Shown here: positions 1-64,000 of the stretch, piece by piece
How the letters are laid out: each line of letters starts with the position of its first letter
Numbering within the stretch: position 1 is the stretch's first letter
IMG/VR virus record: IMGVR_UViG_3300028591_000075
Span: 160,001-224,000 of that record
Reading direction: 5' to 3' (one strand)
DNA from: a virus
Lineage: Duplodnaviria > Caudoviricetes
Length of the DNA stretch: 64,000 nucleotides
Made by a program: the position numbers and the translations under genes
Notes under the pieces: generated by a model
What the model was told of the DNA's origin: nothing
Databases searched by the model: none
Seen by the model: only the letters and a program-made list of their open reading frames with translations

Positions 1-1821
1 ACGAACCCTGCATGTGCCCTCGGCGATGCCATCAAGATTCGTGATATCATATACACCGGCAACGGTCGTGCTACCGTGCACCTTGCGTCTCCCCTGATCC
101 ACTTCACTGATGAAAACCGTCAGTATATCGAGGGAAAGACTGTGGTGCGCATCCTCAATGTCACCCCGTCCGATTTCAATGGATACCATGTCGTTGAGCA
201 CATAAACAGTCCCACCTCCATCGAAATCTCGATGCGCCTGTACAACAACTATACGAACACCGGAACTCCTACCGGGGATTTGGACATGTTGCTATACGAG
301 TGCCGTTGGTACAAGTTTATTATTGACGAAATTGAATGGGAAAAGACCAGTTCCCAGGCTACGTTCACCGGCAAGAACCGTACCACCAGGACTGATGGCG
401 ATGAGGGCACTGCTGCGGATGATGGCCATGTTGCCCTGATGTGCGAATGCGAACATGGACTTGAAGTGGGCGACTACGTGGTTCTCGGATATTCCTTTGA
501 TGAGTTCGATGAAACCAGCCGCCTGTCCGAATATGCCATGGGCAAGGTGATTTCTGTGCCCGACAAAATGAATGTCGTGCTCAATATCGTCTATGGCCAA
601 TACTCCGCCGGAATGTCCATCGCCAGGGGTGTCATTACCCTGCCCGGCATGGATAATATCGCGAACCGAACTGATGAGTATAGCCTCCGCCTGGAAAGTA
701 TAGGATACGAGAAGTATCGCTTTACCGATGGCGACATCATCCTCGCGGCTGGCCAGTTGGTTCCTTCCGAACGGCTGGCATACCTGGTGCGCAGTGGCGC
801 CCGTTGGTCCGTCCTGAAAAAGAAACGTATCTTGAAGGTGCGCCGCGCTACCGTGGATGAATACCATAACAGCTACTTCATCGACGGCACCGAGGAAGAC
901 GATATGGACGAGTACAAGTACACCACGTACTCCGATGTGGATGTCGCCAAGGATGTCAACGGGGCGTATGCTTCCCGTATGTTCATGGTGAGAAACCCGC
1001 TGTTCAATAAGCCGGCCATCGAGGCTATCGACACTACGCGCAACGCCAATGCCGAATACTCCTCCGGCGAGGACTTTGCCAATATCGCTCCCCGTGACGA
1101 CATGAAGAATTCCTTCCACGGTGTCCCTGACCTGAAATATCCTCTGATTGAGAAGATCGAACGTCTGGCATACCTCCGAGATGCCAACGTGATTGACTTT
1201 GAACTTATCGGGTATTTGGCCAGGTTCATGGGTTATGACCTCACGTCCATGGCGGACGATGTGCAGACGAGCAACCTGTACCGTACTGTCAAGCAGCAGG
1301 AAAATGCCATCAGGGAAGCCGTGCTGAACCTCCCGCAATACTACGCGCTCGGTGGCACCAATGCCGGCTTGAAGATGCTCATGGGCGCCTTCGGTGTAAT
1401 CGGGGATGTCCTTACTCTCTATACCAACACCATGCACCCTTATGAGGAACTGCTCAACAAGGACGAGGTGGCCGGTCGCCTGGAAGAGGACACTACCAAT
1501 GGCACAATCGAGGGTACATGGGTATCTACCCCGTACATCGACATCGCGCTTACCGACGATTCCCGGTTCCCCCAGTTCGCCATCCAGGTGGACGATATCC
1601 AGAGAATTCGTGAACAGATTCGCGTGTGGAAGCCAATCCAGGTCGTGTTCAGGGATATTCTTCTCCGGTATGTCGGTGAAATCGAGTTGAATTCCTGGAT
1701 TACCGGCCCCATTGTCGGAATTGAGGAATTTGGTACCGTTATCGGGGCAACTGACGGTGACGAGGATGAGGTCCTTGATGCCGAATATGTCGATCCGGCG
1801 TTGACCAACTGCGCATTCTAG
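1..1821 (+). CDS. Baseplate wedge / tail-formation protein (C-terminal P2 gpI-like region); 5'-truncated by the window edge
   Basis: Frame 1 is open from base 1. The C-terminal 'LAYLRDANVIDFELIGYLARFMGYDL...IREAVLNLPQYYALGGTNAGLKMLM' resembles the Tail_P2_I pattern (D..LP.LA...G....R..I......Y..KGT..GL). It directly precedes a tail-fibre gene. Confidence 0.65.
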   Translation, partial: TNPACALGDAIKIRDIIYTGNGRATVHLASPLIHFTDENRQYIEGKTVVRILNVTPSDFNGYHVVEHINSPTSIEISMRLYNNYTNTGTPTGDLDMLLYECRWYKFIIDEIEWEKTSSQATFTGKNRTTRTDGDEGTAADDGHVALMCECEHGLEVGDYVVLGYSFDEFDETSRLSEYAMGKVISVPDKMNVVLNIVYGQYSAGMSIARGVITLPGMDNIANRTDEYSLRLESIGYEKYRFTDGDIILAAGQLVPSERLAYLVRSGARWSVLKKKRILKVRRATVDEYHNSYFIDGTEEDDMDEYKYTTYSDVDVAKDVNGAYASRMFMVRNPLFNKPAIEAIDTTRNANAEYSSGEDFANIAPRDDMKNSFHGVPDLKYPLIEKIERLAYLRDANVIDFELIGYLARFMGYDLTSMADDVQTSNLYRTVKQQENAIREAVLNLPQYYALGGTNAGLKMLMGAFGVIGDVLTLYTNTMHPYEELLNKDEVAGRLEEDTTNGTIEGTWVSTPYIDIALTDDSRFPQFAIQVDDIQRIREQIRVWKPIQVVFRDILLRYVGEIELNSWITGPIVGIEEFGTVIGATDGDEDEVLDAEYVDPALTNCAF

Positions 1822-1843
1822 TCATTACATCGTTCTCAAAGAT

Positions 1844-1851
1844 TATAAACT
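1844..1851 (+). promoter_or_regulatory. TATAAACT putative late promoter
   Basis: Intergenic TCTCAAA-N3-TATAAACT. The same motif recurs before structural genes at 9104, 25834, 35128 and 40577. Confidence 0.55.
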
Positions 1852-1881
1852 AGTTTTCGTAAAAACTGGGTTTTATAGCTT

Positions 1882-4800
1882 ATGAAAAACATGAGATTGA
1901 CTAAGGCCGGTGCCGAACTGCTCGGCACGGCACATGCGGACGGAGAAACCCGCTTCTGGATTGGATATTATGGTCTCGCCTATGTTGCCGACAGGGAAAA
2001 CGACAACATTAAGGATGCCGCGCAGTCCGGTAAACTTACCAAGAACGGTGACTATATCTTCAATATATGGCAGGGAGATATGCTTAACGGGTATGCCCAG
2101 AATAACCCGGAGGATACCGCTGCCGCGTCTCTGTTTGGATTGACCCTTTACGATAAGAGCATCAGGACCAACTACCGCTATGTCTATGATCCGGACACTG
2201 GCCGCAACAGGTTGGTTGCCTGGAAGAGTGAATCCACCGGTAACGGGGAGAATACCCTCGAACGCAAGGGTGCTGCCATTTACTTGGGTACCAAGTTTGC
2301 CGATGGCGAGACCACTCCTTCCGAACTTCCGCTTCCGGCACCTCTCTACTACGGTGGTGAGCCCAATACCAATGCCATCGTGACGGCTTCCGAGAATGCC
2401 GGCAACATCCCCGTGTCCGCGGACTACCGTTACTATGTCGGTACGAAGAATGCCGGTGATTTTGGATGGGTGGATTCCGGTGCTACCCAGGACAGCGAGA
2501 CTGTCAGTGATGACACTCTCCTCACGTCCATCTCCAACTTCAACAAGTTCCATGGAACCGTAAGCAGCGAAGGCTACGGCGTGTCCTCGGTGTCCTCCTG
2601 CCACAACATGAGCAAGGCCACCAAGCTCTTCCCGATTAGCTACTACAACGTAATTAACGACAATGGCAAGAAGCTCGCAGAAACCCAGTATGCCGACAAT
2701 TCGCCGGCCAGGAAGCCTCTTGCCACTGCCATCAAGTTCAGTATCGACCTTAGCCCAGTTACTGCCGATACCGGCTATACCGCGCTGAACTACGAGGATG
2801 GCGGTATCGTCGAGGACCAGGCCGTGGGGGAAAGCGACCTTTACTCCTCCAAGTACATCAGCTTCAAGTTCAACCGTATCGGTATCTATGCTGTGCCGAT
2901 GACCATCCATCGCTACTCGACAGACAGTTCCACGGACGAATGCAACATGCAGAAGGTCCAGTTTGAAATCGCTGGCGACGAGGAACCGGTCCTGTTCGCT
3001 ATTGCCGATGTCAACGACACCATCATTTCCGACAATCCGTCCGCCGAGGAAGGTGGTGTTGCCAAGTTCAGCCTGGAATTCATCCTCAACCTCGGAAACG
3101 GAGACGAGGAAACCGGCATCGAACAGCGCACGGCGGTCTACTACAACCTCTACGAGAATGATGCCACCACCTGGTACAAGAACCAGCTTCTTGCCAGTGC
3201 CAGCATCTCTGAGGCCGTTACGGACCTGTCGCTCGAAATGAACGCGCTGAAACAGCATATGGGCGAGGACAAGGAATGCTGCAGCCAGGAAATGGACCTC
3301 AGCAGGTATGCCTTGAAGAACCATACTCACGACTACTTGAAGAACCTTATCGACGGCGTGAACAATGAAGGCTCCGTCAGGGGTATCTACACCTGCGAGG
3401 AGGGTGACGGTTCCGATATCAAGGCCGTGTTCGGCTTGCGCGAGAATGCCCCGGCAGGTGTACAGAAGTCCTGCACACTTGATGCACTGAGTGAAATGGT
3501 TGACGGGGAAGTCGTGACAATCCCCGACTCCTACATGTACTGCATTGGTCCGGTGGACATGAATGCGGTGCCTTCCGAAAACTTGCTGTCCCTTGAACAG
3601 TTGAAGGCCATCATGCAGCGCAAGGATGGCATCCTGTGGATTGTACAGAACCTTTCGATGAACGGTGGCTGGTATGGGCCCGGCGATACGGTTCCGAATG
3701 ATGTTGACCGTATGTATATCTGGGTTTCTCCCACGAAATATGCCAGGGTTGACCGTCAGACCGACGAAATCGTGGTCAATGAAGTCGATCCCGGTAGCAC
3801 CGCCCAATACCAGGCAATTACCATCAAGGATGCCGCGGTGGAACCATTGTTCAGTGTCGATGGCTACTCGGTTGGTCAGGATTCCCTTGTGCTGGGTGAC
3901 AACACGGCTGCTGCCGGTAAGTTCTCCCTTCTCCAGGGTTCCAACACGTATTCCGACAGCGATTATGCGACTATTCTTGGCACCAATAAGGTAAGGTGTG
4001 CCAATTCCGAGCATACGACAGTCCTCGGTGCGTCCGGATTGGATGTCAAGGATTGCTCTCACTCCATCCTGTTCGGTTCCGCGTACCCTGAGGACAAGGC
4101 CGTCAAGCTGCAGAAAATCAACTATTCTGTGGTTGGTGGCAAGTTCTATGAAGATGATGAAGTTCCTGGGTTTGTCGGCGGAATTTCGGCGTCTCTGTGG
4201 CTTGCCTTTGAAAACGGTCCATACAAGAATGGCGCGAGTGGTTCGGTGAGCGGGTCTATTCTCACGGGTCACGCCTATTTTGCCCAAAATGTGACTAACA
4301 CCGTTTTCTTGCGCATTGGTGAAAATTCGTCGAAAATGACATTCGGAAACTCAAATGCGTCTCTTGTACTTGGCGATGGCTATTCGGTGTATGATGCTGG
4401 TGACCATGATGATGAAATCGACCAGAATATCTCATACAATCGCAGTATTGCCCTGTCAACTAATGTACATGGCTATTACACCGATTCTGAGAAGAATTAC
4501 CGTAAGTTCAAGGGTGAATCAATTACCGCCCCATCGCTGTCATACAGTGTGGCAACCGGTGCCAATATCCGCAGACCGGTATCGTCCTCGTTGATATTGG
4601 CTTCCAGCAGTCTTGATATTGGTAAGGTCTCTCCAAACTCGCTCTATAATAGTGGCGATATTTTCTGTAACCTCATCGCAATGACAGGGTCACGAGTCGG
4701 CACCGGTGTTTATGACACCATACTGGTTGGTGGCGGACATGTTGTTCCAGATGGCACAAATTCGTTTATCCGCGTTGGTGGTGGAATGGGGACGACTTCC

Positions 4801-6432
4801 TATTTCAATGATTTCGCAATACCGCTTGCTGACTTCAATGCACAAGTATCCGCTGAAACCATTGCAAATGGCAACTATGTTATCTTGGGCGATGGTGAAC
4901 TTATCGTATGGGATGATGCAGCCAGCGCTTACAAGCGGGTAACGTTGAGCGGTTCCAGTGACCATATCTATTTTGGCGTTACGGTAACCAATAAGCACCC
5001 GAAGTACGTTCCGTCGCAGAGTATTGTCAGAACAATGTACTATAACAACGATACGTCGAGTACCACAAAATGGCTGCGCACGATTTCTCTTGGTTCCACC
5101 AGGAATTGCCGAGTGAATTCCGGTAAGCTCGTGTACGGCATCGATGTTGGCGGTGGCAACAACTTTGGTTGTCCTGGTCTCGACAGTAACGGCATTCTTT
5201 GTGTGGGGCAGGGAAACCGTGGTATTTATACACAGTTGAAGACAGTTACCATATTAGGTGACCGCAATTCGTTTAATAGTGAGTACATGCCTTATGACGC
5301 TACTGGAGATACACCACTATATCCGTTGGCATCCAATGTTCATGTATTCGGCAGCGACATGTCTTTTGAGTTGGGTTCCAGAGACCCATTTGCGACCCAT
5401 GAGTATAAGGATGCATTAGTTTTCCTCTCTAAGGAATATGATCGTTCGACATTGGGTATATTTGACCACCCGATGGCATACTACTCGCAGCCGAATGACC
5501 AATACCCTGGCCAGTCCTGGGCGATTGCCTATTCCGACCCATCTCATAAGGGGTTCTTCACTATCGACCCAATTCTCTTTGACAACTACAAGAGGGCTTG
5601 GGTGCAGAAAGACAATGTTAATGGTGAGGCTGTGTGGAATGCATACAACTGTCAGGTTGGTACCATTCAGCCATCTACTACACAAGTTACATGGAGTGAG
5701 GTTACTGAGCTTGCCGAAACTCTTGAATCTGAGAGTGACGTATATCGTGGATATGACCTGTATGGTTTCAAGGACCCGTTCAGTGGCATGACCCGCGCCG
5801 AAATTCGCAAGGCTGTTGGTAAACCGAAAGCTCCTATTGTTTACACTGGTGGTATCACGCTTGCCGGCCTACCTCCGAAGAGCGGTGAATCCTATGATAA
5901 GAACTTCGGTCTTATCAAGCTGGGCCACGTTTCCAAGCCGGTTGCCTACATCAATACCTACCCGGTGGATGGTTGGAATACCGGTGGAAATCTCATCTAC
6001 CCGGTGTCCGTCACTGGCACTACGTCATGCCCGTTTGGCGGCATGACACTGGCCATTGACCATACCCAGGAAGCTGATGGCACGATGCACCTGGTTCTTT
6101 CCCGCGGTGGGGGCAGCGGTAGCGGTGGAAACACGTCGTTTACCCGTACTAGCGTATCGCTTTCCGGCGACCTCTTCGAAACGATGAAGGCTGGTCGCGA
6201 ATACAGCGTCAGCGGTACATCTGGTACTACGTTGACTTTCGGTATTGGCACCATGCAGCTTGGTGAAGAAAGTGTCGTGGTTGTCCCGTCATCCGGTCCG
6301 ACTGTAAAGATTTCCGGTCAGACTCTGAACGCGGGAACCACTTACCTGATTCGCCGCACGGCCTATATTGCGTCGGAAGGTTCGACCCCATCAAATGCTG
6401 TCTTGGCTATCCCCTGCCTTGACATCCATTAG
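1882..6432 (+). CDS. Tail fibre / tail-collar fibre protein, 1516 aa
   Basis: N-terminus 'MRLTKAGAELLGTAHADG' is like P2 gpH/DUF3751 fibre anchors. It is followed by a coiled-coil, a 'YALKNHTHDY' motif, and Gly/Ser/Asn-rich beta-repeat segments. Confidence 0.7.
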   Translation: MKNMRLTKAGAELLGTAHADGETRFWIGYYGLAYVADRENDNIKDAAQSGKLTKNGDYIFNIWQGDMLNGYAQNNPEDTAAASLFGLTLYDKSIRTNYRYVYDPDTGRNRLVAWKSESTGNGENTLERKGAAIYLGTKFADGETTPSELPLPAPLYYGGEPNTNAIVTASENAGNIPVSADYRYYVGTKNAGDFGWVDSGATQDSETVSDDTLLTSISNFNKFHGTVSSEGYGVSSVSSCHNMSKATKLFPISYYNVINDNGKKLAETQYADNSPARKPLATAIKFSIDLSPVTADTGYTALNYEDGGIVEDQAVGESDLYSSKYISFKFNRIGIYAVPMTIHRYSTDSSTDECNMQKVQFEIAGDEEPVLFAIADVNDTIISDNPSAEEGGVAKFSLEFILNLGNGDEETGIEQRTAVYYNLYENDATTWYKNQLLASASISEAVTDLSLEMNALKQHMGEDKECCSQEMDLSRYALKNHTHDYLKNLIDGVNNEGSVRGIYTCEEGDGSDIKAVFGLRENAPAGVQKSCTLDALSEMVDGEVVTIPDSYMYCIGPVDMNAVPSENLLSLEQLKAIMQRKDGILWIVQNLSMNGGWYGPGDTVPNDVDRMYIWVSPTKYARVDRQTDEIVVNEVDPGSTAQYQAITIKDAAVEPLFSVDGYSVGQDSLVLGDNTAAAGKFSLLQGSNTYSDSDYATILGTNKVRCANSEHTTVLGASGLDVKDCSHSILFGSAYPEDKAVKLQKINYSVVGGKFYEDDEVPGFVGGISASLWLAFENGPYKNGASGSVSGSILTGHAYFAQNVTNTVFLRIGENSSKMTFGNSNASLVLGDGYSVYDAGDHDDEIDQNISYNRSIALSTNVHGYYTDSEKNYRKFKGESITAPSLSYSVATGANIRRPVSSSLILASSSLDIGKVSPNSLYNSGDIFCNLIAMTGSRVGTGVYDTILVGGGHVVPDGTNSFIRVGGGMGTTSYFNDFAIPLADFNAQVSAETIANGNYVILGDGELIVWDDAASAYKRVTLSGSSDHIYFGVTVTNKHPKYVPSQSIVRTMYYNNDTSSTTKWLRTISLGSTRNCRVNSGKLVYGIDVGGGNNFGCPGLDSNGILCVGQGNRGIYTQLKTVTILGDRNSFNSEYMPYDATGDTPLYPLASNVHVFGSDMSFELGSRDPFATHEYKDALVFLSKEYDRSTLGIFDHPMAYYSQPNDQYPGQSWAIAYSDPSHKGFFTIDPILFDNYKRAWVQKDNVNGEAVWNAYNCQVGTIQPSTTQVTWSEVTELAETLESESDVYRGYDLYGFKDPFSGMTRAEIRKAVGKPKAPIVYTGGITLAGLPPKSGESYDKNFGLIKLGHVSKPVAYINTYPVDGWNTGGNLIYPVSVTGTTSCPFGGMTLAIDHTQEADGTMHLVLSRGGGSGSGGNTSFTRTSVSLSGDLFETMKAGREYSVSGTSGTTLTFGIGTMQLGEESVVVVPSSGPTVKISGQTLNAGTTYLIRRTAYIASEGSTPSNAVLAIPCLDIH

Positions 6433-7386
6433 CCATTCGGCTCTGGACCTTGAAGAACGACCGGGCACAAGTTGCTCGGCGTTTTTCATATTGCAGTGCC
6501 TGCAGAATGGATGTGGGAGGACAGCAAACAGCAGTATTTCGGCAGCCCGTTCAACATCGTCCAGTTCAATGTAATCAAACTTTCCCGGATGCAAATTGGT
6601 GCCGAATGCATTGTTTAGATAATGTAGGTAAGGTGTTGATGAACAAAGATATACACGTTTCCCAACCAAGGTAAGGCAAGAACTTTCGGCACAGTTCCTC
6701 TTGCCGCTGGTCTCGAAGTCCGGTGTTTCGGATTTCAGCACTTTGTGGAATACTGCGGGTGAGTCTCCAAATCGGACTATCGGGACACCTTCGCTCTGTT
6801 TTATGGCATTCTGGATGGCGTTCCCGTTGCACCGGTATTCGGAATATCCGAACCAGGTTTCGGTTTCTTTCATCGCCGGGAGAAGTTTGTCCTTTCTGAG
6901 GCCGAACAGGAGCATATTTGACACTACGAAGCGCATGGCCCATGGGAAATTGTCATGTACCATGCGTATGATTTCGGGCAGATTGTCGTGGAGGAGGGGT
7001 TCACCACCAAGGATGTTCACCTGGTTTATGGCCGACCGGCATTTTTCACTGAGAAGGGTTACCGATGCTGCGAGGTCGGCCAGGTCTACCGGCTGTGCGT
7101 CATGGGCCAGCGGGGCATAGTGGGAACAACACTCGCATCCGATATTGCACTTGTCGATGATGGGCAGGTCGATTGATATTTTGGAAACCTTGAATGAAAT
7201 GGGGATTGGCGCCGGATGGTCGGGGTACATTTCATCCACGGCCTGACTCAGTATCTCCACAAGGTCCCAGCATGGCCTCAAATCCGGTGATATTTTACAA
7301 AATGCCAGGCATGAAACGAGATATGACAGTTCTTCATCGGTACGGACGACCGCATTTATGTAATCTTTCGGCGAGAAATTCTTCAT
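6391..7386 (-). CDS. Radical SAM protein with Cys-rich (SPASM/twitch-like) C-terminus
   Basis: CNIGCECC (CxxxCxxC), ILGGEPLLH, then C-terminal C..C...C and CRHC. Convergent with the tail fibre gene, overlapping it by 42 nt. Confidence 0.85.
   Translation of the reverse strand: MKNFSPKDYINAVVRTDEELSYLVSCLAFCKISPDLRPCWDLVEILSQAVDEMYPDHPAPIPISFKVSKISIDLPIIDKCNIGCECCSHYAPLAHDAQPVDLADLAASVTLLSEKCRSAINQVNILGGEPLLHDNLPEIIRMVHDNFPWAMRFVVSNMLLFGLRKDKLLPAMKETETWFGYSEYRCNGNAIQNAIKQSEGVPIVRFGDSPAVFHKVLKSETPDFETSGKRNCAESSCLTLVGKRVYLCSSTPYLHYLNNAFGTNLHPGKFDYIELDDVERAAEILLFAVLPHPFCRHCNMKNAEQLVPGRSSRSRAEWLMDVKAGDSQDSI
6461..6486 (+). terminator. Possible intrinsic terminator for the tail fibre transcript, embedded in the antisense radical SAM gene
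   Basis: CCGGGCA-caagt-TGCTCGG stem (one G:U pair), then CG and TTTTT, 29 nt after the 6432 stop. Confidence 0.35.
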
Positions 7387-7392
7387 ACCTGG

Positions 7393-7420
7393 AAACTATT
7401 ATCGAACAATGAAGTAGTTT
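7393..7420. promoter_or_regulatory. Divergent TAGTTT -10-like elements
   Basis: TAGTTT on the minus strand (7393-7398) lies exactly 6 nt before the ATG at 7386. TAGTTT on the plus strand (7415-7420) lies upstream of the GAGG RBS of 7457. Confidence 0.45.
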
Positions 7421-7456
7421 TCCACCGTAGAACAATTACAACAGAGGTTGTGAATT

Positions 7457-7951
7457 ATGAAAATGACCGTTAAGCGCAAGTATCTCCTGGAACTCCGTAG
7501 CATTCTTGCCAATGCCAACCAGATCTTCGGTGGCACCATCCCGAGCAAGGTCCGCTACGCCTTCTCCGTCAACATGAAGCGTTGCAACGAGGAAGCCAAG
7601 GAAATCGAGGAAGGGTTCCCGAATGATGAAAAGTGGGTGGAATACGAACGCGGTCGTATCAACTTGCTTCATGAAGCCGGTGTAAATTCCAATGCCGACC
7701 TGACGAAGCTCAGTACCGAACAGCTCAATGCACTCGAAGAACGCATCAAGGTGTTTGCCGAACCGTACGAAGACGCCATCAAGGCCCAGGAAGAAATCAA
7801 CAAGGCCCGCACGGAAACCTTGAACGAGGATGTCGAAGTCGAACTCCGTACCATCACTCCTGACGAATTGCCGAACATCATCATCGAAAATGACGATTGG
7901 CAGGTATGGAACGTCCTGTTCAACGATGGCAACGGTATCGTAAGGGAATAA
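7457..7951 (+). CDS. Helical acidic protein, DUF1617-like / possible tail-fibre chaperone
   Basis: GAGG RBS and strong codon bias. All-helical, with a 'KVRYAFSVNMKR...LNEDVEVELRTITPDELP' pattern resembling DUF1617 phage proteins. Confidence 0.55.
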   Translation: MKMTVKRKYLLELRSILANANQIFGGTIPSKVRYAFSVNMKRCNEEAKEIEEGFPNDEKWVEYERGRINLLHEAGVNSNADLTKLSTEQLNALEERIKVFAEPYEDAIKAQEEINKARTETLNEDVEVELRTITPDELPNIIIENDDWQVWNVLFNDGNGIVRE

Positions 7952-7955
7952 TTCA

Positions 7956-9089
7956 ATGGCAACACTCAGCGCCTGCATAGTTGTCAGGAATGGCAAGGGC
8001 AGCATCATCAAGTGCCTTGATGCCCTGCTTCCCATGGCAAACGAGTATGTCATTGTTGATACCGGTTCCACGGATGGTACCGTGGAACTTGTGAAGCAGT
8101 GGCGTACGAAGCATCAGAACCCCGGCTTCATTGTCGATGAGGTCGGGAGCAAGTTCCATGACGAGGAAGGCATTTTTGACTTCGGTGCCGCAAAGAACTA
8201 TGCCATTTCCCTTGCCCACTGCGACTATGTCATGTGGGTAGATGCCAATGACATCTTGAAGGATGGAAGGGGCGCCCGCAGGGAATTCGAGGCAATTGTC
8301 GCCAAGAATCCCGAGGCAAGCATCGTCATGGATACCAAGGTTTCCAAGACCTTCCAGTTCCCACGAGTTCGCATCATGCGTCGCGGCAAGGCCCATTTTA
8401 CCGGGATGATTCACGAGACGATGGAGGATCCGAACGGTCACACAAACGGTGTCCGGGTCCGCTATGTGTTCGAAAACTACAAGAACACCCGTGATGTTCG
8501 TCGCAACTTGAAAGCCCTCGAAAAGGCATGGAAGCTGGACCGTACCCAGAGGGGTGCTTTCTATCTCGGCAATTCCTACAAGGACATGAAGGACCTTGGG
8601 AAGGCTGCGGAATGGTACGCGGTGGTTGTCGACGAGTTCCCGACGGTTATCAACGAGAACCGTTTCAAGGCTCTTGAAACCATCTGCGAAATCTACCTTA
8701 TCGGGGTCCCGGACCTCGAAGATCTGGCCGCAAGGACTATCCAGATGATTGAGGAGTTCCCTGACCGCCCGGAAGGGTATTTCTACCGCGCCAGGTACCA
8801 GTACATCACCAAGAACTACCACATGGCCAAGAAGTGCCTGTTGCAGGTCATGCGTCTGAACGCAAGCGACAAGACCACCCTGTGGCACAGTCGTAAGATA
8901 TATGACCGGCACTATATCACCAGCCTCATCAACAATGTCGATGTGGCCATCGAAAGGCAGGAAATCTACGATTTGAAGACTGCCGAACCGATGCCGCTGG
9001 AACATGTCGAGGACGGTGGATACATGGGCATGGCTAATTGCGGTCCTATCGGCGGTGGTTTTGGCGGTTTTGGTGGTTTTGCCATCTAG
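7956..9089 (+). CDS. GT2 glycosyltransferase with C-terminal TPR repeats
   Basis: LSACIVVRN, IVDTGSTDGT, DFGAAKNYA and WVDAND (DxD) motifs; TPR-like 'FYLGNSYKDMKDLGKAAEWY' and 'PEGYFYRARYQY'. Confidence 0.9.
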   Translation: MATLSACIVVRNGKGSIIKCLDALLPMANEYVIVDTGSTDGTVELVKQWRTKHQNPGFIVDEVGSKFHDEEGIFDFGAAKNYAISLAHCDYVMWVDANDILKDGRGARREFEAIVAKNPEASIVMDTKVSKTFQFPRVRIMRRGKAHFTGMIHETMEDPNGHTNGVRVRYVFENYKNTRDVRRNLKALEKAWKLDRTQRGAFYLGNSYKDMKDLGKAAEWYAVVVDEFPTVINENRFKALETICEIYLIGVPDLEDLAARTIQMIEEFPDRPEGYFYRARYQYITKNYHMAKKCLLQVMRLNASDKTTLWHSRKIYDRHYITSLINNVDVAIERQEIYDLKTAEPMPLEHVEDGGYMGMANCGPIGGGFGGFGGFAI

Positions 9090-9103
9090 GGGCTCTCAAA
9101 ACA

Positions 9104-9111
9104 TATAAGCT
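9104..9111 (+). promoter_or_regulatory. TATAAGCT late-promoter variant
   Basis: TCTCAAA-N3-TATAAGCT, with the same upstream heptamer and spacing as at 1834-1851. Confidence 0.45.
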
Positions 9112-9129
9112 GTAGACCGAGAGTCGAAT

Positions 9130-9170
9130 ATGCCCGCATGGAGGTCGGAAGGCTCTCCGGTGGGCATTTT
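9130..9170 (+). terminator. Long hairpin with GGAA tetraloop and short T tract
   Basis: ATGCCCGC..GGAG-GTC-ggaa-GGC-T-CTCC..GTGGGCAT-TTT. Confidence 0.5.
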
Positions 9171-9196
9171 ACTTAGAAATTTAATGGTGGTAATCG

Positions 9197-12100
9197 ATGA
9201 ACGACACGATGTACAAGTTGACCAAGCAGATTGACGCGCTTACATACAATTCCCGCGCAGTGCTTAATGCGCTGGTACGGTCTTGCATCGCGGCTGGCTC
9301 TTCAAATGGGTTCACCGTTAAACGGTACGGGGATGAGCTGACCTTGGATAGGACGGACATCTTCCGCCTCTATGACTTCTATCAGAGTTGGGCAAACGGT
9401 ACCTATGGTTATGACCCGTTTACGTCCGTTCCTGATGAATTTGATGACATTCTTGCCAAGTGCAATGCAAAGTGGAAGGGTGATGAGGAACTGGTTACCA
9501 AGGCCGTCGTGACCCATTCCAAGATCCTGTACCTGGTGTCTACCAACAAGAGCGAGACCGGTTCCGATTATTGGCTCGGCCTTATCCGTGATTCTTCGTC
9601 CCCGAAACTCATTACCAATTCGGCCCCGATTCCCCTGAACCTGAGAACCCCACTATACGATGCCGACCTCTCGACCAAGAGCTTCTCGCAGCATGAGACC
9701 TACCTGTTCCCTAGTGGATACAACAAGATTTCCATTACCGGCATGCCCGGTGATGGTGAAGACCATGTTGGCGGTGGCAAGAGCTGGTTCTGGGATATTG
9801 ACGAATCGTTTGAGGTGACTGCTCCCCGTATCCTCCTTGGGTACCATTCCAACCCGCAGCGCCGTGTGGAGAACTACCGTGGCAAGTACAGCATGAGTTT
9901 CGGTTACGAGACCTATGCCCTCGGCGAACGTTCTGTCGCCCTCGGTGGCCTGGACAATATCGCCTATGGCACTAACAGTGCTGTCATCGGAGGTACCAGG
10001 AACCTCGCCATCGGCACAAATTCCATGGTCGCCTGTGGTTATGTCAATACAACCGTCGGTCCAGACTCGGTCGGCTTCGGCTACATGGTGAATGCCATCG
10101 GACCTTATTCCATGGCCGGCAACCAGCGTGGTAATGCCGGTGATTTTGCGTACGACTTTACCATCGAGGAGCCGGAAACCAACGGCAAGATGGTGGATTG
10201 CGAGGTCATCAAGGACACGAAGACCGGCGTGTGCATGACTACCGATGGTAGTTCCAGCTTCACTTCCGGTGATGGGCGCAATACTGTTAGGATTGCGTAC
10301 TCTACCCTGGTCACAAACGGATTCTGGAGCCTCAACATCGGCATCGGCGATACCGTGGTCATCTTTGCACAGAAGCGCAAGGAAGACGGCAAGGTATATG
10401 CATCTACCGATGAGAACGGATACACGTTTGCCCCGTTGTACTTCAAGGTGACCAATGTCAGCCGTGACAACGGTGACTTCCTGGTTCAACTCAGTGGGGC
10501 CATTCCGAAGGGCGAAACGTTCCTTTCCCTCTGGGAATACGGCGGAAAGATTGCCCGGTACACGAGAACCGTTCGCAACATGAACTACCTCGGTGTGCAG
10601 GGTGAGAACATCACCTACCAGCCGGGCATTGCTTCCAATGCACTGAACTTCAATACGTTTACCCCAGGTTCCAACCAGACCGCTGTCGGTCAGATGAACT
10701 ACGGCGACATCGATGCCAAGTTCATGGTAGGTATCGGTTCGTCCTATGTCGGGAACAAGGCGTTCCGCCGCAACGGTCTTGCCGTTGCACAGGGTTATAG
10801 CTACATGCAGACTGCCGACCAGACCGCCGGTATCGGTGTGAGCTGCGGTCGTGCATTTAGGACTTATGACGCTTGCTTCACGGCACAGGGTGCATGGATG
10901 CGCCACAGTTCCAGTAGTCTGGGCTACACCGGCTATGCCATTGCCAATGACAGCCGCACCGAAATCGGTCTTTACAAGATGGGTACACGTACCGAGGACA
11001 GCCAGTTGACGTTCGTTAGGACTGGTTCCAGCTACCTGTCCGCGAACTACGACGTGACGACCTGTCTGGAAACTCGCGCCGGCACGATGGTCATCTGCGC
11101 CGGTAGCTACACTGGTGCAGCGCATACCTATGACGTTCTCCTGCAGCAGGGCCCGTTGCGTCCTACTGATGGCAACAAGGGCCTTGCAATCTATTCGGAA
11201 GACGGCATGGAGCTCCGTAATACCGATGAACGGTTCACCATGTCCTTCGAGAATAGTGGTTACATCTCGGCGAAGTTCAAGGGATTGTTCCTTTCGGGAA
11301 ATACCTGGGGCGCACTTACTGCGACGGATGATTCCCGTTCGTTCTGGGTGTACCATAACGCCAATAACAACTACAATACTCCGTTCAGTACCAGCGGTCA
11401 CTGTGTTGACTACCCGAACACCATTGCTTACAGTGGTTTCTTCTATGCACAGAACGACTGGAGTGCCGGTAATACTCCGTCCGCTGGCCGCGTGAACCTG
11501 CCTAGCAGGGTAAGGGGTAGCTGGGAAATTCATCAGGGTCGTGGTTTCCACATCATCAACTCCGCAGTTTCTTATGTCAACAGCTCCAACGAGCGTGGCT
11601 TTGATGTGTCTTGCCTTGTTCTTCCGGGCCAGGTCAAGGCTGACGAGGTTAGCGATCCGCCACATCCGAAGTTCATCAACTCGTTCATCTACGGTACGGG
11701 CAACGGCGGTGTCATGCCGCGTGAAACCTATGTCGCGGAAGAACTGGCCTACCTTACTGACGTGGAGAATGCCAAGCCGGCATCGTATGTGTCCTACATC
11801 GCTTCGAGCACGGTTTCGAAGTTCTTCTACCGTTTGCTCGACATGCAGCCGAGTTCTGGTGCGGATATGTTCCCGTTGCCGAGATTCAACAATACCAAAC
11901 CTTGGACCGAAGGCAAGGTATTGTCCGGAACCGCGGCCAACATGGATGAGTATTTCGGTCATCTGAAGGATTCTCCGCAGCCGTTTACCTTGATGCAAGC
12001 ACAGAACGCCAGTGGCATTCCGCATATTCGTGCACCGTATGACCATAACGCTAGTATCGCGATCCATAGGTTTGGGCCGGTTGTCTCGTGCAGCCTGAAT

Positions 12101-12382
12101 CTCAGGTTCCCCGATACTGCTGACAATAAGTATGTTGAATACTTGGTTGTGGCCTCCAATATGCCGGCAGTATCGCTCGGTACTTACGGTAGTATTGTTC
12201 TAAGTGGTTCCGGAACGAATGGTGTATCGGTAACGTGTACCGTGTCGAAGACCATCTCTGCCGAATATAGCATCCTAGACAACAAGTACAATTCGGACAA
12301 CATGTATCAATTCTTGGTAAGGAACCCGAACGGATTGACGAAATGTACCGTGCCGATTACACTCATGGGGGTTATTAGCTAA
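9197..12382 (+). CDS. Tail fibre/spike protein with YadA-head-like repeats, 1061 aa
   Basis: Roughly 14-aa repeats (SMSFGYETYALGERSVALGGLDNIAYGTNSAVIGG...) and the 'QTAVGQMN...FMVGIG' motif typical of adhesin-like fibres. Confidence 0.65.
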   Translation: MNDTMYKLTKQIDALTYNSRAVLNALVRSCIAAGSSNGFTVKRYGDELTLDRTDIFRLYDFYQSWANGTYGYDPFTSVPDEFDDILAKCNAKWKGDEELVTKAVVTHSKILYLVSTNKSETGSDYWLGLIRDSSSPKLITNSAPIPLNLRTPLYDADLSTKSFSQHETYLFPSGYNKISITGMPGDGEDHVGGGKSWFWDIDESFEVTAPRILLGYHSNPQRRVENYRGKYSMSFGYETYALGERSVALGGLDNIAYGTNSAVIGGTRNLAIGTNSMVACGYVNTTVGPDSVGFGYMVNAIGPYSMAGNQRGNAGDFAYDFTIEEPETNGKMVDCEVIKDTKTGVCMTTDGSSSFTSGDGRNTVRIAYSTLVTNGFWSLNIGIGDTVVIFAQKRKEDGKVYASTDENGYTFAPLYFKVTNVSRDNGDFLVQLSGAIPKGETFLSLWEYGGKIARYTRTVRNMNYLGVQGENITYQPGIASNALNFNTFTPGSNQTAVGQMNYGDIDAKFMVGIGSSYVGNKAFRRNGLAVAQGYSYMQTADQTAGIGVSCGRAFRTYDACFTAQGAWMRHSSSSLGYTGYAIANDSRTEIGLYKMGTRTEDSQLTFVRTGSSYLSANYDVTTCLETRAGTMVICAGSYTGAAHTYDVLLQQGPLRPTDGNKGLAIYSEDGMELRNTDERFTMSFENSGYISAKFKGLFLSGNTWGALTATDDSRSFWVYHNANNNYNTPFSTSGHCVDYPNTIAYSGFFYAQNDWSAGNTPSAGRVNLPSRVRGSWEIHQGRGFHIINSAVSYVNSSNERGFDVSCLVLPGQVKADEVSDPPHPKFINSFIYGTGNGGVMPRETYVAEELAYLTDVENAKPASYVSYIASSTVSKFFYRLLDMQPSSGADMFPLPRFNNTKPWTEGKVLSGTAANMDEYFGHLKDSPQPFTLMQAQNASGIPHIRAPYDHNASIAIHRFGPVVSCSLNLRFPDTADNKYVEYLVVASNMPAVSLGTYGSIVLSGSGTNGVSVTCTVSKTISAEYSILDNKYNSDNMYQFLVRNPNGLTKCTVPITLMGVIS

Positions 12383-14310
12383 TGGCTACCCAGCAAGTCA
12401 ATATACGGGACATCAACCCGTTGGAACATCTTACGGCTGACCTTGCCAAGGCAAGGTTCAACTACGAATCCATGCTCAATGGTTTGGTCGAGTGGAACAA
12501 CAGCAAGCTGAAGAATGTGACCGTCCGCCTCATGTGCGACACGGACCCTGGCTTCGTTGACTATACGTTCCCTTCAAAACTGGGTTCGGAAAATCTCGGC
12601 ATCAACGTGGCCGACCCGGATTCTACCGAGGATACATATTCGTACACGCAGAGGTACGAAGTGTCCGCGATGGCCTCCGAGGACCCGTTGCTCAATGACC
12701 GTCTCGATATCCGCACCACGGTTACCGAAGGCGCCGATGCCTCCTGGAAACTCTGTGCCGGTGTTGCCATTTACGACGAGGAATACGCACACACGGTTTG
12801 GAGCTACACGGGTGAAACCGATGACGGCCTAGTGATGCACGCCTCTGATGGTGGAAGCGACATGGCCGTGGATGAAATCATTGGGAACATTCTTCTCGAA
12901 GATGGCCCAGATGCTTCCTCCGATTACGTGAAGGGTCAGTTCATCCGCATCACGATTCCAATGTACGGCGTTTCCTATATGCGCTGGGCTAACAAGAACA
13001 TCGTAGCGGGAGATGCAATATCTGACACGAATACCGAAAAGGTATTCAGCCAGTGGACACTTCGCGACATGGCCAAGTACACATCCGAGGATGCGGCCAG
13101 CCATGTTCATGTGATTTACAACCACAAGGTGTATCGTCCGACTGGTACGATTGCCAGGCTGTCCCCGGATAACGAGAACAGCGGTTGGGAATACCTGTGT
13201 GACGAGTTTTATTTGGAAGACGGAGAGACGTTCCCGTTGAAGCACGGGAAGATGTATCTGTATGCGCCAGCCGGCAACTACGAGTATGCCGAACTGTTCA
13301 TCTATAACGGTTCTGACACCTTGTACGGGTACCCTCCGTATGAGCTGGAACTGACAGATAGCGGCATCAACCGTATCTACAATGATGGCTGGGTACATCC
13401 GTCTGTCATTCTGCTCCCGATTACCTCTGACTTCACCAAGACCAATTCCGTCCGCTGGACTGTTCCTACCGATATCGAATCAGTGGTGCTTCTCCGTACC
13501 AGTGACGGTGACCTCAGCAAGATGCCAGAAGTGCGCGTCTTGCCAACGGTTAGGGTAGTTGGTGGCACGACTGAGGATAATGGCGGTCTCTACATTTTCG
13601 ATACGTCGAACTATGCCGAATGGCCTGGAACTACTCCGAAATGGACAATGGGTCATAACTATTACACCGATCCTAATCTCGGCGTGAAGGACACCCAGAA
13701 CTACACCGCCACGATGATTATCGACCATGCCAACCCGAACTGCAAACAGTGCAACATCGTGAACTACGATGGTCCTGACCTTGACCAGGGCCTGGCAATT
13801 TATCTACCGGTTGAGTCTACGGTAGATGGCAAGATTGTGTATCCGAAGAACGGACGCACATTCGAGTTCCTGTTCCGTATATGGCCCAATGCCGCGCTCA
13901 ATGGACATGAGACGGCCGACCTTATCATTAACAAGGCGCAAATTTACGTGTATAGCGTACCTGAGCGAAAGAATATCTCATGTCACGGTGCACCCATTGC
14001 CAAGTTCAGCATGGCACGCCTCACCACGTTCTACGTGTTCTCGGAGAATATTGCAGTTCCCAATCGTCCTGTGCTCTATAAGGCAAAATTCGTCTATTCG
14101 GCTGACGAGAAGGTTTGGAAGACGTATGGATATTATCAGATACCGGACTGCATCTTCCTCTCGCCTGGTGGTTTCGTCGATCCTTCCAAGCGTTCGAATG
14201 ATTCCTACGGGGTGGAGACCGCAGGTTTCCCGCTGGTACAGGACCCGTTCTCCAATTACGATATGTCGCCTGTGATGGTTGACGATGAATTCCGCAACAG
14301 GATAGGATAG
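12382..14310 (+). CDS. Virion structural protein (baseplate/fibre-associated), 642 aa
   Basis: Translationally coupled (TAATG). Shares an N-terminal motif with 9197 and C-terminal motifs with 14316. Confidence 0.55.
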   Translation: MATQQVNIRDINPLEHLTADLAKARFNYESMLNGLVEWNNSKLKNVTVRLMCDTDPGFVDYTFPSKLGSENLGINVADPDSTEDTYSYTQRYEVSAMASEDPLLNDRLDIRTTVTEGADASWKLCAGVAIYDEEYAHTVWSYTGETDDGLVMHASDGGSDMAVDEIIGNILLEDGPDASSDYVKGQFIRITIPMYGVSYMRWANKNIVAGDAISDTNTEKVFSQWTLRDMAKYTSEDAASHVHVIYNHKVYRPTGTIARLSPDNENSGWEYLCDEFYLEDGETFPLKHGKMYLYAPAGNYEYAELFIYNGSDTLYGYPPYELELTDSGINRIYNDGWVHPSVILLPITSDFTKTNSVRWTVPTDIESVVLLRTSDGDLSKMPEVRVLPTVRVVGGTTEDNGGLYIFDTSNYAEWPGTTPKWTMGHNYYTDPNLGVKDTQNYTATMIIDHANPNCKQCNIVNYDGPDLDQGLAIYLPVESTVDGKIVYPKNGRTFEFLFRIWPNAALNGHETADLIINKAQIYVYSVPERKNISCHGAPIAKFSMARLTTFYVFSENIAVPNRPVLYKAKFVYSADEKVWKTYGYYQIPDCIFLSPGGFVDPSKRSNDSYGVETAGFPLVQDPFSNYDMSPVMVDDEFRNRIG

Positions 14311-14315
14311 AAACG

Positions 14316-17300
14316 ATGGATTATACGGTTGAGGACAAAACAGGGATACAGGAATATGTGACCCATCGCCCATTGGGGCATTCGGAGGCCGTTGCCACCG
14401 ATGAGCATGGCGTATATCCGGTAAACCCTATTGGGTTCCCGTATGTCAATACTTGTGACGATGATGTCGAATGCCTAAGTAAGGGCAACCCGGAATTTCC
14501 GCAAGGAAAGAACTTTGGTGTATCCTGGGACAGCTTGCGTCCGGAAGGTATAAACCCTGCCGTCGTTTCCACTAATGTAGCGGAATTGAACGGTCTTGGG
14601 CTTACGGTTCCGGTTGAAATCCTCAGGACGGAATCCTTTGGCGACACTGAACAGGTCTATACGATAACCGTTTCCGGGAACATCAGAAACCTGCTCGACC
14701 CGGACCCGAATATGGGCGTGTCCCGGCATCGTTTCTATTTGGCTGATGCCGGGTTTGAGAAGTATTCCATCACCAAATTGGTTGGTGAAGATGATGCACC
14801 GGTATATTACTCTGCGACGAATACTGCCTTGGATGATAACGGCAATACCGTAATTACATTTGAGGCCTCGGACGCTACAGTTAGGGGAACTATCGGGCCC
14901 ATGCGTCTCAATCTCGTGGTTGATATGGAAACCGGGGAATACATTCTTCTCACCGGTCAGAAAGTTAAGGGCGAAAATGGACTGTACCTCGTGCAGGACG
15001 ATATTTGGCCACGTCTGGCCCCAGTCACCTGGTATGACGGTAGCGAACAACTGTCCGCTTATTGTGACTGCCACATTACAGATGAGAATGCGGAAGAAGG
15101 TGACGACACGTGTGAAGGATACAATGGTGGGAAAAATCCATATTGCAGCATCGCGTCTTTGGACAACTCCCCGACCTGTGGACATTACCGTCATGGATAC
15201 AGTGACCGCGAGGTTGCCGAGGAAGTCATGGCACGTTGCGGTAGCATCATCGAGAATGCCATTCATCCGATGTCGGTTGCCGGTGACCTTGCTGGTGCAG
15301 GCCGCATGACAAAGTGGTTCGTTGAATGTGGAAAAGTCAACCTCGGCGGTTCCAGCAACGGTGGTCGACAGGTAGTGATTGATGGGTTTGGGCTCGGTGG
15401 TGCTTATAGTGGCGAATGCACTTACGGTAGCCAGTGTGGTGGGATCCATAAACGGACCGAAGCTTCCGATGGTGAGACTGAACGCCCATGGCTAGTCTTT
15501 GCGATAGGTGCTCGCCGCCCAGAAGATGATCCCGAAGTGGTATTGCCTTATGACTGGCCATTTTCGAATGTAAGCGATTATGCCGGGGACGAAAATGACA
15601 ACAACATTACCCTGATAAAGAACGCAGTGACTTTGACCGACGATTCCACAGTTGGTGGGTTGGAAACCGATATCTATGCGAAATGTGAAAAATGCGATGG
15701 CACCGGTGAATTTGATGGCCATGTCTGTCCGGTGTGTGATGGTGATGGGGAAGTTTTTGTCAGCCACAGTTTGGCAAACAGGATACATCTTTGTGTAAAC
15801 AATGATTTTCAGACAAAGAATGGTTCATTGGTATTCAAAAAGACCTACGTGCATTTGCCTGCTCCGATTGATACCAAGGATGGCGAAGAATATGAAATTA
15901 CCGTATCGATGCCTACATTCAATACGGAAGAAGCGTTTAGCGACCTGAGTCCAATCGATGCACAACGTGCCTACTATGCGTTCATTTCGCAGCCGCGTGT
16001 TATCGTCATGGGCGGCTACTGGAAGTTCAGTGATACCAATTTAACTTGGAGTCTTCCGCTCGATGCAAAGCCAAAAACGGATGGTTTCATTATTCCTTCC
16101 GAAGAAGGCATTCGTGACAAGGAAGGTAAACTGCTTCCGGTTGGTACCAAGCTACGGTTTACGTTCGACGGTGGCAATAACTGCCCTCGCTATGCGGACA
16201 TGAATGGTACATTGTTGGTAAATCAGTCGGGACTGGTAAGAATCGGCGATTTGGCCAATTATCCATATGGAAATCGTCTCCGTGATCGTCATTTCAGAAT
16301 ATGCGGCATGGCATACCTTGATCGTTATGACAAGGAACAGGCTGAACTGAACAATTACTGCAAAACCCCTCTTGGATTGCATTCCAGAAACGATGTTACG
16401 CTCGGCGAGGATATGGGTACCGGCGGTGAACAGTCGTTGAACCACATGAACAAGTTCATCGCCCCCATCGAAACGGATGAAGTGCGACCAGGTCGAGACT
16501 ACGTGACCGAGAAGGATGCCCGCCAAGTTCTGGCTACCGTGTACCCGACGACTACCAGCACGTTCCCGTGGTCAATGGTCGGACGTAACAAGTTGAGACA
16601 TCTTGATGAACTGATGACTGACGAATGGGACCTTGGGCAGCATTCTGTTTCCAAACTAATATGGAAATCTAATAGGGATGTTCTCAACAGAACTGATACG
16701 GTGGCATTCTTTGGTTATGGCGCCGGCAAGTTTAAGTTCTCTTCCGATTCGATGCCGCTTCGCTATGCGGTTGAGAATGTCGATGCCGATGTATCGGTGA
16801 TAGGTGCCCAGTTGCGTGTGACCATTCCTACGGATAATACCTTCCCGGTGTCCGCACAGCCGGTGCGTCAAGCCAGAAAGGCCGCCAAGATGCTATGCGA
16901 GGATTTCCAGAAGCTGCGCATGTACCATGGCTCGCTACCCGGTCTGTCCGGCAGTTCCTTGTTGCGGTATTCAGACGATGGCATCGATACTCCGTTGAAT
17001 AGTGGTAAATTCAATGATTGGTGGCTTGATTCCACGTCGGAAAAACCTTCCGAACCGGTTAAGGAGAACGATGTTGCAAGTGCGGCATGGCTTATAAAGG
17101 CACGGCATTTGCCAAAATACATTATCACGTCCGGGATGGACGAATATAGCGATATGAACTCGTTGGTTGGGTTCGATCCATTTGTCGACACGAATGTGGG
17201 TGGCCGTTATGCCAAGAACCCGTATGGCAACACTGAATACGAGACTTCTGATGCCACCGACAACATACCCTGTACCGAACGTATATACGGAAATCCGGCT

Positions 17301-18836
17301 GCATATGGCTTCCGTAGCATCATTACGGCACGTATTGAAAGCGATGCGGACGCTGTCCGTCACGAGATGTATCACGATGCCCTTAGGGCAACTGAGTTGC
17401 AACATGTGGCCCTCGATGAACATTTCAACCCAGTCGAACCGTATAGCTACCTAGTGTCCTCGACCGATTACGAGAAATGGATGGACATATTCTCCGCTAC
17501 GGCGAACGTGTTTTCAATCGATACTGTTCCGACCACCGGAAACGTTGATATGTCCGAATTTGCCAATCTGCATCCTGAACAGTATCCAATTATATCCGGC
17601 GATCCGTTCGTAATGTATCTCATCCTGAATTCCGACAAAATTGCCGGCCTGGATACGGTAAGCGACAACCTTCCGTTCTATGACAGCGAGTTCCCCAAGT
17701 CGGATGCGCTGACTAGCATGCTGCGTAATTTTGTCACCCCGTATAGTTCCAAGATGGCACTCAGGTGGTGGGATTCGCATCGTATCGCTTTCCCTGTTTC
17801 GGGAAATATCAGTGACTATGAGTCCAACTTCACATATAGGTCTAGGCTTGAATGGCCAGAAGCCGAATGTGACGGTGGACTGGGTGCAGATGTGCGCAGT
17901 GCCATGGTGAACGATACGTTCATATCTAGGTCAGCCAGGAGCAATATCCTAGACCCGAACTGGAACCGTGTGCTGCTATCCGAGGGAAACACCGTTTACA
18001 TGCACAATAATTGGAGTGCATCTCCAATGAAGGTGGACCGTGCATGGTATAACAGAGTACCCTTTGTCGCAACTGACCGGCGGTTTGTCGGCCCAAGTGG
18101 TTATATCCGCGTCCTCATGAAGTTCAAGTTCTCCGTGCAGGCGGGTAGATGGTACCCGGTGGATTATATACAGGCTCCGATGTCCTACCTGTCCCCGTTG
18201 TATGGCGCCGCTGCCATAGAGGAAAAACTGGACGGAAAACGCATCTGGGTAGAATCCATGTGTGCCCCGTGCGGCGGATGGCAGGAAGCACTGATGCATC
18301 CGTACTTCAAGTACGCACCCATGGATATAAATACTCAGGTTGTTCCCGGACTGATTAGTGGAACCCCAACCGGTGGTGCTGCACAGGAAAACAGTGTTGA
18401 CCTGGAAACGAGTACGACATGTTTGCCGAGATTGGCACGTCCATACATGTCCGTAGCTGGTGGGGGTCTTGGGTTGAGTGCACCTATTGATGTGAACGGT
18501 TCCCGTCCTTCCGATGAAGCCGTTACGGGAATGACACATGCGAACTTCTGGAGCGTAAGGACCCACTTGCGCCCAGCGGTCTCTGCCATGGAAGGCACCG
18601 ACATACCCGGATTCGGATATGTAAACGACGCCAGGGTAATGGACCGCACAGGAGGTGTGATGGGCGATGCCGTCCTGTGGGGACAGTATAGTTTCCCGAA
18701 GAAGGGCATCATTGAATACGGAATTCCCGACGCCCAGCAGGGCGAGGATGATTCCTGGGTCAAGTTAATTTACAGCTATGGTGACGATGTCATCATGTCT
18801 GACGACAGCTATGTTGAGGTAACAGAATGGCAGTAA
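14316..18836 (+). CDS. Large virion structural protein with a DnaJ-type Zn finger, 1506 aa
   Basis: Long ORF in the fibre operon; CEKCDGTG...CPVCDGDG (two CxxCxGxG motifs). Confidence 0.55.
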   Translation: MDYTVEDKTGIQEYVTHRPLGHSEAVATDEHGVYPVNPIGFPYVNTCDDDVECLSKGNPEFPQGKNFGVSWDSLRPEGINPAVVSTNVAELNGLGLTVPVEILRTESFGDTEQVYTITVSGNIRNLLDPDPNMGVSRHRFYLADAGFEKYSITKLVGEDDAPVYYSATNTALDDNGNTVITFEASDATVRGTIGPMRLNLVVDMETGEYILLTGQKVKGENGLYLVQDDIWPRLAPVTWYDGSEQLSAYCDCHITDENAEEGDDTCEGYNGGKNPYCSIASLDNSPTCGHYRHGYSDREVAEEVMARCGSIIENAIHPMSVAGDLAGAGRMTKWFVECGKVNLGGSSNGGRQVVIDGFGLGGAYSGECTYGSQCGGIHKRTEASDGETERPWLVFAIGARRPEDDPEVVLPYDWPFSNVSDYAGDENDNNITLIKNAVTLTDDSTVGGLETDIYAKCEKCDGTGEFDGHVCPVCDGDGEVFVSHSLANRIHLCVNNDFQTKNGSLVFKKTYVHLPAPIDTKDGEEYEITVSMPTFNTEEAFSDLSPIDAQRAYYAFISQPRVIVMGGYWKFSDTNLTWSLPLDAKPKTDGFIIPSEEGIRDKEGKLLPVGTKLRFTFDGGNNCPRYADMNGTLLVNQSGLVRIGDLANYPYGNRLRDRHFRICGMAYLDRYDKEQAELNNYCKTPLGLHSRNDVTLGEDMGTGGEQSLNHMNKFIAPIETDEVRPGRDYVTEKDARQVLATVYPTTTSTFPWSMVGRNKLRHLDELMTDEWDLGQHSVSKLIWKSNRDVLNRTDTVAFFGYGAGKFKFSSDSMPLRYAVENVDADVSVIGAQLRVTIPTDNTFPVSAQPVRQARKAAKMLCEDFQKLRMYHGSLPGLSGSSLLRYSDDGIDTPLNSGKFNDWWLDSTSEKPSEPVKENDVASAAWLIKARHLPKYIITSGMDEYSDMNSLVGFDPFVDTNVGGRYAKNPYGNTEYETSDATDNIPCTERIYGNPAAYGFRSIITARIESDADAVRHEMYHDALRATELQHVALDEHFNPVEPYSYLVSSTDYEKWMDIFSATANVFSIDTVPTTGNVDMSEFANLHPEQYPIISGDPFVMYLILNSDKIAGLDTVSDNLPFYDSEFPKSDALTSMLRNFVTPYSSKMALRWWDSHRIAFPVSGNISDYESNFTYRSRLEWPEAECDGGLGADVRSAMVNDTFISRSARSNILDPNWNRVLLSEGNTVYMHNNWSASPMKVDRAWYNRVPFVATDRRFVGPSGYIRVLMKFKFSVQAGRWYPVDYIQAPMSYLSPLYGAAAIEEKLDGKRIWVESMCAPCGGWQEALMHPYFKYAPMDINTQVVPGLISGTPTGGAAQENSVDLETSTTCLPRLARPYMSVAGGGLGLSAPIDVNGSRPSDEAVTGMTHANFWSVRTHLRPAVSAMEGTDIPGFGYVNDARVMDRTGGVMGDAVLWGQYSFPKKGIIEYGIPDAQQGEDDSWVKLIYSYGDDVIMSDDSYVEVTEWQ

Positions 18837-21800
18837 AGGTCAAAAAACAGCGAATAGTCGACACTCCGACAACAGCTACCAAGATGGACTTCGTCGGTTC
18901 CAACTTCATTCTCTTGGATGGTGATGAAGGAAGCAAGAAGGTACCCATGGACCTTCTGGCTGACCGCATGATATATGTGGAACCGGAAGGTACGGTCGAA
19001 GGCGATACCATGACGGTAACTTTGGCCGACTATACTTATAGCAAGTTCGCTGTTCCGGGAACGGTAGCCGAACTCGTCCTGGTAATGGAACACATCGATT
19101 CCGAGGTGAATGCACCGGTGGCCGAAGCCGCGTTCGAGTTCACGCTGCCTGAGATTTCGGCGCTGGAAAAGGTGACTGTTCAGGAGCCGGAAGGTGTCAC
19201 CTGTACTGAGTTCAGCCCCATGGATTGGCCGGGAACATGTACCTACCAGGGAACGGTGACCAACGGTATAGCTACCATAATCGGATATACCGGTGAAACC
19301 GAAGATCCGTTGAACCCATTGGGTCTTCCTGATAGGACCATTCGCGTAAAGTTCAATACGACAGAACCTACTATTGACGAACGATGGGACGCTTCTTTGG
19401 TGGAAAGTTCCGGTGGAACGAGCGTCTGGGATATCACGTATGACTCGGATGATTGGGAATATCTCCTTAGAAACAGGAGTGACCTGATAGCAGTGTTAGG
19501 GGCAAACACGTCGACCGTCACCAACATGAAATGTCTATTCCAGGGTAGCAGCAACCTCTCATCGATTGCATTGTTTGATACATCCAATGTGGAAAACATG
19601 TGTGCCGCGTTCCAGAACACGAAAATCTCATCGTTTGATGGATTTGATCTTTCTAGCGTGACGAACATGGCATATGCATTTTCGTATTGTTCCGAGCTCG
19701 TATCGTTTAATGTGAAGAATACGCCTAATCTTCGAGTAGCCAAGGCAATGTTCACATACTGTCCCAAGCTCACGGAAGTGTTCATTGACACGAGTAAGGT
19801 GAGCGATCTTGAATATATGTTCCAGTCATGTACTAGCTTGGTGTCTGGACCGGATATCGATACATCGTCATGTACATCCATGAAACAGATGTTTGATGGA
19901 TGCACCAGTCTTACTAGTATTCCAGCCTACGATACATCTAATGTGACGAACATGTATGGGATGTTGTGGAATTGTTCCAGTTTAACCACAGTACCCGAGT
20001 TCAATACAGCGAAAGCGACAAACATGGAATACATGTTCAGCGACTGTTCAAGTCTTATTGATGCGCCAGTAATGGATACATCCAATGTGAATAACATGAA
20101 GTACATGTTCCAGGATTGCACTGCATTGAAAACTGTTCCGGCGTATGATACTACGTCCTTAGCGGAATGCACAAGCATGTTCAATAATGCTGGTATTGAA
20201 TCCACACCGGAGATGGACTTCCAGAATATCAAGGACCTTTCCGGGTTGTTCCAAGGTTGTACCTCACTCAAGACCATCAGCGACATGACGTTCAAGAAGA
20301 CAGTTAATGTCAACTACATGTTCAGTGGTTGTAAAAATGTTGAAAGTGGTGCATTGGAAGTATATTCTACGATGCTTACCAATACCAAGCTAGTAAATCA
20401 CATTGATACGTTCAAAGACTGCGGGTTGGATACTGAAAGCGGGCATTCCGATTTGGAAGATATTATGGCATCATATGGTGGCCTTCTTGATATTGCACCC
20501 AATACACTGAGATGCAAGTTTGCAGCAGGAACTGAACCAGCATCCTACTACTCGGCTACAATGACCTGCGTTGATGCCGAACAAAATATATGGGATATGA
20601 CACGCGATAGTGTTTCATTAACCAGTTTCATGTATGGTATAACAAATTTAATAGAAGTCATAGGCGGTAATTTGCCCGACGTAACGTCGTTATCGTATAC
20701 ATTCTGTGACTGTTCGAACCTTCAAAAAGTGGGTAAACTCCGCACGGGTAAACAATTATACGCTACTCAGCGTATGTTTGCCGGGTGTTCTAATTTAACA
20801 TCAGTATCATGGTTTGATACCTCAACTGTTACTAATATGGAGGGTATGTTCTTACTGTGTCATGTTCTGCCATCCATTCCCAACCTTGATATGTCGAAGG
20901 CAACTACTACGGGAGGTATGTTTTGGCATTGCTACGAGTTAAATGAGAATCTACCGGAATTCAATTTGGAAAATGCCACAGACGTTAGTTACATGTTTAA
21001 CCACTGTACCTCGTTGGAATCGGTGTCATTAAAAAATTGTGGGCAGGTAGTTAATGCGGAAGGTCTGTTCTGTGCTTGCTACGAAATACGTGATATATCA
21101 GCAGAAAACTTGCATCCGGTAAACGCACTCAAGATGTTTAGTGAATGCTCTAGCTTGGCAGAATTGCCTGATATAGATTTTACTGATTGCACCAATGCAA
21201 CAGAAACTTTCTGTGGATGTACCGCTTTAACGGAGGCTTCTCTAGTTCTTACTTCGGTACAGAACATGCAATCTATGTTTAAGGATTGCACTTCGTTAAC
21301 AAGTGTGTCACTAACCGGAACGAGCAGTACAACCAACATGCGTACAGCGTTTGCTAATTGTACGTCTTTGGTCGAAGTACCGGAATTGACCACTGATGCG
21401 GTAACGGATGTAACAAGCATATTCAGTGGGTGTCGCAGTGTTGAAAGCGGAGCGTTAGCCTTGTATCAGCAACTTTCTACACAGGCCAATCCGCCTACCG
21501 CGTACTATGGTGCGTTCTCTAATTGCGGAATAGATACGGAAACCGGTGCAGCTGATTTGGAGCAGATACCTGTTCTTTGGGGCGGAAATGGTGGAGAATA
21601 CACCGAATTGGTGAACCTTAGGGACGTAGATGATACCATACGACTTAACCGAAATATTGGAACGGTGACCATTCTAGTGGACGGCAATCCAATTCTGACA
21701 AATTCCACGACAAGCCATTATATCTTTGCTGTACCGGCAAATGGCACGGTGCGTATAATTGGGGCCAAGTATAATGATCCGTATGGTGGTAATAATACGG

Positions 21801-23281
21801 GTGACAGTTTCACCAACGCTCCGGGAATCATACAGCAAAATGGCGATGCAACGGATTCAAGTTTTAGACTGACAAAATTGGATCCGAATGTTCTGTATAA
21901 GCCAAATTATGCGCCTAACTTATTCTTCAGTAGTCCAATATCGGAAATTGCTTCACTTGATATGATTAACTATGAGAATATAGTTGGCATTTTTGGTTCA
22001 TCTTATGGTCCGTCTAATCTTACATCGTTGCCGAGAGTTGGTACACTAAACAAGGTAAAATATGCAAACAACGCATTCCAGTATACCACCAAGATACAGG
22101 GAAAACCATTTGACTCATTTACCGTATTTTCTGTATTGGAATCTGCCCGCTCAATGTTCGCAAGATCTAGCATAGAAGAATTACCTGATTCATTTGATGG
22201 TTTGCAAACGCTGAAATACGCAACGGACATGTTTTCGATGACTAACATTCGTTCTATACCATCATTTGCGGGCCTAGAAAATGTTGAACAGGTTTATTCT
22301 ATGTTTGCAAACTGTAAGAATTTGACGACGGTCAACGCTTCGTTCAAGGATTTGGGCAAGAATAAGACAAATATCCAGGCTTATTCTTTCTTATCTACTT
22401 GTCCAAAGTTGACACATTTTACCATTGATGATGATTTTATGGAATTCTTGAATCGAACGACCGGCAACATTCAAGACTTCTGGTCTTCTTGTGTAAACCT
22501 GGACAATGCGTATGATATTTATCAGGCACTTACAGTCAAATATGGTGTCAACGGAAACTCCAATACCAGGGATTCACTTTCTCGTTGTATAGGCGATAGT
22601 CGGTATAGCCAGATACCAGCTGGTTATGCCTTACAGCCGACAGCATATTATGTTCAGGCGACGTATAAATTTAATGGAGTAGATGACACGTTCAATCCGT
22701 ATTATTGCTATTCAAATTCAGCTACGAAAGGACTGTGGGAGCATGTAGGCACGAATACCTGGACATACACCGATTATACGACGAGTGCGAATGATAGCAC
22801 ATATGGCTATAAGCCATACTTACCGTATGATTATAGCTTTGATCTAACGGACTATCCTAATCTGTCGTATAAGATCGAGAACATTACCGGAAATCTATAT
22901 GTCCCGGCGGGCTCCTGGAACCTGAGATCATTGTGTGAAGAAATATCTGACAGTGCATGCGATTATATCTACACATATTACTCTCACTTCAACAACGGTC
23001 CGAGTGCAATGTCATTCAGTGGAAATAAGAAATTGAAAAAAATACCGAATATTCGGTACCGTCCGGAAATCATACATGGATACCGCAGCGGTTCCGAATA
23101 CCATATCGGCTGTGATTACATGTTCCAAAATTGCGAAAATGTGGAATCCGGCATAACCGAAATGTACAATTATCTGAAAGATGCCGGATTTAGGACGCAT
23201 AGCCGTTGCTTCTATAATTGTGGAACAAACACAGTTTCTGGCGCAGCGGAGCTTGAAGATGTTTCATATGACTGGAAATAG
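18827..23281 (+). CDS. BspA/DUF285-type leucine-rich-repeat protein (putative receptor-binding virion protein), 1484 aa
   Basis: Many ~23-aa repeats 'DTSNVTNMxxMFxxCxSLxxxP', organised as four LRR blocks each closed by a 'CxNVESG...CGxDTxxGxxxLExI' cap. Confidence 0.85.
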   Translation: MAVKVKKQRIVDTPTTATKMDFVGSNFILLDGDEGSKKVPMDLLADRMIYVEPEGTVEGDTMTVTLADYTYSKFAVPGTVAELVLVMEHIDSEVNAPVAEAAFEFTLPEISALEKVTVQEPEGVTCTEFSPMDWPGTCTYQGTVTNGIATIIGYTGETEDPLNPLGLPDRTIRVKFNTTEPTIDERWDASLVESSGGTSVWDITYDSDDWEYLLRNRSDLIAVLGANTSTVTNMKCLFQGSSNLSSIALFDTSNVENMCAAFQNTKISSFDGFDLSSVTNMAYAFSYCSELVSFNVKNTPNLRVAKAMFTYCPKLTEVFIDTSKVSDLEYMFQSCTSLVSGPDIDTSSCTSMKQMFDGCTSLTSIPAYDTSNVTNMYGMLWNCSSLTTVPEFNTAKATNMEYMFSDCSSLIDAPVMDTSNVNNMKYMFQDCTALKTVPAYDTTSLAECTSMFNNAGIESTPEMDFQNIKDLSGLFQGCTSLKTISDMTFKKTVNVNYMFSGCKNVESGALEVYSTMLTNTKLVNHIDTFKDCGLDTESGHSDLEDIMASYGGLLDIAPNTLRCKFAAGTEPASYYSATMTCVDAEQNIWDMTRDSVSLTSFMYGITNLIEVIGGNLPDVTSLSYTFCDCSNLQKVGKLRTGKQLYATQRMFAGCSNLTSVSWFDTSTVTNMEGMFLLCHVLPSIPNLDMSKATTTGGMFWHCYELNENLPEFNLENATDVSYMFNHCTSLESVSLKNCGQVVNAEGLFCACYEIRDISAENLHPVNALKMFSECSSLAELPDIDFTDCTNATETFCGCTALTEASLVLTSVQNMQSMFKDCTSLTSVSLTGTSSTTNMRTAFANCTSLVEVPELTTDAVTDVTSIFSGCRSVESGALALYQQLSTQANPPTAYYGAFSNCGIDTETGAADLEQIPVLWGGNGGEYTELVNLRDVDDTIRLNRNIGTVTILVDGNPILTNSTTSHYIFAVPANGTVRIIGAKYNDPYGGNNTGDSFTNAPGIIQQNGDATDSSFRLTKLDPNVLYKPNYAPNLFFSSPISEIASLDMINYENIVGIFGSSYGPSNLTSLPRVGTLNKVKYANNAFQYTTKIQGKPFDSFTVFSVLESARSMFARSSIEELPDSFDGLQTLKYATDMFSMTNIRSIPSFAGLENVEQVYSMFANCKNLTTVNASFKDLGKNKTNIQAYSFLSTCPKLTHFTIDDDFMEFLNRTTGNIQDFWSSCVNLDNAYDIYQALTVKYGVNGNSNTRDSLSRCIGDSRYSQIPAGYALQPTAYYVQATYKFNGVDDTFNPYYCYSNSATKGLWEHVGTNTWTYTDYTTSANDSTYGYKPYLPYDYSFDLTDYPNLSYKIENITGNLYVPAGSWNLRSLCEEISDSACDYIYTYYSHFNNGPSAMSFSGNKKLKKIPNIRYRPEIIHGYRSGSEYHIGCDYMFQNCENVESGITEMYNYLKDAGFRTHSRCFYNCGTNTVSGAAELEDVSYDWK

Positions 23282-23308
23282 GCCGGTCCATGAATTGCAT
23301 CATTTCAC

Positions 23309-23335
23309 AAGGAGCGGGTTGAACCCGCTCCTTTT
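23309..23335 (+). terminator. Intrinsic terminator
   Basis: Perfect inverted repeat AAGGAGCGGGTT-g-AACCCGCTCCTT followed by TT, after the 9197-23281 operon. Confidence 0.8.
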
Positions 23336-23397
23336 ATGTATACTGTATAAGCATGTCAAATGATATAGTTTTGCGGTAACTTAGGAACCCGGTTGCC

Positions 23398-25203
23398 ATG
23401 CGACTACATTTCGTACTCTTAACCAAATGCTACGATGCGTTTGACCTGAAATACTGGTTCGCATACCACCATGCGCGGTTTCCAGCCGCGTCCTTCCACG
23501 TATTCGACAACGATTCCCTGGTCGATGTTCGTCTGGCGATGGGTGACATGCCGTACCATTATACCCACATCTCCGGATTCCCGGACCAGAAGCGCCTGTA
23601 TTCTGATATAATGAACGGCAAATATGGTTCCTTATTCGAGGATGGGGATGCGGTGGCGTTCATCGACGATGACGAGTACCTGTACGTGAGGGATGCCAAT
23701 TCGGGAAAGTTCGTGTTGCCCCTGGAATCGTTGATATCCGAATGTTTCGGGCAGTACGACAGTCTCTGCATTCCCCATATCAACATGTCCAGCCAGGAAC
23801 TCGCCGGAGACCGGGACACCCGGATACCCATGCCGGAAAATTTCACCTATCGCCGAAACGACGGGGCGACAACGGTAAAGTGCATCGTAAAGTATTGCCA
23901 GGGAAAGACATACACATGGAAACGGACTGCAACTGACGGTGCCGGGCACGTACCGTACGTGAACGGCAGGCGCAATGCCGCAGTGTTTACAGGCTGGTTC
24001 CCGAAGGATGCTTCCGGGAACATCGTACCCGACCGAATCGAGACCCTGAGCTTCCCGTTGCATGATTCCATAGCCGCGGTCGACTATTCCAGCAACGTCA
24101 GGCTGTACCATTACCACATCAAGAGCCGGTGGGACTGGGACCAGAAGATAGCACGCGGATCATGTTCCAGCGTGGTCCCCTGGTATGCCGACGAGATAGA
24201 GAAGAACATATTCTACGGAAATTATGACATACCCGACGGCGACATGAAGGCCGAATACTTGCGGGTGGCCGGTAAGGGGGATACCGTGACCGGAAGCCGG
24301 GAGCATGACCGGTGGTACGACATTCACGAGAATGACACGGTGACAAGGAAGCACAACTTCACCGATACCGGCAAGGTCACCTACGAAACCATACGGTTTG
24401 CCGCCACGTTTGACGAGAAGATAGCGCTGGGCAAGAAGTGGATATCGGAAAATGCCCCGCACATATCGCTTGATGAACCCAAGAATATATGCGACTGGAT
24501 AAATTTTTACAAGTTTAACGACCTGAATCCGCAAAAGGTCGCCTGGACCGACAAGTGCGCGGTCTACAAGGAGCTGTATGACCTTGGACTTGAAAACCTG
24601 CGCATGCCCGTGATGTACGAGCGATACAAGCCGAGCGATGTCGATATCGTCGAAGCGCTGCGGATGTGCCGAAATAATGACTGTATATTGAAATGCAACC
24701 ACGGTTCGGGTTTCAACATCAGGTTCAAGGCTGGGGATTCTATAAACGAGGAGTACCTGGCGAAGAAAATACGCGGGTGGCTTGACACCAACTATGCCTA
24801 CGTGGCCGGATACGAGTGGCAATACGAACCCATAGTGCCGGCGATCCTGGTGCAGCCGACTGTATCGGCGGCCACGCCGGTGGATTACCAGTTTTTCTGC
24901 CTGGATGGAGAGGTGGTTGCCGTGGAACTGCAGCGCAAGGTAAGCAAGGTGCTCATAACACACATCGCGTTCGTCGATACGGACGGGAACGACCTTGACT
25001 GGTATATCGGTGGGACCCCATTGCAGCGTAATTTGTCCACTGAACAGCGAAATGCCATGGAACACATGCTCCCGGCTGTACGCGAAATATCTAAACTATT
25101 TAAGTTCGTCCGGGTTGACATGCTGTGGACCGGTCACAGGGGTTATTTCTGCGAGACGACATTCTGCCCCTGTTCAGGGGTGCTGGACTACGTCAAAAGG
25201 TAA
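23398..25203 (+). CDS. Fusion of a GT2/GT92-like glycosyltransferase and a TupA-like ATP-grasp ligase
   Basis: N-half: 'LKYWFAYH...VFDNDS...AFIDDDEYL...KCIV...LYHYHIKSRWDWDQKIARG' (Glyco_tranf_2_4/GT92-like). C-half: 'ILKCNHGSG', 'EWQYEPIVPAILVQ', 'DYQFFCLDG', 'FVRVDM...YFCETTFCPCSG' (ATPgrasp_TupA). Confidence 0.85.
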   Translation: MRLHFVLLTKCYDAFDLKYWFAYHHARFPAASFHVFDNDSLVDVRLAMGDMPYHYTHISGFPDQKRLYSDIMNGKYGSLFEDGDAVAFIDDDEYLYVRDANSGKFVLPLESLISECFGQYDSLCIPHINMSSQELAGDRDTRIPMPENFTYRRNDGATTVKCIVKYCQGKTYTWKRTATDGAGHVPYVNGRRNAAVFTGWFPKDASGNIVPDRIETLSFPLHDSIAAVDYSSNVRLYHYHIKSRWDWDQKIARGSCSSVVPWYADEIEKNIFYGNYDIPDGDMKAEYLRVAGKGDTVTGSREHDRWYDIHENDTVTRKHNFTDTGKVTYETIRFAATFDEKIALGKKWISENAPHISLDEPKNICDWINFYKFNDLNPQKVAWTDKCAVYKELYDLGLENLRMPVMYERYKPSDVDIVEALRMCRNNDCILKCNHGSGFNIRFKAGDSINEEYLAKKIRGWLDTNYAYVAGYEWQYEPIVPAILVQPTVSAATPVDYQFFCLDGEVVAVELQRKVSKVLITHIAFVDTDGNDLDWYIGGTPLQRNLSTEQRNAMEHMLPAVREISKLFKFVRVDMLWTGHRGYFCETTFCPCSGVLDYVKR

Positions 25204-25229
25204 TTAAAAGTTTACAAGAGGTGAAAACT

Positions 25230-25772
25230 ATGAATGAACAGATTCTCAAAGTAAGTGACCAGATTCTTACCGGTCGCGACATCATCATGCTCTTCGAGTG
25301 GTGCGCCAGCCGTCTCGACAAGGAATGCAGCGATTCCGTCGTCGGCATCCTGACCCTGAGCAACGTCATGCTCATGGACGGAACGTACAAGGAGCTCACC
25401 GGAAAACTGTATGACGAGCGCAGGGACCCGAAATGGTCCGATTGGTTGCGTGCCGAGCAGGGCATTGCCGAAAAATACGGCGACCGCGACAACAACGGAA
25501 ACGTCAAGCGCGATTCCATGGGCAGGGTGATGATCAATGAGCAGATGCTCGAAGCCACCAAGGAACTTGATGCGCTGAAAGCCGGGGAGTTCAAGGAACT
25601 GTGGGACGCCATCGAGGCCGGGCACAAGAAGAACGAAGAGCTCCTGGACGCGACCTATCCGGTGAAAGTCTGCGGCACATCGGACTGGGATATCAAGATT
25701 GCCGGGGCTACCCCGCACATTTTTGGCATCCTGCTGCATGATAGGTTGCTGGAATTGACCAATCCACAGTAA
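25230..25772 (+). CDS. Helical protein, DUF1617-like (distant relative of 7457)
   Basis: Start reassigned to ATG 25230 after a GAGGTG RBS; 'IAEKYGDRDNNGNV...ELLDATYPVKV' pattern. Confidence 0.55.
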   Translation: MNEQILKVSDQILTGRDIIMLFEWCASRLDKECSDSVVGILTLSNVMLMDGTYKELTGKLYDERRDPKWSDWLRAEQGIAEKYGDRDNNGNVKRDSMGRVMINEQMLEATKELDALKAGEFKELWDAIEAGHKKNEELLDATYPVKVCGTSDWDIKIAGATPHIFGILLHDRLLELTNPQ

Positions 25773-25797
25773 TTGTGTGAGTTCAGCCGTATTCATT

Positions 25798-25826
25798 CCG
25801 GCTGTCGGCTTTGTCCCGGCAGCCGG
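25798..25826 (+). terminator. GC-rich hairpin, probable terminator
   Basis: CCGGCTGTCGG-7nt-CCGGCAGCCGG followed by the AT-rich TTAATT. Confidence 0.55.
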
Positions 25827-25833
25827 TTAATTA

Positions 25834-25841
25834 TATAAACT
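25834..25841 (+). promoter_or_regulatory. TATAAACT putative late promoter
   Basis: Recurrent motif directly before the 2025-aa fibre gene. Confidence 0.55.
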
Positions 25842-25844
25842 GCT

Positions 25845-28800
25845 GTGAAAATGGCAATACTGGTTAGCGCAATGGACAATAAAACGATTATTGGTTATGA
25901 AATCCTCGCCAAAAGGGCTATTGAAACCGAGAGCGGAATAAACATAGATGACGCGCTTAGCCGGATAACTGCATTCCGGGTTGTCCGAGGTGAAGGTGAA
26001 GACCATCATCCGTCTTCCGATGTCACCGTTTCTACGAAGATTCTCTACTATACGAAGACCGACAAGGGATATATCGCATGGATTTGGGTAGACGGCGAAG
26101 GATGGGTATCTGCCGGTGGAGTATCCAATGAGTCCTGGAAGGCATGGTCCGAAGAACATGGCAGTTCTGCCGCCAACGAAGATTCCGTGTATATCGGTGA
26201 AAATCTGACTGCGGAGGGAGAGTTTCCATCCTATCAGTTTGGCCACGATAACGTCGTAGATGGAGAAGTGCCGGAATTTGTCGAGCCGCAGGAGATTGTC
26301 TCCATGAATATCGGTGCCATGAACACCGTTCATGGCGAAGGTATCAATATCGGTAAGAAGAACACTACCGATACATTCGGTATCACGATCGGACAGAGAA
26401 ACGTTTCCCATGGTGCCGGTATTGCCATCGGTGAGGACTTGACTGTCGACAACGGTTCGATCGGCATTGGAAAGCGGATGCGCCTTGAATCCGGTTCTTA
26501 TGCAATAGGATCCAATCCTACCGATTTTCGCGTTGGCTATGGCAGCCACCTGTTTGGTTCGAATAACTCTGGACTTTTAGACAATGGCTCATATCTATTC
26601 GGTGGTCAAAATAACCTACAGTCAACGTATGGTTCCATCATTGCTGGCCTGTCAAACCAGATATTATACAGTTCCGCCGGTGGCATCAGTATATTTGGGT
26701 GCCATAACATAATCGGTAATGGGGACTATCCATCCGGTTCTGTTGCGCTGGGTAATTATCATGATATCAAAGGATCGTCCTCGGTATCACTGGGGATTGC
26801 CGCCGGTTCAAAGAACTGCTCCATAGCCATATCCGCAAAGGGTACGAATTCTGAATTGGGTTCGTTTGCCGACACTGGGTCTATCGCTATCGGTAATCGT
26901 GGCGTATACGCATATTATGGTTCGGCCTCCATGGGTACTGACGGCGTAGCCGCCCATGATCACTCGGTTTCTATAGGAAATGGCGGTGTACATACCTACA
27001 ATTATAGCTTTGCCTTCGGAACGAGGGTAACTGCGCATTCATACTCCATGGCTCTTGGCATGGACGGCTGCTATGCATTCGAACAATCGATTTCAGTTGG
27101 TAGAAGTGGTTCCACTGCCTTAGACCGCTCTATGGTATTCGGGCGAGATGGCGTATTTGGCTTCTATAGAGGTATTGTTGTTGGCCATACCGGAGCTTCG
27201 GCAATGTACCATGCTCTGGCCATAGGTATAGAGAACGTAAAGGGTAAATACAATTCGGTGGCGGTTGGCCGTGCTGGCGTATATGCAACGGAGGGGTCAG
27301 TATCGGTCGGTAATGGTGGATATGCCAGAGCTGGCAGTATGTCACTTCTCAATGTACCGAATGCAGGTTCGTTCTCATACAAGACCGAAGCATGGAATTC
27401 CCTGGAAAAGCTGGCACTATTCTTGTTTAGAAGCAAGGATGGGACACAAGGCTACGTGGATGTGAAACTTACCGGTGTCCAATTTAATTCTGGAACGTAC
27501 ACAGTAACAAGTACAGGCAACCAGTATAGCGAGACAAGATATCTACCATTTAACTCCCTAGGGGTCGCCATCCGTGGTCACATTGATGAACATGGGAATA
27601 TTGTACCTTTCTACATACCGATGACTACGGAAATGGAATCGGTAACTATACCCGATGGCTGGGTGAATGTATCTTGGGGAGATACCTACAATGATACCGT
27701 CAGCGTTGATACTAACGTAACTCCAGATAAGGTAGGGTTTGGTGCAATAAATGGTTCTCTCGTTATGGGAAATGGGGTAACCCTCGCCAGCGGCGGTTCG
27801 GTTGCAATTTCTAAGCGCAAGTCTACGGAAGGATATTTCCAGTACAGTGTTTCCAATGTAGCTAATAATGCTATTTCGATATTAGTAAGAACGGGGACGA
27901 CATCAGATAATTCTTATACTCCGATATCCAGATTTTCGGCATCTGCTACGAATTCGTCGATTGCATTTGGTACAGGAGTTAAGGCAAATGATGAATCGAC
28001 TGTCATAGGTCTCGACTCGTATGCTAATCGTGGTAGCCTGGCTATTGGGTATGGTCTGTGGAATCCGGGTACGCCGGTTGGTACAGCTATCGATGATTCG
28101 CTCCTGATATCAACTGTGGGTTATCCAAGTGATGGAGTGAAAACACGAGGTAGTTCCTGGGGAACATCGATAGCGATAGGAAACGGCCCTGTTGCCACAA
28201 GTGCTTCACAGAGTATAGGAATCTGCACAAAGGCCGAATCCAAATCAGTTTCTATCGGTTATTACAGTAGGTCATCCAACGAATCTATCGCCATCGGTGA
28301 CGACAATGAAACCGGTCTGAACGCATTTGCCATCGGTACGAAGAACCTGTCTTACGGTTGGTCCATGCTGTTCGGTGTAGATAACAAGACTCCGCGTGAA
28401 CGTGGCGCCCATGCTACACTCATTGGCTACAACAACACGTCTACCAGCAACATCGAGAAGCTGGAAAAGGAATATGATGTATGGACCAGTGAACCATATG
28501 TAATCACGGATGCAGACCGTAGCACTATGGATGGCTACGCTAATACTATTACCGGCATCGTGGGACAATACCTAGGTTCATCCGCTGGAACTACGCTGTC
28601 CAACTACTTGAGTGCATACAAATCATACTATTACGGCAATGGTACTGCGCCGGCATACACGTCGGAAATAGAAACAATATTCAATAGCTTGATTACGAAT
28701 CCCGTGTTCATAATGACCGAGGAAGACAAAGCCGCCTACCTGGATGTATATTACAGGGAGGATCCGACCTATACATACTCATGGGAATTTGTTAAGGGTG

Positions 28801-31800
28801 CATATCTGGACCTTTTCGAAATCATTAAGAAGTACGATTCATCGGCTACATCTGCATACAATGCTTTGAGGACTGTATCCAGTGAAAGCGACCTGCGGGG
28901 AGTATATTACAACTATCCTGTGAATAGTTATGTTAATACATTCTACCAATGCGCAACGTTCGAAGGTACTCCTACCACTTCTGCAATTACCGATGCATCC
29001 GACCAGGCGGCGTACAATTCGGCAAGCATGTCCTTCACGTCTTATGGGTCCATGCTATTGTCCAAAATCAACAATCCTACCGGACATTATGAGACAGTAA
29101 CTGAAGATATCATTTGCAACACGGTTGTGTTTGGCGAAGGCAATACGTCCAATCACTACAACAGCATATTGATTGGTAGTGGAAACATTTCCCGCGCTCC
29201 GGATGAGGAAGTTGCCAATACGGATGATGATGGTTTCGTGGTGGCACTCGGGCGGAAGAACGAGGTACTTCGCAACTATGATATCGCCATAGGCTGCAAG
29301 TCGAAGGCGCTTGGTGGCGAGAACGTAGCCATACAGCACTCCACCGCCGGTGATGGGAATGCTTCCTATCATAACCTTGCCATGTTCGACTCTACCGCAC
29401 TCGGCACCGGCAACACTGCAATTCAGCAGAGTTTTGTTGACAGCGGGTATAATAACATAGCCGCCCTACAGAGTCACGTGAACGGAGGAACATACAACCT
29501 TGCCCTGTTTGGTTCCCAAGTTGCGGGTGACCAGAACATAGCATTGATGGGTTCAAAGATTACGGCATCTACCAATACCGAGAAAGGGGACGACCCGTTC
29601 CCCAGGGCACATCAGAACTGCCTGTTTGATTCTACATTGAACCAAGGCGACCTTCCAACTGACGCTCCGTGGGCAAATTATGAAATAGAGAAGAAGTCGT
29701 CCGAGTCGAATTTACTTATTGACACGGACATAAATATTGCTGCGCAATCATTCTCTCGAAACCTTGTGATAGGACGTAACAAACACGAGTACCATGACGC
29801 CACGGTAAACTGGGAAGTATTGAATTTTGTTGACAACATCATTACCGGGTTGAATAGTCAGGTTGAGCCTACACTTGCGTTAAATTACATTCAAAACGTA
29901 ACCCATAATATCTGGTTGAACTGCGAATATGATTTGACTGGTATCGAGGTACTTAATAGTAATTTCGCATTTGCTTCGGAATTAAAGCAAGTGGGCACTA
30001 CCAGCGGGTCAAGCGCGTATCCAGATATGCGCACAAAGTACCTCGGTAACTTTATATTCAGGTCAAAAACGGAAGGAACGGGCGCAGAGATAAATGACAA
30101 CGTACTGTTCTATGATTCTGTCTTAAGAACTAATACGCCAAATGTCGGTGACCATGCGACGTTGGCCGGTAACTTCTTGATGCATTCTGAGCTCTCTTAT
30201 GATAGCAGCGATGTAGATAAGGTACCTGTATTCAACTTCCAGTATAATTCCGACTTTGTAAATACTCAGCAGTCATTCAGCTTCTCGACAAATACCGTCC
30301 CACGAGAGGAATACTATCTCGCGAATGCATATGGTCCTGCTAATCTGATGTATTGTAACCAGTCCTGGAACTTTGGCGGAAATCACCTTGACTTCTGTAC
30401 TCAGTCGTTGATGGTGGGTGCCGATTCCGCAATGAGCAACTGTAACAGGTGTTACACGTTCGGTGCTAAGAATAATATGTTTATGCCAGTTACTGACGCA
30501 GATGGGTGGCATGCGCTGCATAATGATCTTATTGTTGGTGAAACAAATAGGTTATTATATGATTTCAACACAAATGATGATTCTAGTAACCGGCTGTATG
30601 GAACCGATAATCTTCTTAGTGTTCATGGCGGAGGCTTCGCATTCAATAATCTCATAGATGGCACAGAAAACACAATTGAGATATTTAATGCACGGGTTGG
30701 TGCCAACACGATACGTGGCGAACGCAACAGGATGTATCTGACCTTCAATGAAGCCAGTAGTTCCGGTGATCGTGATGTAAATAAAGAGAACGTGTTGCTT
30801 GGTAGTTCTAACCTCATATCAGCCGATAGTAGAATTGGGCGTGTCGTTCTTACTGAGAATCAGGTGGCAAATGGCATTGTGGTTGATTGTCCAAAATTTG
30901 TGCCCGCAACGACTTTCTCGTGGTATGTCTACAAGGGCCCCAAGATGTCAATCTCCAACAATGGCTATTACCTCTACGTGAGAAGACTAGGCACCATAGT
31001 TTCCACCCGTCTCCCATCCGGGGCGACAATAGTGGCAGCATTGGTACCTGGTGACCTTGTGGATGGTGTGAACAATGGCACGTTGGTAGATAATGGATAC
31101 TACAAGGCTACTGGCGATTTGGCTAACATTGAATTGCCGAATATCAGTTACGAGGCGTTGGACGCTGATTATCTATATTCATTACAAAACGGAGTTGCAT
31201 ATCTTGGGGAGAAAAGTGACCCTCATGAATCGAACCAGCCGGCTCACCTGGTAGACCATAACCTACTCGTCGGAAGCTACAACCTAGTACACTCCAATAC
31301 AGTATATTATACTCTCCTGGGGTGTTTTAACGAAGTTAGGTGCACGGACATTCCGTATCCCAGTTTTGCATATGGCCATGGCTTTGTATGCGGTAACAAC
31401 AACCAGGTTGAAAACGGTTCCAACATCCTATGCTTTGGTAACGGTAACTATTCAACCGGGTTCAACTCCGTTGCAATTGGAATGAACCTGAAGTCCAACA
31501 AGTGGCAGACGGTAATCGGGAAGTATAACGTGCCCATCGAAGGTCCAAACAGGTTGGACATCGAAAACCCACAGGATCCTAATGCCGCATTGTTTATAAT
31601 CGGTAACGGTTTCAGTGAGAAGGATGACGATGATTGGCAAGATGAGCAGTACATTACGCGCTCGAACGCTATGGTTGTCTATGCCGATGGTACCGTCAGG
31701 GCCAAGAAGTTCGTATCTGACGAACCTGAACTAGAACTGATCAAGGGTACCGGAATCGAGATGACCGATGACATCACCGCCGGTACGAGGACGATATCCG

Positions 31801-31922
31801 TATCTCAGGAAATTCAGGACCTCCTCACGTTCCTGTCCAGTAGGCCGGCAACCGGAACTTACACTATAAATTCAACGGATGGGGTACTTACGTGGGAACC
31901 TATCGGGATTACGCAGGTATAA
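25845..31922 (+). CDS. Giant tail fibre/adhesin with YadA-head (Hep/Hag)-like repeats, ~2020 aa (true start may be 25851 or 25872)
   Basis: Extensive 'S(I/V)A(I/V)G' 13-14-aa repeats; C-terminal 'QTVIGKYN...LFIIGNG...RSNAMVVYADG'. Confidence 0.75.
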   Translation: MKMAILVSAMDNKTIIGYEILAKRAIETESGINIDDALSRITAFRVVRGEGEDHHPSSDVTVSTKILYYTKTDKGYIAWIWVDGEGWVSAGGVSNESWKAWSEEHGSSAANEDSVYIGENLTAEGEFPSYQFGHDNVVDGEVPEFVEPQEIVSMNIGAMNTVHGEGINIGKKNTTDTFGITIGQRNVSHGAGIAIGEDLTVDNGSIGIGKRMRLESGSYAIGSNPTDFRVGYGSHLFGSNNSGLLDNGSYLFGGQNNLQSTYGSIIAGLSNQILYSSAGGISIFGCHNIIGNGDYPSGSVALGNYHDIKGSSSVSLGIAAGSKNCSIAISAKGTNSELGSFADTGSIAIGNRGVYAYYGSASMGTDGVAAHDHSVSIGNGGVHTYNYSFAFGTRVTAHSYSMALGMDGCYAFEQSISVGRSGSTALDRSMVFGRDGVFGFYRGIVVGHTGASAMYHALAIGIENVKGKYNSVAVGRAGVYATEGSVSVGNGGYARAGSMSLLNVPNAGSFSYKTEAWNSLEKLALFLFRSKDGTQGYVDVKLTGVQFNSGTYTVTSTGNQYSETRYLPFNSLGVAIRGHIDEHGNIVPFYIPMTTEMESVTIPDGWVNVSWGDTYNDTVSVDTNVTPDKVGFGAINGSLVMGNGVTLASGGSVAISKRKSTEGYFQYSVSNVANNAISILVRTGTTSDNSYTPISRFSASATNSSIAFGTGVKANDESTVIGLDSYANRGSLAIGYGLWNPGTPVGTAIDDSLLISTVGYPSDGVKTRGSSWGTSIAIGNGPVATSASQSIGICTKAESKSVSIGYYSRSSNESIAIGDDNETGLNAFAIGTKNLSYGWSMLFGVDNKTPRERGAHATLIGYNNTSTSNIEKLEKEYDVWTSEPYVITDADRSTMDGYANTITGIVGQYLGSSAGTTLSNYLSAYKSYYYGNGTAPAYTSEIETIFNSLITNPVFIMTEEDKAAYLDVYYREDPTYTYSWEFVKGAYLDLFEIIKKYDSSATSAYNALRTVSSESDLRGVYYNYPVNSYVNTFYQCATFEGTPTTSAITDASDQAAYNSASMSFTSYGSMLLSKINNPTGHYETVTEDIICNTVVFGEGNTSNHYNSILIGSGNISRAPDEEVANTDDDGFVVALGRKNEVLRNYDIAIGCKSKALGGENVAIQHSTAGDGNASYHNLAMFDSTALGTGNTAIQQSFVDSGYNNIAALQSHVNGGTYNLALFGSQVAGDQNIALMGSKITASTNTEKGDDPFPRAHQNCLFDSTLNQGDLPTDAPWANYEIEKKSSESNLLIDTDINIAAQSFSRNLVIGRNKHEYHDATVNWEVLNFVDNIITGLNSQVEPTLALNYIQNVTHNIWLNCEYDLTGIEVLNSNFAFASELKQVGTTSGSSAYPDMRTKYLGNFIFRSKTEGTGAEINDNVLFYDSVLRTNTPNVGDHATLAGNFLMHSELSYDSSDVDKVPVFNFQYNSDFVNTQQSFSFSTNTVPREEYYLANAYGPANLMYCNQSWNFGGNHLDFCTQSLMVGADSAMSNCNRCYTFGAKNNMFMPVTDADGWHALHNDLIVGETNRLLYDFNTNDDSSNRLYGTDNLLSVHGGGFAFNNLIDGTENTIEIFNARVGANTIRGERNRMYLTFNEASSSGDRDVNKENVLLGSSNLISADSRIGRVVLTENQVANGIVVDCPKFVPATTFSWYVYKGPKMSISNNGYYLYVRRLGTIVSTRLPSGATIVAALVPGDLVDGVNNGTLVDNGYYKATGDLANIELPNISYEALDADYLYSLQNGVAYLGEKSDPHESNQPAHLVDHNLLVGSYNLVHSNTVYYTLLGCFNEVRCTDIPYPSFAYGHGFVCGNNNQVENGSNILCFGNGNYSTGFNSVAIGMNLKSNKWQTVIGKYNVPIEGPNRLDIENPQDPNAALFIIGNGFSEKDDDDWQDEQYITRSNAMVVYADGTVRAKKFVSDEPELELIKGTGIEMTDDITAGTRTISVSQEIQDLLTFLSSRPATGTYTINSTDGVLTWEPIGITQV

Positions 31923-31923
31923 T

Positions 31924-33498
31924 ATGACGACAAAAGTAAATCTAGTAGCAAGCGTAAACGCTGATACATGCAAGGTTACCATCAACAACAAGAGTCGGTG
32001 GGCGACTGTCCCGGATGCAGTGAAAACTGGATTGACCGGCGGTTCCGTTTTTATCCCGATCCTGTGGAACGGTGATGCCGACTATACTTTCGTCGCAGCA
32101 TCGTCCGGAACGGTTTCTCCGAACGGAATTACCGTCGACAACCTTACACAAGATGTCATTGTTGAATTGGTCGATGCGAAAGTGCGACTTGTTGTCATCA
32201 GCGACGATCCCGAGGCCATTTCCTCGATAACGCCAACCGATAGTTACGTTGCGGTCAACGCAACTGCGATATGCCAGGTGACGTACAATTCTAATTTCGA
32301 CTACCATCACATAAAACCGTCGGTGGGGGCGGCAACCGCGAATGGCCTGGAAATACCCGTTGGTAATTCCGACCTTACTGTTACAGTCGTCCCGAATATT
32401 TTGGATGTGTATGTAGCCAACAACAACGCCAAATGGGCATCCGCCAGTCCAAACGAGGCACATGTGCGATACGGTACACCGGTTTCGTTCAACGTGACCT
32501 ATACAGATGGCGCCGATGCATCGTGCCTGGTTACCCCGGTATCTACCGAGGTGGATGGGGTAGAGGGACACGGGGTAACTGTCGGGACCAACACGCTATC
32601 GGTTCCTGATGGCGTGGCGCATGGGGGGAACATCATTCTGGCCCCAGCAAAGGTCCAGGTAAACGCCCATATAGCTTGTAATGAAGTCGTTTCCGTGTCC
32701 CCCGTTACTCAATATGTATCACCGGGAGCCACGGTTACTGCCACGATTACCTATGCTTCAGGTAAGTCGGACAGCGACATTTCTCTAAGTCGCGGAACTG
32801 TCAGCGGAAATACAATGAGCATACCCACATCATCCTCCGAACGGTATGCTACCAGCAATATACTGGGATCGGTGATGATTGGCGGAAGACGGTATCCCAC
32901 CGTAATTATCGGAAACCGTATGTGGATGGCCGAGAACCTTGATCATAAATGGGATGGGCTTACCATAAGCACAACTCTTGATGAGCGCTCGGTTTGTGGA
33001 GTGTACTATATGAATGACGAGTACACGTATGGATATAACGGAAAGAAGTTCGGCATCCTTTACAACAGGATGGCCAGAGACTATCTCATTACGAATGCGT
33101 CAACGATATTTCCGGAAGGGTGGAGAATACCCCTGGAAGCCGATTTCCATGATCTATTGATGTCAACTGGGTTCACCCAGGTAAGTCCGAGGGTTTATTC
33201 CGGTAATATCAGCGTCCTGCATGCACCCGGTTACGAATGGGCATTGCCTGATGTGTGTACCGATGAATACGGATTTCATGGGGTGCCGTCCGGATTGAAG
33301 ATAAGTTCCGGCGGGTCTTTCCAATGGAAGCGAATGGCTTTTCATGTCTTAGTTAGTGGATATGAACCTTCTGGCCCGACGGATTATTCCAACTACGGCT
33401 GTATAGAGACTTGGAGTCAGAATGAGATAAAATTCGACTTCAATAACTGGTACTACAGGCCATATGAATACGCTATAAGACTTGTAAAAGATATATAA
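31924..33498 (+). CDS. Virion-associated protein with tandem beta-sandwich repeats and a C-terminal Fib_succ_major (FISUMP) domain
   Basis: Start reassigned to ATG 31924. 'YPTVIIGNRMWMAENL...FGILYN...PEGWRIP...DEYGF...AIRLVKD' are hallmark motifs of the Fibrobacter succinogenes major paralogous domain. Confidence 0.8.
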   Translation: MTTKVNLVASVNADTCKVTINNKSRWATVPDAVKTGLTGGSVFIPILWNGDADYTFVAASSGTVSPNGITVDNLTQDVIVELVDAKVRLVVISDDPEAISSITPTDSYVAVNATAICQVTYNSNFDYHHIKPSVGAATANGLEIPVGNSDLTVTVVPNILDVYVANNNAKWASASPNEAHVRYGTPVSFNVTYTDGADASCLVTPVSTEVDGVEGHGVTVGTNTLSVPDGVAHGGNIILAPAKVQVNAHIACNEVVSVSPVTQYVSPGATVTATITYASGKSDSDISLSRGTVSGNTMSIPTSSSERYATSNILGSVMIGGRRYPTVIIGNRMWMAENLDHKWDGLTISTTLDERSVCGVYYMNDEYTYGYNGKKFGILYNRMARDYLITNASTIFPEGWRIPLEADFHDLLMSTGFTQVSPRVYSGNISVLHAPGYEWALPDVCTDEYGFHGVPSGLKISSGGSFQWKRMAFHVLVSGYEPSGPTDYSNYGCIETWSQNEIKFDFNNWYYRPYEYAIRLVKDI

Positions 33499-33505
33499 TT
33501 TATAG

Positions 33506-34081
33506 GTGGAGATGAATATGAAGAAAATCGTCATAATTAGGGGTGTCCCTGGGGCCGGAAAGACGACTCTTGCGACCAAGTTGGAAGGTGAGATGAACGG
33601 TAGGGGCATAGCTTGCATCCACCACGAGGCTGACCAGTATTTTGCTGAGGATCCGAGACGGTACTTGCCATCCAAGGCCGGTGACGCATATGAATGGGTA
33701 CTCGGGAAAACCCGCGACTCCATTCATGATTTCGATGTGGTTATCGTGTCCAGCATGAACATCCATGCGTACGAGGTATACAAGTATGTCGCTATCGCGG
33801 ACGAGAACCGGGCTGAAAACATCGTATTCCATCTGGTAAGCGACTATGGTAACGTCCACGGAGTAAAGCCAGCCGTAATCAAGTCGCTGAAAAGTGATTT
33901 CGAGCCGTATGACGGCGAACACATCATCAGTGATCCGGAGGCGGAGTATGATTCCATCGTAAGCATGATAATCGAAGGGTTCACTCCTAGGGAAGAATTG
34001 CCGCCCGAGGCTTCTTCTCCTGAGACGGCATCCCCGGAAACCGAACAAGACACTCCTGTTGAACAGGATGACAAGAAGTAA
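33506..34081 (+). CDS. P-loop kinase (AAA_33 / N4BP2-like, polynucleotide-kinase-like)
   Basis: IIRGVPGAGKTT, EADQYF and NVHGV motifs; acidic disordered tail. The start could be 33506, 33512 or 33518. Confidence 0.8.
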   Translation: MEMNMKKIVIIRGVPGAGKTTLATKLEGEMNGRGIACIHHEADQYFAEDPRRYLPSKAGDAYEWVLGKTRDSIHDFDVVIVSSMNIHAYEVYKYVAIADENRAENIVFHLVSDYGNVHGVKPAVIKSLKSDFEPYDGEHIISDPEAEYDSIVSMIIEGFTPREELPPEASSPETASPETEQDTPVEQDDKK

Positions 34082-34084
34082 TGT

Positions 34085-35035
34085 ATGATCAAAATCGCAG
34101 TAGCCATAACCAACCACAACCAGCATGAGATGGTTTCTGAGACCATCGAAATGCTGCGGTCGGCCCCTACAAAGCCATCCCATATATATGTCCTATCCGA
34201 CGGCAAGCCGTTCTGGGACTTTTCCGGTGACCCGAGAATTATCCCGGTAAACAATGCCAAGAAGTTCATTGGCCGGTGCGGCAATCGCAATTCCGTGATA
34301 GAGCCATTTCTCCATTCCGCCGACGATGCAATTGTGTTCATGGACGGTGACTGTTTCCCGGATACCGACGATTTCCTTGGGAAGTACGCGGCGCTGCTCC
34401 AGAAACACGACCTGGTGTTCGGCACCAGGCGCCATACCGATGTCGACGGCCTGGACATGCCTCCCTCCGACCTGCTCACGGCAAACATGGACAACATGTG
34501 GAACAATCTCCCCCTGAACTATGCCGACTTGCGCGTCGTATCCGGGGCAGTGTCCGGGTGGGCCGATGCGAAGACGTTCAACGAGCGCCTCGACCTCATG
34601 CTCACCGGGATGATCGGGTGGAGCTGCAATTTCGGTTTTTCCAAGAAGGGGCTGAAAGCCATCAGGAAATTCCAGAAGAGTACCTACGGCCTGGACGAGG
34701 GCATCTTCGATTCGGAAGCATTCGGCAATGGCTGGGGCTACGAGGACGTGGCGATGGGGATAGACGCCCTGTATGCCGGTCTCGACATCCAGATTACCGA
34801 CGACATAAGGGTTGCGCACAGGGCGCATGACCGTTCTGACGGCCTGTTCGACCACATCAAGGGTCGCCACGCCATCATGGAACGTCACCGCATGCTTGAA
34901 CGCTACGCCAAGACAAGAAACGGGATCCTCAGGCTCGCCATGACCGCATCCGCGTTCTTTACTGCCGGGCTCATCACCGGCATGGTCACCATGGCGATAA
35001 ACTGCGAGAGTCTGATTACTTCTCTATTCGGATAG
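34085..35035 (+). CDS. GT2-type glycosyltransferase with a C-terminal membrane anchor
   Basis: FMDGDC (DxD), WSCNFG and GWGYED (GT7C-like) motifs; hydrophobic C-terminal helix. Confidence 0.85.
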   Translation: MIKIAVAITNHNQHEMVSETIEMLRSAPTKPSHIYVLSDGKPFWDFSGDPRIIPVNNAKKFIGRCGNRNSVIEPFLHSADDAIVFMDGDCFPDTDDFLGKYAALLQKHDLVFGTRRHTDVDGLDMPPSDLLTANMDNMWNNLPLNYADLRVVSGAVSGWADAKTFNERLDLMLTGMIGWSCNFGFSKKGLKAIRKFQKSTYGLDEGIFDSEAFGNGWGYEDVAMGIDALYAGLDIQITDDIRVAHRAHDRSDGLFDHIKGRHAIMERHRMLERYAKTRNGILRLAMTASAFFTAGLITGMVTMAINCESLITSLFG

Positions 35036-35082
35036 GTACGACAAACAGTAGACATTGACTGCCATCGAATGGCTGCATTTGT

Positions 35083-35114
35083 GAACTGCCGCGTGTTTCG
35101 CGACAGTTCTTTTT
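35083..35114 (+). terminator. Intrinsic terminator
   Basis: GAACTG-c-CGCG-tgttt-CGCG-a-CAGTTC-TTTTT. Confidence 0.7.
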
Positions 35115-35127
35115 AGTCCCTTAAAGT

Positions 35128-35135
35128 TATAAACT
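35128..35135 (+). promoter_or_regulatory. TATAAACT putative late promoter (leaderless arrangement)
   Basis: The motif ends 6 nt before ATG 35142, with no SD sequence. Confidence 0.55.
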
Positions 35136-35141
35136 GCCGGT

Positions 35142-35672
35142 ATGAAACCCTGCAACTGTCATCCACCGATGCCGCCAAAATACACGCCTGGTCCAGTGCA
35201 GACCAGCGCATCTACGCTGTATCCTAGTGTGATGCCAAGGCCCGTTATCATCCCGGATGCTCCGCATTTGCCAGATGTACCTCCCATACCCATGCAGGGT
35301 CCCATGCCGGCACCCGGTCCCGCTGTGCCGGTGATCCCACCCGATTGCAAGCGGAAACCGTGTCCGCCTCCTAAGCCGAGACCGCCTAGACCACCGTGCC
35401 CGCCATGTCCACCGGGACCACCGTGCCCACCAATTCATCCACCGCATCCCCCGGTACCTGTACCGGAACCTTGCGACGTGTCCAGCAAGTTCAAGGAAGT
35501 TGTTGTCGATGGGGTTGGCGATGTCAAGGTTGACAAGATTGACGAGGTGTACCGCACGGTATACCTGGTGAGCTTTGATGGGTTTGAGAAGCGGTACGAG
35601 CTGGAACCGTATACGAAAGAAGAGATTTCCGCCATGTTCGACCAGATTGATAACGGGGTTGCCGATGAATGA
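35142..35672 (+). CDS. Proline/cysteine-rich protein
   Basis: The first ~110 aa are dominated by Pro (PPRPPCPPCPPGPPCPP), followed by a small globular C-terminus; its stop overlaps the next start. Confidence 0.65.
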   Translation: MKPCNCHPPMPPKYTPGPVQTSASTLYPSVMPRPVIIPDAPHLPDVPPIPMQGPMPAPGPAVPVIPPDCKRKPCPPPKPRPPRPPCPPCPPGPPCPPIHPPHPPVPVPEPCDVSSKFKEVVVDGVGDVKVDKIDEVYRTVYLVSFDGFEKRYELEPYTKEEISAMFDQIDNGVADE

Positions 35673-36951
35673 TGTAGTAGCTCCAGAAATAATCAAGTAC
35701 CTTGATGAAGCCGGCCTGAAACAGACGTATGCCAGGTTGAATCGCCGATACAAGATAGTCGACGAGTTACCCGCTGATATTTCCGCGATGACGCCATATG
35801 ATAGGAATGCGATTTATGTCGTCAAGGAAGAATATGAAGATGGGACGAGTTTCTTCCCGTACATAATCGACGATGGAAAATGGGTAAGTCTTGGTATATC
35901 ACCGGAAGAGATTGACGGCAAGGCAGACCTTGTCGAAAGCGGTGTCAAGGGACATGTCACCGTACTGGATGAGTATGGGAACATAGCCGATGCGGGCATG
36001 TATCCCGGCGTGTTCATTGCGTTGACATCTGACCGCAACATGAACGGCAAGGCGACCAACCTGATGCATATCTGGTCGGCCTATATCAGCGGCATGCCGG
36101 TCCTGCTGTTGGATAATGCGGGGAACGGGCTCTACGCTGCCTTGAACGCGGCAGGGTACCTATGGGTTGAACGCGGGTATGTCAGGGAGGAACAATGTAC
36201 TCTCGGTGACAACAACAGGCCAGTTGATGACACAACCCATGGATATATCAGGCGCCTTAGCGGTAAGATACATTTCTACTCCGATCCGGAGTGCACGAAA
36301 GAAATTGTTGGTGTTGATGGCAAATTCTACCTGGATTGCGTAGGTAACAAGGTGTACCGGTTCTTTGACGAGGTATTCGTCAAGGTACAGCGCTTCATCC
36401 AGTTCTCCACCCTGGAACTGGACAAGGCAAGCGATCCTGTATGGGAAGACCGAGAGGTTTCCAGCATGGTGTACTACCGCATGGTGGAACCGCTTGGTTC
36501 TTGGTCGCCCGATACCTTCTCGGTAGTGAAGATTACCGCTTCCGGTGGTGGTGGCGGTGACATTAGGTGCAAGGCCGACAAGGTAGTTAATGCCGTCGAT
36601 GGACACCTGGCCGGGTTGTCCGGCGATGGAAATCTTACCGATTCCGGACTTGACCCCGAGGACCTTGCTACCCGTGAGGAGCTTGATAAAAAGTGTGATA
36701 CTGACTATGTCAATCTCCAACTGGCCAAGAAGGCTGACAAGGGCTATGTCGACCTGGAACTGGCAAAGAAGATTGACAAGGGCTATGCCGTGGAACGCAT
36801 CGCAACACCCGATGGTGTACTTCCGATGGTGGACGGTCTAGTTACCATACCAAAGGCCTTATCCAACACGCCCGGCGTATATGGAAAGAGTGGCCTGGTA
36901 AGTATGCGCTATGATGAATTTAACAACTCGGGCATGATTGAACGCCCATAA
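35665..36951 (+). CDS. Tail-fibre-like protein
   Basis: Start reassigned to ATG 35665. 'KADxV....GH...L...GN..D.G' repeats and 'KADKGYVDLELAKK' coiled repeats. Confidence 0.6.
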   Translation: MNDVVAPEIIKYLDEAGLKQTYARLNRRYKIVDELPADISAMTPYDRNAIYVVKEEYEDGTSFFPYIIDDGKWVSLGISPEEIDGKADLVESGVKGHVTVLDEYGNIADAGMYPGVFIALTSDRNMNGKATNLMHIWSAYISGMPVLLLDNAGNGLYAALNAAGYLWVERGYVREEQCTLGDNNRPVDDTTHGYIRRLSGKIHFYSDPECTKEIVGVDGKFYLDCVGNKVYRFFDEVFVKVQRFIQFSTLELDKASDPVWEDREVSSMVYYRMVEPLGSWSPDTFSVVKITASGGGGGDIRCKADKVVNAVDGHLAGLSGDGNLTDSGLDPEDLATREELDKKCDTDYVNLQLAKKADKGYVDLELAKKIDKGYAVERIATPDGVLPMVDGLVTIPKALSNTPGVYGKSGLVSMRYDEFNNSGMIERP

Positions 36952-36975
36952 AAGGAATTAAAACGAGGATAACTT

Positions 36976-38769
36976 ATGCCAAATGATACCCCCATTGAAC
37001 TCTGGACCGGCTTCGACCAACGCAAGCTGGCTGCAGAACGTGCCCGTTGTGACTGGAAAGGTAACGTGATTGAACCGGCGAACGATTCAACCGTTTCCAT
37101 AAAGGCCGGCAGCAATTCTGATGCGGAAGGCAGTTTCTCCACTAACCAGACTTCCGGTTCTACCATCACTATCGGTGCCGCGACTAGCAGCCGTGACGGT
37201 GTGATGACATCGTCCGATAAGGACAAGCTTGATGGCATTGCTGATGATGCCACTAAGGTAAGTGCCTCTTCCACCAACGGCAATATCAAGATCAATGATG
37301 TTGACACGTCGGTGTATACTCACCCCGCATATGGACCTTCTGGCGCCCCGGTAACTGTCGGTGAAAGCACGGACAAGACACCGGCATTTGGCGAAACGTT
37401 CAAGGTCCTTGGTGCCACGGTCGATCCGGGTGGACATACCACCGCTATTGCTGAACACACCATTGAAATCCCCGATGCGGTTGCCACACCTTCCACAGGC
37501 GGGGCCGGTGGTTCTGACGGTCTCATGTCAGCCACGGACAAGGAAAAACTCGATGGCGTTGAAACTGGTGCCCAGGCGAACGTTAAGCCGGACTGGAACG
37601 CAGCTCCGGGTTCTGCAGCGGAAATCCTGAACAAGCCGAACATTTCGAGCGTTAACGACGGTACGCTCACCATCACCGTAGCCGGGGTCGCCACGACGTT
37701 CTCCGCTAACCAGGCGAGTAATGCAAGCGTATCTATTCCGAATGCGGCATCCGCTTCCGGACAGGACCCGGCAACTGGCGGTCTCATGACCGATACTGAC
37801 AAGGAAGATCTCGATTTTGCCACATCCGTAATTCCAACAACGGGTACACATGCCGCATCCCCGAGTAACCAGCTTGTCACTAATTCCCAGATGGCCGAGG
37901 CAATAGCCAATTTTGGCGGGTTTGAAATTGTTAGTGGAGATCCAACCACTGGCAAACCTGTGCTACCATCCGGCGAAACACCTTCCACCAAAGTCTTCTA
38001 TCTTGTCAAGGATAACAATGTACCGGGTGACGACAAGTACAAGGAATGGATTTGTACCAACGTATCCACCCCGACCTGGGAACTCATTGGCGACACTTCG
38101 TTGTCCTTGATCGGATACGCCAAGCTACCGTCTTCCATGGTCGGTGGCAACCTGGTTGAGTTTACTGCAACCGATGAACTGGCCGATTCCCAGACAACAG
38201 TGGCCGATCTTGAAAACAAGATTGAATCCATTAGCGTCAATGGCTCAGCACAAACGATTGATTCCAACAAGAATGTCGATATCGATGTTCCTGTGGCCGG
38301 TTCCGCTACTCCTGAAATGGATGGCGCCGCTGCGGCGGGTACATCCTCTGACTTTGCCAGGGAAGACCACGTTCACCCATCGGATACTGCAAAGGCCGAT
38401 AAGGTTAAAGGGGCTACGAATGGACATCTTGCCTCGCTGGATGTCAATGGAAATCTTGCTGATTCCGGTGTCTCCGCGACGGATTTCAAGACCAAGCAGA
38501 CAGCTGTTACCGATCCGACCGCATCCGGCAATGCAACATCCTTCATCGACACACTTTCGCAGGATGCGAACGGCGTAATTACGCCCACGAAGAAGACCAT
38601 ACCTACGGTCCAGTCGTCGACAAGCAGTGTCGGTGGTCATGATGGGTTGATGACTGCACAGCAGTCCGAAGCCCTGGATATCATGAACACCTGGACATAC
38701 GCTACGTTCACGTCGTCCGGAATGGGTACTGAACAGACGGATGTTCTCCCGCGTTCTCAGCAGCCCTAA
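36976..38769 (+). CDS. Tail/head fibre protein
   Basis: Fibre shaft motifs: DG(L/V)M(S/T)xxDKxKLDG, NVKPDWN...ILNKP, AREDHVHPSDT and KADKV..ATNGHLASLD.NGNLADSG. Confidence 0.7.
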   Translation: MPNDTPIELWTGFDQRKLAAERARCDWKGNVIEPANDSTVSIKAGSNSDAEGSFSTNQTSGSTITIGAATSSRDGVMTSSDKDKLDGIADDATKVSASSTNGNIKINDVDTSVYTHPAYGPSGAPVTVGESTDKTPAFGETFKVLGATVDPGGHTTAIAEHTIEIPDAVATPSTGGAGGSDGLMSATDKEKLDGVETGAQANVKPDWNAAPGSAAEILNKPNISSVNDGTLTITVAGVATTFSANQASNASVSIPNAASASGQDPATGGLMTDTDKEDLDFATSVIPTTGTHAASPSNQLVTNSQMAEAIANFGGFEIVSGDPTTGKPVLPSGETPSTKVFYLVKDNNVPGDDKYKEWICTNVSTPTWELIGDTSLSLIGYAKLPSSMVGGNLVEFTATDELADSQTTVADLENKIESISVNGSAQTIDSNKNVDIDVPVAGSATPEMDGAAAAGTSSDFAREDHVHPSDTAKADKVKGATNGHLASLDVNGNLADSGVSATDFKTKQTAVTDPTASGNATSFIDTLSQDANGVITPTKKTIPTVQSSTSSVGGHDGLMTAQQSEALDIMNTWTYATFTSSGMGTEQTDVLPRSQQP

Positions 38770-38794
38770 GTTAGCGCGTAGTACCAATATGAAC

Positions 38795-38826
38795 AACCCA
38801 CCGGTTCATTACCGGTGGGTTTTCTT
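38795..38826. terminator. Terminator between convergent genes, probably bidirectional
   Basis: AACCCACCGGT-tcatt-ACCGGTGGGTT-TTCTT. Confidence 0.8.
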
Positions 38827-38838
38827 GCAAATAAGCTA

Positions 38839-40056
38839 CTAAGTGCTCCGGTCTATCCAGTTGAGAGTCATGTCCCTAAAGTTCGAATTCGAGTGGATGG
38901 CAAAAGGAGTAGTCGAACTGTTGAAGTTGACTAGTGCCGACGGGTCGTTGAGCACAAGGAAGCCGAAGTATGTTGTCTTGCTGGAATCGAACGTACCGAG
39001 CTTCGTGGAGAACGGTCCGTATGCCTCGTGGTCCAAGGTACCGGACATGTCGCCGGCGGTCTGAGATGCGGTAAGCATGCCGTTGTACATGTCCGGGCAT
39101 AATATCCAAGTTGGACGGTATGATACGCTTCCACCCGTCGGCCATTTTCCTGTTCCTTGGAAGAATGCCGGGTAGTAGTACGTGGCTATGTTCTGTGTAC
39201 TGAAGTTGTTCGCCTTGTTCCAGATATTGCTCTTTCTCATGTTCACACCAGCGTAGTTTGATATGCTGCTGGTGGTAAATACATCGAGATTGTCCATCGT
39301 AGCGAAATCCGGACAGTTCGGGTCCGTTGTATCAATTAGCCAGCCAGCATTGTTGTACTTGACACAGCTGAGCTGTGTAGCCGGCGGAGCATAAGTGCCT
39401 CCCCACGATGTGGGTATTTGCGCTAGGTTGTCCGGGTCGTCGGCATCTGTGAATGCATCCGGGTGTACCGTGCAGTTAGGACAGGTCGTGCTGAACACAT
39501 TGTATCCGTACAGCGAAGATCCATCGGTAATACCAGTGCAACCGCTTACAAAGCCGCCCACGTTGGTCAATGCGGTGCTCCCCCTGAACCGGTCATAGAA
39601 TGTCTGGCTGATAGATGTGATGGCGGTACACATTTTGAAAGTTCTGTCGAGGTTCGTAATCCGGTCAATATCCCCCTCGATGTCCAGTACCTGGCATGTG
39701 CCTAGCGCACCGGAAAGGAGTTTTCCTGATTCCGGACTACGGTTACAAAAAAGCTGCCCCAGGCCTATTGAGTAGTCAACATCCGATACGCCGAACCGGT
39801 ACACCGGCGTAATTACCTTCCATACATGTGGATCGGACGTGGAAAGCCACTCGGCGCCTACAGATGGCGGGCGTGTGCCGAACTTACCCCTGGGGTTTAC
39901 GTTGGTACGGTCGAAGTAGAACGTGAGCAGAACATATGGCATGTCGTATATGAGCGTATCGCCATAATACAGCTTGGAAATGCGCTTGTTTCCATAGCGC
40001 ATTTCCTTCAGTCCGCCACTAGCACGACTTCCGTTGGTACCGAAGAATAGACTCAT
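38839..40056 (-). CDS. Putative fibre tip / receptor-binding protein with a truncated LRR-cap module
   Basis: N-terminal 'LKEMRYGNKRISKLYYGDTLIY' is a common fibre adaptor motif. 'GCTGITDGSSLYGY...NLAQIPTSWGG' resembles the cap modules of 18827. Confidence 0.55.
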   Translation of the reverse strand: MSLFFGTNGSRASGGLKEMRYGNKRISKLYYGDTLIYDMPYVLLTFYFDRTNVNPRGKFGTRPPSVGAEWLSTSDPHVWKVITPVYRFGVSDVDYSIGLGQLFCNRSPESGKLLSGALGTCQVLDIEGDIDRITNLDRTFKMCTAITSISQTFYDRFRGSTALTNVGGFVSGCTGITDGSSLYGYNVFSTTCPNCTVHPDAFTDADDPDNLAQIPTSWGGTYAPPATQLSCVKYNNAGWLIDTTDPNCPDFATMDNLDVFTTSSISNYAGVNMRKSNIWNKANNFSTQNIATYYYPAFFQGTGKWPTGGSVSYRPTWILCPDMYNGMLTASQTAGDMSGTLDHEAYGPFSTKLGTFDSSKTTYFGFLVLNDPSALVNFNSSTTPFAIHSNSNFRDMTLNWIDRST

Positions 40057-40472
40057 GTTAATGTTTCCGGAACTGCGTAGAAGGTGTGTGGGTCTCTTGT
40101 GGACGGGAGGGACGACACTACTATGATATTGACTGGCTTTTCGTAGTTGGAACTAGCCAGCGGAATAAGAACATCTGGCTTATTGGCTATGTATGAGTCC
40201 GCCGTCGTATCAGATTCATTCCAGTCTGATTGTACGTTTGCGTCGCCGGTATCGGTAAGGGCGACAGTGGTCGTGGTGGCCGGAGAAGTGGACTGGTCGG
40301 TCACGGTCAACGTAAGCGTCTTGTCGTTGTTGCTCAGGGCTGCGCCGGACACGTAGGTGGACGGGACCTTGTCTATGCTGTCGGCAATGTCTCTTCCTTT
40401 CTCATCCTTTCTTGCCCGCTCGGCAAATAATCTTCGACTATCGAAGCCTGTCCACAATGTATCATCCGCCAT
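40053..40472 (-). CDS. Short fibre/adaptor protein, paralog of 36976
   Basis: LWTGFDSRRLFAERARKDEKG versus LWTGFDQRKLAAERARCDWKG; also NVQSDWNE...YIANKP. Confidence 0.65.
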   Translation of the reverse strand: MADDTLWTGFDSRRLFAERARKDEKGRDIADSIDKVPSTYVSGAALSNNDKTLTLTVTDQSTSPATTTTVALTDTGDANVQSDWNESDTTADSYIANKPDVLIPLASSNYEKPVNIIVVSSLPSTRDPHTFYAVPETLT

Positions 40473-40507
40473 ACTAGCCTACTTGGTAATCTGAGTTCAA
40501 CATACCT

Positions 40508-40584
40508 AGTTTATCATTTTTCTGTCGGAAATGGGAATCTCGGGTCCCGAATATGGGTATTTTTACACCAAAATGCTATAAACT
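40508..40584. promoter_or_regulatory. Divergent late-type promoters: GATAAACT (-, 40508-40515) and TATAAACT (+, 40577-40584)
   Basis: Both carry AA-N3 upstream, as do the other copies of the motif. Confidence 0.5.
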
Positions 40585-40613
40585 GGAGTCAGTATATATG
40601 CTGGTGAAGTGCT

Positions 40614-42125
40614 ATGGAAGAATACCGCAACGAGAGAACCATTGAGAAGTTGGACCCGATTCCGGGCGGGTGGAACCATGATGCCAAGTCCAAATTCCTT
40701 GAACATGGATTTCTTGCCATTGCCGGGGAAACCCCAGCGGCTGTCATGAGGACCAAGAGGATAGATCTTGACACGTTGATGAGCAATCTTCCGGGTGTCA
40801 TAGTTTGGCTAGGAAAGAGTGAAGCCAGGCAGTCCGATGGTGTATTCCTCCTCAATGAATCCAAGAGTTCCGAAACGCACCGGGAAGACAAGAACCTGGT
40901 GTGTTCTGACGGCCTATTGAAGGCGGTTCATGGTGGATGGTACCATATCCAGGCAACATGGATCATGAGCGGCGGTGGCGCAAACAATGAATACCGCCAC
41001 GCAATTTTGTCCCTTTCGGTTGCGGATTCCCCCCGCAGTGAAATGCAGGCCATGATGGACCTGTCCGTATCCGGGAACAATCGGTGTAATATATCCGCAG
41101 TCGTGTACGTGGACGACGAGAACAGTTCAATCAAGTTCACTATATCCGGGCTCTCCAATGATGCACTCGTGACGAGTCGGCTGGATAACATCTCCGTACA
41201 TAAACTGGCCGCGGTGACATCGGCTGCAAATATTCATGCCGAGGGGGAACTGGATCAGAAACAGACTGATTGGAATGAGACTGACCCCAATAAGGTCGAA
41301 TATCTCAAGAATAAACCCGACCTTTCTGTGTATGCTACTACCGACTATGTCGATACCACGAAGGACGATATTCTAGCTGCATTGGGCCAGCCGCTCAAAT
41401 GGCAGGGACCGGCAACCGTCGATACATTGAACGGCGGTATTTCCGATATAGAAGTTGGGTGGGCATACACGATGACCGATTCCGGTGAACTCGACGATGG
41501 TGGAATTCCGGTAGATATTGGCGATGAAGTCGCCTGGACAGGTGATATATGGTTCAAGCTGGGTGGCGATGGTGGCATTGCATACATCAATCTCAATACG
41601 TCATATGATGATGCCATCGGATACATAGATCGCGGTCGTCTTCCGGTGATGCGTGTTATAGCTAATGGTGACACACATTTCTACTATCCATCCTGGTCAA
41701 ACAGCAATCTGCATTTTATCTCCATCCAGGATGCCTCGATTCATTTGATTAAGCGCAATCAGGCACTTGACCAATGGGAAGAAAGCGTATTATTTGAATA
41801 CAAGATGTCTGCCAACGAATATACCGAGGCCGATATTGACAACAATACACTCACAGTTAGTGGCAACAACTGCATATCAAGCATTGTGCTAACGACTGCA
41901 ACGACACTTGTCATAGCGGTCAATGAACAGGTTCCGAATTTCGGTGTTGAACTTGACAACACCGATAACCAGTCCGATGTCCAAGTTACTGTAACTAACG
42001 GTAATGCCGTGCTGTTCCCCAGTGAAGTCGGGCGAACAACCGTAAAGGCCGGTAAATTTTATCAGTTGACCTGCGTAGGTCGTTGCTGGACACTTGCTGA
42101 GTTCTTGGTGCAGTCTGGAACGTAA
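40614..42125 (+). CDS. Virion fibre-associated protein
   Basis: QTDWNETDPNKVEYLKNKP motif, a C1q-like beta segment and a 'GDEVAWTGDIWFKLGG' fibre motif. Confidence 0.55.
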   Translation: MEEYRNERTIEKLDPIPGGWNHDAKSKFLEHGFLAIAGETPAAVMRTKRIDLDTLMSNLPGVIVWLGKSEARQSDGVFLLNESKSSETHREDKNLVCSDGLLKAVHGGWYHIQATWIMSGGGANNEYRHAILSLSVADSPRSEMQAMMDLSVSGNNRCNISAVVYVDDENSSIKFTISGLSNDALVTSRLDNISVHKLAAVTSAANIHAEGELDQKQTDWNETDPNKVEYLKNKPDLSVYATTDYVDTTKDDILAALGQPLKWQGPATVDTLNGGISDIEVGWAYTMTDSGELDDGGIPVDIGDEVAWTGDIWFKLGGDGGIAYINLNTSYDDAIGYIDRGRLPVMRVIANGDTHFYYPSWSNSNLHFISIQDASIHLIKRNQALDQWEESVLFEYKMSANEYTEADIDNNTLTVSGNNCISSIVLTTATTLVIAVNEQVPNFGVELDNTDNQSDVQVTVTNGNAVLFPSEVGRTTVKAGKFYQLTCVGRCWTLAEFLVQSGT

Positions 42126-42143
42126 TGTAGGAGCTTGGGTCAA

Positions 42144-42458
42144 ATGCTAATTACACAGCATGGCATCGATTCCTTGCCAAGGAGGCAACGATGGGATTAT
42201 AATGTTCCCGATAACATTTCACTCGGGAAGGCGCCCATCGACTATGCTGATGCCAGTATAGACATTGTTAGATTTGACGAAACATTGCATACTGACCCGG
42301 TGACCGGAACTGTGGATATTATTTCGTTTAATGAATCAATGCGCCGTGACCGATTGGGTGGGGATATAGAAATTGAACAGTTTAGAAAGCCCAACCTGGG
42401 TGATTCACTTAATGGTTCTATTGAACTAGAAAGTTTCACCATAGAACCTGAAACCTAG
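42144..42458 (+). CDS. Hypothetical protein
   Basis: AGGAG RBS 10 nt before ATG 42144; lies within the structural operon. Confidence 0.5.
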   Translation: MLITQHGIDSLPRRQRWDYNVPDNISLGKAPIDYADASIDIVRFDETLHTDPVTGTVDIISFNESMRRDRLGGDIEIEQFRKPNLGDSLNGSIELESFTIEPET

Positions 42459-42491
42459 AACGTTTATTTACATGCACTACATGGAGGCATC

Positions 42492-43676
42492 ATGCTTTTA
42501 GAAAACAAACACAAAATCGGTGGACGGGTAGTTGCAATCGGAAAAGTGTCGCCGGATGGTACCCGTGACGTGAAATGGCTGGATAAGCCAAAACACAACA
42601 TGATTGTGGCTTCTGGCTTTGATCACCTGTTCCACTTCTGTAAGTATCTTAACCGTGACCAGTATACACAAAGTTATGTAAGTGTTGCCAATTCCCGTAT
42701 TACATTCGTCGGTGGTTCTACTACACGAGATTATAATAGGAATTACGAATATACCCGTCAGGGATGCTTACAATATTGTCGTATTGGCACGAACGGCGAT
42801 GCGACTGCATTCACCGATACTGAATTGAAGAGCCCTTGCTCCTCGTACAGTTCTAGTATAGAAAACGGGTTCCCATGGACATACGCATTCACCGGTCCAA
42901 ACGGAAACGGCGATTATTACATTAGGGTTACACACAGGGTAACTGCGAATCAGACTGGTCAGGTTAGGGAAATTGGATGGTATGGCTATTCATCCGAATA
43001 CAAAAACTATGGAACAACTGGAACATACTCGCTATTTTCACGGGTTGTCTTGGATGAGCCATATGAAATAACTTCTGGTGAGGGGATGATTATTTGCTAT
43101 GAGCTGCATATCCAATATGCTGACTTAACTCCCGTCCCGGTTCTGATGAACGGGCTTGTGGCAACCGACGGTACTCCGCTTCGGGCCATGAAAGGATTTG
43201 AAAGCCAGGTTTCCCTTGCTCAGTCATCTGGTAACATTCCTTATATAAATTATTCCAGGTTTGGGTTTATCAATACTGATGCGACTGACACTCCGGGGAT
43301 GGGTTCGCATTATTCTGTATACAGTTATGCCGTAAACCGCATATCATACTATACCAGTGACCGTGATTTCCATGCGGACCGAAACCCTTGGTATGGAAGT
43401 GGAAGTCTAACGAAAGCAACCGTAGCACCACTGGTTACAGTTGGGTTATCTTCGGGTGTTCCGACAAACCGAGTGACGTTTACGGTACCTGGGACGTGGC
43501 CAAACCTTTCCGGTACCAACACTTCGATAGATATCCATATGTTGAACATCGATGGATACACCTATCGTTTTGGGTATTATGATAATGACACCTGGGTACC
43601 GCAGGCGCTTCGGAAATATTATACCGACAACTGGCAAATTACTGAAAAGATAACATACGTTACGGATGACGAATAA
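42492..43676 (+). CDS. Putative baseplate/tail-fibre attachment protein
   Basis: GGAGG RBS. 'HNMIVASGFD...IGTNGDATAFTDTELKSP...VREIG...LFSRVV...YEL' resembles tail-collar/baseplate domains. Confidence 0.5.
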   Translation: MLLENKHKIGGRVVAIGKVSPDGTRDVKWLDKPKHNMIVASGFDHLFHFCKYLNRDQYTQSYVSVANSRITFVGGSTTRDYNRNYEYTRQGCLQYCRIGTNGDATAFTDTELKSPCSSYSSSIENGFPWTYAFTGPNGNGDYYIRVTHRVTANQTGQVREIGWYGYSSEYKNYGTTGTYSLFSRVVLDEPYEITSGEGMIICYELHIQYADLTPVPVLMNGLVATDGTPLRAMKGFESQVSLAQSSGNIPYINYSRFGFINTDATDTPGMGSHYSVYSYAVNRISYYTSDRDFHADRNPWYGSGSLTKATVAPLVTVGLSSGVPTNRVTFTVPGTWPNLSGTNTSIDIHMLNIDGYTYRFGYYDNDTWVPQALRKYYTDNWQITEKITYVTDDE

Positions 43677-43703
43677 ACATATTCGCCATGTAAAATAAGG
43701 CTA

Positions 43704-43834
43704 TGTCCATCCAAAGTGTTGTTCCATGAAAAAATGCCTTGACATGCCAATGAATAAGTGCTATATTGTAATCTAGGTAGCGTCACGACCACTATATATC
43801 GTTCCAACATCCTTAGCAACACTTTGGGTGGACA
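43704..43834. repeat. 20-bp inverted repeat pair (43704-43723 / 43815-43834) flanking a promoter
   Basis: TGTCCATCCAAAGTGTTGTT versus AGCAACACTTTGGGTGGACA: 18/20 match, and both mismatches are G:U pairs on plus-strand RNA. Confidence 0.85.
43739..43767 (+). promoter_or_regulatory. Near-consensus sigma70 promoter
   Basis: TTGACA-N17-TATATT with extended -10 TG, and an A tract upstream. Confidence 0.8.
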
Positions 43835-43889
43835 ATACCTAAAATAATAAAACGCACATTTAATGCCCGGTTTATGACCGGGCATTGTT
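43774..43889 (+). ncRNA. Candidate ~115-nt small RNA
   Basis: ORF-free interval between the strong promoter and the hairpin at 43862-43886; 5' TAGGTA can pair with TACCTA (43836-43841). Confidence 0.35.
43862..43889 (+). terminator. Hairpin, probable terminator
   Basis: AATGCCCGGT-ttatg-ACCGGGCATT-GTT (weak U tract). Confidence 0.55.
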
Positions 43890-43968
43890 GCTAAATGGTG
43901 ATTATTTTGCTATATTCTCAATGCGACCGGTGTCGCTTTTGGTAAACTATTATTTACAGAGGAACCAC

Positions 43969-44169
43969 ATGGACCCGACTGTTGAGCAGATACTCAAAGT
44001 TTCAAAAGAAATCAGCATGTCTTCCAAGAGGGGGAAGCCCAATTTCATCTGGGCGACTGAGGAAACCCTTGGGGACATCCGGGACTATCTCGAGCGGGAG
44101 GAACACAAGAAGCGCTGCACCGAAATCGAAGAAAATTTGAACCGTTCCATCAAAAATGCTACAAAATAG
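43969..44169 (+). CDS. 66-aa protein containing a T4 gp23-type major capsid protein segment
   Basis: GAGGA RBS. 'EQILKVSKEISMSSKRGKPNFIWATEE' matches the gp23 motif 'QIxK...EI....RG..NFI.AS'. Confidence 0.65.
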   Translation: MDPTVEQILKVSKEISMSSKRGKPNFIWATEETLGDIRDYLEREEHKKRCTEIEENLNRSIKNATK

Positions 44170-44182
44170 CTATATTTGCAAT

Positions 44183-44884
44183 ATGTCAATCGAAATCATC
44201 AGAATTACCGAACATCCGCTTCAACTCATCGGCCAGTGCACCGGCGTATGCTGGGGCGCCCCGGTGAACGACCCGGAAAAGAACAAGAAACGCGCCATTT
44301 CCTGCATCAAGGCCAACCATGGCCGCGTGCTGGAATTTCCCGAATTCATCATCGTCATCGACGGCTACTCGGCCCGCATGATGCGCGAACTTTACACGCA
44401 CATCGGCGGTGGCCCCACCAGGCTGCAGTCCTCCACCCGCTACGTGAACGAGGGCGGGTTCAAATTCTACATGCCGGAAAGCTGCAAGGGGCATTCCGAA
44501 TACGACTCCACGATGGAGACCATCCAGGTGGCATACAGCGACCTTGTTGGGCTGATTGGCGTCCCCAAGGAAGATGCCGCGAACATCCTCCCCCTCGGCA
44601 TGGAGTCCAAGATGGTCTGGAAGGGCAACCTCCGCATGCTCATCAACTTCATGAACAGGCGTCTCTGCACCAGAGCGTTGAAGGAGATACGCGGATTTGC
44701 CAACGAATTCAAGAAACTGCTTGCATCGGTGGATGACGAATGGGCCTGGATTGCCGAGAACCTGTTCGTCCCGTCGTGCGAACAGTTCAAAATCCACAAC
44801 CCCGATCTGAAATTCTGTGTCGAGGAACACTGCTGCGGCAGGGCCCCCAGGATTTCTGAACTCAAAATCTCGAAGGAGAACTAA
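44183..44884 (+). CDS. thyX: FAD-dependent thymidylate synthase
   Basis: NHGRVLEF, SARMMRELYTH...QSSTRYV, GVPKEDAANILP, NLRMLINFMNRRLCTRALKEIR. Start reassigned to 44183. Confidence 0.9.
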   Translation: MSIEIIRITEHPLQLIGQCTGVCWGAPVNDPEKNKKRAISCIKANHGRVLEFPEFIIVIDGYSARMMRELYTHIGGGPTRLQSSTRYVNEGGFKFYMPESCKGHSEYDSTMETIQVAYSDLVGLIGVPKEDAANILPLGMESKMVWKGNLRMLINFMNRRLCTRALKEIRGFANEFKKLLASVDDEWAWIAENLFVPSCEQFKIHNPDLKFCVEEHCCGRAPRISELKISKEN

Positions 44885-44885
44885 A

Positions 44886-45185
44886 ATGAGCATCGAACGC
44901 GATATCGACAGTTCCGTGTACTCAATCCGCCATGCGGTGCAATCCATCAGGGATTCCATCGACACCAGTGAAATCGACAGCGACCTGGACTCGATTGAGA
45001 ACGAATGCGATGAGCTTTCCAACCTTGAAGAGGATGACCCGGATATCCTCGTTAGTAACGCCCTGGATGACATGGGGCTCGAAAATTTCGGGGAACAGTG
45101 GGGCCGTATCGATGTCGGCACCGCAAACGAACTGAGGGAAGCGGTAACCCGCATCCTTAAAGAACATGGATATTCCGTGGGGTAA
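44886..45185 (+). CDS. Acidic hypothetical protein
   Basis: AAGGAG RBS before ATG 44886; phage-typical codon usage. Confidence 0.6.
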   Translation: MSIERDIDSSVYSIRHAVQSIRDSIDTSEIDSDLDSIENECDELSNLEEDDPDILVSNALDDMGLENFGEQWGRIDVGTANELREAVTRILKEHGYSVG

Positions 45186-45187
45186 GT

Positions 45188-46177
45188 ATGTTTTGGAACC
45201 TATTCAAAAAGAAACCGGCACCGAAGCTGGAACAGGAAAAGAAGGACCTGGAACCACAGCGCATGCGCCTTGACGATTTCTGCAAGGACCGCGAAGGCTA
45301 TTTCACCGGAAACGGTCACCCGGCCAACACGGTCGGCTACTGCAAGATTCCGCTTATGTGGCCCTATTTCAATGGCTATACGGTCATCCCGGACGGGATG
45401 TACCCGGTTATCCGCGTTGATGGTCACTGCTTCCATACATTCACCAGGAAACTGAAGAAGCCGTTCGACCCGAACATGGTGAAGGCCATGTGCCAGGCGA
45501 CCAAGAAGCTCGTCGAGTTCTTCTCGGCATGCTACGGCTATACACAGTCCGATGAAATCACCATCGTCCTTCCGAAGAACTCGCAGGATTTCGGGCGCAA
45601 GACGCACAAGCTCGCATCGCTTGCTGCAGCCATCGCCACTGCCGAATTCATCAAGTACATGGAATTCTACATGGGCAAGAAGCTCACGAAGCTCCCCGTG
45701 TTCGATGGTCGCGCATTCGCCCTGATGAACGAGGAAGAACTCGGCTACTACCAGTGCTTCCGTCAACACGACGCTTGCCGCAACGCCATTTCGGCTGTCG
45801 CCAGGGCATACTATTCCCATAAGCAGCTCGAAAGCAAGAACTCGGATGACAAGGTTCAGATGCTTGCCGACAAGGGAGTCGATTTCTGGAAGGAATACTC
45901 CACCGCAGAAATCTTCGGCTACTATTTCAGGCGCAAGCTCTCCACCCGCAAGTTCACCAAGGCCGAAATAGAGAAGCTGCCTGAGCGCCACGAGGCCCGC
46001 ACGAACCCGGATCTCATGGTGGTCCGTTCCGAGATTTTGAAGTTCGACTTCAAGGTCGAATACAGGAACAGTACCTCGGCGGAGGAACTCACCGAGCAGA
46101 TGCTCAAACTTGTGACTAAGGACGAACTGCCCCAAAAGGAAGTTCCTAGCGAAACCGACAACACCGGGGACGAATAA
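45188..46177 (+). CDS. tRNA(His) guanylyltransferase Thg1-like protein (3'-5' polymerase)
   Basis: IRVDGHCFHTFT, YGYTQSDEI, FDGRAF and RQHDACRNAI motifs. Confidence 0.9.
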   Translation: MFWNLFKKKPAPKLEQEKKDLEPQRMRLDDFCKDREGYFTGNGHPANTVGYCKIPLMWPYFNGYTVIPDGMYPVIRVDGHCFHTFTRKLKKPFDPNMVKAMCQATKKLVEFFSACYGYTQSDEITIVLPKNSQDFGRKTHKLASLAAAIATAEFIKYMEFYMGKKLTKLPVFDGRAFALMNEEELGYYQCFRQHDACRNAISAVARAYYSHKQLESKNSDDKVQMLADKGVDFWKEYSTAEIFGYYFRRKLSTRKFTKAEIEKLPERHEARTNPDLMVVRSEILKFDFKVEYRNSTSAEELTEQMLKLVTKDELPQKEVPSETDNTGDE

Positions 46178-46983
46178 TGTCCAAGGAACTTAGCGCAGGT
46201 TTCATCATTTTCCAGAAGGGGAGCAACAGGCTCCTTGTTTCCCATCCTACCGGAAACCCGAAGGACGGGAAGCATTCCTGGGACATCCCGAAGGGCCATG
46301 TCGAGAATGGCGAGGACCCGCTCGAAGCGGCTCTACGTGAACTGTATGAGGAAACCGGACTTGAACATGTGGAAGATACTTTCGAGATAGGCAGGGTCCC
46401 TTACCGTTCGGATAAGGCTCTCCACCTGTTTAGCGCGTATGTCGATTTCGACATAGGCGACCTGCATTGCGACTCGAAGTTTACCGACAGCTACGGCGTG
46501 GAGAAGCCGGAGGTTGACAGGTATCAGCTTACAGACGACCCGGAACTGCTGTTCAGCAACATGTACTGGTATGCAACCAGGGAAATGCTCCGCAGGAAAC
46601 TCGCCTATGAAGTGACCATCCAAATCACCGATGACGATTTCCCCGACAAGACCTTCCCGTTGGCAAGCATCCTCAGCAACAACTCCATCTTGAAGTACCT
46701 GAACCGGGTGACCGAGGTGACCGAGAAGGGCTGGTGGAAGCCTAATGCCGAATACGATTTCACGATTACAAACGAGGAACTGTTCGGCCGCGGTTTCCAG
46801 GACGACTACCGCACCAACCACATGAAGACGACCAACGAGGAAGTCCATACCGGTCTCCTGTATGCACATCCGGTGGCCGACTTCCCAGGCAGCGCATTGG
46901 ATCCGAAATGCCGCAAGTTGTGGACCATGCACCCATTCCCGTTCGAGGACTGGGCGATGTTCCTTCCCGGTTCAGAGAGGTAG
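46177..46983 (+). CDS. Nudix hydrolase with an unknown C-terminal domain
   Basis: Nudix box WDIPKGHVENGEDPLEAALRELYEETGL. Confidence 0.9.
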   Translation: MSKELSAGFIIFQKGSNRLLVSHPTGNPKDGKHSWDIPKGHVENGEDPLEAALRELYEETGLEHVEDTFEIGRVPYRSDKALHLFSAYVDFDIGDLHCDSKFTDSYGVEKPEVDRYQLTDDPELLFSNMYWYATREMLRRKLAYEVTIQITDDDFPDKTFPLASILSNNSILKYLNRVTEVTEKGWWKPNAEYDFTITNEELFGRGFQDDYRTNHMKTTNEEVHTGLLYAHPVADFPGSALDPKCRKLWTMHPFPFEDWAMFLPGSER

Positions 46984-46986
46984 CAT

Positions 46987-47475
46987 ATGGAAAACGGATT
47001 GAAGCATGTCCTTGAACGCAAGGGCTGGATTAAGGATGAGCCGGAGATGGCCGACAAAAACGAGTACAAGGTGTACACCAGGTGCATCTTGCCACTTGAC
47101 ACGGTGAACCGCAACAACCGCAAGTTCAGCAAGGAAGTTGTCCAGAAGGCGATTGACAAGCTGAAAGGGCAGCCAGTTCCTTGCAGACTAAATATGCCAA
47201 GGGTGGAACACCCGGAACGTATGTTTGAGGTTGACTGGCAGGATATCCAGGGATTTGCCGACCTTTCCATCAAGGACAACCGCCTGATGGCGGAAATGCG
47301 TATCCTGAAAGACAGTGACTTTGGCAAGATCATCTGCCAGGGTCTGGATGATGGAACAATGGTACCCGCCCCGTTTGGCACCGGCGATGCGAATGTGAGC
47401 GACAATGTGGAAGAAATTTCAAATTATACGCTTACCGGCATCGGAATTATTGACAAGAACCGCTCGATTTGGTAA
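46987..47475 (+). CDS. T4 gp21-like prohead protease paralog, probably inactive
   Basis: 'VNRNNRKFSKEVVQKAI', 'EHP', 'MAEMRIL..SDFGKII' follow the gp21/S77 pattern, but the (G)VSSRGxG motif reads VPAPFGTG. Confidence 0.6.
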   Translation: MENGLKHVLERKGWIKDEPEMADKNEYKVYTRCILPLDTVNRNNRKFSKEVVQKAIDKLKGQPVPCRLNMPRVEHPERMFEVDWQDIQGFADLSIKDNRLMAEMRILKDSDFGKIICQGLDDGTMVPAPFGTGDANVSDNVEEISNYTLTGIGIIDKNRSIW

Positions 47476-47484
47476 ATTTCCGAT

Positions 47485-47811
47485 ATGCGTTTATCTGTTC
47501 AGAAAGCCGATAAGTTATTGGATAAAGTGCTGCTCGGGTGCATTGCCACCGTGGGCAGCCTTATGGGGCTATGCATCCTATATACGATTCTTGGTACTAT
47601 CTACGTTAACCTGCCCGAATTCGTAATTGGCGCCTTAAAGACCATTGGCGTATCGGCTGTTGTGATATTGATTGCTGTACTATGTTTCAAGTTTTCGGCA
47701 GTTCGGATAATCACAAAGGGCGTCTTGGCCATCGTGGGGGTGACCGGCACCGTTTACATAATTTACTGCCTGGTGCTGTTTGCATTGGACGGAGGGTTTG
47801 CAATCAAATGA
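47485..47811 (+). CDS. Small membrane protein (3 TM)
   Basis: Three hydrophobic stretches; ATGA overlap with the next gene. Confidence 0.6.
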   Translation: MRLSVQKADKLLDKVLLGCIATVGSLMGLCILYTILGTIYVNLPEFVIGALKTIGVSAVVILIAVLCFKFSAVRIITKGVLAIVGVTGTVYIIYCLVLFALDGGFAIK

Positions 47812-48635
47812 AGGCTCTGATTCTTTCTGACATTCACATCGATTTCCAGTATGAGTATGCCATCTTCCCGGTGAAGGATGACTACACTGACGAAGAATGC
47901 TTACAGTCGTTCAACCGCTGGTGGGACATGATGCAGTTCCCCGAGGCCGACGTGCTCCTGAGTGCCGGCGACTTTTCCAACGACTACCGCACGTTCCAGC
48001 AGTTCATGAAGTTCATTTCCGGAAAGTACAAGGACGTTTATATCGTACTCGGCAACCATGACCTCGTGGTCAAGGGTGCCACCCCGTCCAAGTCCAATCA
48101 GGAATTCAAGACATCCGAGGACAAGATTGCCGCCATGCGGGCCTTCCTGGAGAAGAAGTGTCCAAATGTGCACCTACTCGAAGGCGACACGCTGAACGGC
48201 ATCGCCGGGTGCATGGGCATGTGCAAGTTGGTGCCTACTGACCATCTACGCTGGAAGCGCCACTGGTTCGACGGTGTGCACTGGAAGTACATGGACATGC
48301 AGCCGGAGACCATCTGGAACCATTACCGCGAAACGATGAACAATCTCATCGCCACGCAGCCGAAGGTCATGATGACACACTATGCACCCTATGAGATGGG
48401 TGTCGCGTTCGAGTACCGTCTGGACAGGAATACCCCGTTCTTCTACTTTGACGGAAAGGAATTCCTGGAGCAGATGCCGGACGACTCCTACTGGATTTGC
48501 GGCCATGTCCACAACGTGTTCTCCACCGAATACACCAAGGAAAACGGTGGCATTGTCCATATCCGCGCCAACCCACACGGCTATCCGGGTGAACGGTCCT
48601 ATAACCGCATGAAGGATTTTGTAATCGAACTATAA
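47808..48635 (+). CDS. Calcineurin-like metallophosphoesterase
   Basis: SDIH, AGD, GNHD, THYAP and GHVH motifs; start reassigned to 47808. Confidence 0.9.
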   Translation: MKALILSDIHIDFQYEYAIFPVKDDYTDEECLQSFNRWWDMMQFPEADVLLSAGDFSNDYRTFQQFMKFISGKYKDVYIVLGNHDLVVKGATPSKSNQEFKTSEDKIAAMRAFLEKKCPNVHLLEGDTLNGIAGCMGMCKLVPTDHLRWKRHWFDGVHWKYMDMQPETIWNHYRETMNNLIATQPKVMMTHYAPYEMGVAFEYRLDRNTPFFYFDGKEFLEQMPDDSYWICGHVHNVFSTEYTKENGGIVHIRANPHGYPGERSYNRMKDFVIEL

Positions 48636-48645
48636 AGGAAAGCTA

Positions 48646-49761
48646 ATGAATTATCAGTACATTCACAATCCACTCGGCATGGCCGGTCTCTACATCTCCT
48701 ACGGGCACGTTGGCGCCGTCAGCGAGAAGGCCGGCAAGTATGGTACCTCGCACCTCATGGAACACATGATTTGCAAGAACACGGACTCCATGCGAGACAA
48801 GTTGCAGGAGAACGGCATCTTTTCCAACGCCTTTACTGGCACCGACAAGGTGGTCGTACACGTGACCGGCCTCGCCGACCGCATGAAGATGTTCATGCAG
48901 GAATTTGTCGAAAAGCTCATCGGACCCATTGACGCTATCACCGAGGAACAGTTCCTGAACGAACGTCGGACCGTCCTCAACGAATATGGCGACAACTTCA
49001 TCGATCCTGCTCAGGTTGCCCTGTACAATGCGATGCGCAAGCATTTCGGTTGCTATTTGGCCATTGGCCGCGAAGAAGACATCAAGGCGTTCACCTTCGA
49101 TGATTACAAGCAGTCCTACAATGAAGTCTTCAACAAGCCGGACAGCATCATCTATATCGGTCCCGAAGATCCGCACCTGGCCATTCCGGTGTATCCGTCA
49201 GTTAAAGGCCTCCCGAACACCTACAAGTACACCGAAAACTCAGGTGAAGCGCTTGTCCCGGTTACCGAAAACGGTCGTTCCCAGTTCATTATCTTCCCGA
49301 AGGAACCGGTGGATACCTTGCATGCTGCATCTGCCGCTATCGCATTCAAGATGCTCGCGTCCGGCCTCAATTCCCCTCTGAACATGGAAGCCCGCGAAAA
49401 TCGCGGTCTCACCTATGGTGTCGGCGGTTTCATCAACTCCGTCGGGACAACCTATATCCCGACCATCTTCACCAGTACGGAAGTCGAAACGAAGAATGAA
49501 CTCCTCGATGTCATGATGGACGTATTCGGAAACCTTGACAAGTACCTTACCGAGGAACGTTTCAATACCGTCAAGGGAATGGTTATGGCCAAGAAGCAGA
49601 AGCATTCCATTCTTCTTTACGACAACCCGGATGCCCCGATCAAACAGGCCCTTGGCTTCATTGACGAGGATAAGGGCGTTGAATCTCTCACCTTCGACAT
49701 GGCCATGCGTGCGGCGAAGAAATACTTCTCCCCGGATGCACTCGGCGTATATGTCGAATAA
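48646..49761 (+). CDS. M16 (insulinase) family metallopeptidase
   Basis: GTSHLMEHM (HxxEH), NAFT, ERRTVLNE and RENRGLTY motifs. Confidence 0.9.
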   Translation: MNYQYIHNPLGMAGLYISYGHVGAVSEKAGKYGTSHLMEHMICKNTDSMRDKLQENGIFSNAFTGTDKVVVHVTGLADRMKMFMQEFVEKLIGPIDAITEEQFLNERRTVLNEYGDNFIDPAQVALYNAMRKHFGCYLAIGREEDIKAFTFDDYKQSYNEVFNKPDSIIYIGPEDPHLAIPVYPSVKGLPNTYKYTENSGEALVPVTENGRSQFIIFPKEPVDTLHAASAAIAFKMLASGLNSPLNMEARENRGLTYGVGGFINSVGTTYIPTIFTSTEVETKNELLDVMMDVFGNLDKYLTEERFNTVKGMVMAKKQKHSILLYDNPDAPIKQALGFIDEDKGVESLTFDMAMRAAKKYFSPDALGVYVE

Positions 49762-49777
49762 CCCATAGGAGTCAAAT

Positions 49778-50071
49778 ATGACTAGCGAAGAAATCAAGCA
49801 GAATGGTGACCTTCTCCTGAAGGCCATCAACGAAGCGGATGCCGCCTACGAGGCATTCCGCGTGGCCAAGGCCAAGAAGTTCCTTGACCAGGCCTGTCCC
49901 CTCAATCCGCCCGCCGGCTACAAGAAGCCGACGGAAGCAACCATTCTCGCCACCATTGACGCTGACGAGAACATTGCCCGTCTCCGCGTGGAAGCCGACA
50001 AGAAGGCCGCTATCGCAAGCGTTGCCAAGTTGGTGTTCCAGGCTGAAACCGCGGCGATGAACGCAAAGTAG
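49778..50071 (+). CDS. Helical hypothetical protein (weakly UvsY-like)
   Basis: AGGAG RBS; 'KKPTEATILATIDADENI' pattern. Confidence 0.5.
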   Translation: MTSEEIKQNGDLLLKAINEADAAYEAFRVAKAKKFLDQACPLNPPAGYKKPTEATILATIDADENIARLRVEADKKAAIASVAKLVFQAETAAMNAK

Positions 50072-50078
50072 GTAGCCC

Positions 50079-50744
50079 ATGTATTTTCTGAATGCCCGGA
50101 ATGTTCCCGAGTTTGCCATGTACGCGACAAGGAAGGAGGCAGAAATTGCCAAGATTCCTCTTGCCGGCGGGCCGGCGATTTCTCAACGTTTCCTCACGAA
50201 ACCGGAACTGCTGGAGAAGTTCCCCTTCATCCGGCATGTCGATTGCGAGAAGACGACGGACTGGGAGCATCCGGTATTCAGTGAAACGGGGACCTTCCTC
50301 GACTGCATACCCAACGGGTGGCAGAAACCATGGTTCATGGAAACCATGCTCATGTCCTTGAAGGCTGCCATCCAGGCGGACGGAATGGACATGGATAGGA
50401 TCTACATGACCGATGCCAAGGAGAAGTACGGTTCGCTCCGCATGGACTTCTCGACACCGGTTACCGAGGGCCATGCGTTCTCGGATATGTGCCTCGCCTG
50501 GGAGGAACTTGCCGGCTATTTCTGCTGCATGTGCGGCAAGCCGCATGTCTCCATTTCCAGGGGATGGATTTGCCCGTACTGCAAGGATTGCTGGGACGGC
50601 ATAAACGGCCCGTTCACCGAGGCGCCATTGGAAAACCCCAAGATTAGCACCTGGGAAAACGGCGAGAGGGTTGAACGAGTTATCGACCTGAAACCACTTT
50701 TTGACAAGGTGGTCAGTGCCTGGGAGGACACAAATGTTAAGTAA
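50079..50744 (+). CDS. Conserved phage protein with a KEKYGxLR motif and a C4 Zn ribbon
   Basis: IPNGW...AKEKYGSLR...CCMCGKP...GWICPYCKDC. Confidence 0.65.
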   Translation: MYFLNARNVPEFAMYATRKEAEIAKIPLAGGPAISQRFLTKPELLEKFPFIRHVDCEKTTDWEHPVFSETGTFLDCIPNGWQKPWFMETMLMSLKAAIQADGMDMDRIYMTDAKEKYGSLRMDFSTPVTEGHAFSDMCLAWEELAGYFCCMCGKPHVSISRGWICPYCKDCWDGINGPFTEAPLENPKISTWENGERVERVIDLKPLFDKVVSAWEDTNVK

Positions 50745-50988
50745 ACTTTACATTGTTTTGGCACTCGCGATTGCCGGTTTCCTGGCAGGCTGCAGCAGCA
50801 ACGTGGAACACTGGGAAGACCACGAGCGCATAGTCGAGATTGTCGATATCGACGGCGATTTCAGAATCTATTGCGACAAGACTACCAACATGGCCTACCT
50901 GTTCTATGTCGCGGGCCACAGGTCCGCAATCACGTCCTATCTCAATGCCGACGGCAACCCGGCCCGGTGCAACGAGGTTAGACGATAA
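50734..50988 (+). CDS. Small lipoprotein
   Basis: Signal peptide with LAGC lipobox; start reassigned to 50734. Confidence 0.7.
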   Translation: MLSKLYIVLALAIAGFLAGCSSNVEHWEDHERIVEIVDIDGDFRIYCDKTTNMAYLFYVAGHRSAITSYLNADGNPARCNEVRR

Positions 50989-50997
50989 ACTGCGGGC

Positions 50998-52140
50998 ATG
51001 AGTAAATCACCTAACAAATGGATAAATTGCGCCATCCCAGGGGTGGCGTTAACTACATGTATCGGATCCGTCTACTGCTGGTCGCAGTTCTCGGCGAACC
51101 TGATGCAGACATTTAACATTACCCGGTTCCAGACGGACATCGGGTTCACCCTGATTATCTTCTTCCTGGGCATGTGTGCGGCGATTTTCGGTAGCACTAT
51201 CGAGAAGAACCCGCGCCTCGGTGCCTGGCTCTCCACCATCATCTTCATCACGGGCTTCCTGATGCTCGGTACCGCTGTCACCATACAGTGCTTGCCGGCC
51301 TTCTATATTGCCACGGCAATCATAGGCGCCGGTACGGGTATCGGTTACGTCACACCCGTAAAGACCCTCATGGCCTTCTTTGCCGACCATAAGGGGATGG
51401 CGTCCGGACTGGCGATTACCGGCTTCGGACTGGCAAAGTTCATCGCTTCCCCGGTTATCGAGTGGCTGCTTGCCACCGTGTCCTTGGCGAACATGTTCTA
51501 CATCATGGGTGGAATATATGCCGCGGTGATGGTGGGGTCGTCCCTGCTTCTCCGCAAGTACCCATACATGGCACAGGAATACGGCAGTTCGGACTTCCGG
51601 TACGGGGACCTGCTGAAACGCAAGGAATGGTGGGCAATCTGGTTCATGTTCATGACCAACATTAGCTGCGGCCTGGCCATCATTTCCCAGGAGAAGATGT
51701 TGCTTCTCGGTTTGGGAATAGCCTCCGTCGCGGCAATCCTCTCGGGAACCGCGTTGTCCAATGCGGGTGGCCGTATCGGCTTCTCGACCCTCAGTGACAA
51801 GATCGGGCGCAAGGCCAGCTACCACTTCGTATGTTCCTTCGGCATCATGGGTGCCCTGTTCTGCATCACGGGCAACCCGGTCATGAGCGTCATTGGTATC
51901 CTCCTGTGCGAGGCTGCCTACGGTGGCAATTTCAGTGTCCTCCCGAGCCTTCTTGCACGCAGGTTCGGGATGACCAACGCCTCCCGCATACACTCGCTCA
52001 CGCTTACCGGATGGAGCGTAGGCGGCATCTTCGGACCCCTGCTTGCCAATACGTTCACGGGCACATCACTATACCTGGTACTCGCCATCCTGTACTTCAT
52101 CGCGTTTTCCGTGATGGAGATGAATGTAAAGAAAGGTTAA
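50998..52140 (+). CDS. MFS transporter, oxalate:formate antiporter (OFA) family
   Basis: About 12 TM helices; GSVYCWS, GIGYVTPVKTLMAFFADHKGMASGLAITGFG, GRIGFSTLSDKIGR and YGGNFSVLPSLL motifs. Confidence 0.85.
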   Translation: MSKSPNKWINCAIPGVALTTCIGSVYCWSQFSANLMQTFNITRFQTDIGFTLIIFFLGMCAAIFGSTIEKNPRLGAWLSTIIFITGFLMLGTAVTIQCLPAFYIATAIIGAGTGIGYVTPVKTLMAFFADHKGMASGLAITGFGLAKFIASPVIEWLLATVSLANMFYIMGGIYAAVMVGSSLLLRKYPYMAQEYGSSDFRYGDLLKRKEWWAIWFMFMTNISCGLAIISQEKMLLLGLGIASVAAILSGTALSNAGGRIGFSTLSDKIGRKASYHFVCSFGIMGALFCITGNPVMSVIGILLCEAAYGGNFSVLPSLLARRFGMTNASRIHSLTLTGWSVGGIFGPLLANTFTGTSLYLVLAILYFIAFSVMEMNVKKG

Positions 52141-52162
52141 ATAATTATCCTGTGCGCATTTG

Positions 52163-52191
52163 GAGCCCGGTTGCCATTGGCACCGGGCTTT
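52163..52191 (+). terminator. Hairpin/terminator adjoining the next promoter
   Basis: GAGCCCGGT-t-GCC-att-GGC-ACCGGGCTT-T. Confidence 0.6.
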
Positions 52192-52205
52192 GCTACATTT
52201 GGGAC

Positions 52206-53420
52206 ATGGCAAAGAAGACACAATATCTAGTATCCGGTTCGGCCTACACTCCTGTAGGCGATTTGAGAAATGTGACAAGCAGCCTGGAACCCGCTGTTTA
52301 TGAAATCAAGAGCGAAGCCTTCCGAGGCACGTTCCTGCAAATCCGTGAAAACGTGGACACTTCCGTCCCCGCCAAGATTTATGGTCGCATCCCTGGGATG
52401 CTCGCCAAGACCTTCCGTACCTTCGAGCGTCGCGACAAGAGCACCGGCGTACTCCTCTCCGGCGAACGCGGCATGGGCAAGTCCATGTTCGCCCGTCTGG
52501 CCGTTTCCGAGGCGTTGAAGCGCAGGATCCCGGTAGTCCTCCTCACCGGTAGCTGCGGCGTGGACGATGCAGTGGAAATCATCAACCAGATTACCCAGCC
52601 GATTGTCGTGGTCATGGACGAGTTCGAGAAGAACTTCCCCATGGAGGCGGATGACAACGACGATGACGAAAAGAAGGGTAAGCAGCAGAAATTCCTGTCC
52701 ATGCTCGACGGCATGGGCTCGTCCGAAAAGCGCCTGTTCATCGCCACGGTGAACGACACTTCCGACCTGAGCACGTTCTTCCTGAACCGTCCCGGACGCT
52801 TCTTCTACCATTTCGAGTTCAACACTCTCACCCACGAGGAAATGCGCGAGTACCTCGAAGGCGAATGCGACCGCAAGATTGTCAAGAAGAAGACCATCGA
52901 CTACGCGGTGGCCTGCATGGGGACGTATGCCATCAACTATGACGGCATTGCCGCCATCGTGGAGGAACTGAACAGCGGTTCCCCCATCGAGGAGGCGCTT
53001 ACCGACCTCAACCTTGACCGCAAGGGTGACGATGCGTACGTGTTCAGCATCCGCATAAACGGCGCCGAATACACCTGCGAGAAGTGGTCCAGTCTGAACG
53101 ACATCCGCGAGGAAACCAGCCGTGCCGAATACTTCTACCTCAAGGAGGGGGTGCATGGCAATGTGGGCCGCATCGGCAAGTCCGACATTCCAGGTTCCAC
53201 GCTCATTATCCGGTATGACGGTACCGGCATGAAGCTGAACAAGGACGGTGTCGCGGTAATCCCGCGCAGTGCAATCCGCTCCATCGACCTGGACGACTGC
53301 TTTATTAAGAAGGGACGTACCGAGGTCAAGAAGGTTAGACCTGACGAACTGGGCAGCGTTGGCGACATCGTGCTCAACCCGATCAAGAGTGGTCCAAGGG
53401 CACTCTACCTGGATGTCTAA
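52206..53420 (+). CDS. AAA+ ATPase
   Basis: Walker A GERGMGKS, Walker B VVVMDEFEK, FLSMLDG and NRPGRF. Start reassigned to 52206 (TGcTACATT + 6 nt). Confidence 0.9.
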   Translation: MAKKTQYLVSGSAYTPVGDLRNVTSSLEPAVYEIKSEAFRGTFLQIRENVDTSVPAKIYGRIPGMLAKTFRTFERRDKSTGVLLSGERGMGKSMFARLAVSEALKRRIPVVLLTGSCGVDDAVEIINQITQPIVVVMDEFEKNFPMEADDNDDDEKKGKQQKFLSMLDGMGSSEKRLFIATVNDTSDLSTFFLNRPGRFFYHFEFNTLTHEEMREYLEGECDRKIVKKKTIDYAVACMGTYAINYDGIAAIVEELNSGSPIEEALTDLNLDRKGDDAYVFSIRINGAEYTCEKWSSLNDIREETSRAEYFYLKEGVHGNVGRIGKSDIPGSTLIIRYDGTGMKLNKDGVAVIPRSAIRSIDLDDCFIKKGRTEVKKVRPDELGSVGDIVLNPIKSGPRALYLDV

Positions 53421-53513
53421 TTCAGATGAGGTGGATAAAAGAGTGACCGCGTCAATAAGGCAATCTGACAGGTAAGAATTCTCCAGCTTTTCTTTAACCG
53501 ACTTTAGAATATA

Positions 53514-54494
53514 ATGACCAAGAACCGCAATTTACGCGAAGCGAAGACTGCCAAGAACGACGAGTTCTACACCAGTTATAGCGACGTATCCAAAGAGATG
53601 AAGGCGCTGTTCGAACGCGACCCCGGCTTTTTCACCAACCGCACCGTTTTGTGCCCGTGCAACGACCTTGAACATCCGGGGTTTCGTGACTTCTTCATCG
53701 ACAACTTCCAGACTCTGGGTATCCGCAGGCTCACCTGTACCAGCTATGCCCCTGGCCATTGCGGCCACGCGGAGACGGTTACCCTCAACCGTGGCGGTTA
53801 CCTCAATGTTGTCCGCTGGGTGCTGGATGGCGACGGGGACTTCCGTTCCCCGGAAATCACGAAGTTCATGCAGCACTCCGACCTGGTCGTGACCAACCCC
53901 CCTTTCAGCTGTTTCCGGGAATTCGTGGACTGGGCGGACGGCGCCGGCAAGGACTTCTATATAATCGGAAACAAGAACTGTGTCAACTACAACGAGGTGT
54001 TCCGCAAGATGCGTTCCGGCAGGATCCAGCTTGGCATCACTTCCCCGGACGAGTTCGAGACGACGGAAGGCAATACCAAGAAGGTCACCGGTCTTTGTAG
54101 GTGGTACACGACCATGTCTGTTCCCCGGAAGGAAGGCGAACGCGGTATCTATCTGAAGGCTACCTACGATCCGGCGAAATACCCTACGTTCGAAAATTTC
54201 GACGCGATTAACATCGACAGAGTTTCTGACATCCCGAAGGACTACTACGGGGTGATGGGTGTCCCGATTACGTTCTTCGACCATTTCGATCCGAAGCAGT
54301 TTGAGGTTCTTGGCCGGAGCGGGGACACAGTATGGGTATTCAATGAGTGCAAGTTCTTTACGCCCCCACCGGAGGAACGCCAGAAGGCGTACAAGGCCTA
54401 CTACAAGAACTGGCGGGTACAGAACAGCTATCTGCTCGACGAGAACGGGATGCCGAAGTGTATCTATTACAGAGTTTTCGTAAGGAGGAAATGA
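53514..54494 (+). CDS. Adenine-specific DNA methyltransferase, EcoRI-methylase family
   Basis: AKNDEFYT, GDGDFRSPE, VVTNPPFS and GVMGVPITF motifs. Confidence 0.88.
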   Translation: MTKNRNLREAKTAKNDEFYTSYSDVSKEMKALFERDPGFFTNRTVLCPCNDLEHPGFRDFFIDNFQTLGIRRLTCTSYAPGHCGHAETVTLNRGGYLNVVRWVLDGDGDFRSPEITKFMQHSDLVVTNPPFSCFREFVDWADGAGKDFYIIGNKNCVNYNEVFRKMRSGRIQLGITSPDEFETTEGNTKKVTGLCRWYTTMSVPRKEGERGIYLKATYDPAKYPTFENFDAINIDRVSDIPKDYYGVMGVPITFFDHFDPKQFEVLGRSGDTVWVFNECKFFTPPPEERQKAYKAYYKNWRVQNSYLLDENGMPKCIYYRVFVRRK

Positions 54495-54495
54495 T

Positions 54496-54521
54496 GGGGC
54501 GGAGAAAATTCGCCCCGTTTT
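54496..54521 (+). terminator. Intrinsic terminator
   Basis: GGGGCGGA-gaaaa-TTCGCCCC-GTTTT. Confidence 0.7.
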
Positions 54522-54563
54522 CCGTTTTTACCTACAAAGAATAAAATAAATTACTATATTTAT

Positions 54564-54589
54564 TCCAGAGTTATTAACTCCAGAGTTAA
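54564..54589. promoter_or_regulatory. Operator-like repeat downstream of a TATATT -10 element
   Basis: Direct repeat TCCAGAGTTA x2 and nested inverted repeat TTAACTC-ca-GAGTTAA. Confidence 0.4.
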
Positions 54590-54600
54590 AAGGACCTCCC

Positions 54601-55191
54601 ATGAAGAATTTGATACTGGTCATTGGCCGTTCAGGCTCCGGCAAGGACACCCTTGTCCGCTACGCGACAAACGCATTGAAAGATTTCCACAAGATTGTAT
54701 CGGTGCCATCCTATACGGACAGGCCCATCAGGCCAACCGAGACCCAAGGAGTAGAACATACATTCCTTACCGGGGAAGAATTCGACGACGTGCTGAAGCA
54801 TGAGACCATATTCGCCTACACGAAGATAGGCGAAACCGGCTACAGGTACTGTTCCACGGTGGAAATGCTTGAACGCCTTGACGGCGACACCATCTTCTAT
54901 GTAATCGACCCGAACGGCTACGATTACTGTTCCAATTTCAAGGACAGGTTCAACATGAAGGTGGTCTATATCCGGACATCCGGCAACATCAGGGAACAGA
55001 GGGCCAATGTGCGCAACGGTGACAATTTTACCTGGAAGAAGCGCAGTGCGGACGAGGATGAACAGTTCACCCGGTTCGAAGAATTGGCTCCCTGGGATGC
55101 CTGCATTTCCAACGACGGTGCCCTCGTAACTGCCGAAAACGCCTTCGTACACGCAATCAGCGACTTTCTGAACGGGGCCAAGAATGGATAA
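54601..55191 (+). CDS. gmk: Guanylate kinase-like nucleotide kinase
   Basis: GRSGSGKDT, SYTDRPIRPTETQGVEHTF and YVIDPNG motifs. Confidence 0.8.
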   Translation: MKNLILVIGRSGSGKDTLVRYATNALKDFHKIVSVPSYTDRPIRPTETQGVEHTFLTGEEFDDVLKHETIFAYTKIGETGYRYCSTVEMLERLDGDTIFYVIDPNGYDYCSNFKDRFNMKVVYIRTSGNIREQRANVRNGDNFTWKKRSADEDEQFTRFEELAPWDACISNDGALVTAENAFVHAISDFLNGAKNG

Positions 55192-56089
55192 GCCGAACAT
55201 GACTGTTCTCCGGGGAGTGAACCCGCGCAAGAGCGACTATACGACCTTCATGTTCCGTGGTGACTGTCTCGAACACCTGAAAGTCCTGGATGACGCATCG
55301 GTCGATATGATCCTCTGTGACCTCCCGTATGGTGTCACCCATAATCCCCATGACAAGAGGTTGCCCTTTGAACCGCTTTGGAAGGAGTACGAGCGCGTCA
55401 TCAAGGACAACGGGGCGATAGTCCTTTTCGCCCAGGGCCTGTTCTATGTGGACCTTGTGGCATCCAATCGCAAGCTGTTCCGGTATGACCTGGTATGGGA
55501 CAAGGTGCTAACTACCGGGTTCCTGAATGCCAAAAAGATGCCGCTGCGGCAGCATGAGCAGATTGCGGTGTTCTACAAGCAGCTCCCGACCTACAATCCA
55601 CAGTTCCATGAGGGAAAGCCCTTGCATGGGCGCGGGAACGCCTACAAGACCAAGGACCTCGTGAACAACAACTACGGGGACTTCAAGGCGACCGATGACG
55701 TTCGGAAGGGCAGCACCCAGAAGTACCCTACCTCGATTGTCAAGATTAACAAGCCGCACCCGTCCGCAAGCAACCACAGGACCGAGAAGCCAATCCCGCT
55801 CCTGGAATACCTCATCAGGACCTTCACCAATCCGGGTGAAGTCGTGATGGACAACTGCATGGGCGCCGGTGGCTGCGGTGTGGCCGCGTTGCATACCGGA
55901 CGCCGTTTCGTGGGTATGGAAATCGACAATGAATACTATGACATTGCCGAAGATCGCATCTTTAAGGCCCATTCCGGGGATATAGACATTCATTACGATG
56001 TGAAGGTGGTGGGACATACCTCAGTGGATGCATTCAACGTAAAGGTGGAGGTTTCCGATGGAAAACTCAAAACAGAACAAGTTCAGTGA
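55184..56089 (+). CDS. N4/N6 DNA methyltransferase (beta class)
   Basis: GDCLE, ILCDLPYG, HRTEKP and VMDNCMGAGGCG motifs. Confidence 0.9.
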   Translation: MDKPNMTVLRGVNPRKSDYTTFMFRGDCLEHLKVLDDASVDMILCDLPYGVTHNPHDKRLPFEPLWKEYERVIKDNGAIVLFAQGLFYVDLVASNRKLFRYDLVWDKVLTTGFLNAKKMPLRQHEQIAVFYKQLPTYNPQFHEGKPLHGRGNAYKTKDLVNNNYGDFKATDDVRKGSTQKYPTSIVKINKPHPSASNHRTEKPIPLLEYLIRTFTNPGEVVMDNCMGAGGCGVAALHTGRRFVGMEIDNEYYDIAEDRIFKAHSGDIDIHYDVKVVGHTSVDAFNVKVEVSDGKLKTEQVQ

Positions 56090-56327
56090 TGTGGACATCA
56101 AAATTTACTCGGACTTCTATGCCGACCCCAATTACGTCCTCGTAGGATACAAGGGCAAGTCTGTTGAGGCACCGGGTGTATTCTATATTCCGTACAAGAA
56201 GCCGAATATCTTCGTGCGCCTTTTCAGGAAAATCTTCGAAAGGTTCAGACATACATCGGAAGCGGTGCCGTTAAGCACGGATTCCAATGGATGGACCCTA
56301 TATTCCTCTAACGGGGGAATGGAATGA
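56058..56327 (+). CDS. 89-aa protein containing a gp23-type major capsid segment plus an amphipathic helix
   Basis: GGAGG RBS. 'IKIYSDFYADPNYVLVGYKGKSVEAPGVFYIPY' matches the gp23 motif 'VY.D.YA..DY..VGYKG.....AG.(Y/F)Y.PY'. Confidence 0.7.
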   Translation: MENSKQNKFSDVDIKIYSDFYADPNYVLVGYKGKSVEAPGVFYIPYKKPNIFVRLFRKIFERFRHTSEAVPLSTDSNGWTLYSSNGGME

Positions 56328-56464
56328 AGGGGAACATAATTACGCCTCGGGGGATAATCGTCTCCCCGTACAGGAAGCCGAATGTTTTTGAATGCATACT
56401 GATGAAAATCAGGGGGCTTTTCGAAAGGCCGAAGAAGTTAAAAAACAAATGGAGTGCAGTATGA
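56324..56464 (+). CDS. 46-aa tandem paralog of 56058 (not in the ORF track)
   Basis: MKGNIITPRGIIVSPYRKPNVFECILMKIRGLFERPKKLKNKWSAV. ATGA overlaps at both ends; DNA CCGTACAGGAAGCCGAATGT versus CCGTACAAGAAGCCGAATAT in 56058. Confidence 0.7.
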   Translation: MKGNIITPRGIIVSPYRKPNVFECILMKIRGLFERPKKLKNKWSAV

Positions 56465-57012
56465 AGGATACCCTCATTGTGAACCTGTATGGAGGTCCGG
56501 GAACCGGAAAATCGACCGGTGCAGCCTATATCTTCTCTATGTTGAAGATGTCCGGTGTCGATGCCGAGTACGTGACCGAGTTTGCCAAGGACAAGGTGTG
56601 GGAAGGGAACCAGGAAGTTTTCAAGTGCCAGTTCTACATCACCGGGAAACAGGCGTACCGTATCGCACGGTGCTTTGGGAAGGTCGATGTAATCGTTACG
56701 GATTCGCCGATCCGCCTCGGGAAAATATATGCCGACATGATTGGGCGTACCCAGTTAGGTCTCGCGTGTATCGAGGATGCGGAGCAGTATGACGACCATT
56801 CTATCGACGTATTCTTGCGGCGTGTCAAGCCATATAATCCGAATGGCAGGAATCAGTCTGAAGAGGAAGCCTGGCAACTCGACCAAAAAATCAAGAGCGT
56901 CATTCCGATGCCGTACTATGAGTTTGACGGGGACATTGACGGGTACAAGAAAATTTACAACCTAATCATGCAGAAAATGTCGCCCAGGTTGCTAGAAAGG
57001 ACATCAAAGTGA
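56461..57012 (+). CDS. NadR/AAA_28-type P-loop NTPase/kinase
   Basis: VNLYGGPGTGKST, EFAKDKVWE, IVTDSP and GRNQSEEEA motifs; start reassigned to 56461. Confidence 0.8.
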   Translation: MKDTLIVNLYGGPGTGKSTGAAYIFSMLKMSGVDAEYVTEFAKDKVWEGNQEVFKCQFYITGKQAYRIARCFGKVDVIVTDSPIRLGKIYADMIGRTQLGLACIEDAEQYDDHSIDVFLRRVKPYNPNGRNQSEEEAWQLDQKIKSVIPMPYYEFDGDIDGYKKIYNLIMQKMSPRLLERTSK

Positions 57013-57582
57013 TTTCCAATCGTTCCTGGCTCGTTCCAGGAACTTTTCGTATTCGTTCTTCGCCTGGATCATGTACTGGGTGATATACTGTTTCAGGAGT
57101 TCCTGGGCAAAATGGCGGTTTCCTGGCGAGAAATACACATGGTTTCCCACCTGGCAGTACCCCTTGGCATCTACCTGGCTTTCCACATAGGAATCGACTT
57201 CTTCCGGCTCGGTCTCCACGATACCTGACAGCGGGGACCATTTCAGGTCATAAATGGCATCCGCTTTCGGGTGGCGCACATCGACAAACACCGTGATTTC
57301 CCTGCCTTCGATGTCCTTGAATATGACCGCCTGGCCGGTGGTCGTATTTGCCACCTGGACGACAGAGAGCGAATTCTCGTATTGGCGGGAATGCTGCCCG
57401 GCCTTGGTGTCGGGATGAAAGATCAGCTTATGGTGATTTGGACACAGGGGTATTTCTATGTCCTTGTTCAGCTTGACTTTGAGTTCCTTCGGGTTTATGT
57501 GGTGGAATTCCATCAGGGCCCGGTTGTCGGTCTCGTAGTCGCAATTCGGGAACACACACTTGTATTTCATCTGCATCTTCAT
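57004..57582 (-). CDS. HNH endonuclease-like protein
   Basis: CVFPNC...EFHHINP...LCPNHHKLIFH; stands alone on the minus strand. Confidence 0.7.
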   Translation of the reverse strand: MKMQMKYKCVFPNCDYETDNRALMEFHHINPKELKVKLNKDIEIPLCPNHHKLIFHPDTKAGQHSRQYENSLSVVQVANTTTGQAVIFKDIEGREITVFVDVRHPKADAIYDLKWSPLSGIVETEPEEVDSYVESQVDAKGYCQVGNHVYFSPGNRHFAQELLKQYITQYMIQAKNEYEKFLERARNDWKSL

Positions 57583-57636
57583 GGTGTAAAACTACATCCG
57601 GTTGCCGGTGCAAACATTTATTGCTATATTTTAGGT

Positions 57637-58626
57637 ATGATGAACTTATTCAAACTCTTCCTTAAACCCATCGATGTCACCGCGCTTGACGATATGCGTC
57701 TGTCCGACATCATGAAACTCACTGGCCGTCTCCGGGATGGCAACAAAATTATCGTTCTCGACAAGGACAAGGGCCACCGTGCGAACCAGCTCCGGCAGTT
57801 AATCACCGATCGCCTCAGGCTGCTAATTGGCTGGTCAGGGCAGGCAGACGTTTCTGCACTGACCTTCGACAGCAACTGCGCCGATTCAATCACGGTATTC
57901 GAAGAGGAATTCAACAAGATGGTCCGCGAATATGCGACCGAGCACAAGCTGTACCATGAGGTATCGTCTTGGGCGATGGGTACCTCCAATGGTATCAACG
58001 ACACCTTGGCATATTCGTACCATTTTAATCCGAATAACCAGGAAGACACACTTGCCAATATGGTAAAGGTAATTACCAAAGGCATAGTAAATGCGCACAG
58101 GTCATTCGACAACCTGCAACGGATTGCCCGGAATTTTGAATGGGCTATTCCGGTTGTCGAATATATCAGGGTCTATCCTAGTGGCGATGATGATTGGGGT
58201 GCCCCCGTGTGGCATATCGAGAACCTCAGTATCACACCGGAAAACCTTAACGGCTTCATGGATGAAGCCAAGAACATCTTGCAGGACGAGGAGGCCCTCG
58301 CCGAATGGCGAAAGGAAATCATTGCCAGTTTCCGCATTGCCTCGTATGGACACCATGCGAATGTTGACTTTAATACGCCCAGTGTGACAGTACATACGCC
58401 GGACGAATGGAAGAAGACTTACTACGAAAGAATCAAGCCGGAGGCCGAACGTCGCGAACGCTGCAAGGACGTAATCGAAGAAATCAAGGGGCAGATGACC
58501 CGCGATGACGTATTGCGCAGCATCGGCATTACCGAACTCGTTGACAAGTGCCGTCTCCTGGCCATTGAACACGCCAGTACCGATGGGACATTGGGTCCCT
58601 ACCGGAACCTGCTGCAGGGGGAATAA
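57637..58626 (+). CDS. Hypothetical protein
   Basis: Start reassigned to 57637 (TGcTATATT + 6 nt). The upstream part of the listed ORF is the antisense of the HNH gene. Confidence 0.6.
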   Translation: MMNLFKLFLKPIDVTALDDMRLSDIMKLTGRLRDGNKIIVLDKDKGHRANQLRQLITDRLRLLIGWSGQADVSALTFDSNCADSITVFEEEFNKMVREYATEHKLYHEVSSWAMGTSNGINDTLAYSYHFNPNNQEDTLANMVKVITKGIVNAHRSFDNLQRIARNFEWAIPVVEYIRVYPSGDDDWGAPVWHIENLSITPENLNGFMDEAKNILQDEEALAEWRKEIIASFRIASYGHHANVDFNTPSVTVHTPDEWKKTYYERIKPEAERRERCKDVIEEIKGQMTRDDVLRSIGITELVDKCRLLAIEHASTDGTLGPYRNLLQGE

Positions 58627-58631
58627 CCATA

Positions 58632-58832
58632 ATGACGTTTGACGAATTAAGAGAGTATCTGGGTGGTGCCGGTGACCGGTATGGCTACAGAGGTTCATTC
58701 GATAGCTGTAAGATCATGATCATGACCGCAAATGGACCGGTCCCCGTTGAAAGCGCCCGGATCCATATCGATGAGGGCGGCATCGGGAGCATCGTTCTCT
58801 ACCCCGAGGAGACAAATGGCGATCTTGGGTGA
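58632..58832 (+). CDS. Small hypothetical protein
   Basis: Purine-rich RBS; tightly packed in the operon. Confidence 0.5.
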   Translation: MTFDELREYLGGAGDRYGYRGSFDSCKIMIMTANGPVPVESARIHIDEGGIGSIVLYPEETNGDLG

Positions 58833-59814
58833 TTATGTGAACGGGAACCATCGTACCATACTGTACGATGATGGCACCAGATTTCGTGAAACTGGTTCCT
58901 ATGTCGATGGGAAGTGGATGGCAGATGATGTCGACCACTTCACTTTCGATTTTCCGGAGTCCTTCGACTTGAAGATTACCGACTACTGCGACGGCAGGTG
59001 CCCGTGGTGCCACGAGAATTCCACGATTGTAGGGAAACATGGCGACCTATCCAAGATGACACATATTGTCGAGACGATACAACCGGGAACGGAAATTGCC
59101 GTAGGGGGCGGTGACCTGTTCAGCTGTCCTGGCATTGACGATTTTCTTGCCTTGCTGAAACGGCGCGGCATCGTTGCGAACATAACGGTGAACCAGAAGC
59201 ACCTTGACCGGTATGGCGACAAACTGCTGCATCTTGTCCAGGAGGACCTGGCCCACGGCATAGGCATCTCCCTTACGGATTCTTCGAAAATCGAGGACTT
59301 GGATTTCATAGACAAGTTGGGACCGAATGTGGTCATCCATGTCATTGCCGGCATCTTCGACGATAAGGACATCCCATTTGTCCGTGGACGCAAGGTACTC
59401 ATTCTCGGGTACAAGATGTTGAGGCGCGGTGACTTGTATCTTGCCGACCCAAGGAAGTATGCGGAAGTCGTTCACAACATGGAATTGCTCCGGTTGCGGT
59501 GGCAGCATATCCTTGCCAAGGAATGCAAGGCGGTCGCCTATGACAACCTGGCAATCGAGGACCTTGGACCAAAGGACGAATTGTGCATCCCCGATACCAA
59601 GTATGTCCACCTGTATCAGGGAAACGATACGGAATGCTTCGATGCCGCTGGTAATATGACCTGCTCGACCATGTTCATCGACCTCCCGAACATGCAGGTG
59701 GCCAGAATGAGCACGGCTCCGATGGAAACCAGGCAGCCATTTACCGGCAACGAAAGCATTGAAGAACTATTGAAACTCACAACGAAAGGATGGACCGATG
59801 TACATCGAAGTTGA
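58816..59814 (+). CDS. Radical SAM protein
   Basis: DLKITDYCDGRCPWCHENS (CxxxCxxC), EIAVGGG and ANITVNQ motifs; GAGGAG RBS before 58816. Confidence 0.9.
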   Translation: MAILGDYVNGNHRTILYDDGTRFRETGSYVDGKWMADDVDHFTFDFPESFDLKITDYCDGRCPWCHENSTIVGKHGDLSKMTHIVETIQPGTEIAVGGGDLFSCPGIDDFLALLKRRGIVANITVNQKHLDRYGDKLLHLVQEDLAHGIGISLTDSSKIEDLDFIDKLGPNVVIHVIAGIFDDKDIPFVRGRKVLILGYKMLRRGDLYLADPRKYAEVVHNMELLRLRWQHILAKECKAVAYDNLAIEDLGPKDELCIPDTKYVHLYQGNDTECFDAAGNMTCSTMFIDLPNMQVARMSTAPMETRQPFTGNESIEELLKLTTKGWTDVHRS

Positions 59815-60682
59815 CAAGATATACTACAAATACAACCGGATGCCGGACAAGTATGCGGGATTGAGTAGTTCCGCCAAGCGCAAGGCGCAAAAGCTGGAAA
59901 AGCAGCTCAAAAAGGTTGAATTTGACCTCCGTCCTTACGGGATGGACGTACTGGATTTCTCGGAAATGTTCGAGATGACCATTAAATACGACCCAAGCCA
60001 GAAGTTTGTCAAGGAAGACGAATTCCATAGTCACTATATCGGCTTCAAGCTCATTCCTCACGGTCCACACAAGCTGGCCGAGTTCTGTGGCCGGCTGCTG
60101 GCAAAGGGTGACGAAGGATACCTGCAGAACAGGATCCATAGTTGGCAGCTCGCATGCGACAACATGTTCGAAAGCATACTTGACTGTATGAATTCATTCC
60201 TCAAGTTCCTTATTAACGACTTGTATCCGAAACGGTATGATATTGCGACAATTCCCGACAACCTAGGCGTATGTGGCCTGTGGTGCGGGCAGACCAAAAG
60301 CTACGAGCTGTATGTCCATGTTCGACCGCATGACGTGAAGGCTCTGATGACCGTATCAAAGGACATGGCTCGCAATCATGATGCACAACATCAGGACGGC
60401 GCCATGGATGCATTGCCCGAATACGAGAAGTATGTGATTGATGAACTCGCCGCGATTCTTGTCAAGCAGAATGGCGGGTTTGCCAGTGTTTACAACCCGG
60501 AAGTCAATGTAGTTCCATTCCTTCCATGGTTCAGACAGTATCGAAAAGTCAAGTTATATGAGAACGCCAAGACCGATTGTGCCGACGTAATCGAGAAGGT
60601 GGACGCACGCGCAGCGGAAATTCGCGAAATGGGCAAGGTTACTCTGGAAGAGGCTGCAGCCAAGGAGGAAAAGCATGAGTAA
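59798..60682 (+). CDS. Hypothetical protein
   Basis: 294-aa ORF overlapping both neighbours. Confidence 0.6.
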   Translation: MYIEVDKIYYKYNRMPDKYAGLSSSAKRKAQKLEKQLKKVEFDLRPYGMDVLDFSEMFEMTIKYDPSQKFVKEDEFHSHYIGFKLIPHGPHKLAEFCGRLLAKGDEGYLQNRIHSWQLACDNMFESILDCMNSFLKFLINDLYPKRYDIATIPDNLGVCGLWCGQTKSYELYVHVRPHDVKALMTVSKDMARNHDAQHQDGAMDALPEYEKYVIDELAAILVKQNGGFASVYNPEVNVVPFLPWFRQYRKVKLYENAKTDCADVIEKVDARAAEIREMGKVTLEEAAAKEEKHE

Positions 60683-60893
60683 GAGTGGTGGAACTATTTT
60701 AGCCGTAGTAGTATGGCTTACCGGATTTGCCATTTCCATTTGCATTGCCTCCATTCCCAAGTGGAATGAATGGCCAGTGGAAGAAGTAAGAACCATATTG
60801 TGTTATTTCATGTCCGTCATGATATTTGCAATATCCCCGGTTGGGGGTGGTCTCATCATTCACAAGACATGGTTTCAAAATGAGAAGTATTAG
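60675..60893 (+). CDS. Small 2-TM membrane protein
   Basis: AAGGAGG RBS and two hydrophobic helices. Confidence 0.55.
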   Translation: MSKSGGTILAVVVWLTGFAISICIASIPKWNEWPVEEVRTILCYFMSVMIFAISPVGGGLIIHKTWFQNEKY

Positions 60894-61485
60894 ACCCGCG
60901 ATGTTCGAAACCAATTCCAGTTCGTGCCACTGTATGGTTATATGCTCCAAGGCCGACTGGGAGAAGTTCATCCATGCTGAACTGTTTGCCGTGTGCGCGG
61001 AGAACAAGGGAAGCTACCCTCAGCCGTTGATTGACATCGACGGTGTATATGCTATCATGGAGCTGGAAATCAAGAAGGAGTATTCCCTGTTCTGGTCGGA
61101 AGTCAAGCCCACCATCGAACTGGTCAAGTGGATTTACACCGCGTTTTCCATCGACATGATTAAGCCTGGTACCGACCCGTCCTACGACGAGATGGAGTTC
61201 AGACCCGCATCCGATAATTGGTGGGTGGAAAATGCCCCTGATGACTTGAAGGGGTTCATTTCCGAAAACGTGGGCACACTGGATGAATTGCTTGACTGGG
61301 TATCCCTGACCTATACCCCGTATTCCTACGAGATGATCCGTCTCCTTTCCAAGAATTTCACGATGGAATATGACGATTATCCGAGCATACAGCCCCATGA
61401 TGCAAGCGAAAGTGACTTGAAGATATGGGGGCCGGAATATCTTGGTACCGACGCCATCATCTGCCGCGCCATCTGGTACGCATGA
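60880..61485 (+). CDS. 'IRxxxFETNSSSxH' family protein 1
   Basis: N-terminus MRSIRPAMFETNSSSCH; start reassigned to 60880. Confidence 0.7.
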   Translation: MRSIRPAMFETNSSSCHCMVICSKADWEKFIHAELFAVCAENKGSYPQPLIDIDGVYAIMELEIKKEYSLFWSEVKPTIELVKWIYTAFSIDMIKPGTDPSYDEMEFRPASDNWWVENAPDDLKGFISENVGTLDELLDWVSLTYTPYSYEMIRLLSKNFTMEYDDYPSIQPHDASESDLKIWGPEYLGTDAIICRAIWYA

Positions 61486-61494
61486 GGTAAATGA

Positions 61495-62238
61495 ATGTTT
61501 ACAATCAGACACAATGTTTTCGAGACTAATTCCAGTTCCGAACATGCCTTGAAGGTGAACCGGGACGTTCCCCGCAAGAAGGAAGATTTCCCCCTTCTGA
61601 ACGACCAGGGCATCCTTGAAATCGAGGCCACCAGGTACTGGGAATCCGGCGTATCGGTGTCTTCCATCAGGGACATCATAGAATACATCTGCCTCCTTTG
61701 TTATTCGGTCGAGGATAACTTTGATTCGGCATTTGCCCATATCAAGAGGGCCTACGAGGAAATCAGTCTCCAGGCGCCCAATGGCCTCTCGGTATATGTA
61801 ATCGACCATAACGGGAAGCGACATTCCTACACGGACGATGACTATATCAACGGCCCCTATATCGAATACAGGAACAATAGCCTCCTTAAACTTCCTAACG
61901 GAGATACGAAGCCCAATTTCATCTATCGCTGGTATCTCGAACCAGTCCAGAACCACGGAATTGATAATGAAGAAGTCGGACGCAAGATGTACGAATTTAC
62001 CGACCTGGATGCATTTATCGGCACCCATGCAGAAATTATTCTTTCGCCACTTTACAAAATGCTTTGTGAATGCGATATATTAAATGTGCACGTCGGTATA
62101 GCATGCCAATGTCTGGCATTCTCGCCCACACTGGATGAATGCCTGTCGGATCTTGTCGATGATGAGGAAGATTACAACTGGCAGAATATCGACGATGCGT
62201 TCCGGTTCGAATCCACATTGTACTTTTATCATTCATAG
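61495..62238 (+). CDS. 'IRxxxFETNSSSxH' family protein 2
   Basis: N-terminus MFTIRHNVFETNSSSEH; GAGGT RBS. Confidence 0.7.
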   Translation: MFTIRHNVFETNSSSEHALKVNRDVPRKKEDFPLLNDQGILEIEATRYWESGVSVSSIRDIIEYICLLCYSVEDNFDSAFAHIKRAYEEISLQAPNGLSVYVIDHNGKRHSYTDDDYINGPYIEYRNNSLLKLPNGDTKPNFIYRWYLEPVQNHGIDNEEVGRKMYEFTDLDAFIGTHAEIILSPLYKMLCECDILNVHVGIACQCLAFSPTLDECLSDLVDDEEDYNWQNIDDAFRFESTLYFYHS

Positions 62239-62247
62239 GAGAGAACT

Positions 62248-63042
62248 ATGCTATTGAGTGAACTTGAAACTAAATTGAACCTCTTGCTCACCCCTGGCGA
62301 GTTCAAGGATTTCTGCCCGAATGGGTTGATCGTCAAGGGTTCTTCCGGTGACCCGCAGGTCACGTCCGTCGTGACCGGTGTCAGCCTCAGGGCCGACCTT
62401 ATCAGCCGGGCCATCGCGAATGGCTCCAATGTCATCATCGTGCATCACCCGAATGGCTTCTGGTTCTCCGACAAGGAAAAGCGCGTACTGGATACCCAGT
62501 ATGGTGAATACATGCGCATGCTGCTGCAGAATCGGATTTCCCTGTTTGGGTTCCATTTGCCTCTTGATGCCCATCCTACCCTCGGGAACAATGCGACAGT
62601 CTATAAGAAGCTCGGCCTCAAAGGAACCGTGATGCAGGGTTCCGCTGGGCAGTATTTCGATGACAAGCCGAACCTTCCCGACCGTTTCATGGAGGCCAAC
62701 ATCGGATTCGGCGGTGTAGGCGTGATAACGGACGAGTTGCTGCACAAGGTGTTCCCGCATGGCTACCAGGCGTTTGGCTTCGAAAGCGGCAAGGAATACG
62801 CGGTAGCAATCTGTACCGGTAGCGGGACTTCCGAACTGGAAGAGGCCCGTGAACGCGGATACAACATGTTCATCACAGGTGAAATCCGTGAATCCACGCC
62901 AATCTATTCCGCCGAAACCGGCATGGCCGTTATTGCTGCCGGCCACCATCGCTCGGAAATCTTCGGCGTGGAGAACATTGCCGACTGGCTTAATGAAAAT
63001 GGGGTAAGTGCCATGTTCATCGACCTGGACAATCCTATTTAG
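62248..63042 (+). CDS. Nif3/YbgI-like dinuclear metal-centre protein
   Basis: DFCPNGL, IIVHH, HLPLDAHPTLGNN, FITGE and AAGHHRSE motifs. Confidence 0.9.
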   Translation: MLLSELETKLNLLLTPGEFKDFCPNGLIVKGSSGDPQVTSVVTGVSLRADLISRAIANGSNVIIVHHPNGFWFSDKEKRVLDTQYGEYMRMLLQNRISLFGFHLPLDAHPTLGNNATVYKKLGLKGTVMQGSAGQYFDDKPNLPDRFMEANIGFGGVGVITDELLHKVFPHGYQAFGFESGKEYAVAICTGSGTSELEEARERGYNMFITGEIRESTPIYSAETGMAVIAAGHHRSEIFGVENIADWLNENGVSAMFIDLDNPI

Positions 63043-63050
63043 GGGGATTC

Positions 63051-64000
63051 ATGAGAGAGCATTTTGATGTATTACTGGTAGGAGCGGGGTTGTACAATGC
63101 TGTCCTCGCCAACCGTTTTGCCAACCATGGCCTCAGTTGCCTTATTGTCGAGAAGCGCAATGAGATTGGCGGAAACTGCCATACCTATGACTTGAACGGC
63201 ATTACGGTTCACAAGTACGGCGCCCATATTTTCCATACGTCCAACGATGAAGTGTGGAAGTTTGCCAACAGGTTCGCGAACTTCGTCCCGTACCAGAATT
63301 CCCCGATTGCGATGACTAAGAAGGACGGCAAGTTCCTGTATCTCAACCTCCCGTTCAATATGAACACCTATGCCCGCATCTGGCCTGACCTGTCTCCGGA
63401 AGAAATTTCCGCGAAGATTGACGAGGAAATTGACGAGGCGAAGGCCACCGAGGATACGTTTACCCTGTCCGGCTGCTGTAAGCGCATGGTGGGCAAGACG
63501 GTGTTCGAGCTCCTGGTGAAGGACTATACCGAGAAGCAGTGGGGCAAGCCGTGTGAGGAACTTCCCCCGGATCTCATCAAGCGTCTCCCTATGCGCTTCA
63601 CATGGAACAACAACTACTTCAACGACAAGTACCAGGGCATCCCCGAGGAAGGGTACACCAAGTGGATCGAGAACATGATTTTCCGCGATGCGCCCAGCAA
63701 GGTCAACTTGCTCCTCGGTGTCGATTACTTGGGTAAGCGTATCGAATTGAATGCAATGGCCGGCCATGTGTTCTATTCCGGACGCCCGGACTTGCTGTAT
63801 GGCCAGCATGACCTTCCGTTCCGTAGCCTGAAATTCGAAACATCGGTAATGCCGATTCCGGACTTCCAGGGAACAGCCGTGGTGAACCATAACACGAAGG
63901 ATGTCCAGTACACCCGTACCATCGAGCATAAGCATTTCCAGCCGTGGAAAGAGGGCAACGAGATATGCGTGCCGCGCAACATGACGACCGTGGTCACTAC
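63051..64000 (+). CDS. glf: UDP-galactopyranose mutase (3'-truncated by the window edge; not in the ORF track)
   Basis: Manual translation: MREHFDVLLVGAGLYNAV...EKRNEIGGNC...VHKYGAHIFHT...YTEKQWG...YFNDKYQGIP...YTRTIEHKHF. Confidence 0.92.
   Translation, partial: MREHFDVLLVGAGLYNAVLANRFANHGLSCLIVEKRNEIGGNCHTYDLNGITVHKYGAHIFHTSNDEVWKFANRFANFVPYQNSPIAMTKKDGKFLYLNLPFNMNTYARIWPDLSPEEISAKIDEEIDEAKATEDTFTLSGCCKRMVGKTVFELLVKDYTEKQWGKPCEELPPDLIKRLPMRFTWNNNYFNDKYQGIPEEGYTKWIENMIFRDAPSKVNLLLGVDYLGKRIELNAMAGHVFYSGRPDLLYGQHDLPFRSLKFETSVMPIPDFQGTAVVNHNTKDVQYTRTIEHKHFQPWKEGNEICVPRNMTTVVT

Follow-up and report, generated by a model that had tools for sequence, protein, structure and literature searches.

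In a clade of huge rumen phages, three and perhaps four accessory genes descend from T4-type head genes in shortened form

Introduction

Why would a huge phage keep small genes that resemble pieces of T4-type head proteins among its metabolic genes, away from its head module? Capsid proteins and prohead proteases are triggers of several bacterial defences, including CapRel, Lit, Avs/STAND receptors and CBASS. In the Gol/Lit system of prophage e14, a short isolated stretch of gp23 is the active ligand of the host defence. An earlier note on this DNA had proposed that four such mini-genes form an early decoy system against sensors of this kind. No published description of capsid-fragment or dead-protease mini-genes was found in the literature.

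The window, which is the whole stretch of DNA analysed, is 64,000 nucleotides long (positions 160,001 to 224,000 of record IMGVR_UViG_3300028591_000075). It belongs to an IMG/VR phage record of 253 kb with about 67% completeness, which comes from the gut of sheep and cattle and represents a huge uncultured rumen phage. The four mini-genes occupy a 12.5-kb stretch at genome coordinates 203969-216464; in window coordinates, the relevant features are:

43739..43916, + strand: two sigma-70-type promoter-like sites, upstream of the 66-residue gene
43969..44169, + strand: 66-residue mini-gene (P0001), opening the rightward metabolic operon
46987..47475, + strand: 162-residue pseudo-protease of the S77 (gp21) fold (P0002), flanked by NUDIX and metallophosphoesterase genes
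55184..56089, + strand: N6/N4 DNA methylase gene (PF01555, E 4.4e-25), its 3' end overlapping the start of the 89-residue gene
56058..56327, + strand: 89-residue mini-gene (P0003), colinear with gp23-type capsid proteins over their C-terminal ~85 residues
56324..56464, + strand: 46-residue partial tandem duplicate of codons ~32-62 of the 89-residue gene (P0004), ATGA-coupled on both sides
56461..57012, + strand: AAA_28 NTPase gene (PF13521, E 1e-10), ATGA-coupled to the 46-residue ORF

Results

Location and distribution of the mini-genes

The true head genes of this phage lie elsewhere in the genome, with the capsid protein gene at 20945-22516 (- strand) and the protease gene, encoding a 246-residue product, at 135972-136712 (+ strand). 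The mini-genes are 68-195 kb from them, in a nucleotide-metabolism and methylase operon with ThyX, Thg1, NUDIX, methylase and kinase genes as neighbours, and unrelated genes stand between them. Their separation from the head module, asserted in the earlier note, is thus confirmed, as is its description of intact genes ready for translation: all four ORFs are intact, and every start codon lies behind a Shine-Dalgarno-like site or within an ATGA overlap. The operon is clade-specific and rich in cassettes, and includes two DNA methylases.

Upstream of the 66-residue gene, the first promoter-like site (TTGACA-N17-TATATT, 43739-43767) has a scan score of 11/12 and the second (TTGCTA-N17-TATATT, 43888-43916) of 9/12; only four equally strong sites occur across the 253 kb. 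Contigs of a relative from rumen RNA libraries start at 43927 and 43934, 11-18 nt past the second -10 element, which is no more than a weak hint. These contigs span all four gene positions save the pseudo-protease slot, which holds other sequence in that relative, and prove neither timing nor transcription.

The 66-, 162- and 89-residue genes are syntenic in relatives, with length and position kept in the six loci fetched. Strain-specific occurrence, which would have counted against the earlier proposal, is not what is observed. The 46-residue copy is missing from some relatives. All four genes have dN/dS ratios below 1. They co-occur in one sub-clade (the window, L007 and G008) and are absent from G001, G002, G003 and G006, sister genomes that are complete or nearly so; sister-clade capsid proteins are 64-80% identical to that of this phage, and the proteases are homologous. 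With this absence, and with copy-number and cassette differences among close relatives, the mini-gene locus is accessory and variable. One sister clade has another part of the capsid protein, taken from its N-terminal region (residues 49-144), grafted onto a different protein, so head-protein excerpting is recurrent.

The 162-residue protein is a pseudo-protease

The 162-residue protein matches phrog_207 (E 1.2e-8) and scores 24.5 bits against PF03420, under the cut-off of 27; its family profile aligns with T4 gp21 (PDB entry 5JBL) with an E-value of 1.3e-9. The AlphaFold2 model (pLDDT 88, pTM 0.76) retrieves 5JBL as the top Foldseek match (E 1.3e-6, TM-score 0.64), followed by herpesvirus proteases, and superposes on 5JBL with an rmsd of 2.4 Å over 141 columns. 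Two motifs are common to it and T4 gp21 (MEROPS S77): NRN.R near the N-terminus, and G.G after the nucleophile position. It differs from gp21 in an added family-specific N-terminal helix and in its coding site among metabolic genes.

The nucleophile serine of the GxSxRG motif is replaced by alanine or proline in all short members of the family, the window sequence reading VPAPFG, while it is kept in the phage's own real protease and in P0213. The histidine is placed differently by different alignments. BLASTP places LNMP opposite LNHP of the phage's own protease; multiple and profile alignments place EHP opposite GHP or NHP, so by these alignments the histidine may survive in the window protein as EHP. 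The family as a whole does not conserve this residue, which is missing from L007, P0201, P0203 and P0205. Also missing is the end of the phage's own protease, ~85 C-terminal residues, the alignment stopping at the last strand of the fold. The protein thus has the fold of a gp21-type prohead protease reduced to its compact catalytic domain, lacking the nucleophile and the C-terminal extension, which bears out the earlier note's view of a gp21-like, dead protease. Its dN/dS ratio is 0.16-0.34.

Clusters of YonD_N (PF27290), compared beside DUF2213, are look-alikes of this protein by language model (score 0.96), and the L007 orthologue has a faint precomputed match to PF27290. A literature search found no paper on the role of YonD.

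The 89-residue protein is a capsid excerpt

Compact T4-type capsid proteins end in 80-90 residues with which almost all of the 89-residue protein is colinear. It scores 29.6 bits against PF07068 (cut-off 24.4; 27.7 bits in the genome scan), covering profile positions 289-323 of 376. With the capsid protein of the phage itself it has 44% identity over 41 residues (BLASTP, E 1e-9). For the Atu_ph04 capsid protein, identity is 41% over 82 residues (E 8e-11), with residues 14-85 of the query corresponding to 351-430 of 443. The family profile matches the capsid family with 97% probability (E 3e-11), and tblastn matched 2400 phage records; among the matches listed, nearly all are annotated major capsid genes. 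The protein is an excerpt from the end of a gp23-type capsid protein, covering its last ~85 residues. Its tail aligns to the capsid C-terminus as well, so that the earlier claim of a fusion to an unrelated tail is wrong for this protein.

Compared with T4 gp23 and gp24 (PF07068; PDB entries 5VF3 and 6UZC), the excerpt is colinear with the C-terminal A-domain strands and the strand region after them, and has the invariant residues. The positions kept are those invariant across gp23 proteins (IK.Y.D.YA...Y.LVGYKG...G...PY), while lineage-specific positions differ. Unlike gp23 and gp24, it comprises only ~85 of their 440-520 residues, without N-arm, E-loop, spine helix or insertion domain. A complete HK97 fold is absent, and the AlphaFold2 model (pLDDT 42) contains no folded domain. 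The tail is partly remodelled into an amphipathic helix: residues 52-65 have a hydrophobic moment of 0.89, equalled by none of 2000 shuffles, and helix is predicted for residues 51-64.

Its relatives form 75 clusters at 67-99% identity and 71-102 residues in length. Among 18 diverse members, 21 positions are invariant and 15 nearly so, the gp23-invariant residues among them. The dN/dS ratio is around 0.48 overall (0.27-0.90 by pair) and equal in core and tail; in L008 it reaches about 0.9, even as the flanking genes stay 91-95% identical. Constraint on this protein is thus relaxed and only weakly exerted.

The 46-residue partial copy and the coupled genes

The 46-residue protein corresponds to residues 32-62 of the 89-residue one (BLASTP, E 2e-6; family profile, E 2.5e-6). 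It is present in the window, in L007 (where it is uncalled), in L008 and in G008, and missing from L005 and L006. Its dN/dS ratio of 0.12-0.15 is as low as that of its neighbours. The peptide has a net charge of +9 and unremarkable amphipathicity, 1093 of 2000 shuffles equalling its value. What the two paralogues have in common is a PY.KPN motif and a basic stretch. L005 keeps the 89-residue gene without the 46-residue copy, and L008 conserves the copy beside a drifting 89-residue gene; the selected part may therefore be this common basic segment, not the capsid-like strands.

Methylase, 89-residue ORF, 46-residue ORF and AAA_28 gene form a coupling chain, through the 32-nt methylase overlap and then ATGA overlaps. 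The gene order at the methylase is the same in L005-L008, and the methylase is missing from sister clades G001-G003 and G006. In relatives without the 46-residue ORF, the junction sequences show AAA_28 coupled straight to the 89-residue gene.

The 66-residue protein

The 66-residue gene has a Shine-Dalgarno-like GAGGA 6 nt upstream of its ATG. Its relatives form 134 protein clusters of at least 77% identity, almost always 66 residues long; it is syntenic in L007, L009 and L010, and its dN/dS ratio is 0.16-0.45, with a single pair at 0.95. Aligned with the capsid family by hhalign, it gives a P-value of 1.5e-4 and a probability of 51%, a score reached by none of 300 column shuffles. No gp23 homology emerged from BLASTP or Pfam, from hmmsearch (E 1.3-2), or from tblastn searches of phages; Pfam gave no match for the 46-residue protein either. 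The alignment suggests a possible excerpt of the capsid A-domain helix-strand-helix, at residues 325-357 of the phage's own capsid protein. This likeness is only suggestive, and we lean slightly towards gp23 ancestry.

Of the three gp23 segments proposed in the earlier note, those at 56058 and 56324 are upheld, the second as a partial copy of the first, and the one at 43969 has hhalign evidence only. Over all four proteins, two gave significant profile hits to gp23 or gp21. Most of the refuting conditions named in the earlier note, checked here, turned out in favour of its proposal. T4-type head-gene ancestry of the 89-, 46- and 162-residue genes is very probable.

Discussion

Three of the accessory genes peculiar to this clade of huge rumen phages, and perhaps a fourth, are reduced versions of T4-type head genes. 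We tentatively prefer, at a probability of roughly 0.3, the explanation that each product is an independent competitive mimic of a head protein. Each would work alone, retaining the contact residues that are invariant in the head-protein family. Able neither to assemble into a shell nor to cleave, a mimic would bind the usual partners of the head protein and block or titrate them. The pseudo-protease would bind either the real protease or a loop of a protease substrate. For the capsid excerpt, candidate partners are a sensor, a chaperone and an adjacent capsid subunit. A role in conflict with host defences or with rival T4-like phages is favoured over routine head assembly, because the operon is clade-specific and cassette-rich, with two DNA methylases and host-type promoter-like sites.

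The proposed logic would resemble that of Ocr, Acb2, Tad1/Tad2 and engineered dominant-negative fragments, which are small, early and accessory, and bind or titrate without catalysis. Known sponges bind nucleotides or mimic DNA, and none derived from a phage's own structural protein was found in the literature. The parallel with Gol, drawn in the earlier note, is limited. The Gol peptide switches the defence on and belongs to the N-terminal part of gp23; the excerpts align to residues 325-357 and 394-475 of the phage's own capsid protein. Positions 325-357 and 394-433 or beyond correspond, on the mature chain of T4, to 290-322 and 356-417, so by alignment the segments would fall outside the region sensed by Lit. 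This position counts against the mimic reading, as do the low pLDDT, weak constraint and L008 drift of the 89-residue protein, the L005 and L008 pattern that may point to selection on the basic segment, and the unproven gp23 assignment of the 66-residue gene.

Several features of the 89-residue protein are also what a relic would show. The 89- and 46-residue ORFs, and less so the pseudo-protease, might be remnants whose frame is kept mainly for downstream translational coupling, the peptides having little or no function. The overlaps linking methylase, both ORFs and AAA_28 fit this explanation, as do the 89-residue protein's dN/dS ratio of about 0.5, which does not differ between core and tail and rises to 0.9 in L008, its unconfident model and the dispensability of the 46-residue ORF in L005 and L006. 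However, relics would hardly preserve 21 invariant and 15 nearly invariant positions, with gp23-invariant residues included, or a constant length over 75 clusters. Nor would the 46-residue ORF evolve as slowly as its neighbours: it is conserved where present, yet unneeded as a spacer, since AAA_28 in L005 couples directly to the 89-residue gene. We regard relics as a possible but rather doubtful explanation.

Alternatively, the genes could encode accessory factors for the phage's own head assembly. The pseudo-protease would pair with the real protease or restrain it until proheads form, and the excerpt would tune capsid folding or assembly by strand complementation. Both have common ancestry with their presumed targets and, for the protease, a common fold. 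Herpesvirus-type proteases act as dimers, and pairing with an inactive partner could thus be a means of regulating the real enzyme. Restraining it would pay, because free protease activity is sensed by CBASS (PMC12991175). Against this, the mini-genes stand far from the head genes, among nucleotide-metabolism and methylase genes, and sister clades with similar capsid proteins and homologous proteases go without them, implying that they are unneeded for head assembly. Furthermore, the pseudo-protease is no closer to the phage's own protease (27 bits) than to distant T4-like proteases (45 bits, tblastn). An assembly role is thus unlikely.

Capsid ancestry might also be irrelevant, if a basic, partly amphipathic segment of the 89- and 46-residue proteins targets a membrane, nucleic acid or the ribosome. 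The strongly amphipathic helix of the former, the charge of the latter and the basic stretch common to both agree with this. However, the 46-residue peptide is not notably amphipathic, the tail differs in the L007 type, and the best-conserved positions of the 89-residue protein are gp23-invariant residues upstream of the helix, making such targeting quite improbable.

That the four genes are one coordinated early decoy system against head-protein-sensing defences, the full proposal of the earlier note, is very unlikely: they co-occur in one sub-clade and one 12.5-kb stretch, with host-type promoter-like sites upstream of the first, but the N6/N4 methylase, an ordinary neighbour, has the identical clade distribution, unrelated genes intervene, the members vary independently (46-residue copy present or absent, pseudo-protease slot replaced, 89-residue gene drifting in L008), the homology of the 66-residue gene is unproven, and nothing links the four beyond a clade-specific accessory region.

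To return to independent mimics, this reading draws on the conservation of the genes, their accessory character and the recurrence of head-protein excerpting. In the literature, CBASS and Avs/STAND receptors sense prohead-protease activity and capsid proteins (PMC12991175; bioRxiv 10.64898/2026.01.04.697583). It is conceivable, if improbable, that huge T4-like phages repeatedly excise pieces of head proteins as stand-alone antagonists of such immunity. The serine-less protease would then either silence free protease activity or protect sensors that proteases activate, for example the activation loops of CBASS CD-NTases. The excerpt from the capsid C-terminus would interfere with a receptor that senses capsids, or would poison shell formation in rival phages.

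Excerpts such as the 89-residue protein explain spurious 'major capsid protein' labels on small ORFs. Conserved copies of head proteins, kept under selection, that neither assemble nor cleave are a testable candidate for an undescribed class of counter-measure: structural mimics that a phage derives from its own proteins. Should the decoy idea prove wrong, the data still show that huge phages repeatedly turn head-gene excerpts into small accessory genes, and gene birth by this route has attracted little notice.

Genomic setting of the mini-genes

The parent IMG/VR virus record is linear, 253,312 bp long and 67% complete according to CheckV, and the window covers its bases 160001-224000. Near-identical DNA is present in the gut metagenomes of sheep and cattle, and contigs of relatives reach 400-474 kb, which makes this a huge, uncultured phage of the rumen. 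A cultured close relative was not found; megablast of a 14.5-kb region against GenBank phages gave no match. The Jug phages were rejected as the clade by their GC content (27-30%, against about 50% here). The mini-genes and their full-length counterparts are as follows (window positions, unless the genome is stated).

43969-44169 (+), 66-residue ORF
46987-47475 (+), 162-residue pseudo-protease ORF
56058-56327 (+), 89-residue ORF
56324-56464 (+), 46-residue ORF
Genome 20945-22516 (-), real gp23-type capsid protein P0005, 523 residues, PF07068 at 216 bits
Genome 135972-136712 (+), real S77 protease P0006, 246 residues, PF03420 at 53.8 bits

The mini-genes belong to a rightward operon of tightly packed genes. 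Its first part contains the 66-residue ORF, ThyX, a Thg1-like protein, a NUDIX protein, the 162-residue ORF, a metallophosphoesterase, an M16 peptidase and an MFS transporter; there follow an AAA ATPase, an EcoRI-type methylase, a guanylate kinase, an N6/N4 methylase, the 89- and 46-residue ORFs and AAA_28. The transporter gene (50998-52140, PF07690, E 3e-27) is full-length and kept in L005, L007, L008, L009 and L010. The gene for the EcoRI-type adenine methylase (53514-54494) forms a clean cassette: exactly 53424-54534 is skipped, with 39 other letters instead, by a relative in RNA-library run X18, and in L005, L007 and L010 the AAA ATPase or MFS gene directly precedes the guanylate kinase. 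Some 117 kb from the M16-type peptidase gene (48646-49761) lies a diverged paralogue of it (genome ~91.3-92.6 kb), found via antisense-frame similarity (E 1e-4 to 1e-6). The 139-residue ORF at 40053-40472 (-) matches the first 90 residues of the 597-residue ORF at 36976-38769 (+) with 43% identity (E 5e-7), which by this similarity makes it another partial paralogue.

A C-terminal excerpt of the capsid protein and its duplicate

The gp23 homology of the 89-residue protein is solid. It scores 29.6 bits against Pfam Gp23 (cut-off 24.4), matches phrog_138 with an E of 1.7e-6 and aligns to P0005 over 41 residues with 44% identity (BLASTP, E 1e-9). Run over the complete set of six-frame ORFs (4,393 in this genome), an HMM of its family matches the capsid protein at E 2.4e-9, and hhalign between the two families gives a probability of 97% (E 3e-11). 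A tblastn search of GenBank phages yielded 2400 records, the matches listed being almost all annotated T4-like major capsid genes, and the best of them span 81-93% of the query. Residues 14-85 align to 351-430 of the 443-residue capsid protein of Agrobacterium phage Atu_ph04 (41% identity, E 8e-11), and residues 7-89 to 335-419 of 435 in Rhizobium phage RHph_I1_18. The earlier note saw here a capsid piece fused to an unrelated tail; this was mistaken, because both alignments reach through the tail. As such near-full-length alignments to compact capsid proteins show, the ORF is excerpted from the C-terminal end (last ~85 residues) of a compact protein of gp23 type and has lost a short stretch internally. 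The protein's match to the resident capsid protein (40 bits) is no better than that to distantly related T4-like phages of Alphaproteobacteria (43 bits), which its last 15 residues resemble more closely; a foreign origin is possible on these similarities.

In this lineage, part of the tail (residues 52-65) has turned into a strongly amphipathic helix (muH 0.89, a value that none of 2000 shuffles attained; helix predicted at 51-64), and the protein alone has no confident fold (AF2 pLDDT 42). The tail motif is not spread through the proteome, the family HMM matching nothing else in the genome beyond the capsid protein and the 46-residue copy. No longer protein sharing words with the 89-residue protein scored, in a database where a 40-residue match is unable to reach significance. 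An IMG/VR pattern scan with the 89-residue protein returned zero loci, and relatives were reached via the protein collection and capsid-protein loci; the ESM Atlas gave no usable look-alikes of the 66- and 89-residue proteins. An RNA element within the gene, proposed from low synonymous divergence, was discarded, as the signal was confined to comparisons with L007 and inconsistent across pairs. The family profile also weakly matches, at G007:C1:101149-101220 (E 1.7e-4), a 248-residue ORF 6 kb from the capsid gene.

The 46-residue ORF repeats codons ~32-62 of the 89-residue gene as a partial tandem duplicate (E 2e-6; profile E 2.5e-6) and ATGA-overlaps both this gene and AAA_28. It is carried by the window, L007 (where it is uncalled), L008 and genome G008. 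L005 and L006 cleanly do without it, their 89-residue gene being ATGA-coupled directly to AAA_28.

When all six-frame ORFs of the genome were searched with the capsid-family HMM, just two genes were picked out, that of the real capsid protein and the 89-residue one, with the 66-residue ORF third (E = 2); the remaining matches are non-genic frames. BLAST of small against large ORFs of the genome revealed no further structural-gene fragments, and the neighbouring small ORFs (108, 97, 221, 95 and 122 residues) show no head-protein likeness in PHROGs.

The 66-residue ORF

The 66-residue gene is real and conserved, with 134 clusters. By hhalign, its residues 5-37 align to capsid residues 325-357 (P 1.5e-4, probability 51%); the score of 32.6 was far above anything that 300 column shuffles gave (null mean 12.9, maximum 22.5). 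In each of the two reciprocal HMM searches, the gene ranks first among the ORFs below significance (E-values 1.3-2), and the same EI....RG..NFI.A pattern occurs in the T4 chain. BLASTP against the capsid protein gave no alignment, Pfam on 17 family members nothing, and tblastn against phages nothing at E up to 10. From these comparisons, gp23 ancestry of this gene is slightly favoured. Of the three pieces that the earlier note derived from gp23, the 89-residue one (by Pfam, BLASTP and hhalign) and its 46-residue duplicate stand; for the 66-residue one, where hhalign is the sole positive method, the derivation is not established.

A prohead protease paralogue without its nucleophile

The 162-residue protein is borderline in Pfam (PF03420, 24.5 bits, below the cut-off of 27), matches phrog_207 with an E of 1.2e-8, and the profile of its family matches T4 gp21 (5JBL) at E 1.3e-9. 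Its AF2 model is confident (pLDDT 88, pTM 0.76), with three 5JBL chains as best structural matches (E 1e-6, TM 0.64, rmsd 2.4 A) and herpesvirus proteases next. The real protease has motifs LNHP and GYSLRG, which align to T4 gp21. The nucleophile serine, kept in the real protease and in the 302-residue relative P0213, is replaced by Ala or Pro in every short family member, in line with the dead, gp21-like prohead protease of the earlier note. The histidine is ambiguous: EHP, in the window and the closest relatives, aligns to GHP in one alignment, and it is missing in L007 and several family representatives. The protein has no counterpart of the ~85 residues at the C-terminus of the real protease.

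Searched exhaustively with HMMER, 1.84 billion representatives yielded just 21 relatives, mostly of 120-190 residues. Three distant ones have small hypothetical ORFs as neighbours, not head modules. Language-model look-alikes include clusters of the Pfam domain of unknown function YonD_N, and the profile weakly matches, at G001:C1:335640-335780 (E 0.002), the N-terminus of a 181-residue ORF. The slot at 47030-47807 (the gene and the following 108-residue ORF) is occupied in the relative in RNA-library runs X17 and X18 by 485 other letters, unalignable at 88% identity, and the orthologues in L007 and L009 are just 52-57% identical; to judge from these comparisons, the slot evolves fast or is swapped.

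Conservation and distribution

Gene order is identical in six fetched relatives, and dN/dS is below 1 for all four genes (up to 0.90 for the 89-residue gene), bearing out the expected conservation.

Pairwise dN/dS (Nei-Gojobori) of the mini-genes and their neighbours
66-residue gene: 0.16-0.45 (0.95 in one pair)
162-residue gene: 0.16-0.34
89-residue gene: 0.27-0.90; pooled 0.48; core equal to tail
46-residue gene: 0.12-0.15
Neighbouring genes: 0.04-0.19

In L008, the 89-residue copy starts with GTG and differs at many positions that are invariant elsewhere; the flanking genes are still 91-95% identical and the 46-residue neighbour 93%. From these values, the mini-genes are under selection, the 89-residue gene only weakly. 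A drifting 89-residue copy beside a kept 46-residue one in L008, and the 89-residue gene only in L005, hint that these paralogues are partly redundant.

The sister-clade genomes, of which some are complete, with direct terminal repeats and lengths of 419-422 kb, and others nearly so, have capsid proteins 64-80% identical to P0005. They contain the real capsid protein and protease only, with no counterpart of the 66-, 89- and 162-residue genes or the neighbouring methylase. Going by these genomes, the mini-genes belong to an accessory region specific to their clade. One sister, G001 (422,150 bp, direct terminal repeats), encodes a 222-residue ORF (L121:967-1635, +) in which the C-terminal 94 residues match residues 49-144 of the capsid protein (E 1e-10), the N-terminal conserved, Gol-like block; the first ~128 residues are unrelated. 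By this alignment, a clade that lacks the window's mini-genes has joined a different capsid excerpt to another protein, so excerpting of capsid pieces is recurrent.

Hints of expression

Upstream of the 66-residue gene are two host-type promoter-like sites (TTGACA-N17-TATATT, 43739-43767, and TTGCTA-N17-TATATT, 43888-43916); such strong sites total just four in 253 kb. A relative with ~93% identity, the one whose pseudo-protease slot is replaced, is represented in two cattle-rumen metatranscriptome runs from a single study; its long contigs start at 43927 and 43934, 11-18 nt past the second -10 hexamer, and continue through the operon; separate contigs cross the 89- and 46-residue genes gap-free. 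As these libraries may hold DNA and are silent on timing, the contigs are a weak hint of expression. An intergenic element at 43697-43839, with 20-bp inverted repeats flanking TTGACA-N17-TATATT, is found on several rumen RNA-library contigs with differing flanks, at a depth of 62-180 against 16-45 for the operon contigs; it looks like a repeated unit, possibly highly transcribed.

Possible function

The capsid excerpts and the pseudo-protease derive from known families. For three of the genes the ancestry is shown, as are conservation, accessory status and the missing catalytic serine; what the genes do is inferred. The literature yielded no description of phage capsid decoys or fragments, conserved stand-alone capsid excerpts or inactive prohead-protease paralogues of this sort, nor of a role for the short pseudo-protease family. 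The excerpted segments of the window do not correspond to the Gol region of gp23.

We favour, with a probability of about 0.3, independent competitive mimicry by the mini-gene products, because it is the family-invariant residues that are retained, the pseudo-protease is predicted to be a well-folded shell, putatively binding-competent, and the locus behaves as a conflict locus would. Published work shows that CBASS and STAND receptors sense protease activity and capsid proteins (PMC12991175; 10.64898/2026.01.04.697583). Nearly as plausible, with the ATGA junctions around the 46-residue ORF in mind, is that the reading frames are retained for translational coupling; the direct junction in L005, where no 46-residue ORF is needed as a spacer, speaks against this for the 46-residue ORF. 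Somewhat less probable are accessory factors in the phage's own head assembly, a role that the gp23 and gp21 ancestry would suit and the absence from sister genomes would suit less. It is rather unlikely that a basic or amphipathic segment is what acts, irrespective of ancestry, as the helix at residues 52-65 might suggest. The coordinated four-gene system of early decoys proposed in the earlier note is very improbable, and nothing links the four genes functionally; as competitive mimics, their products would act independently.
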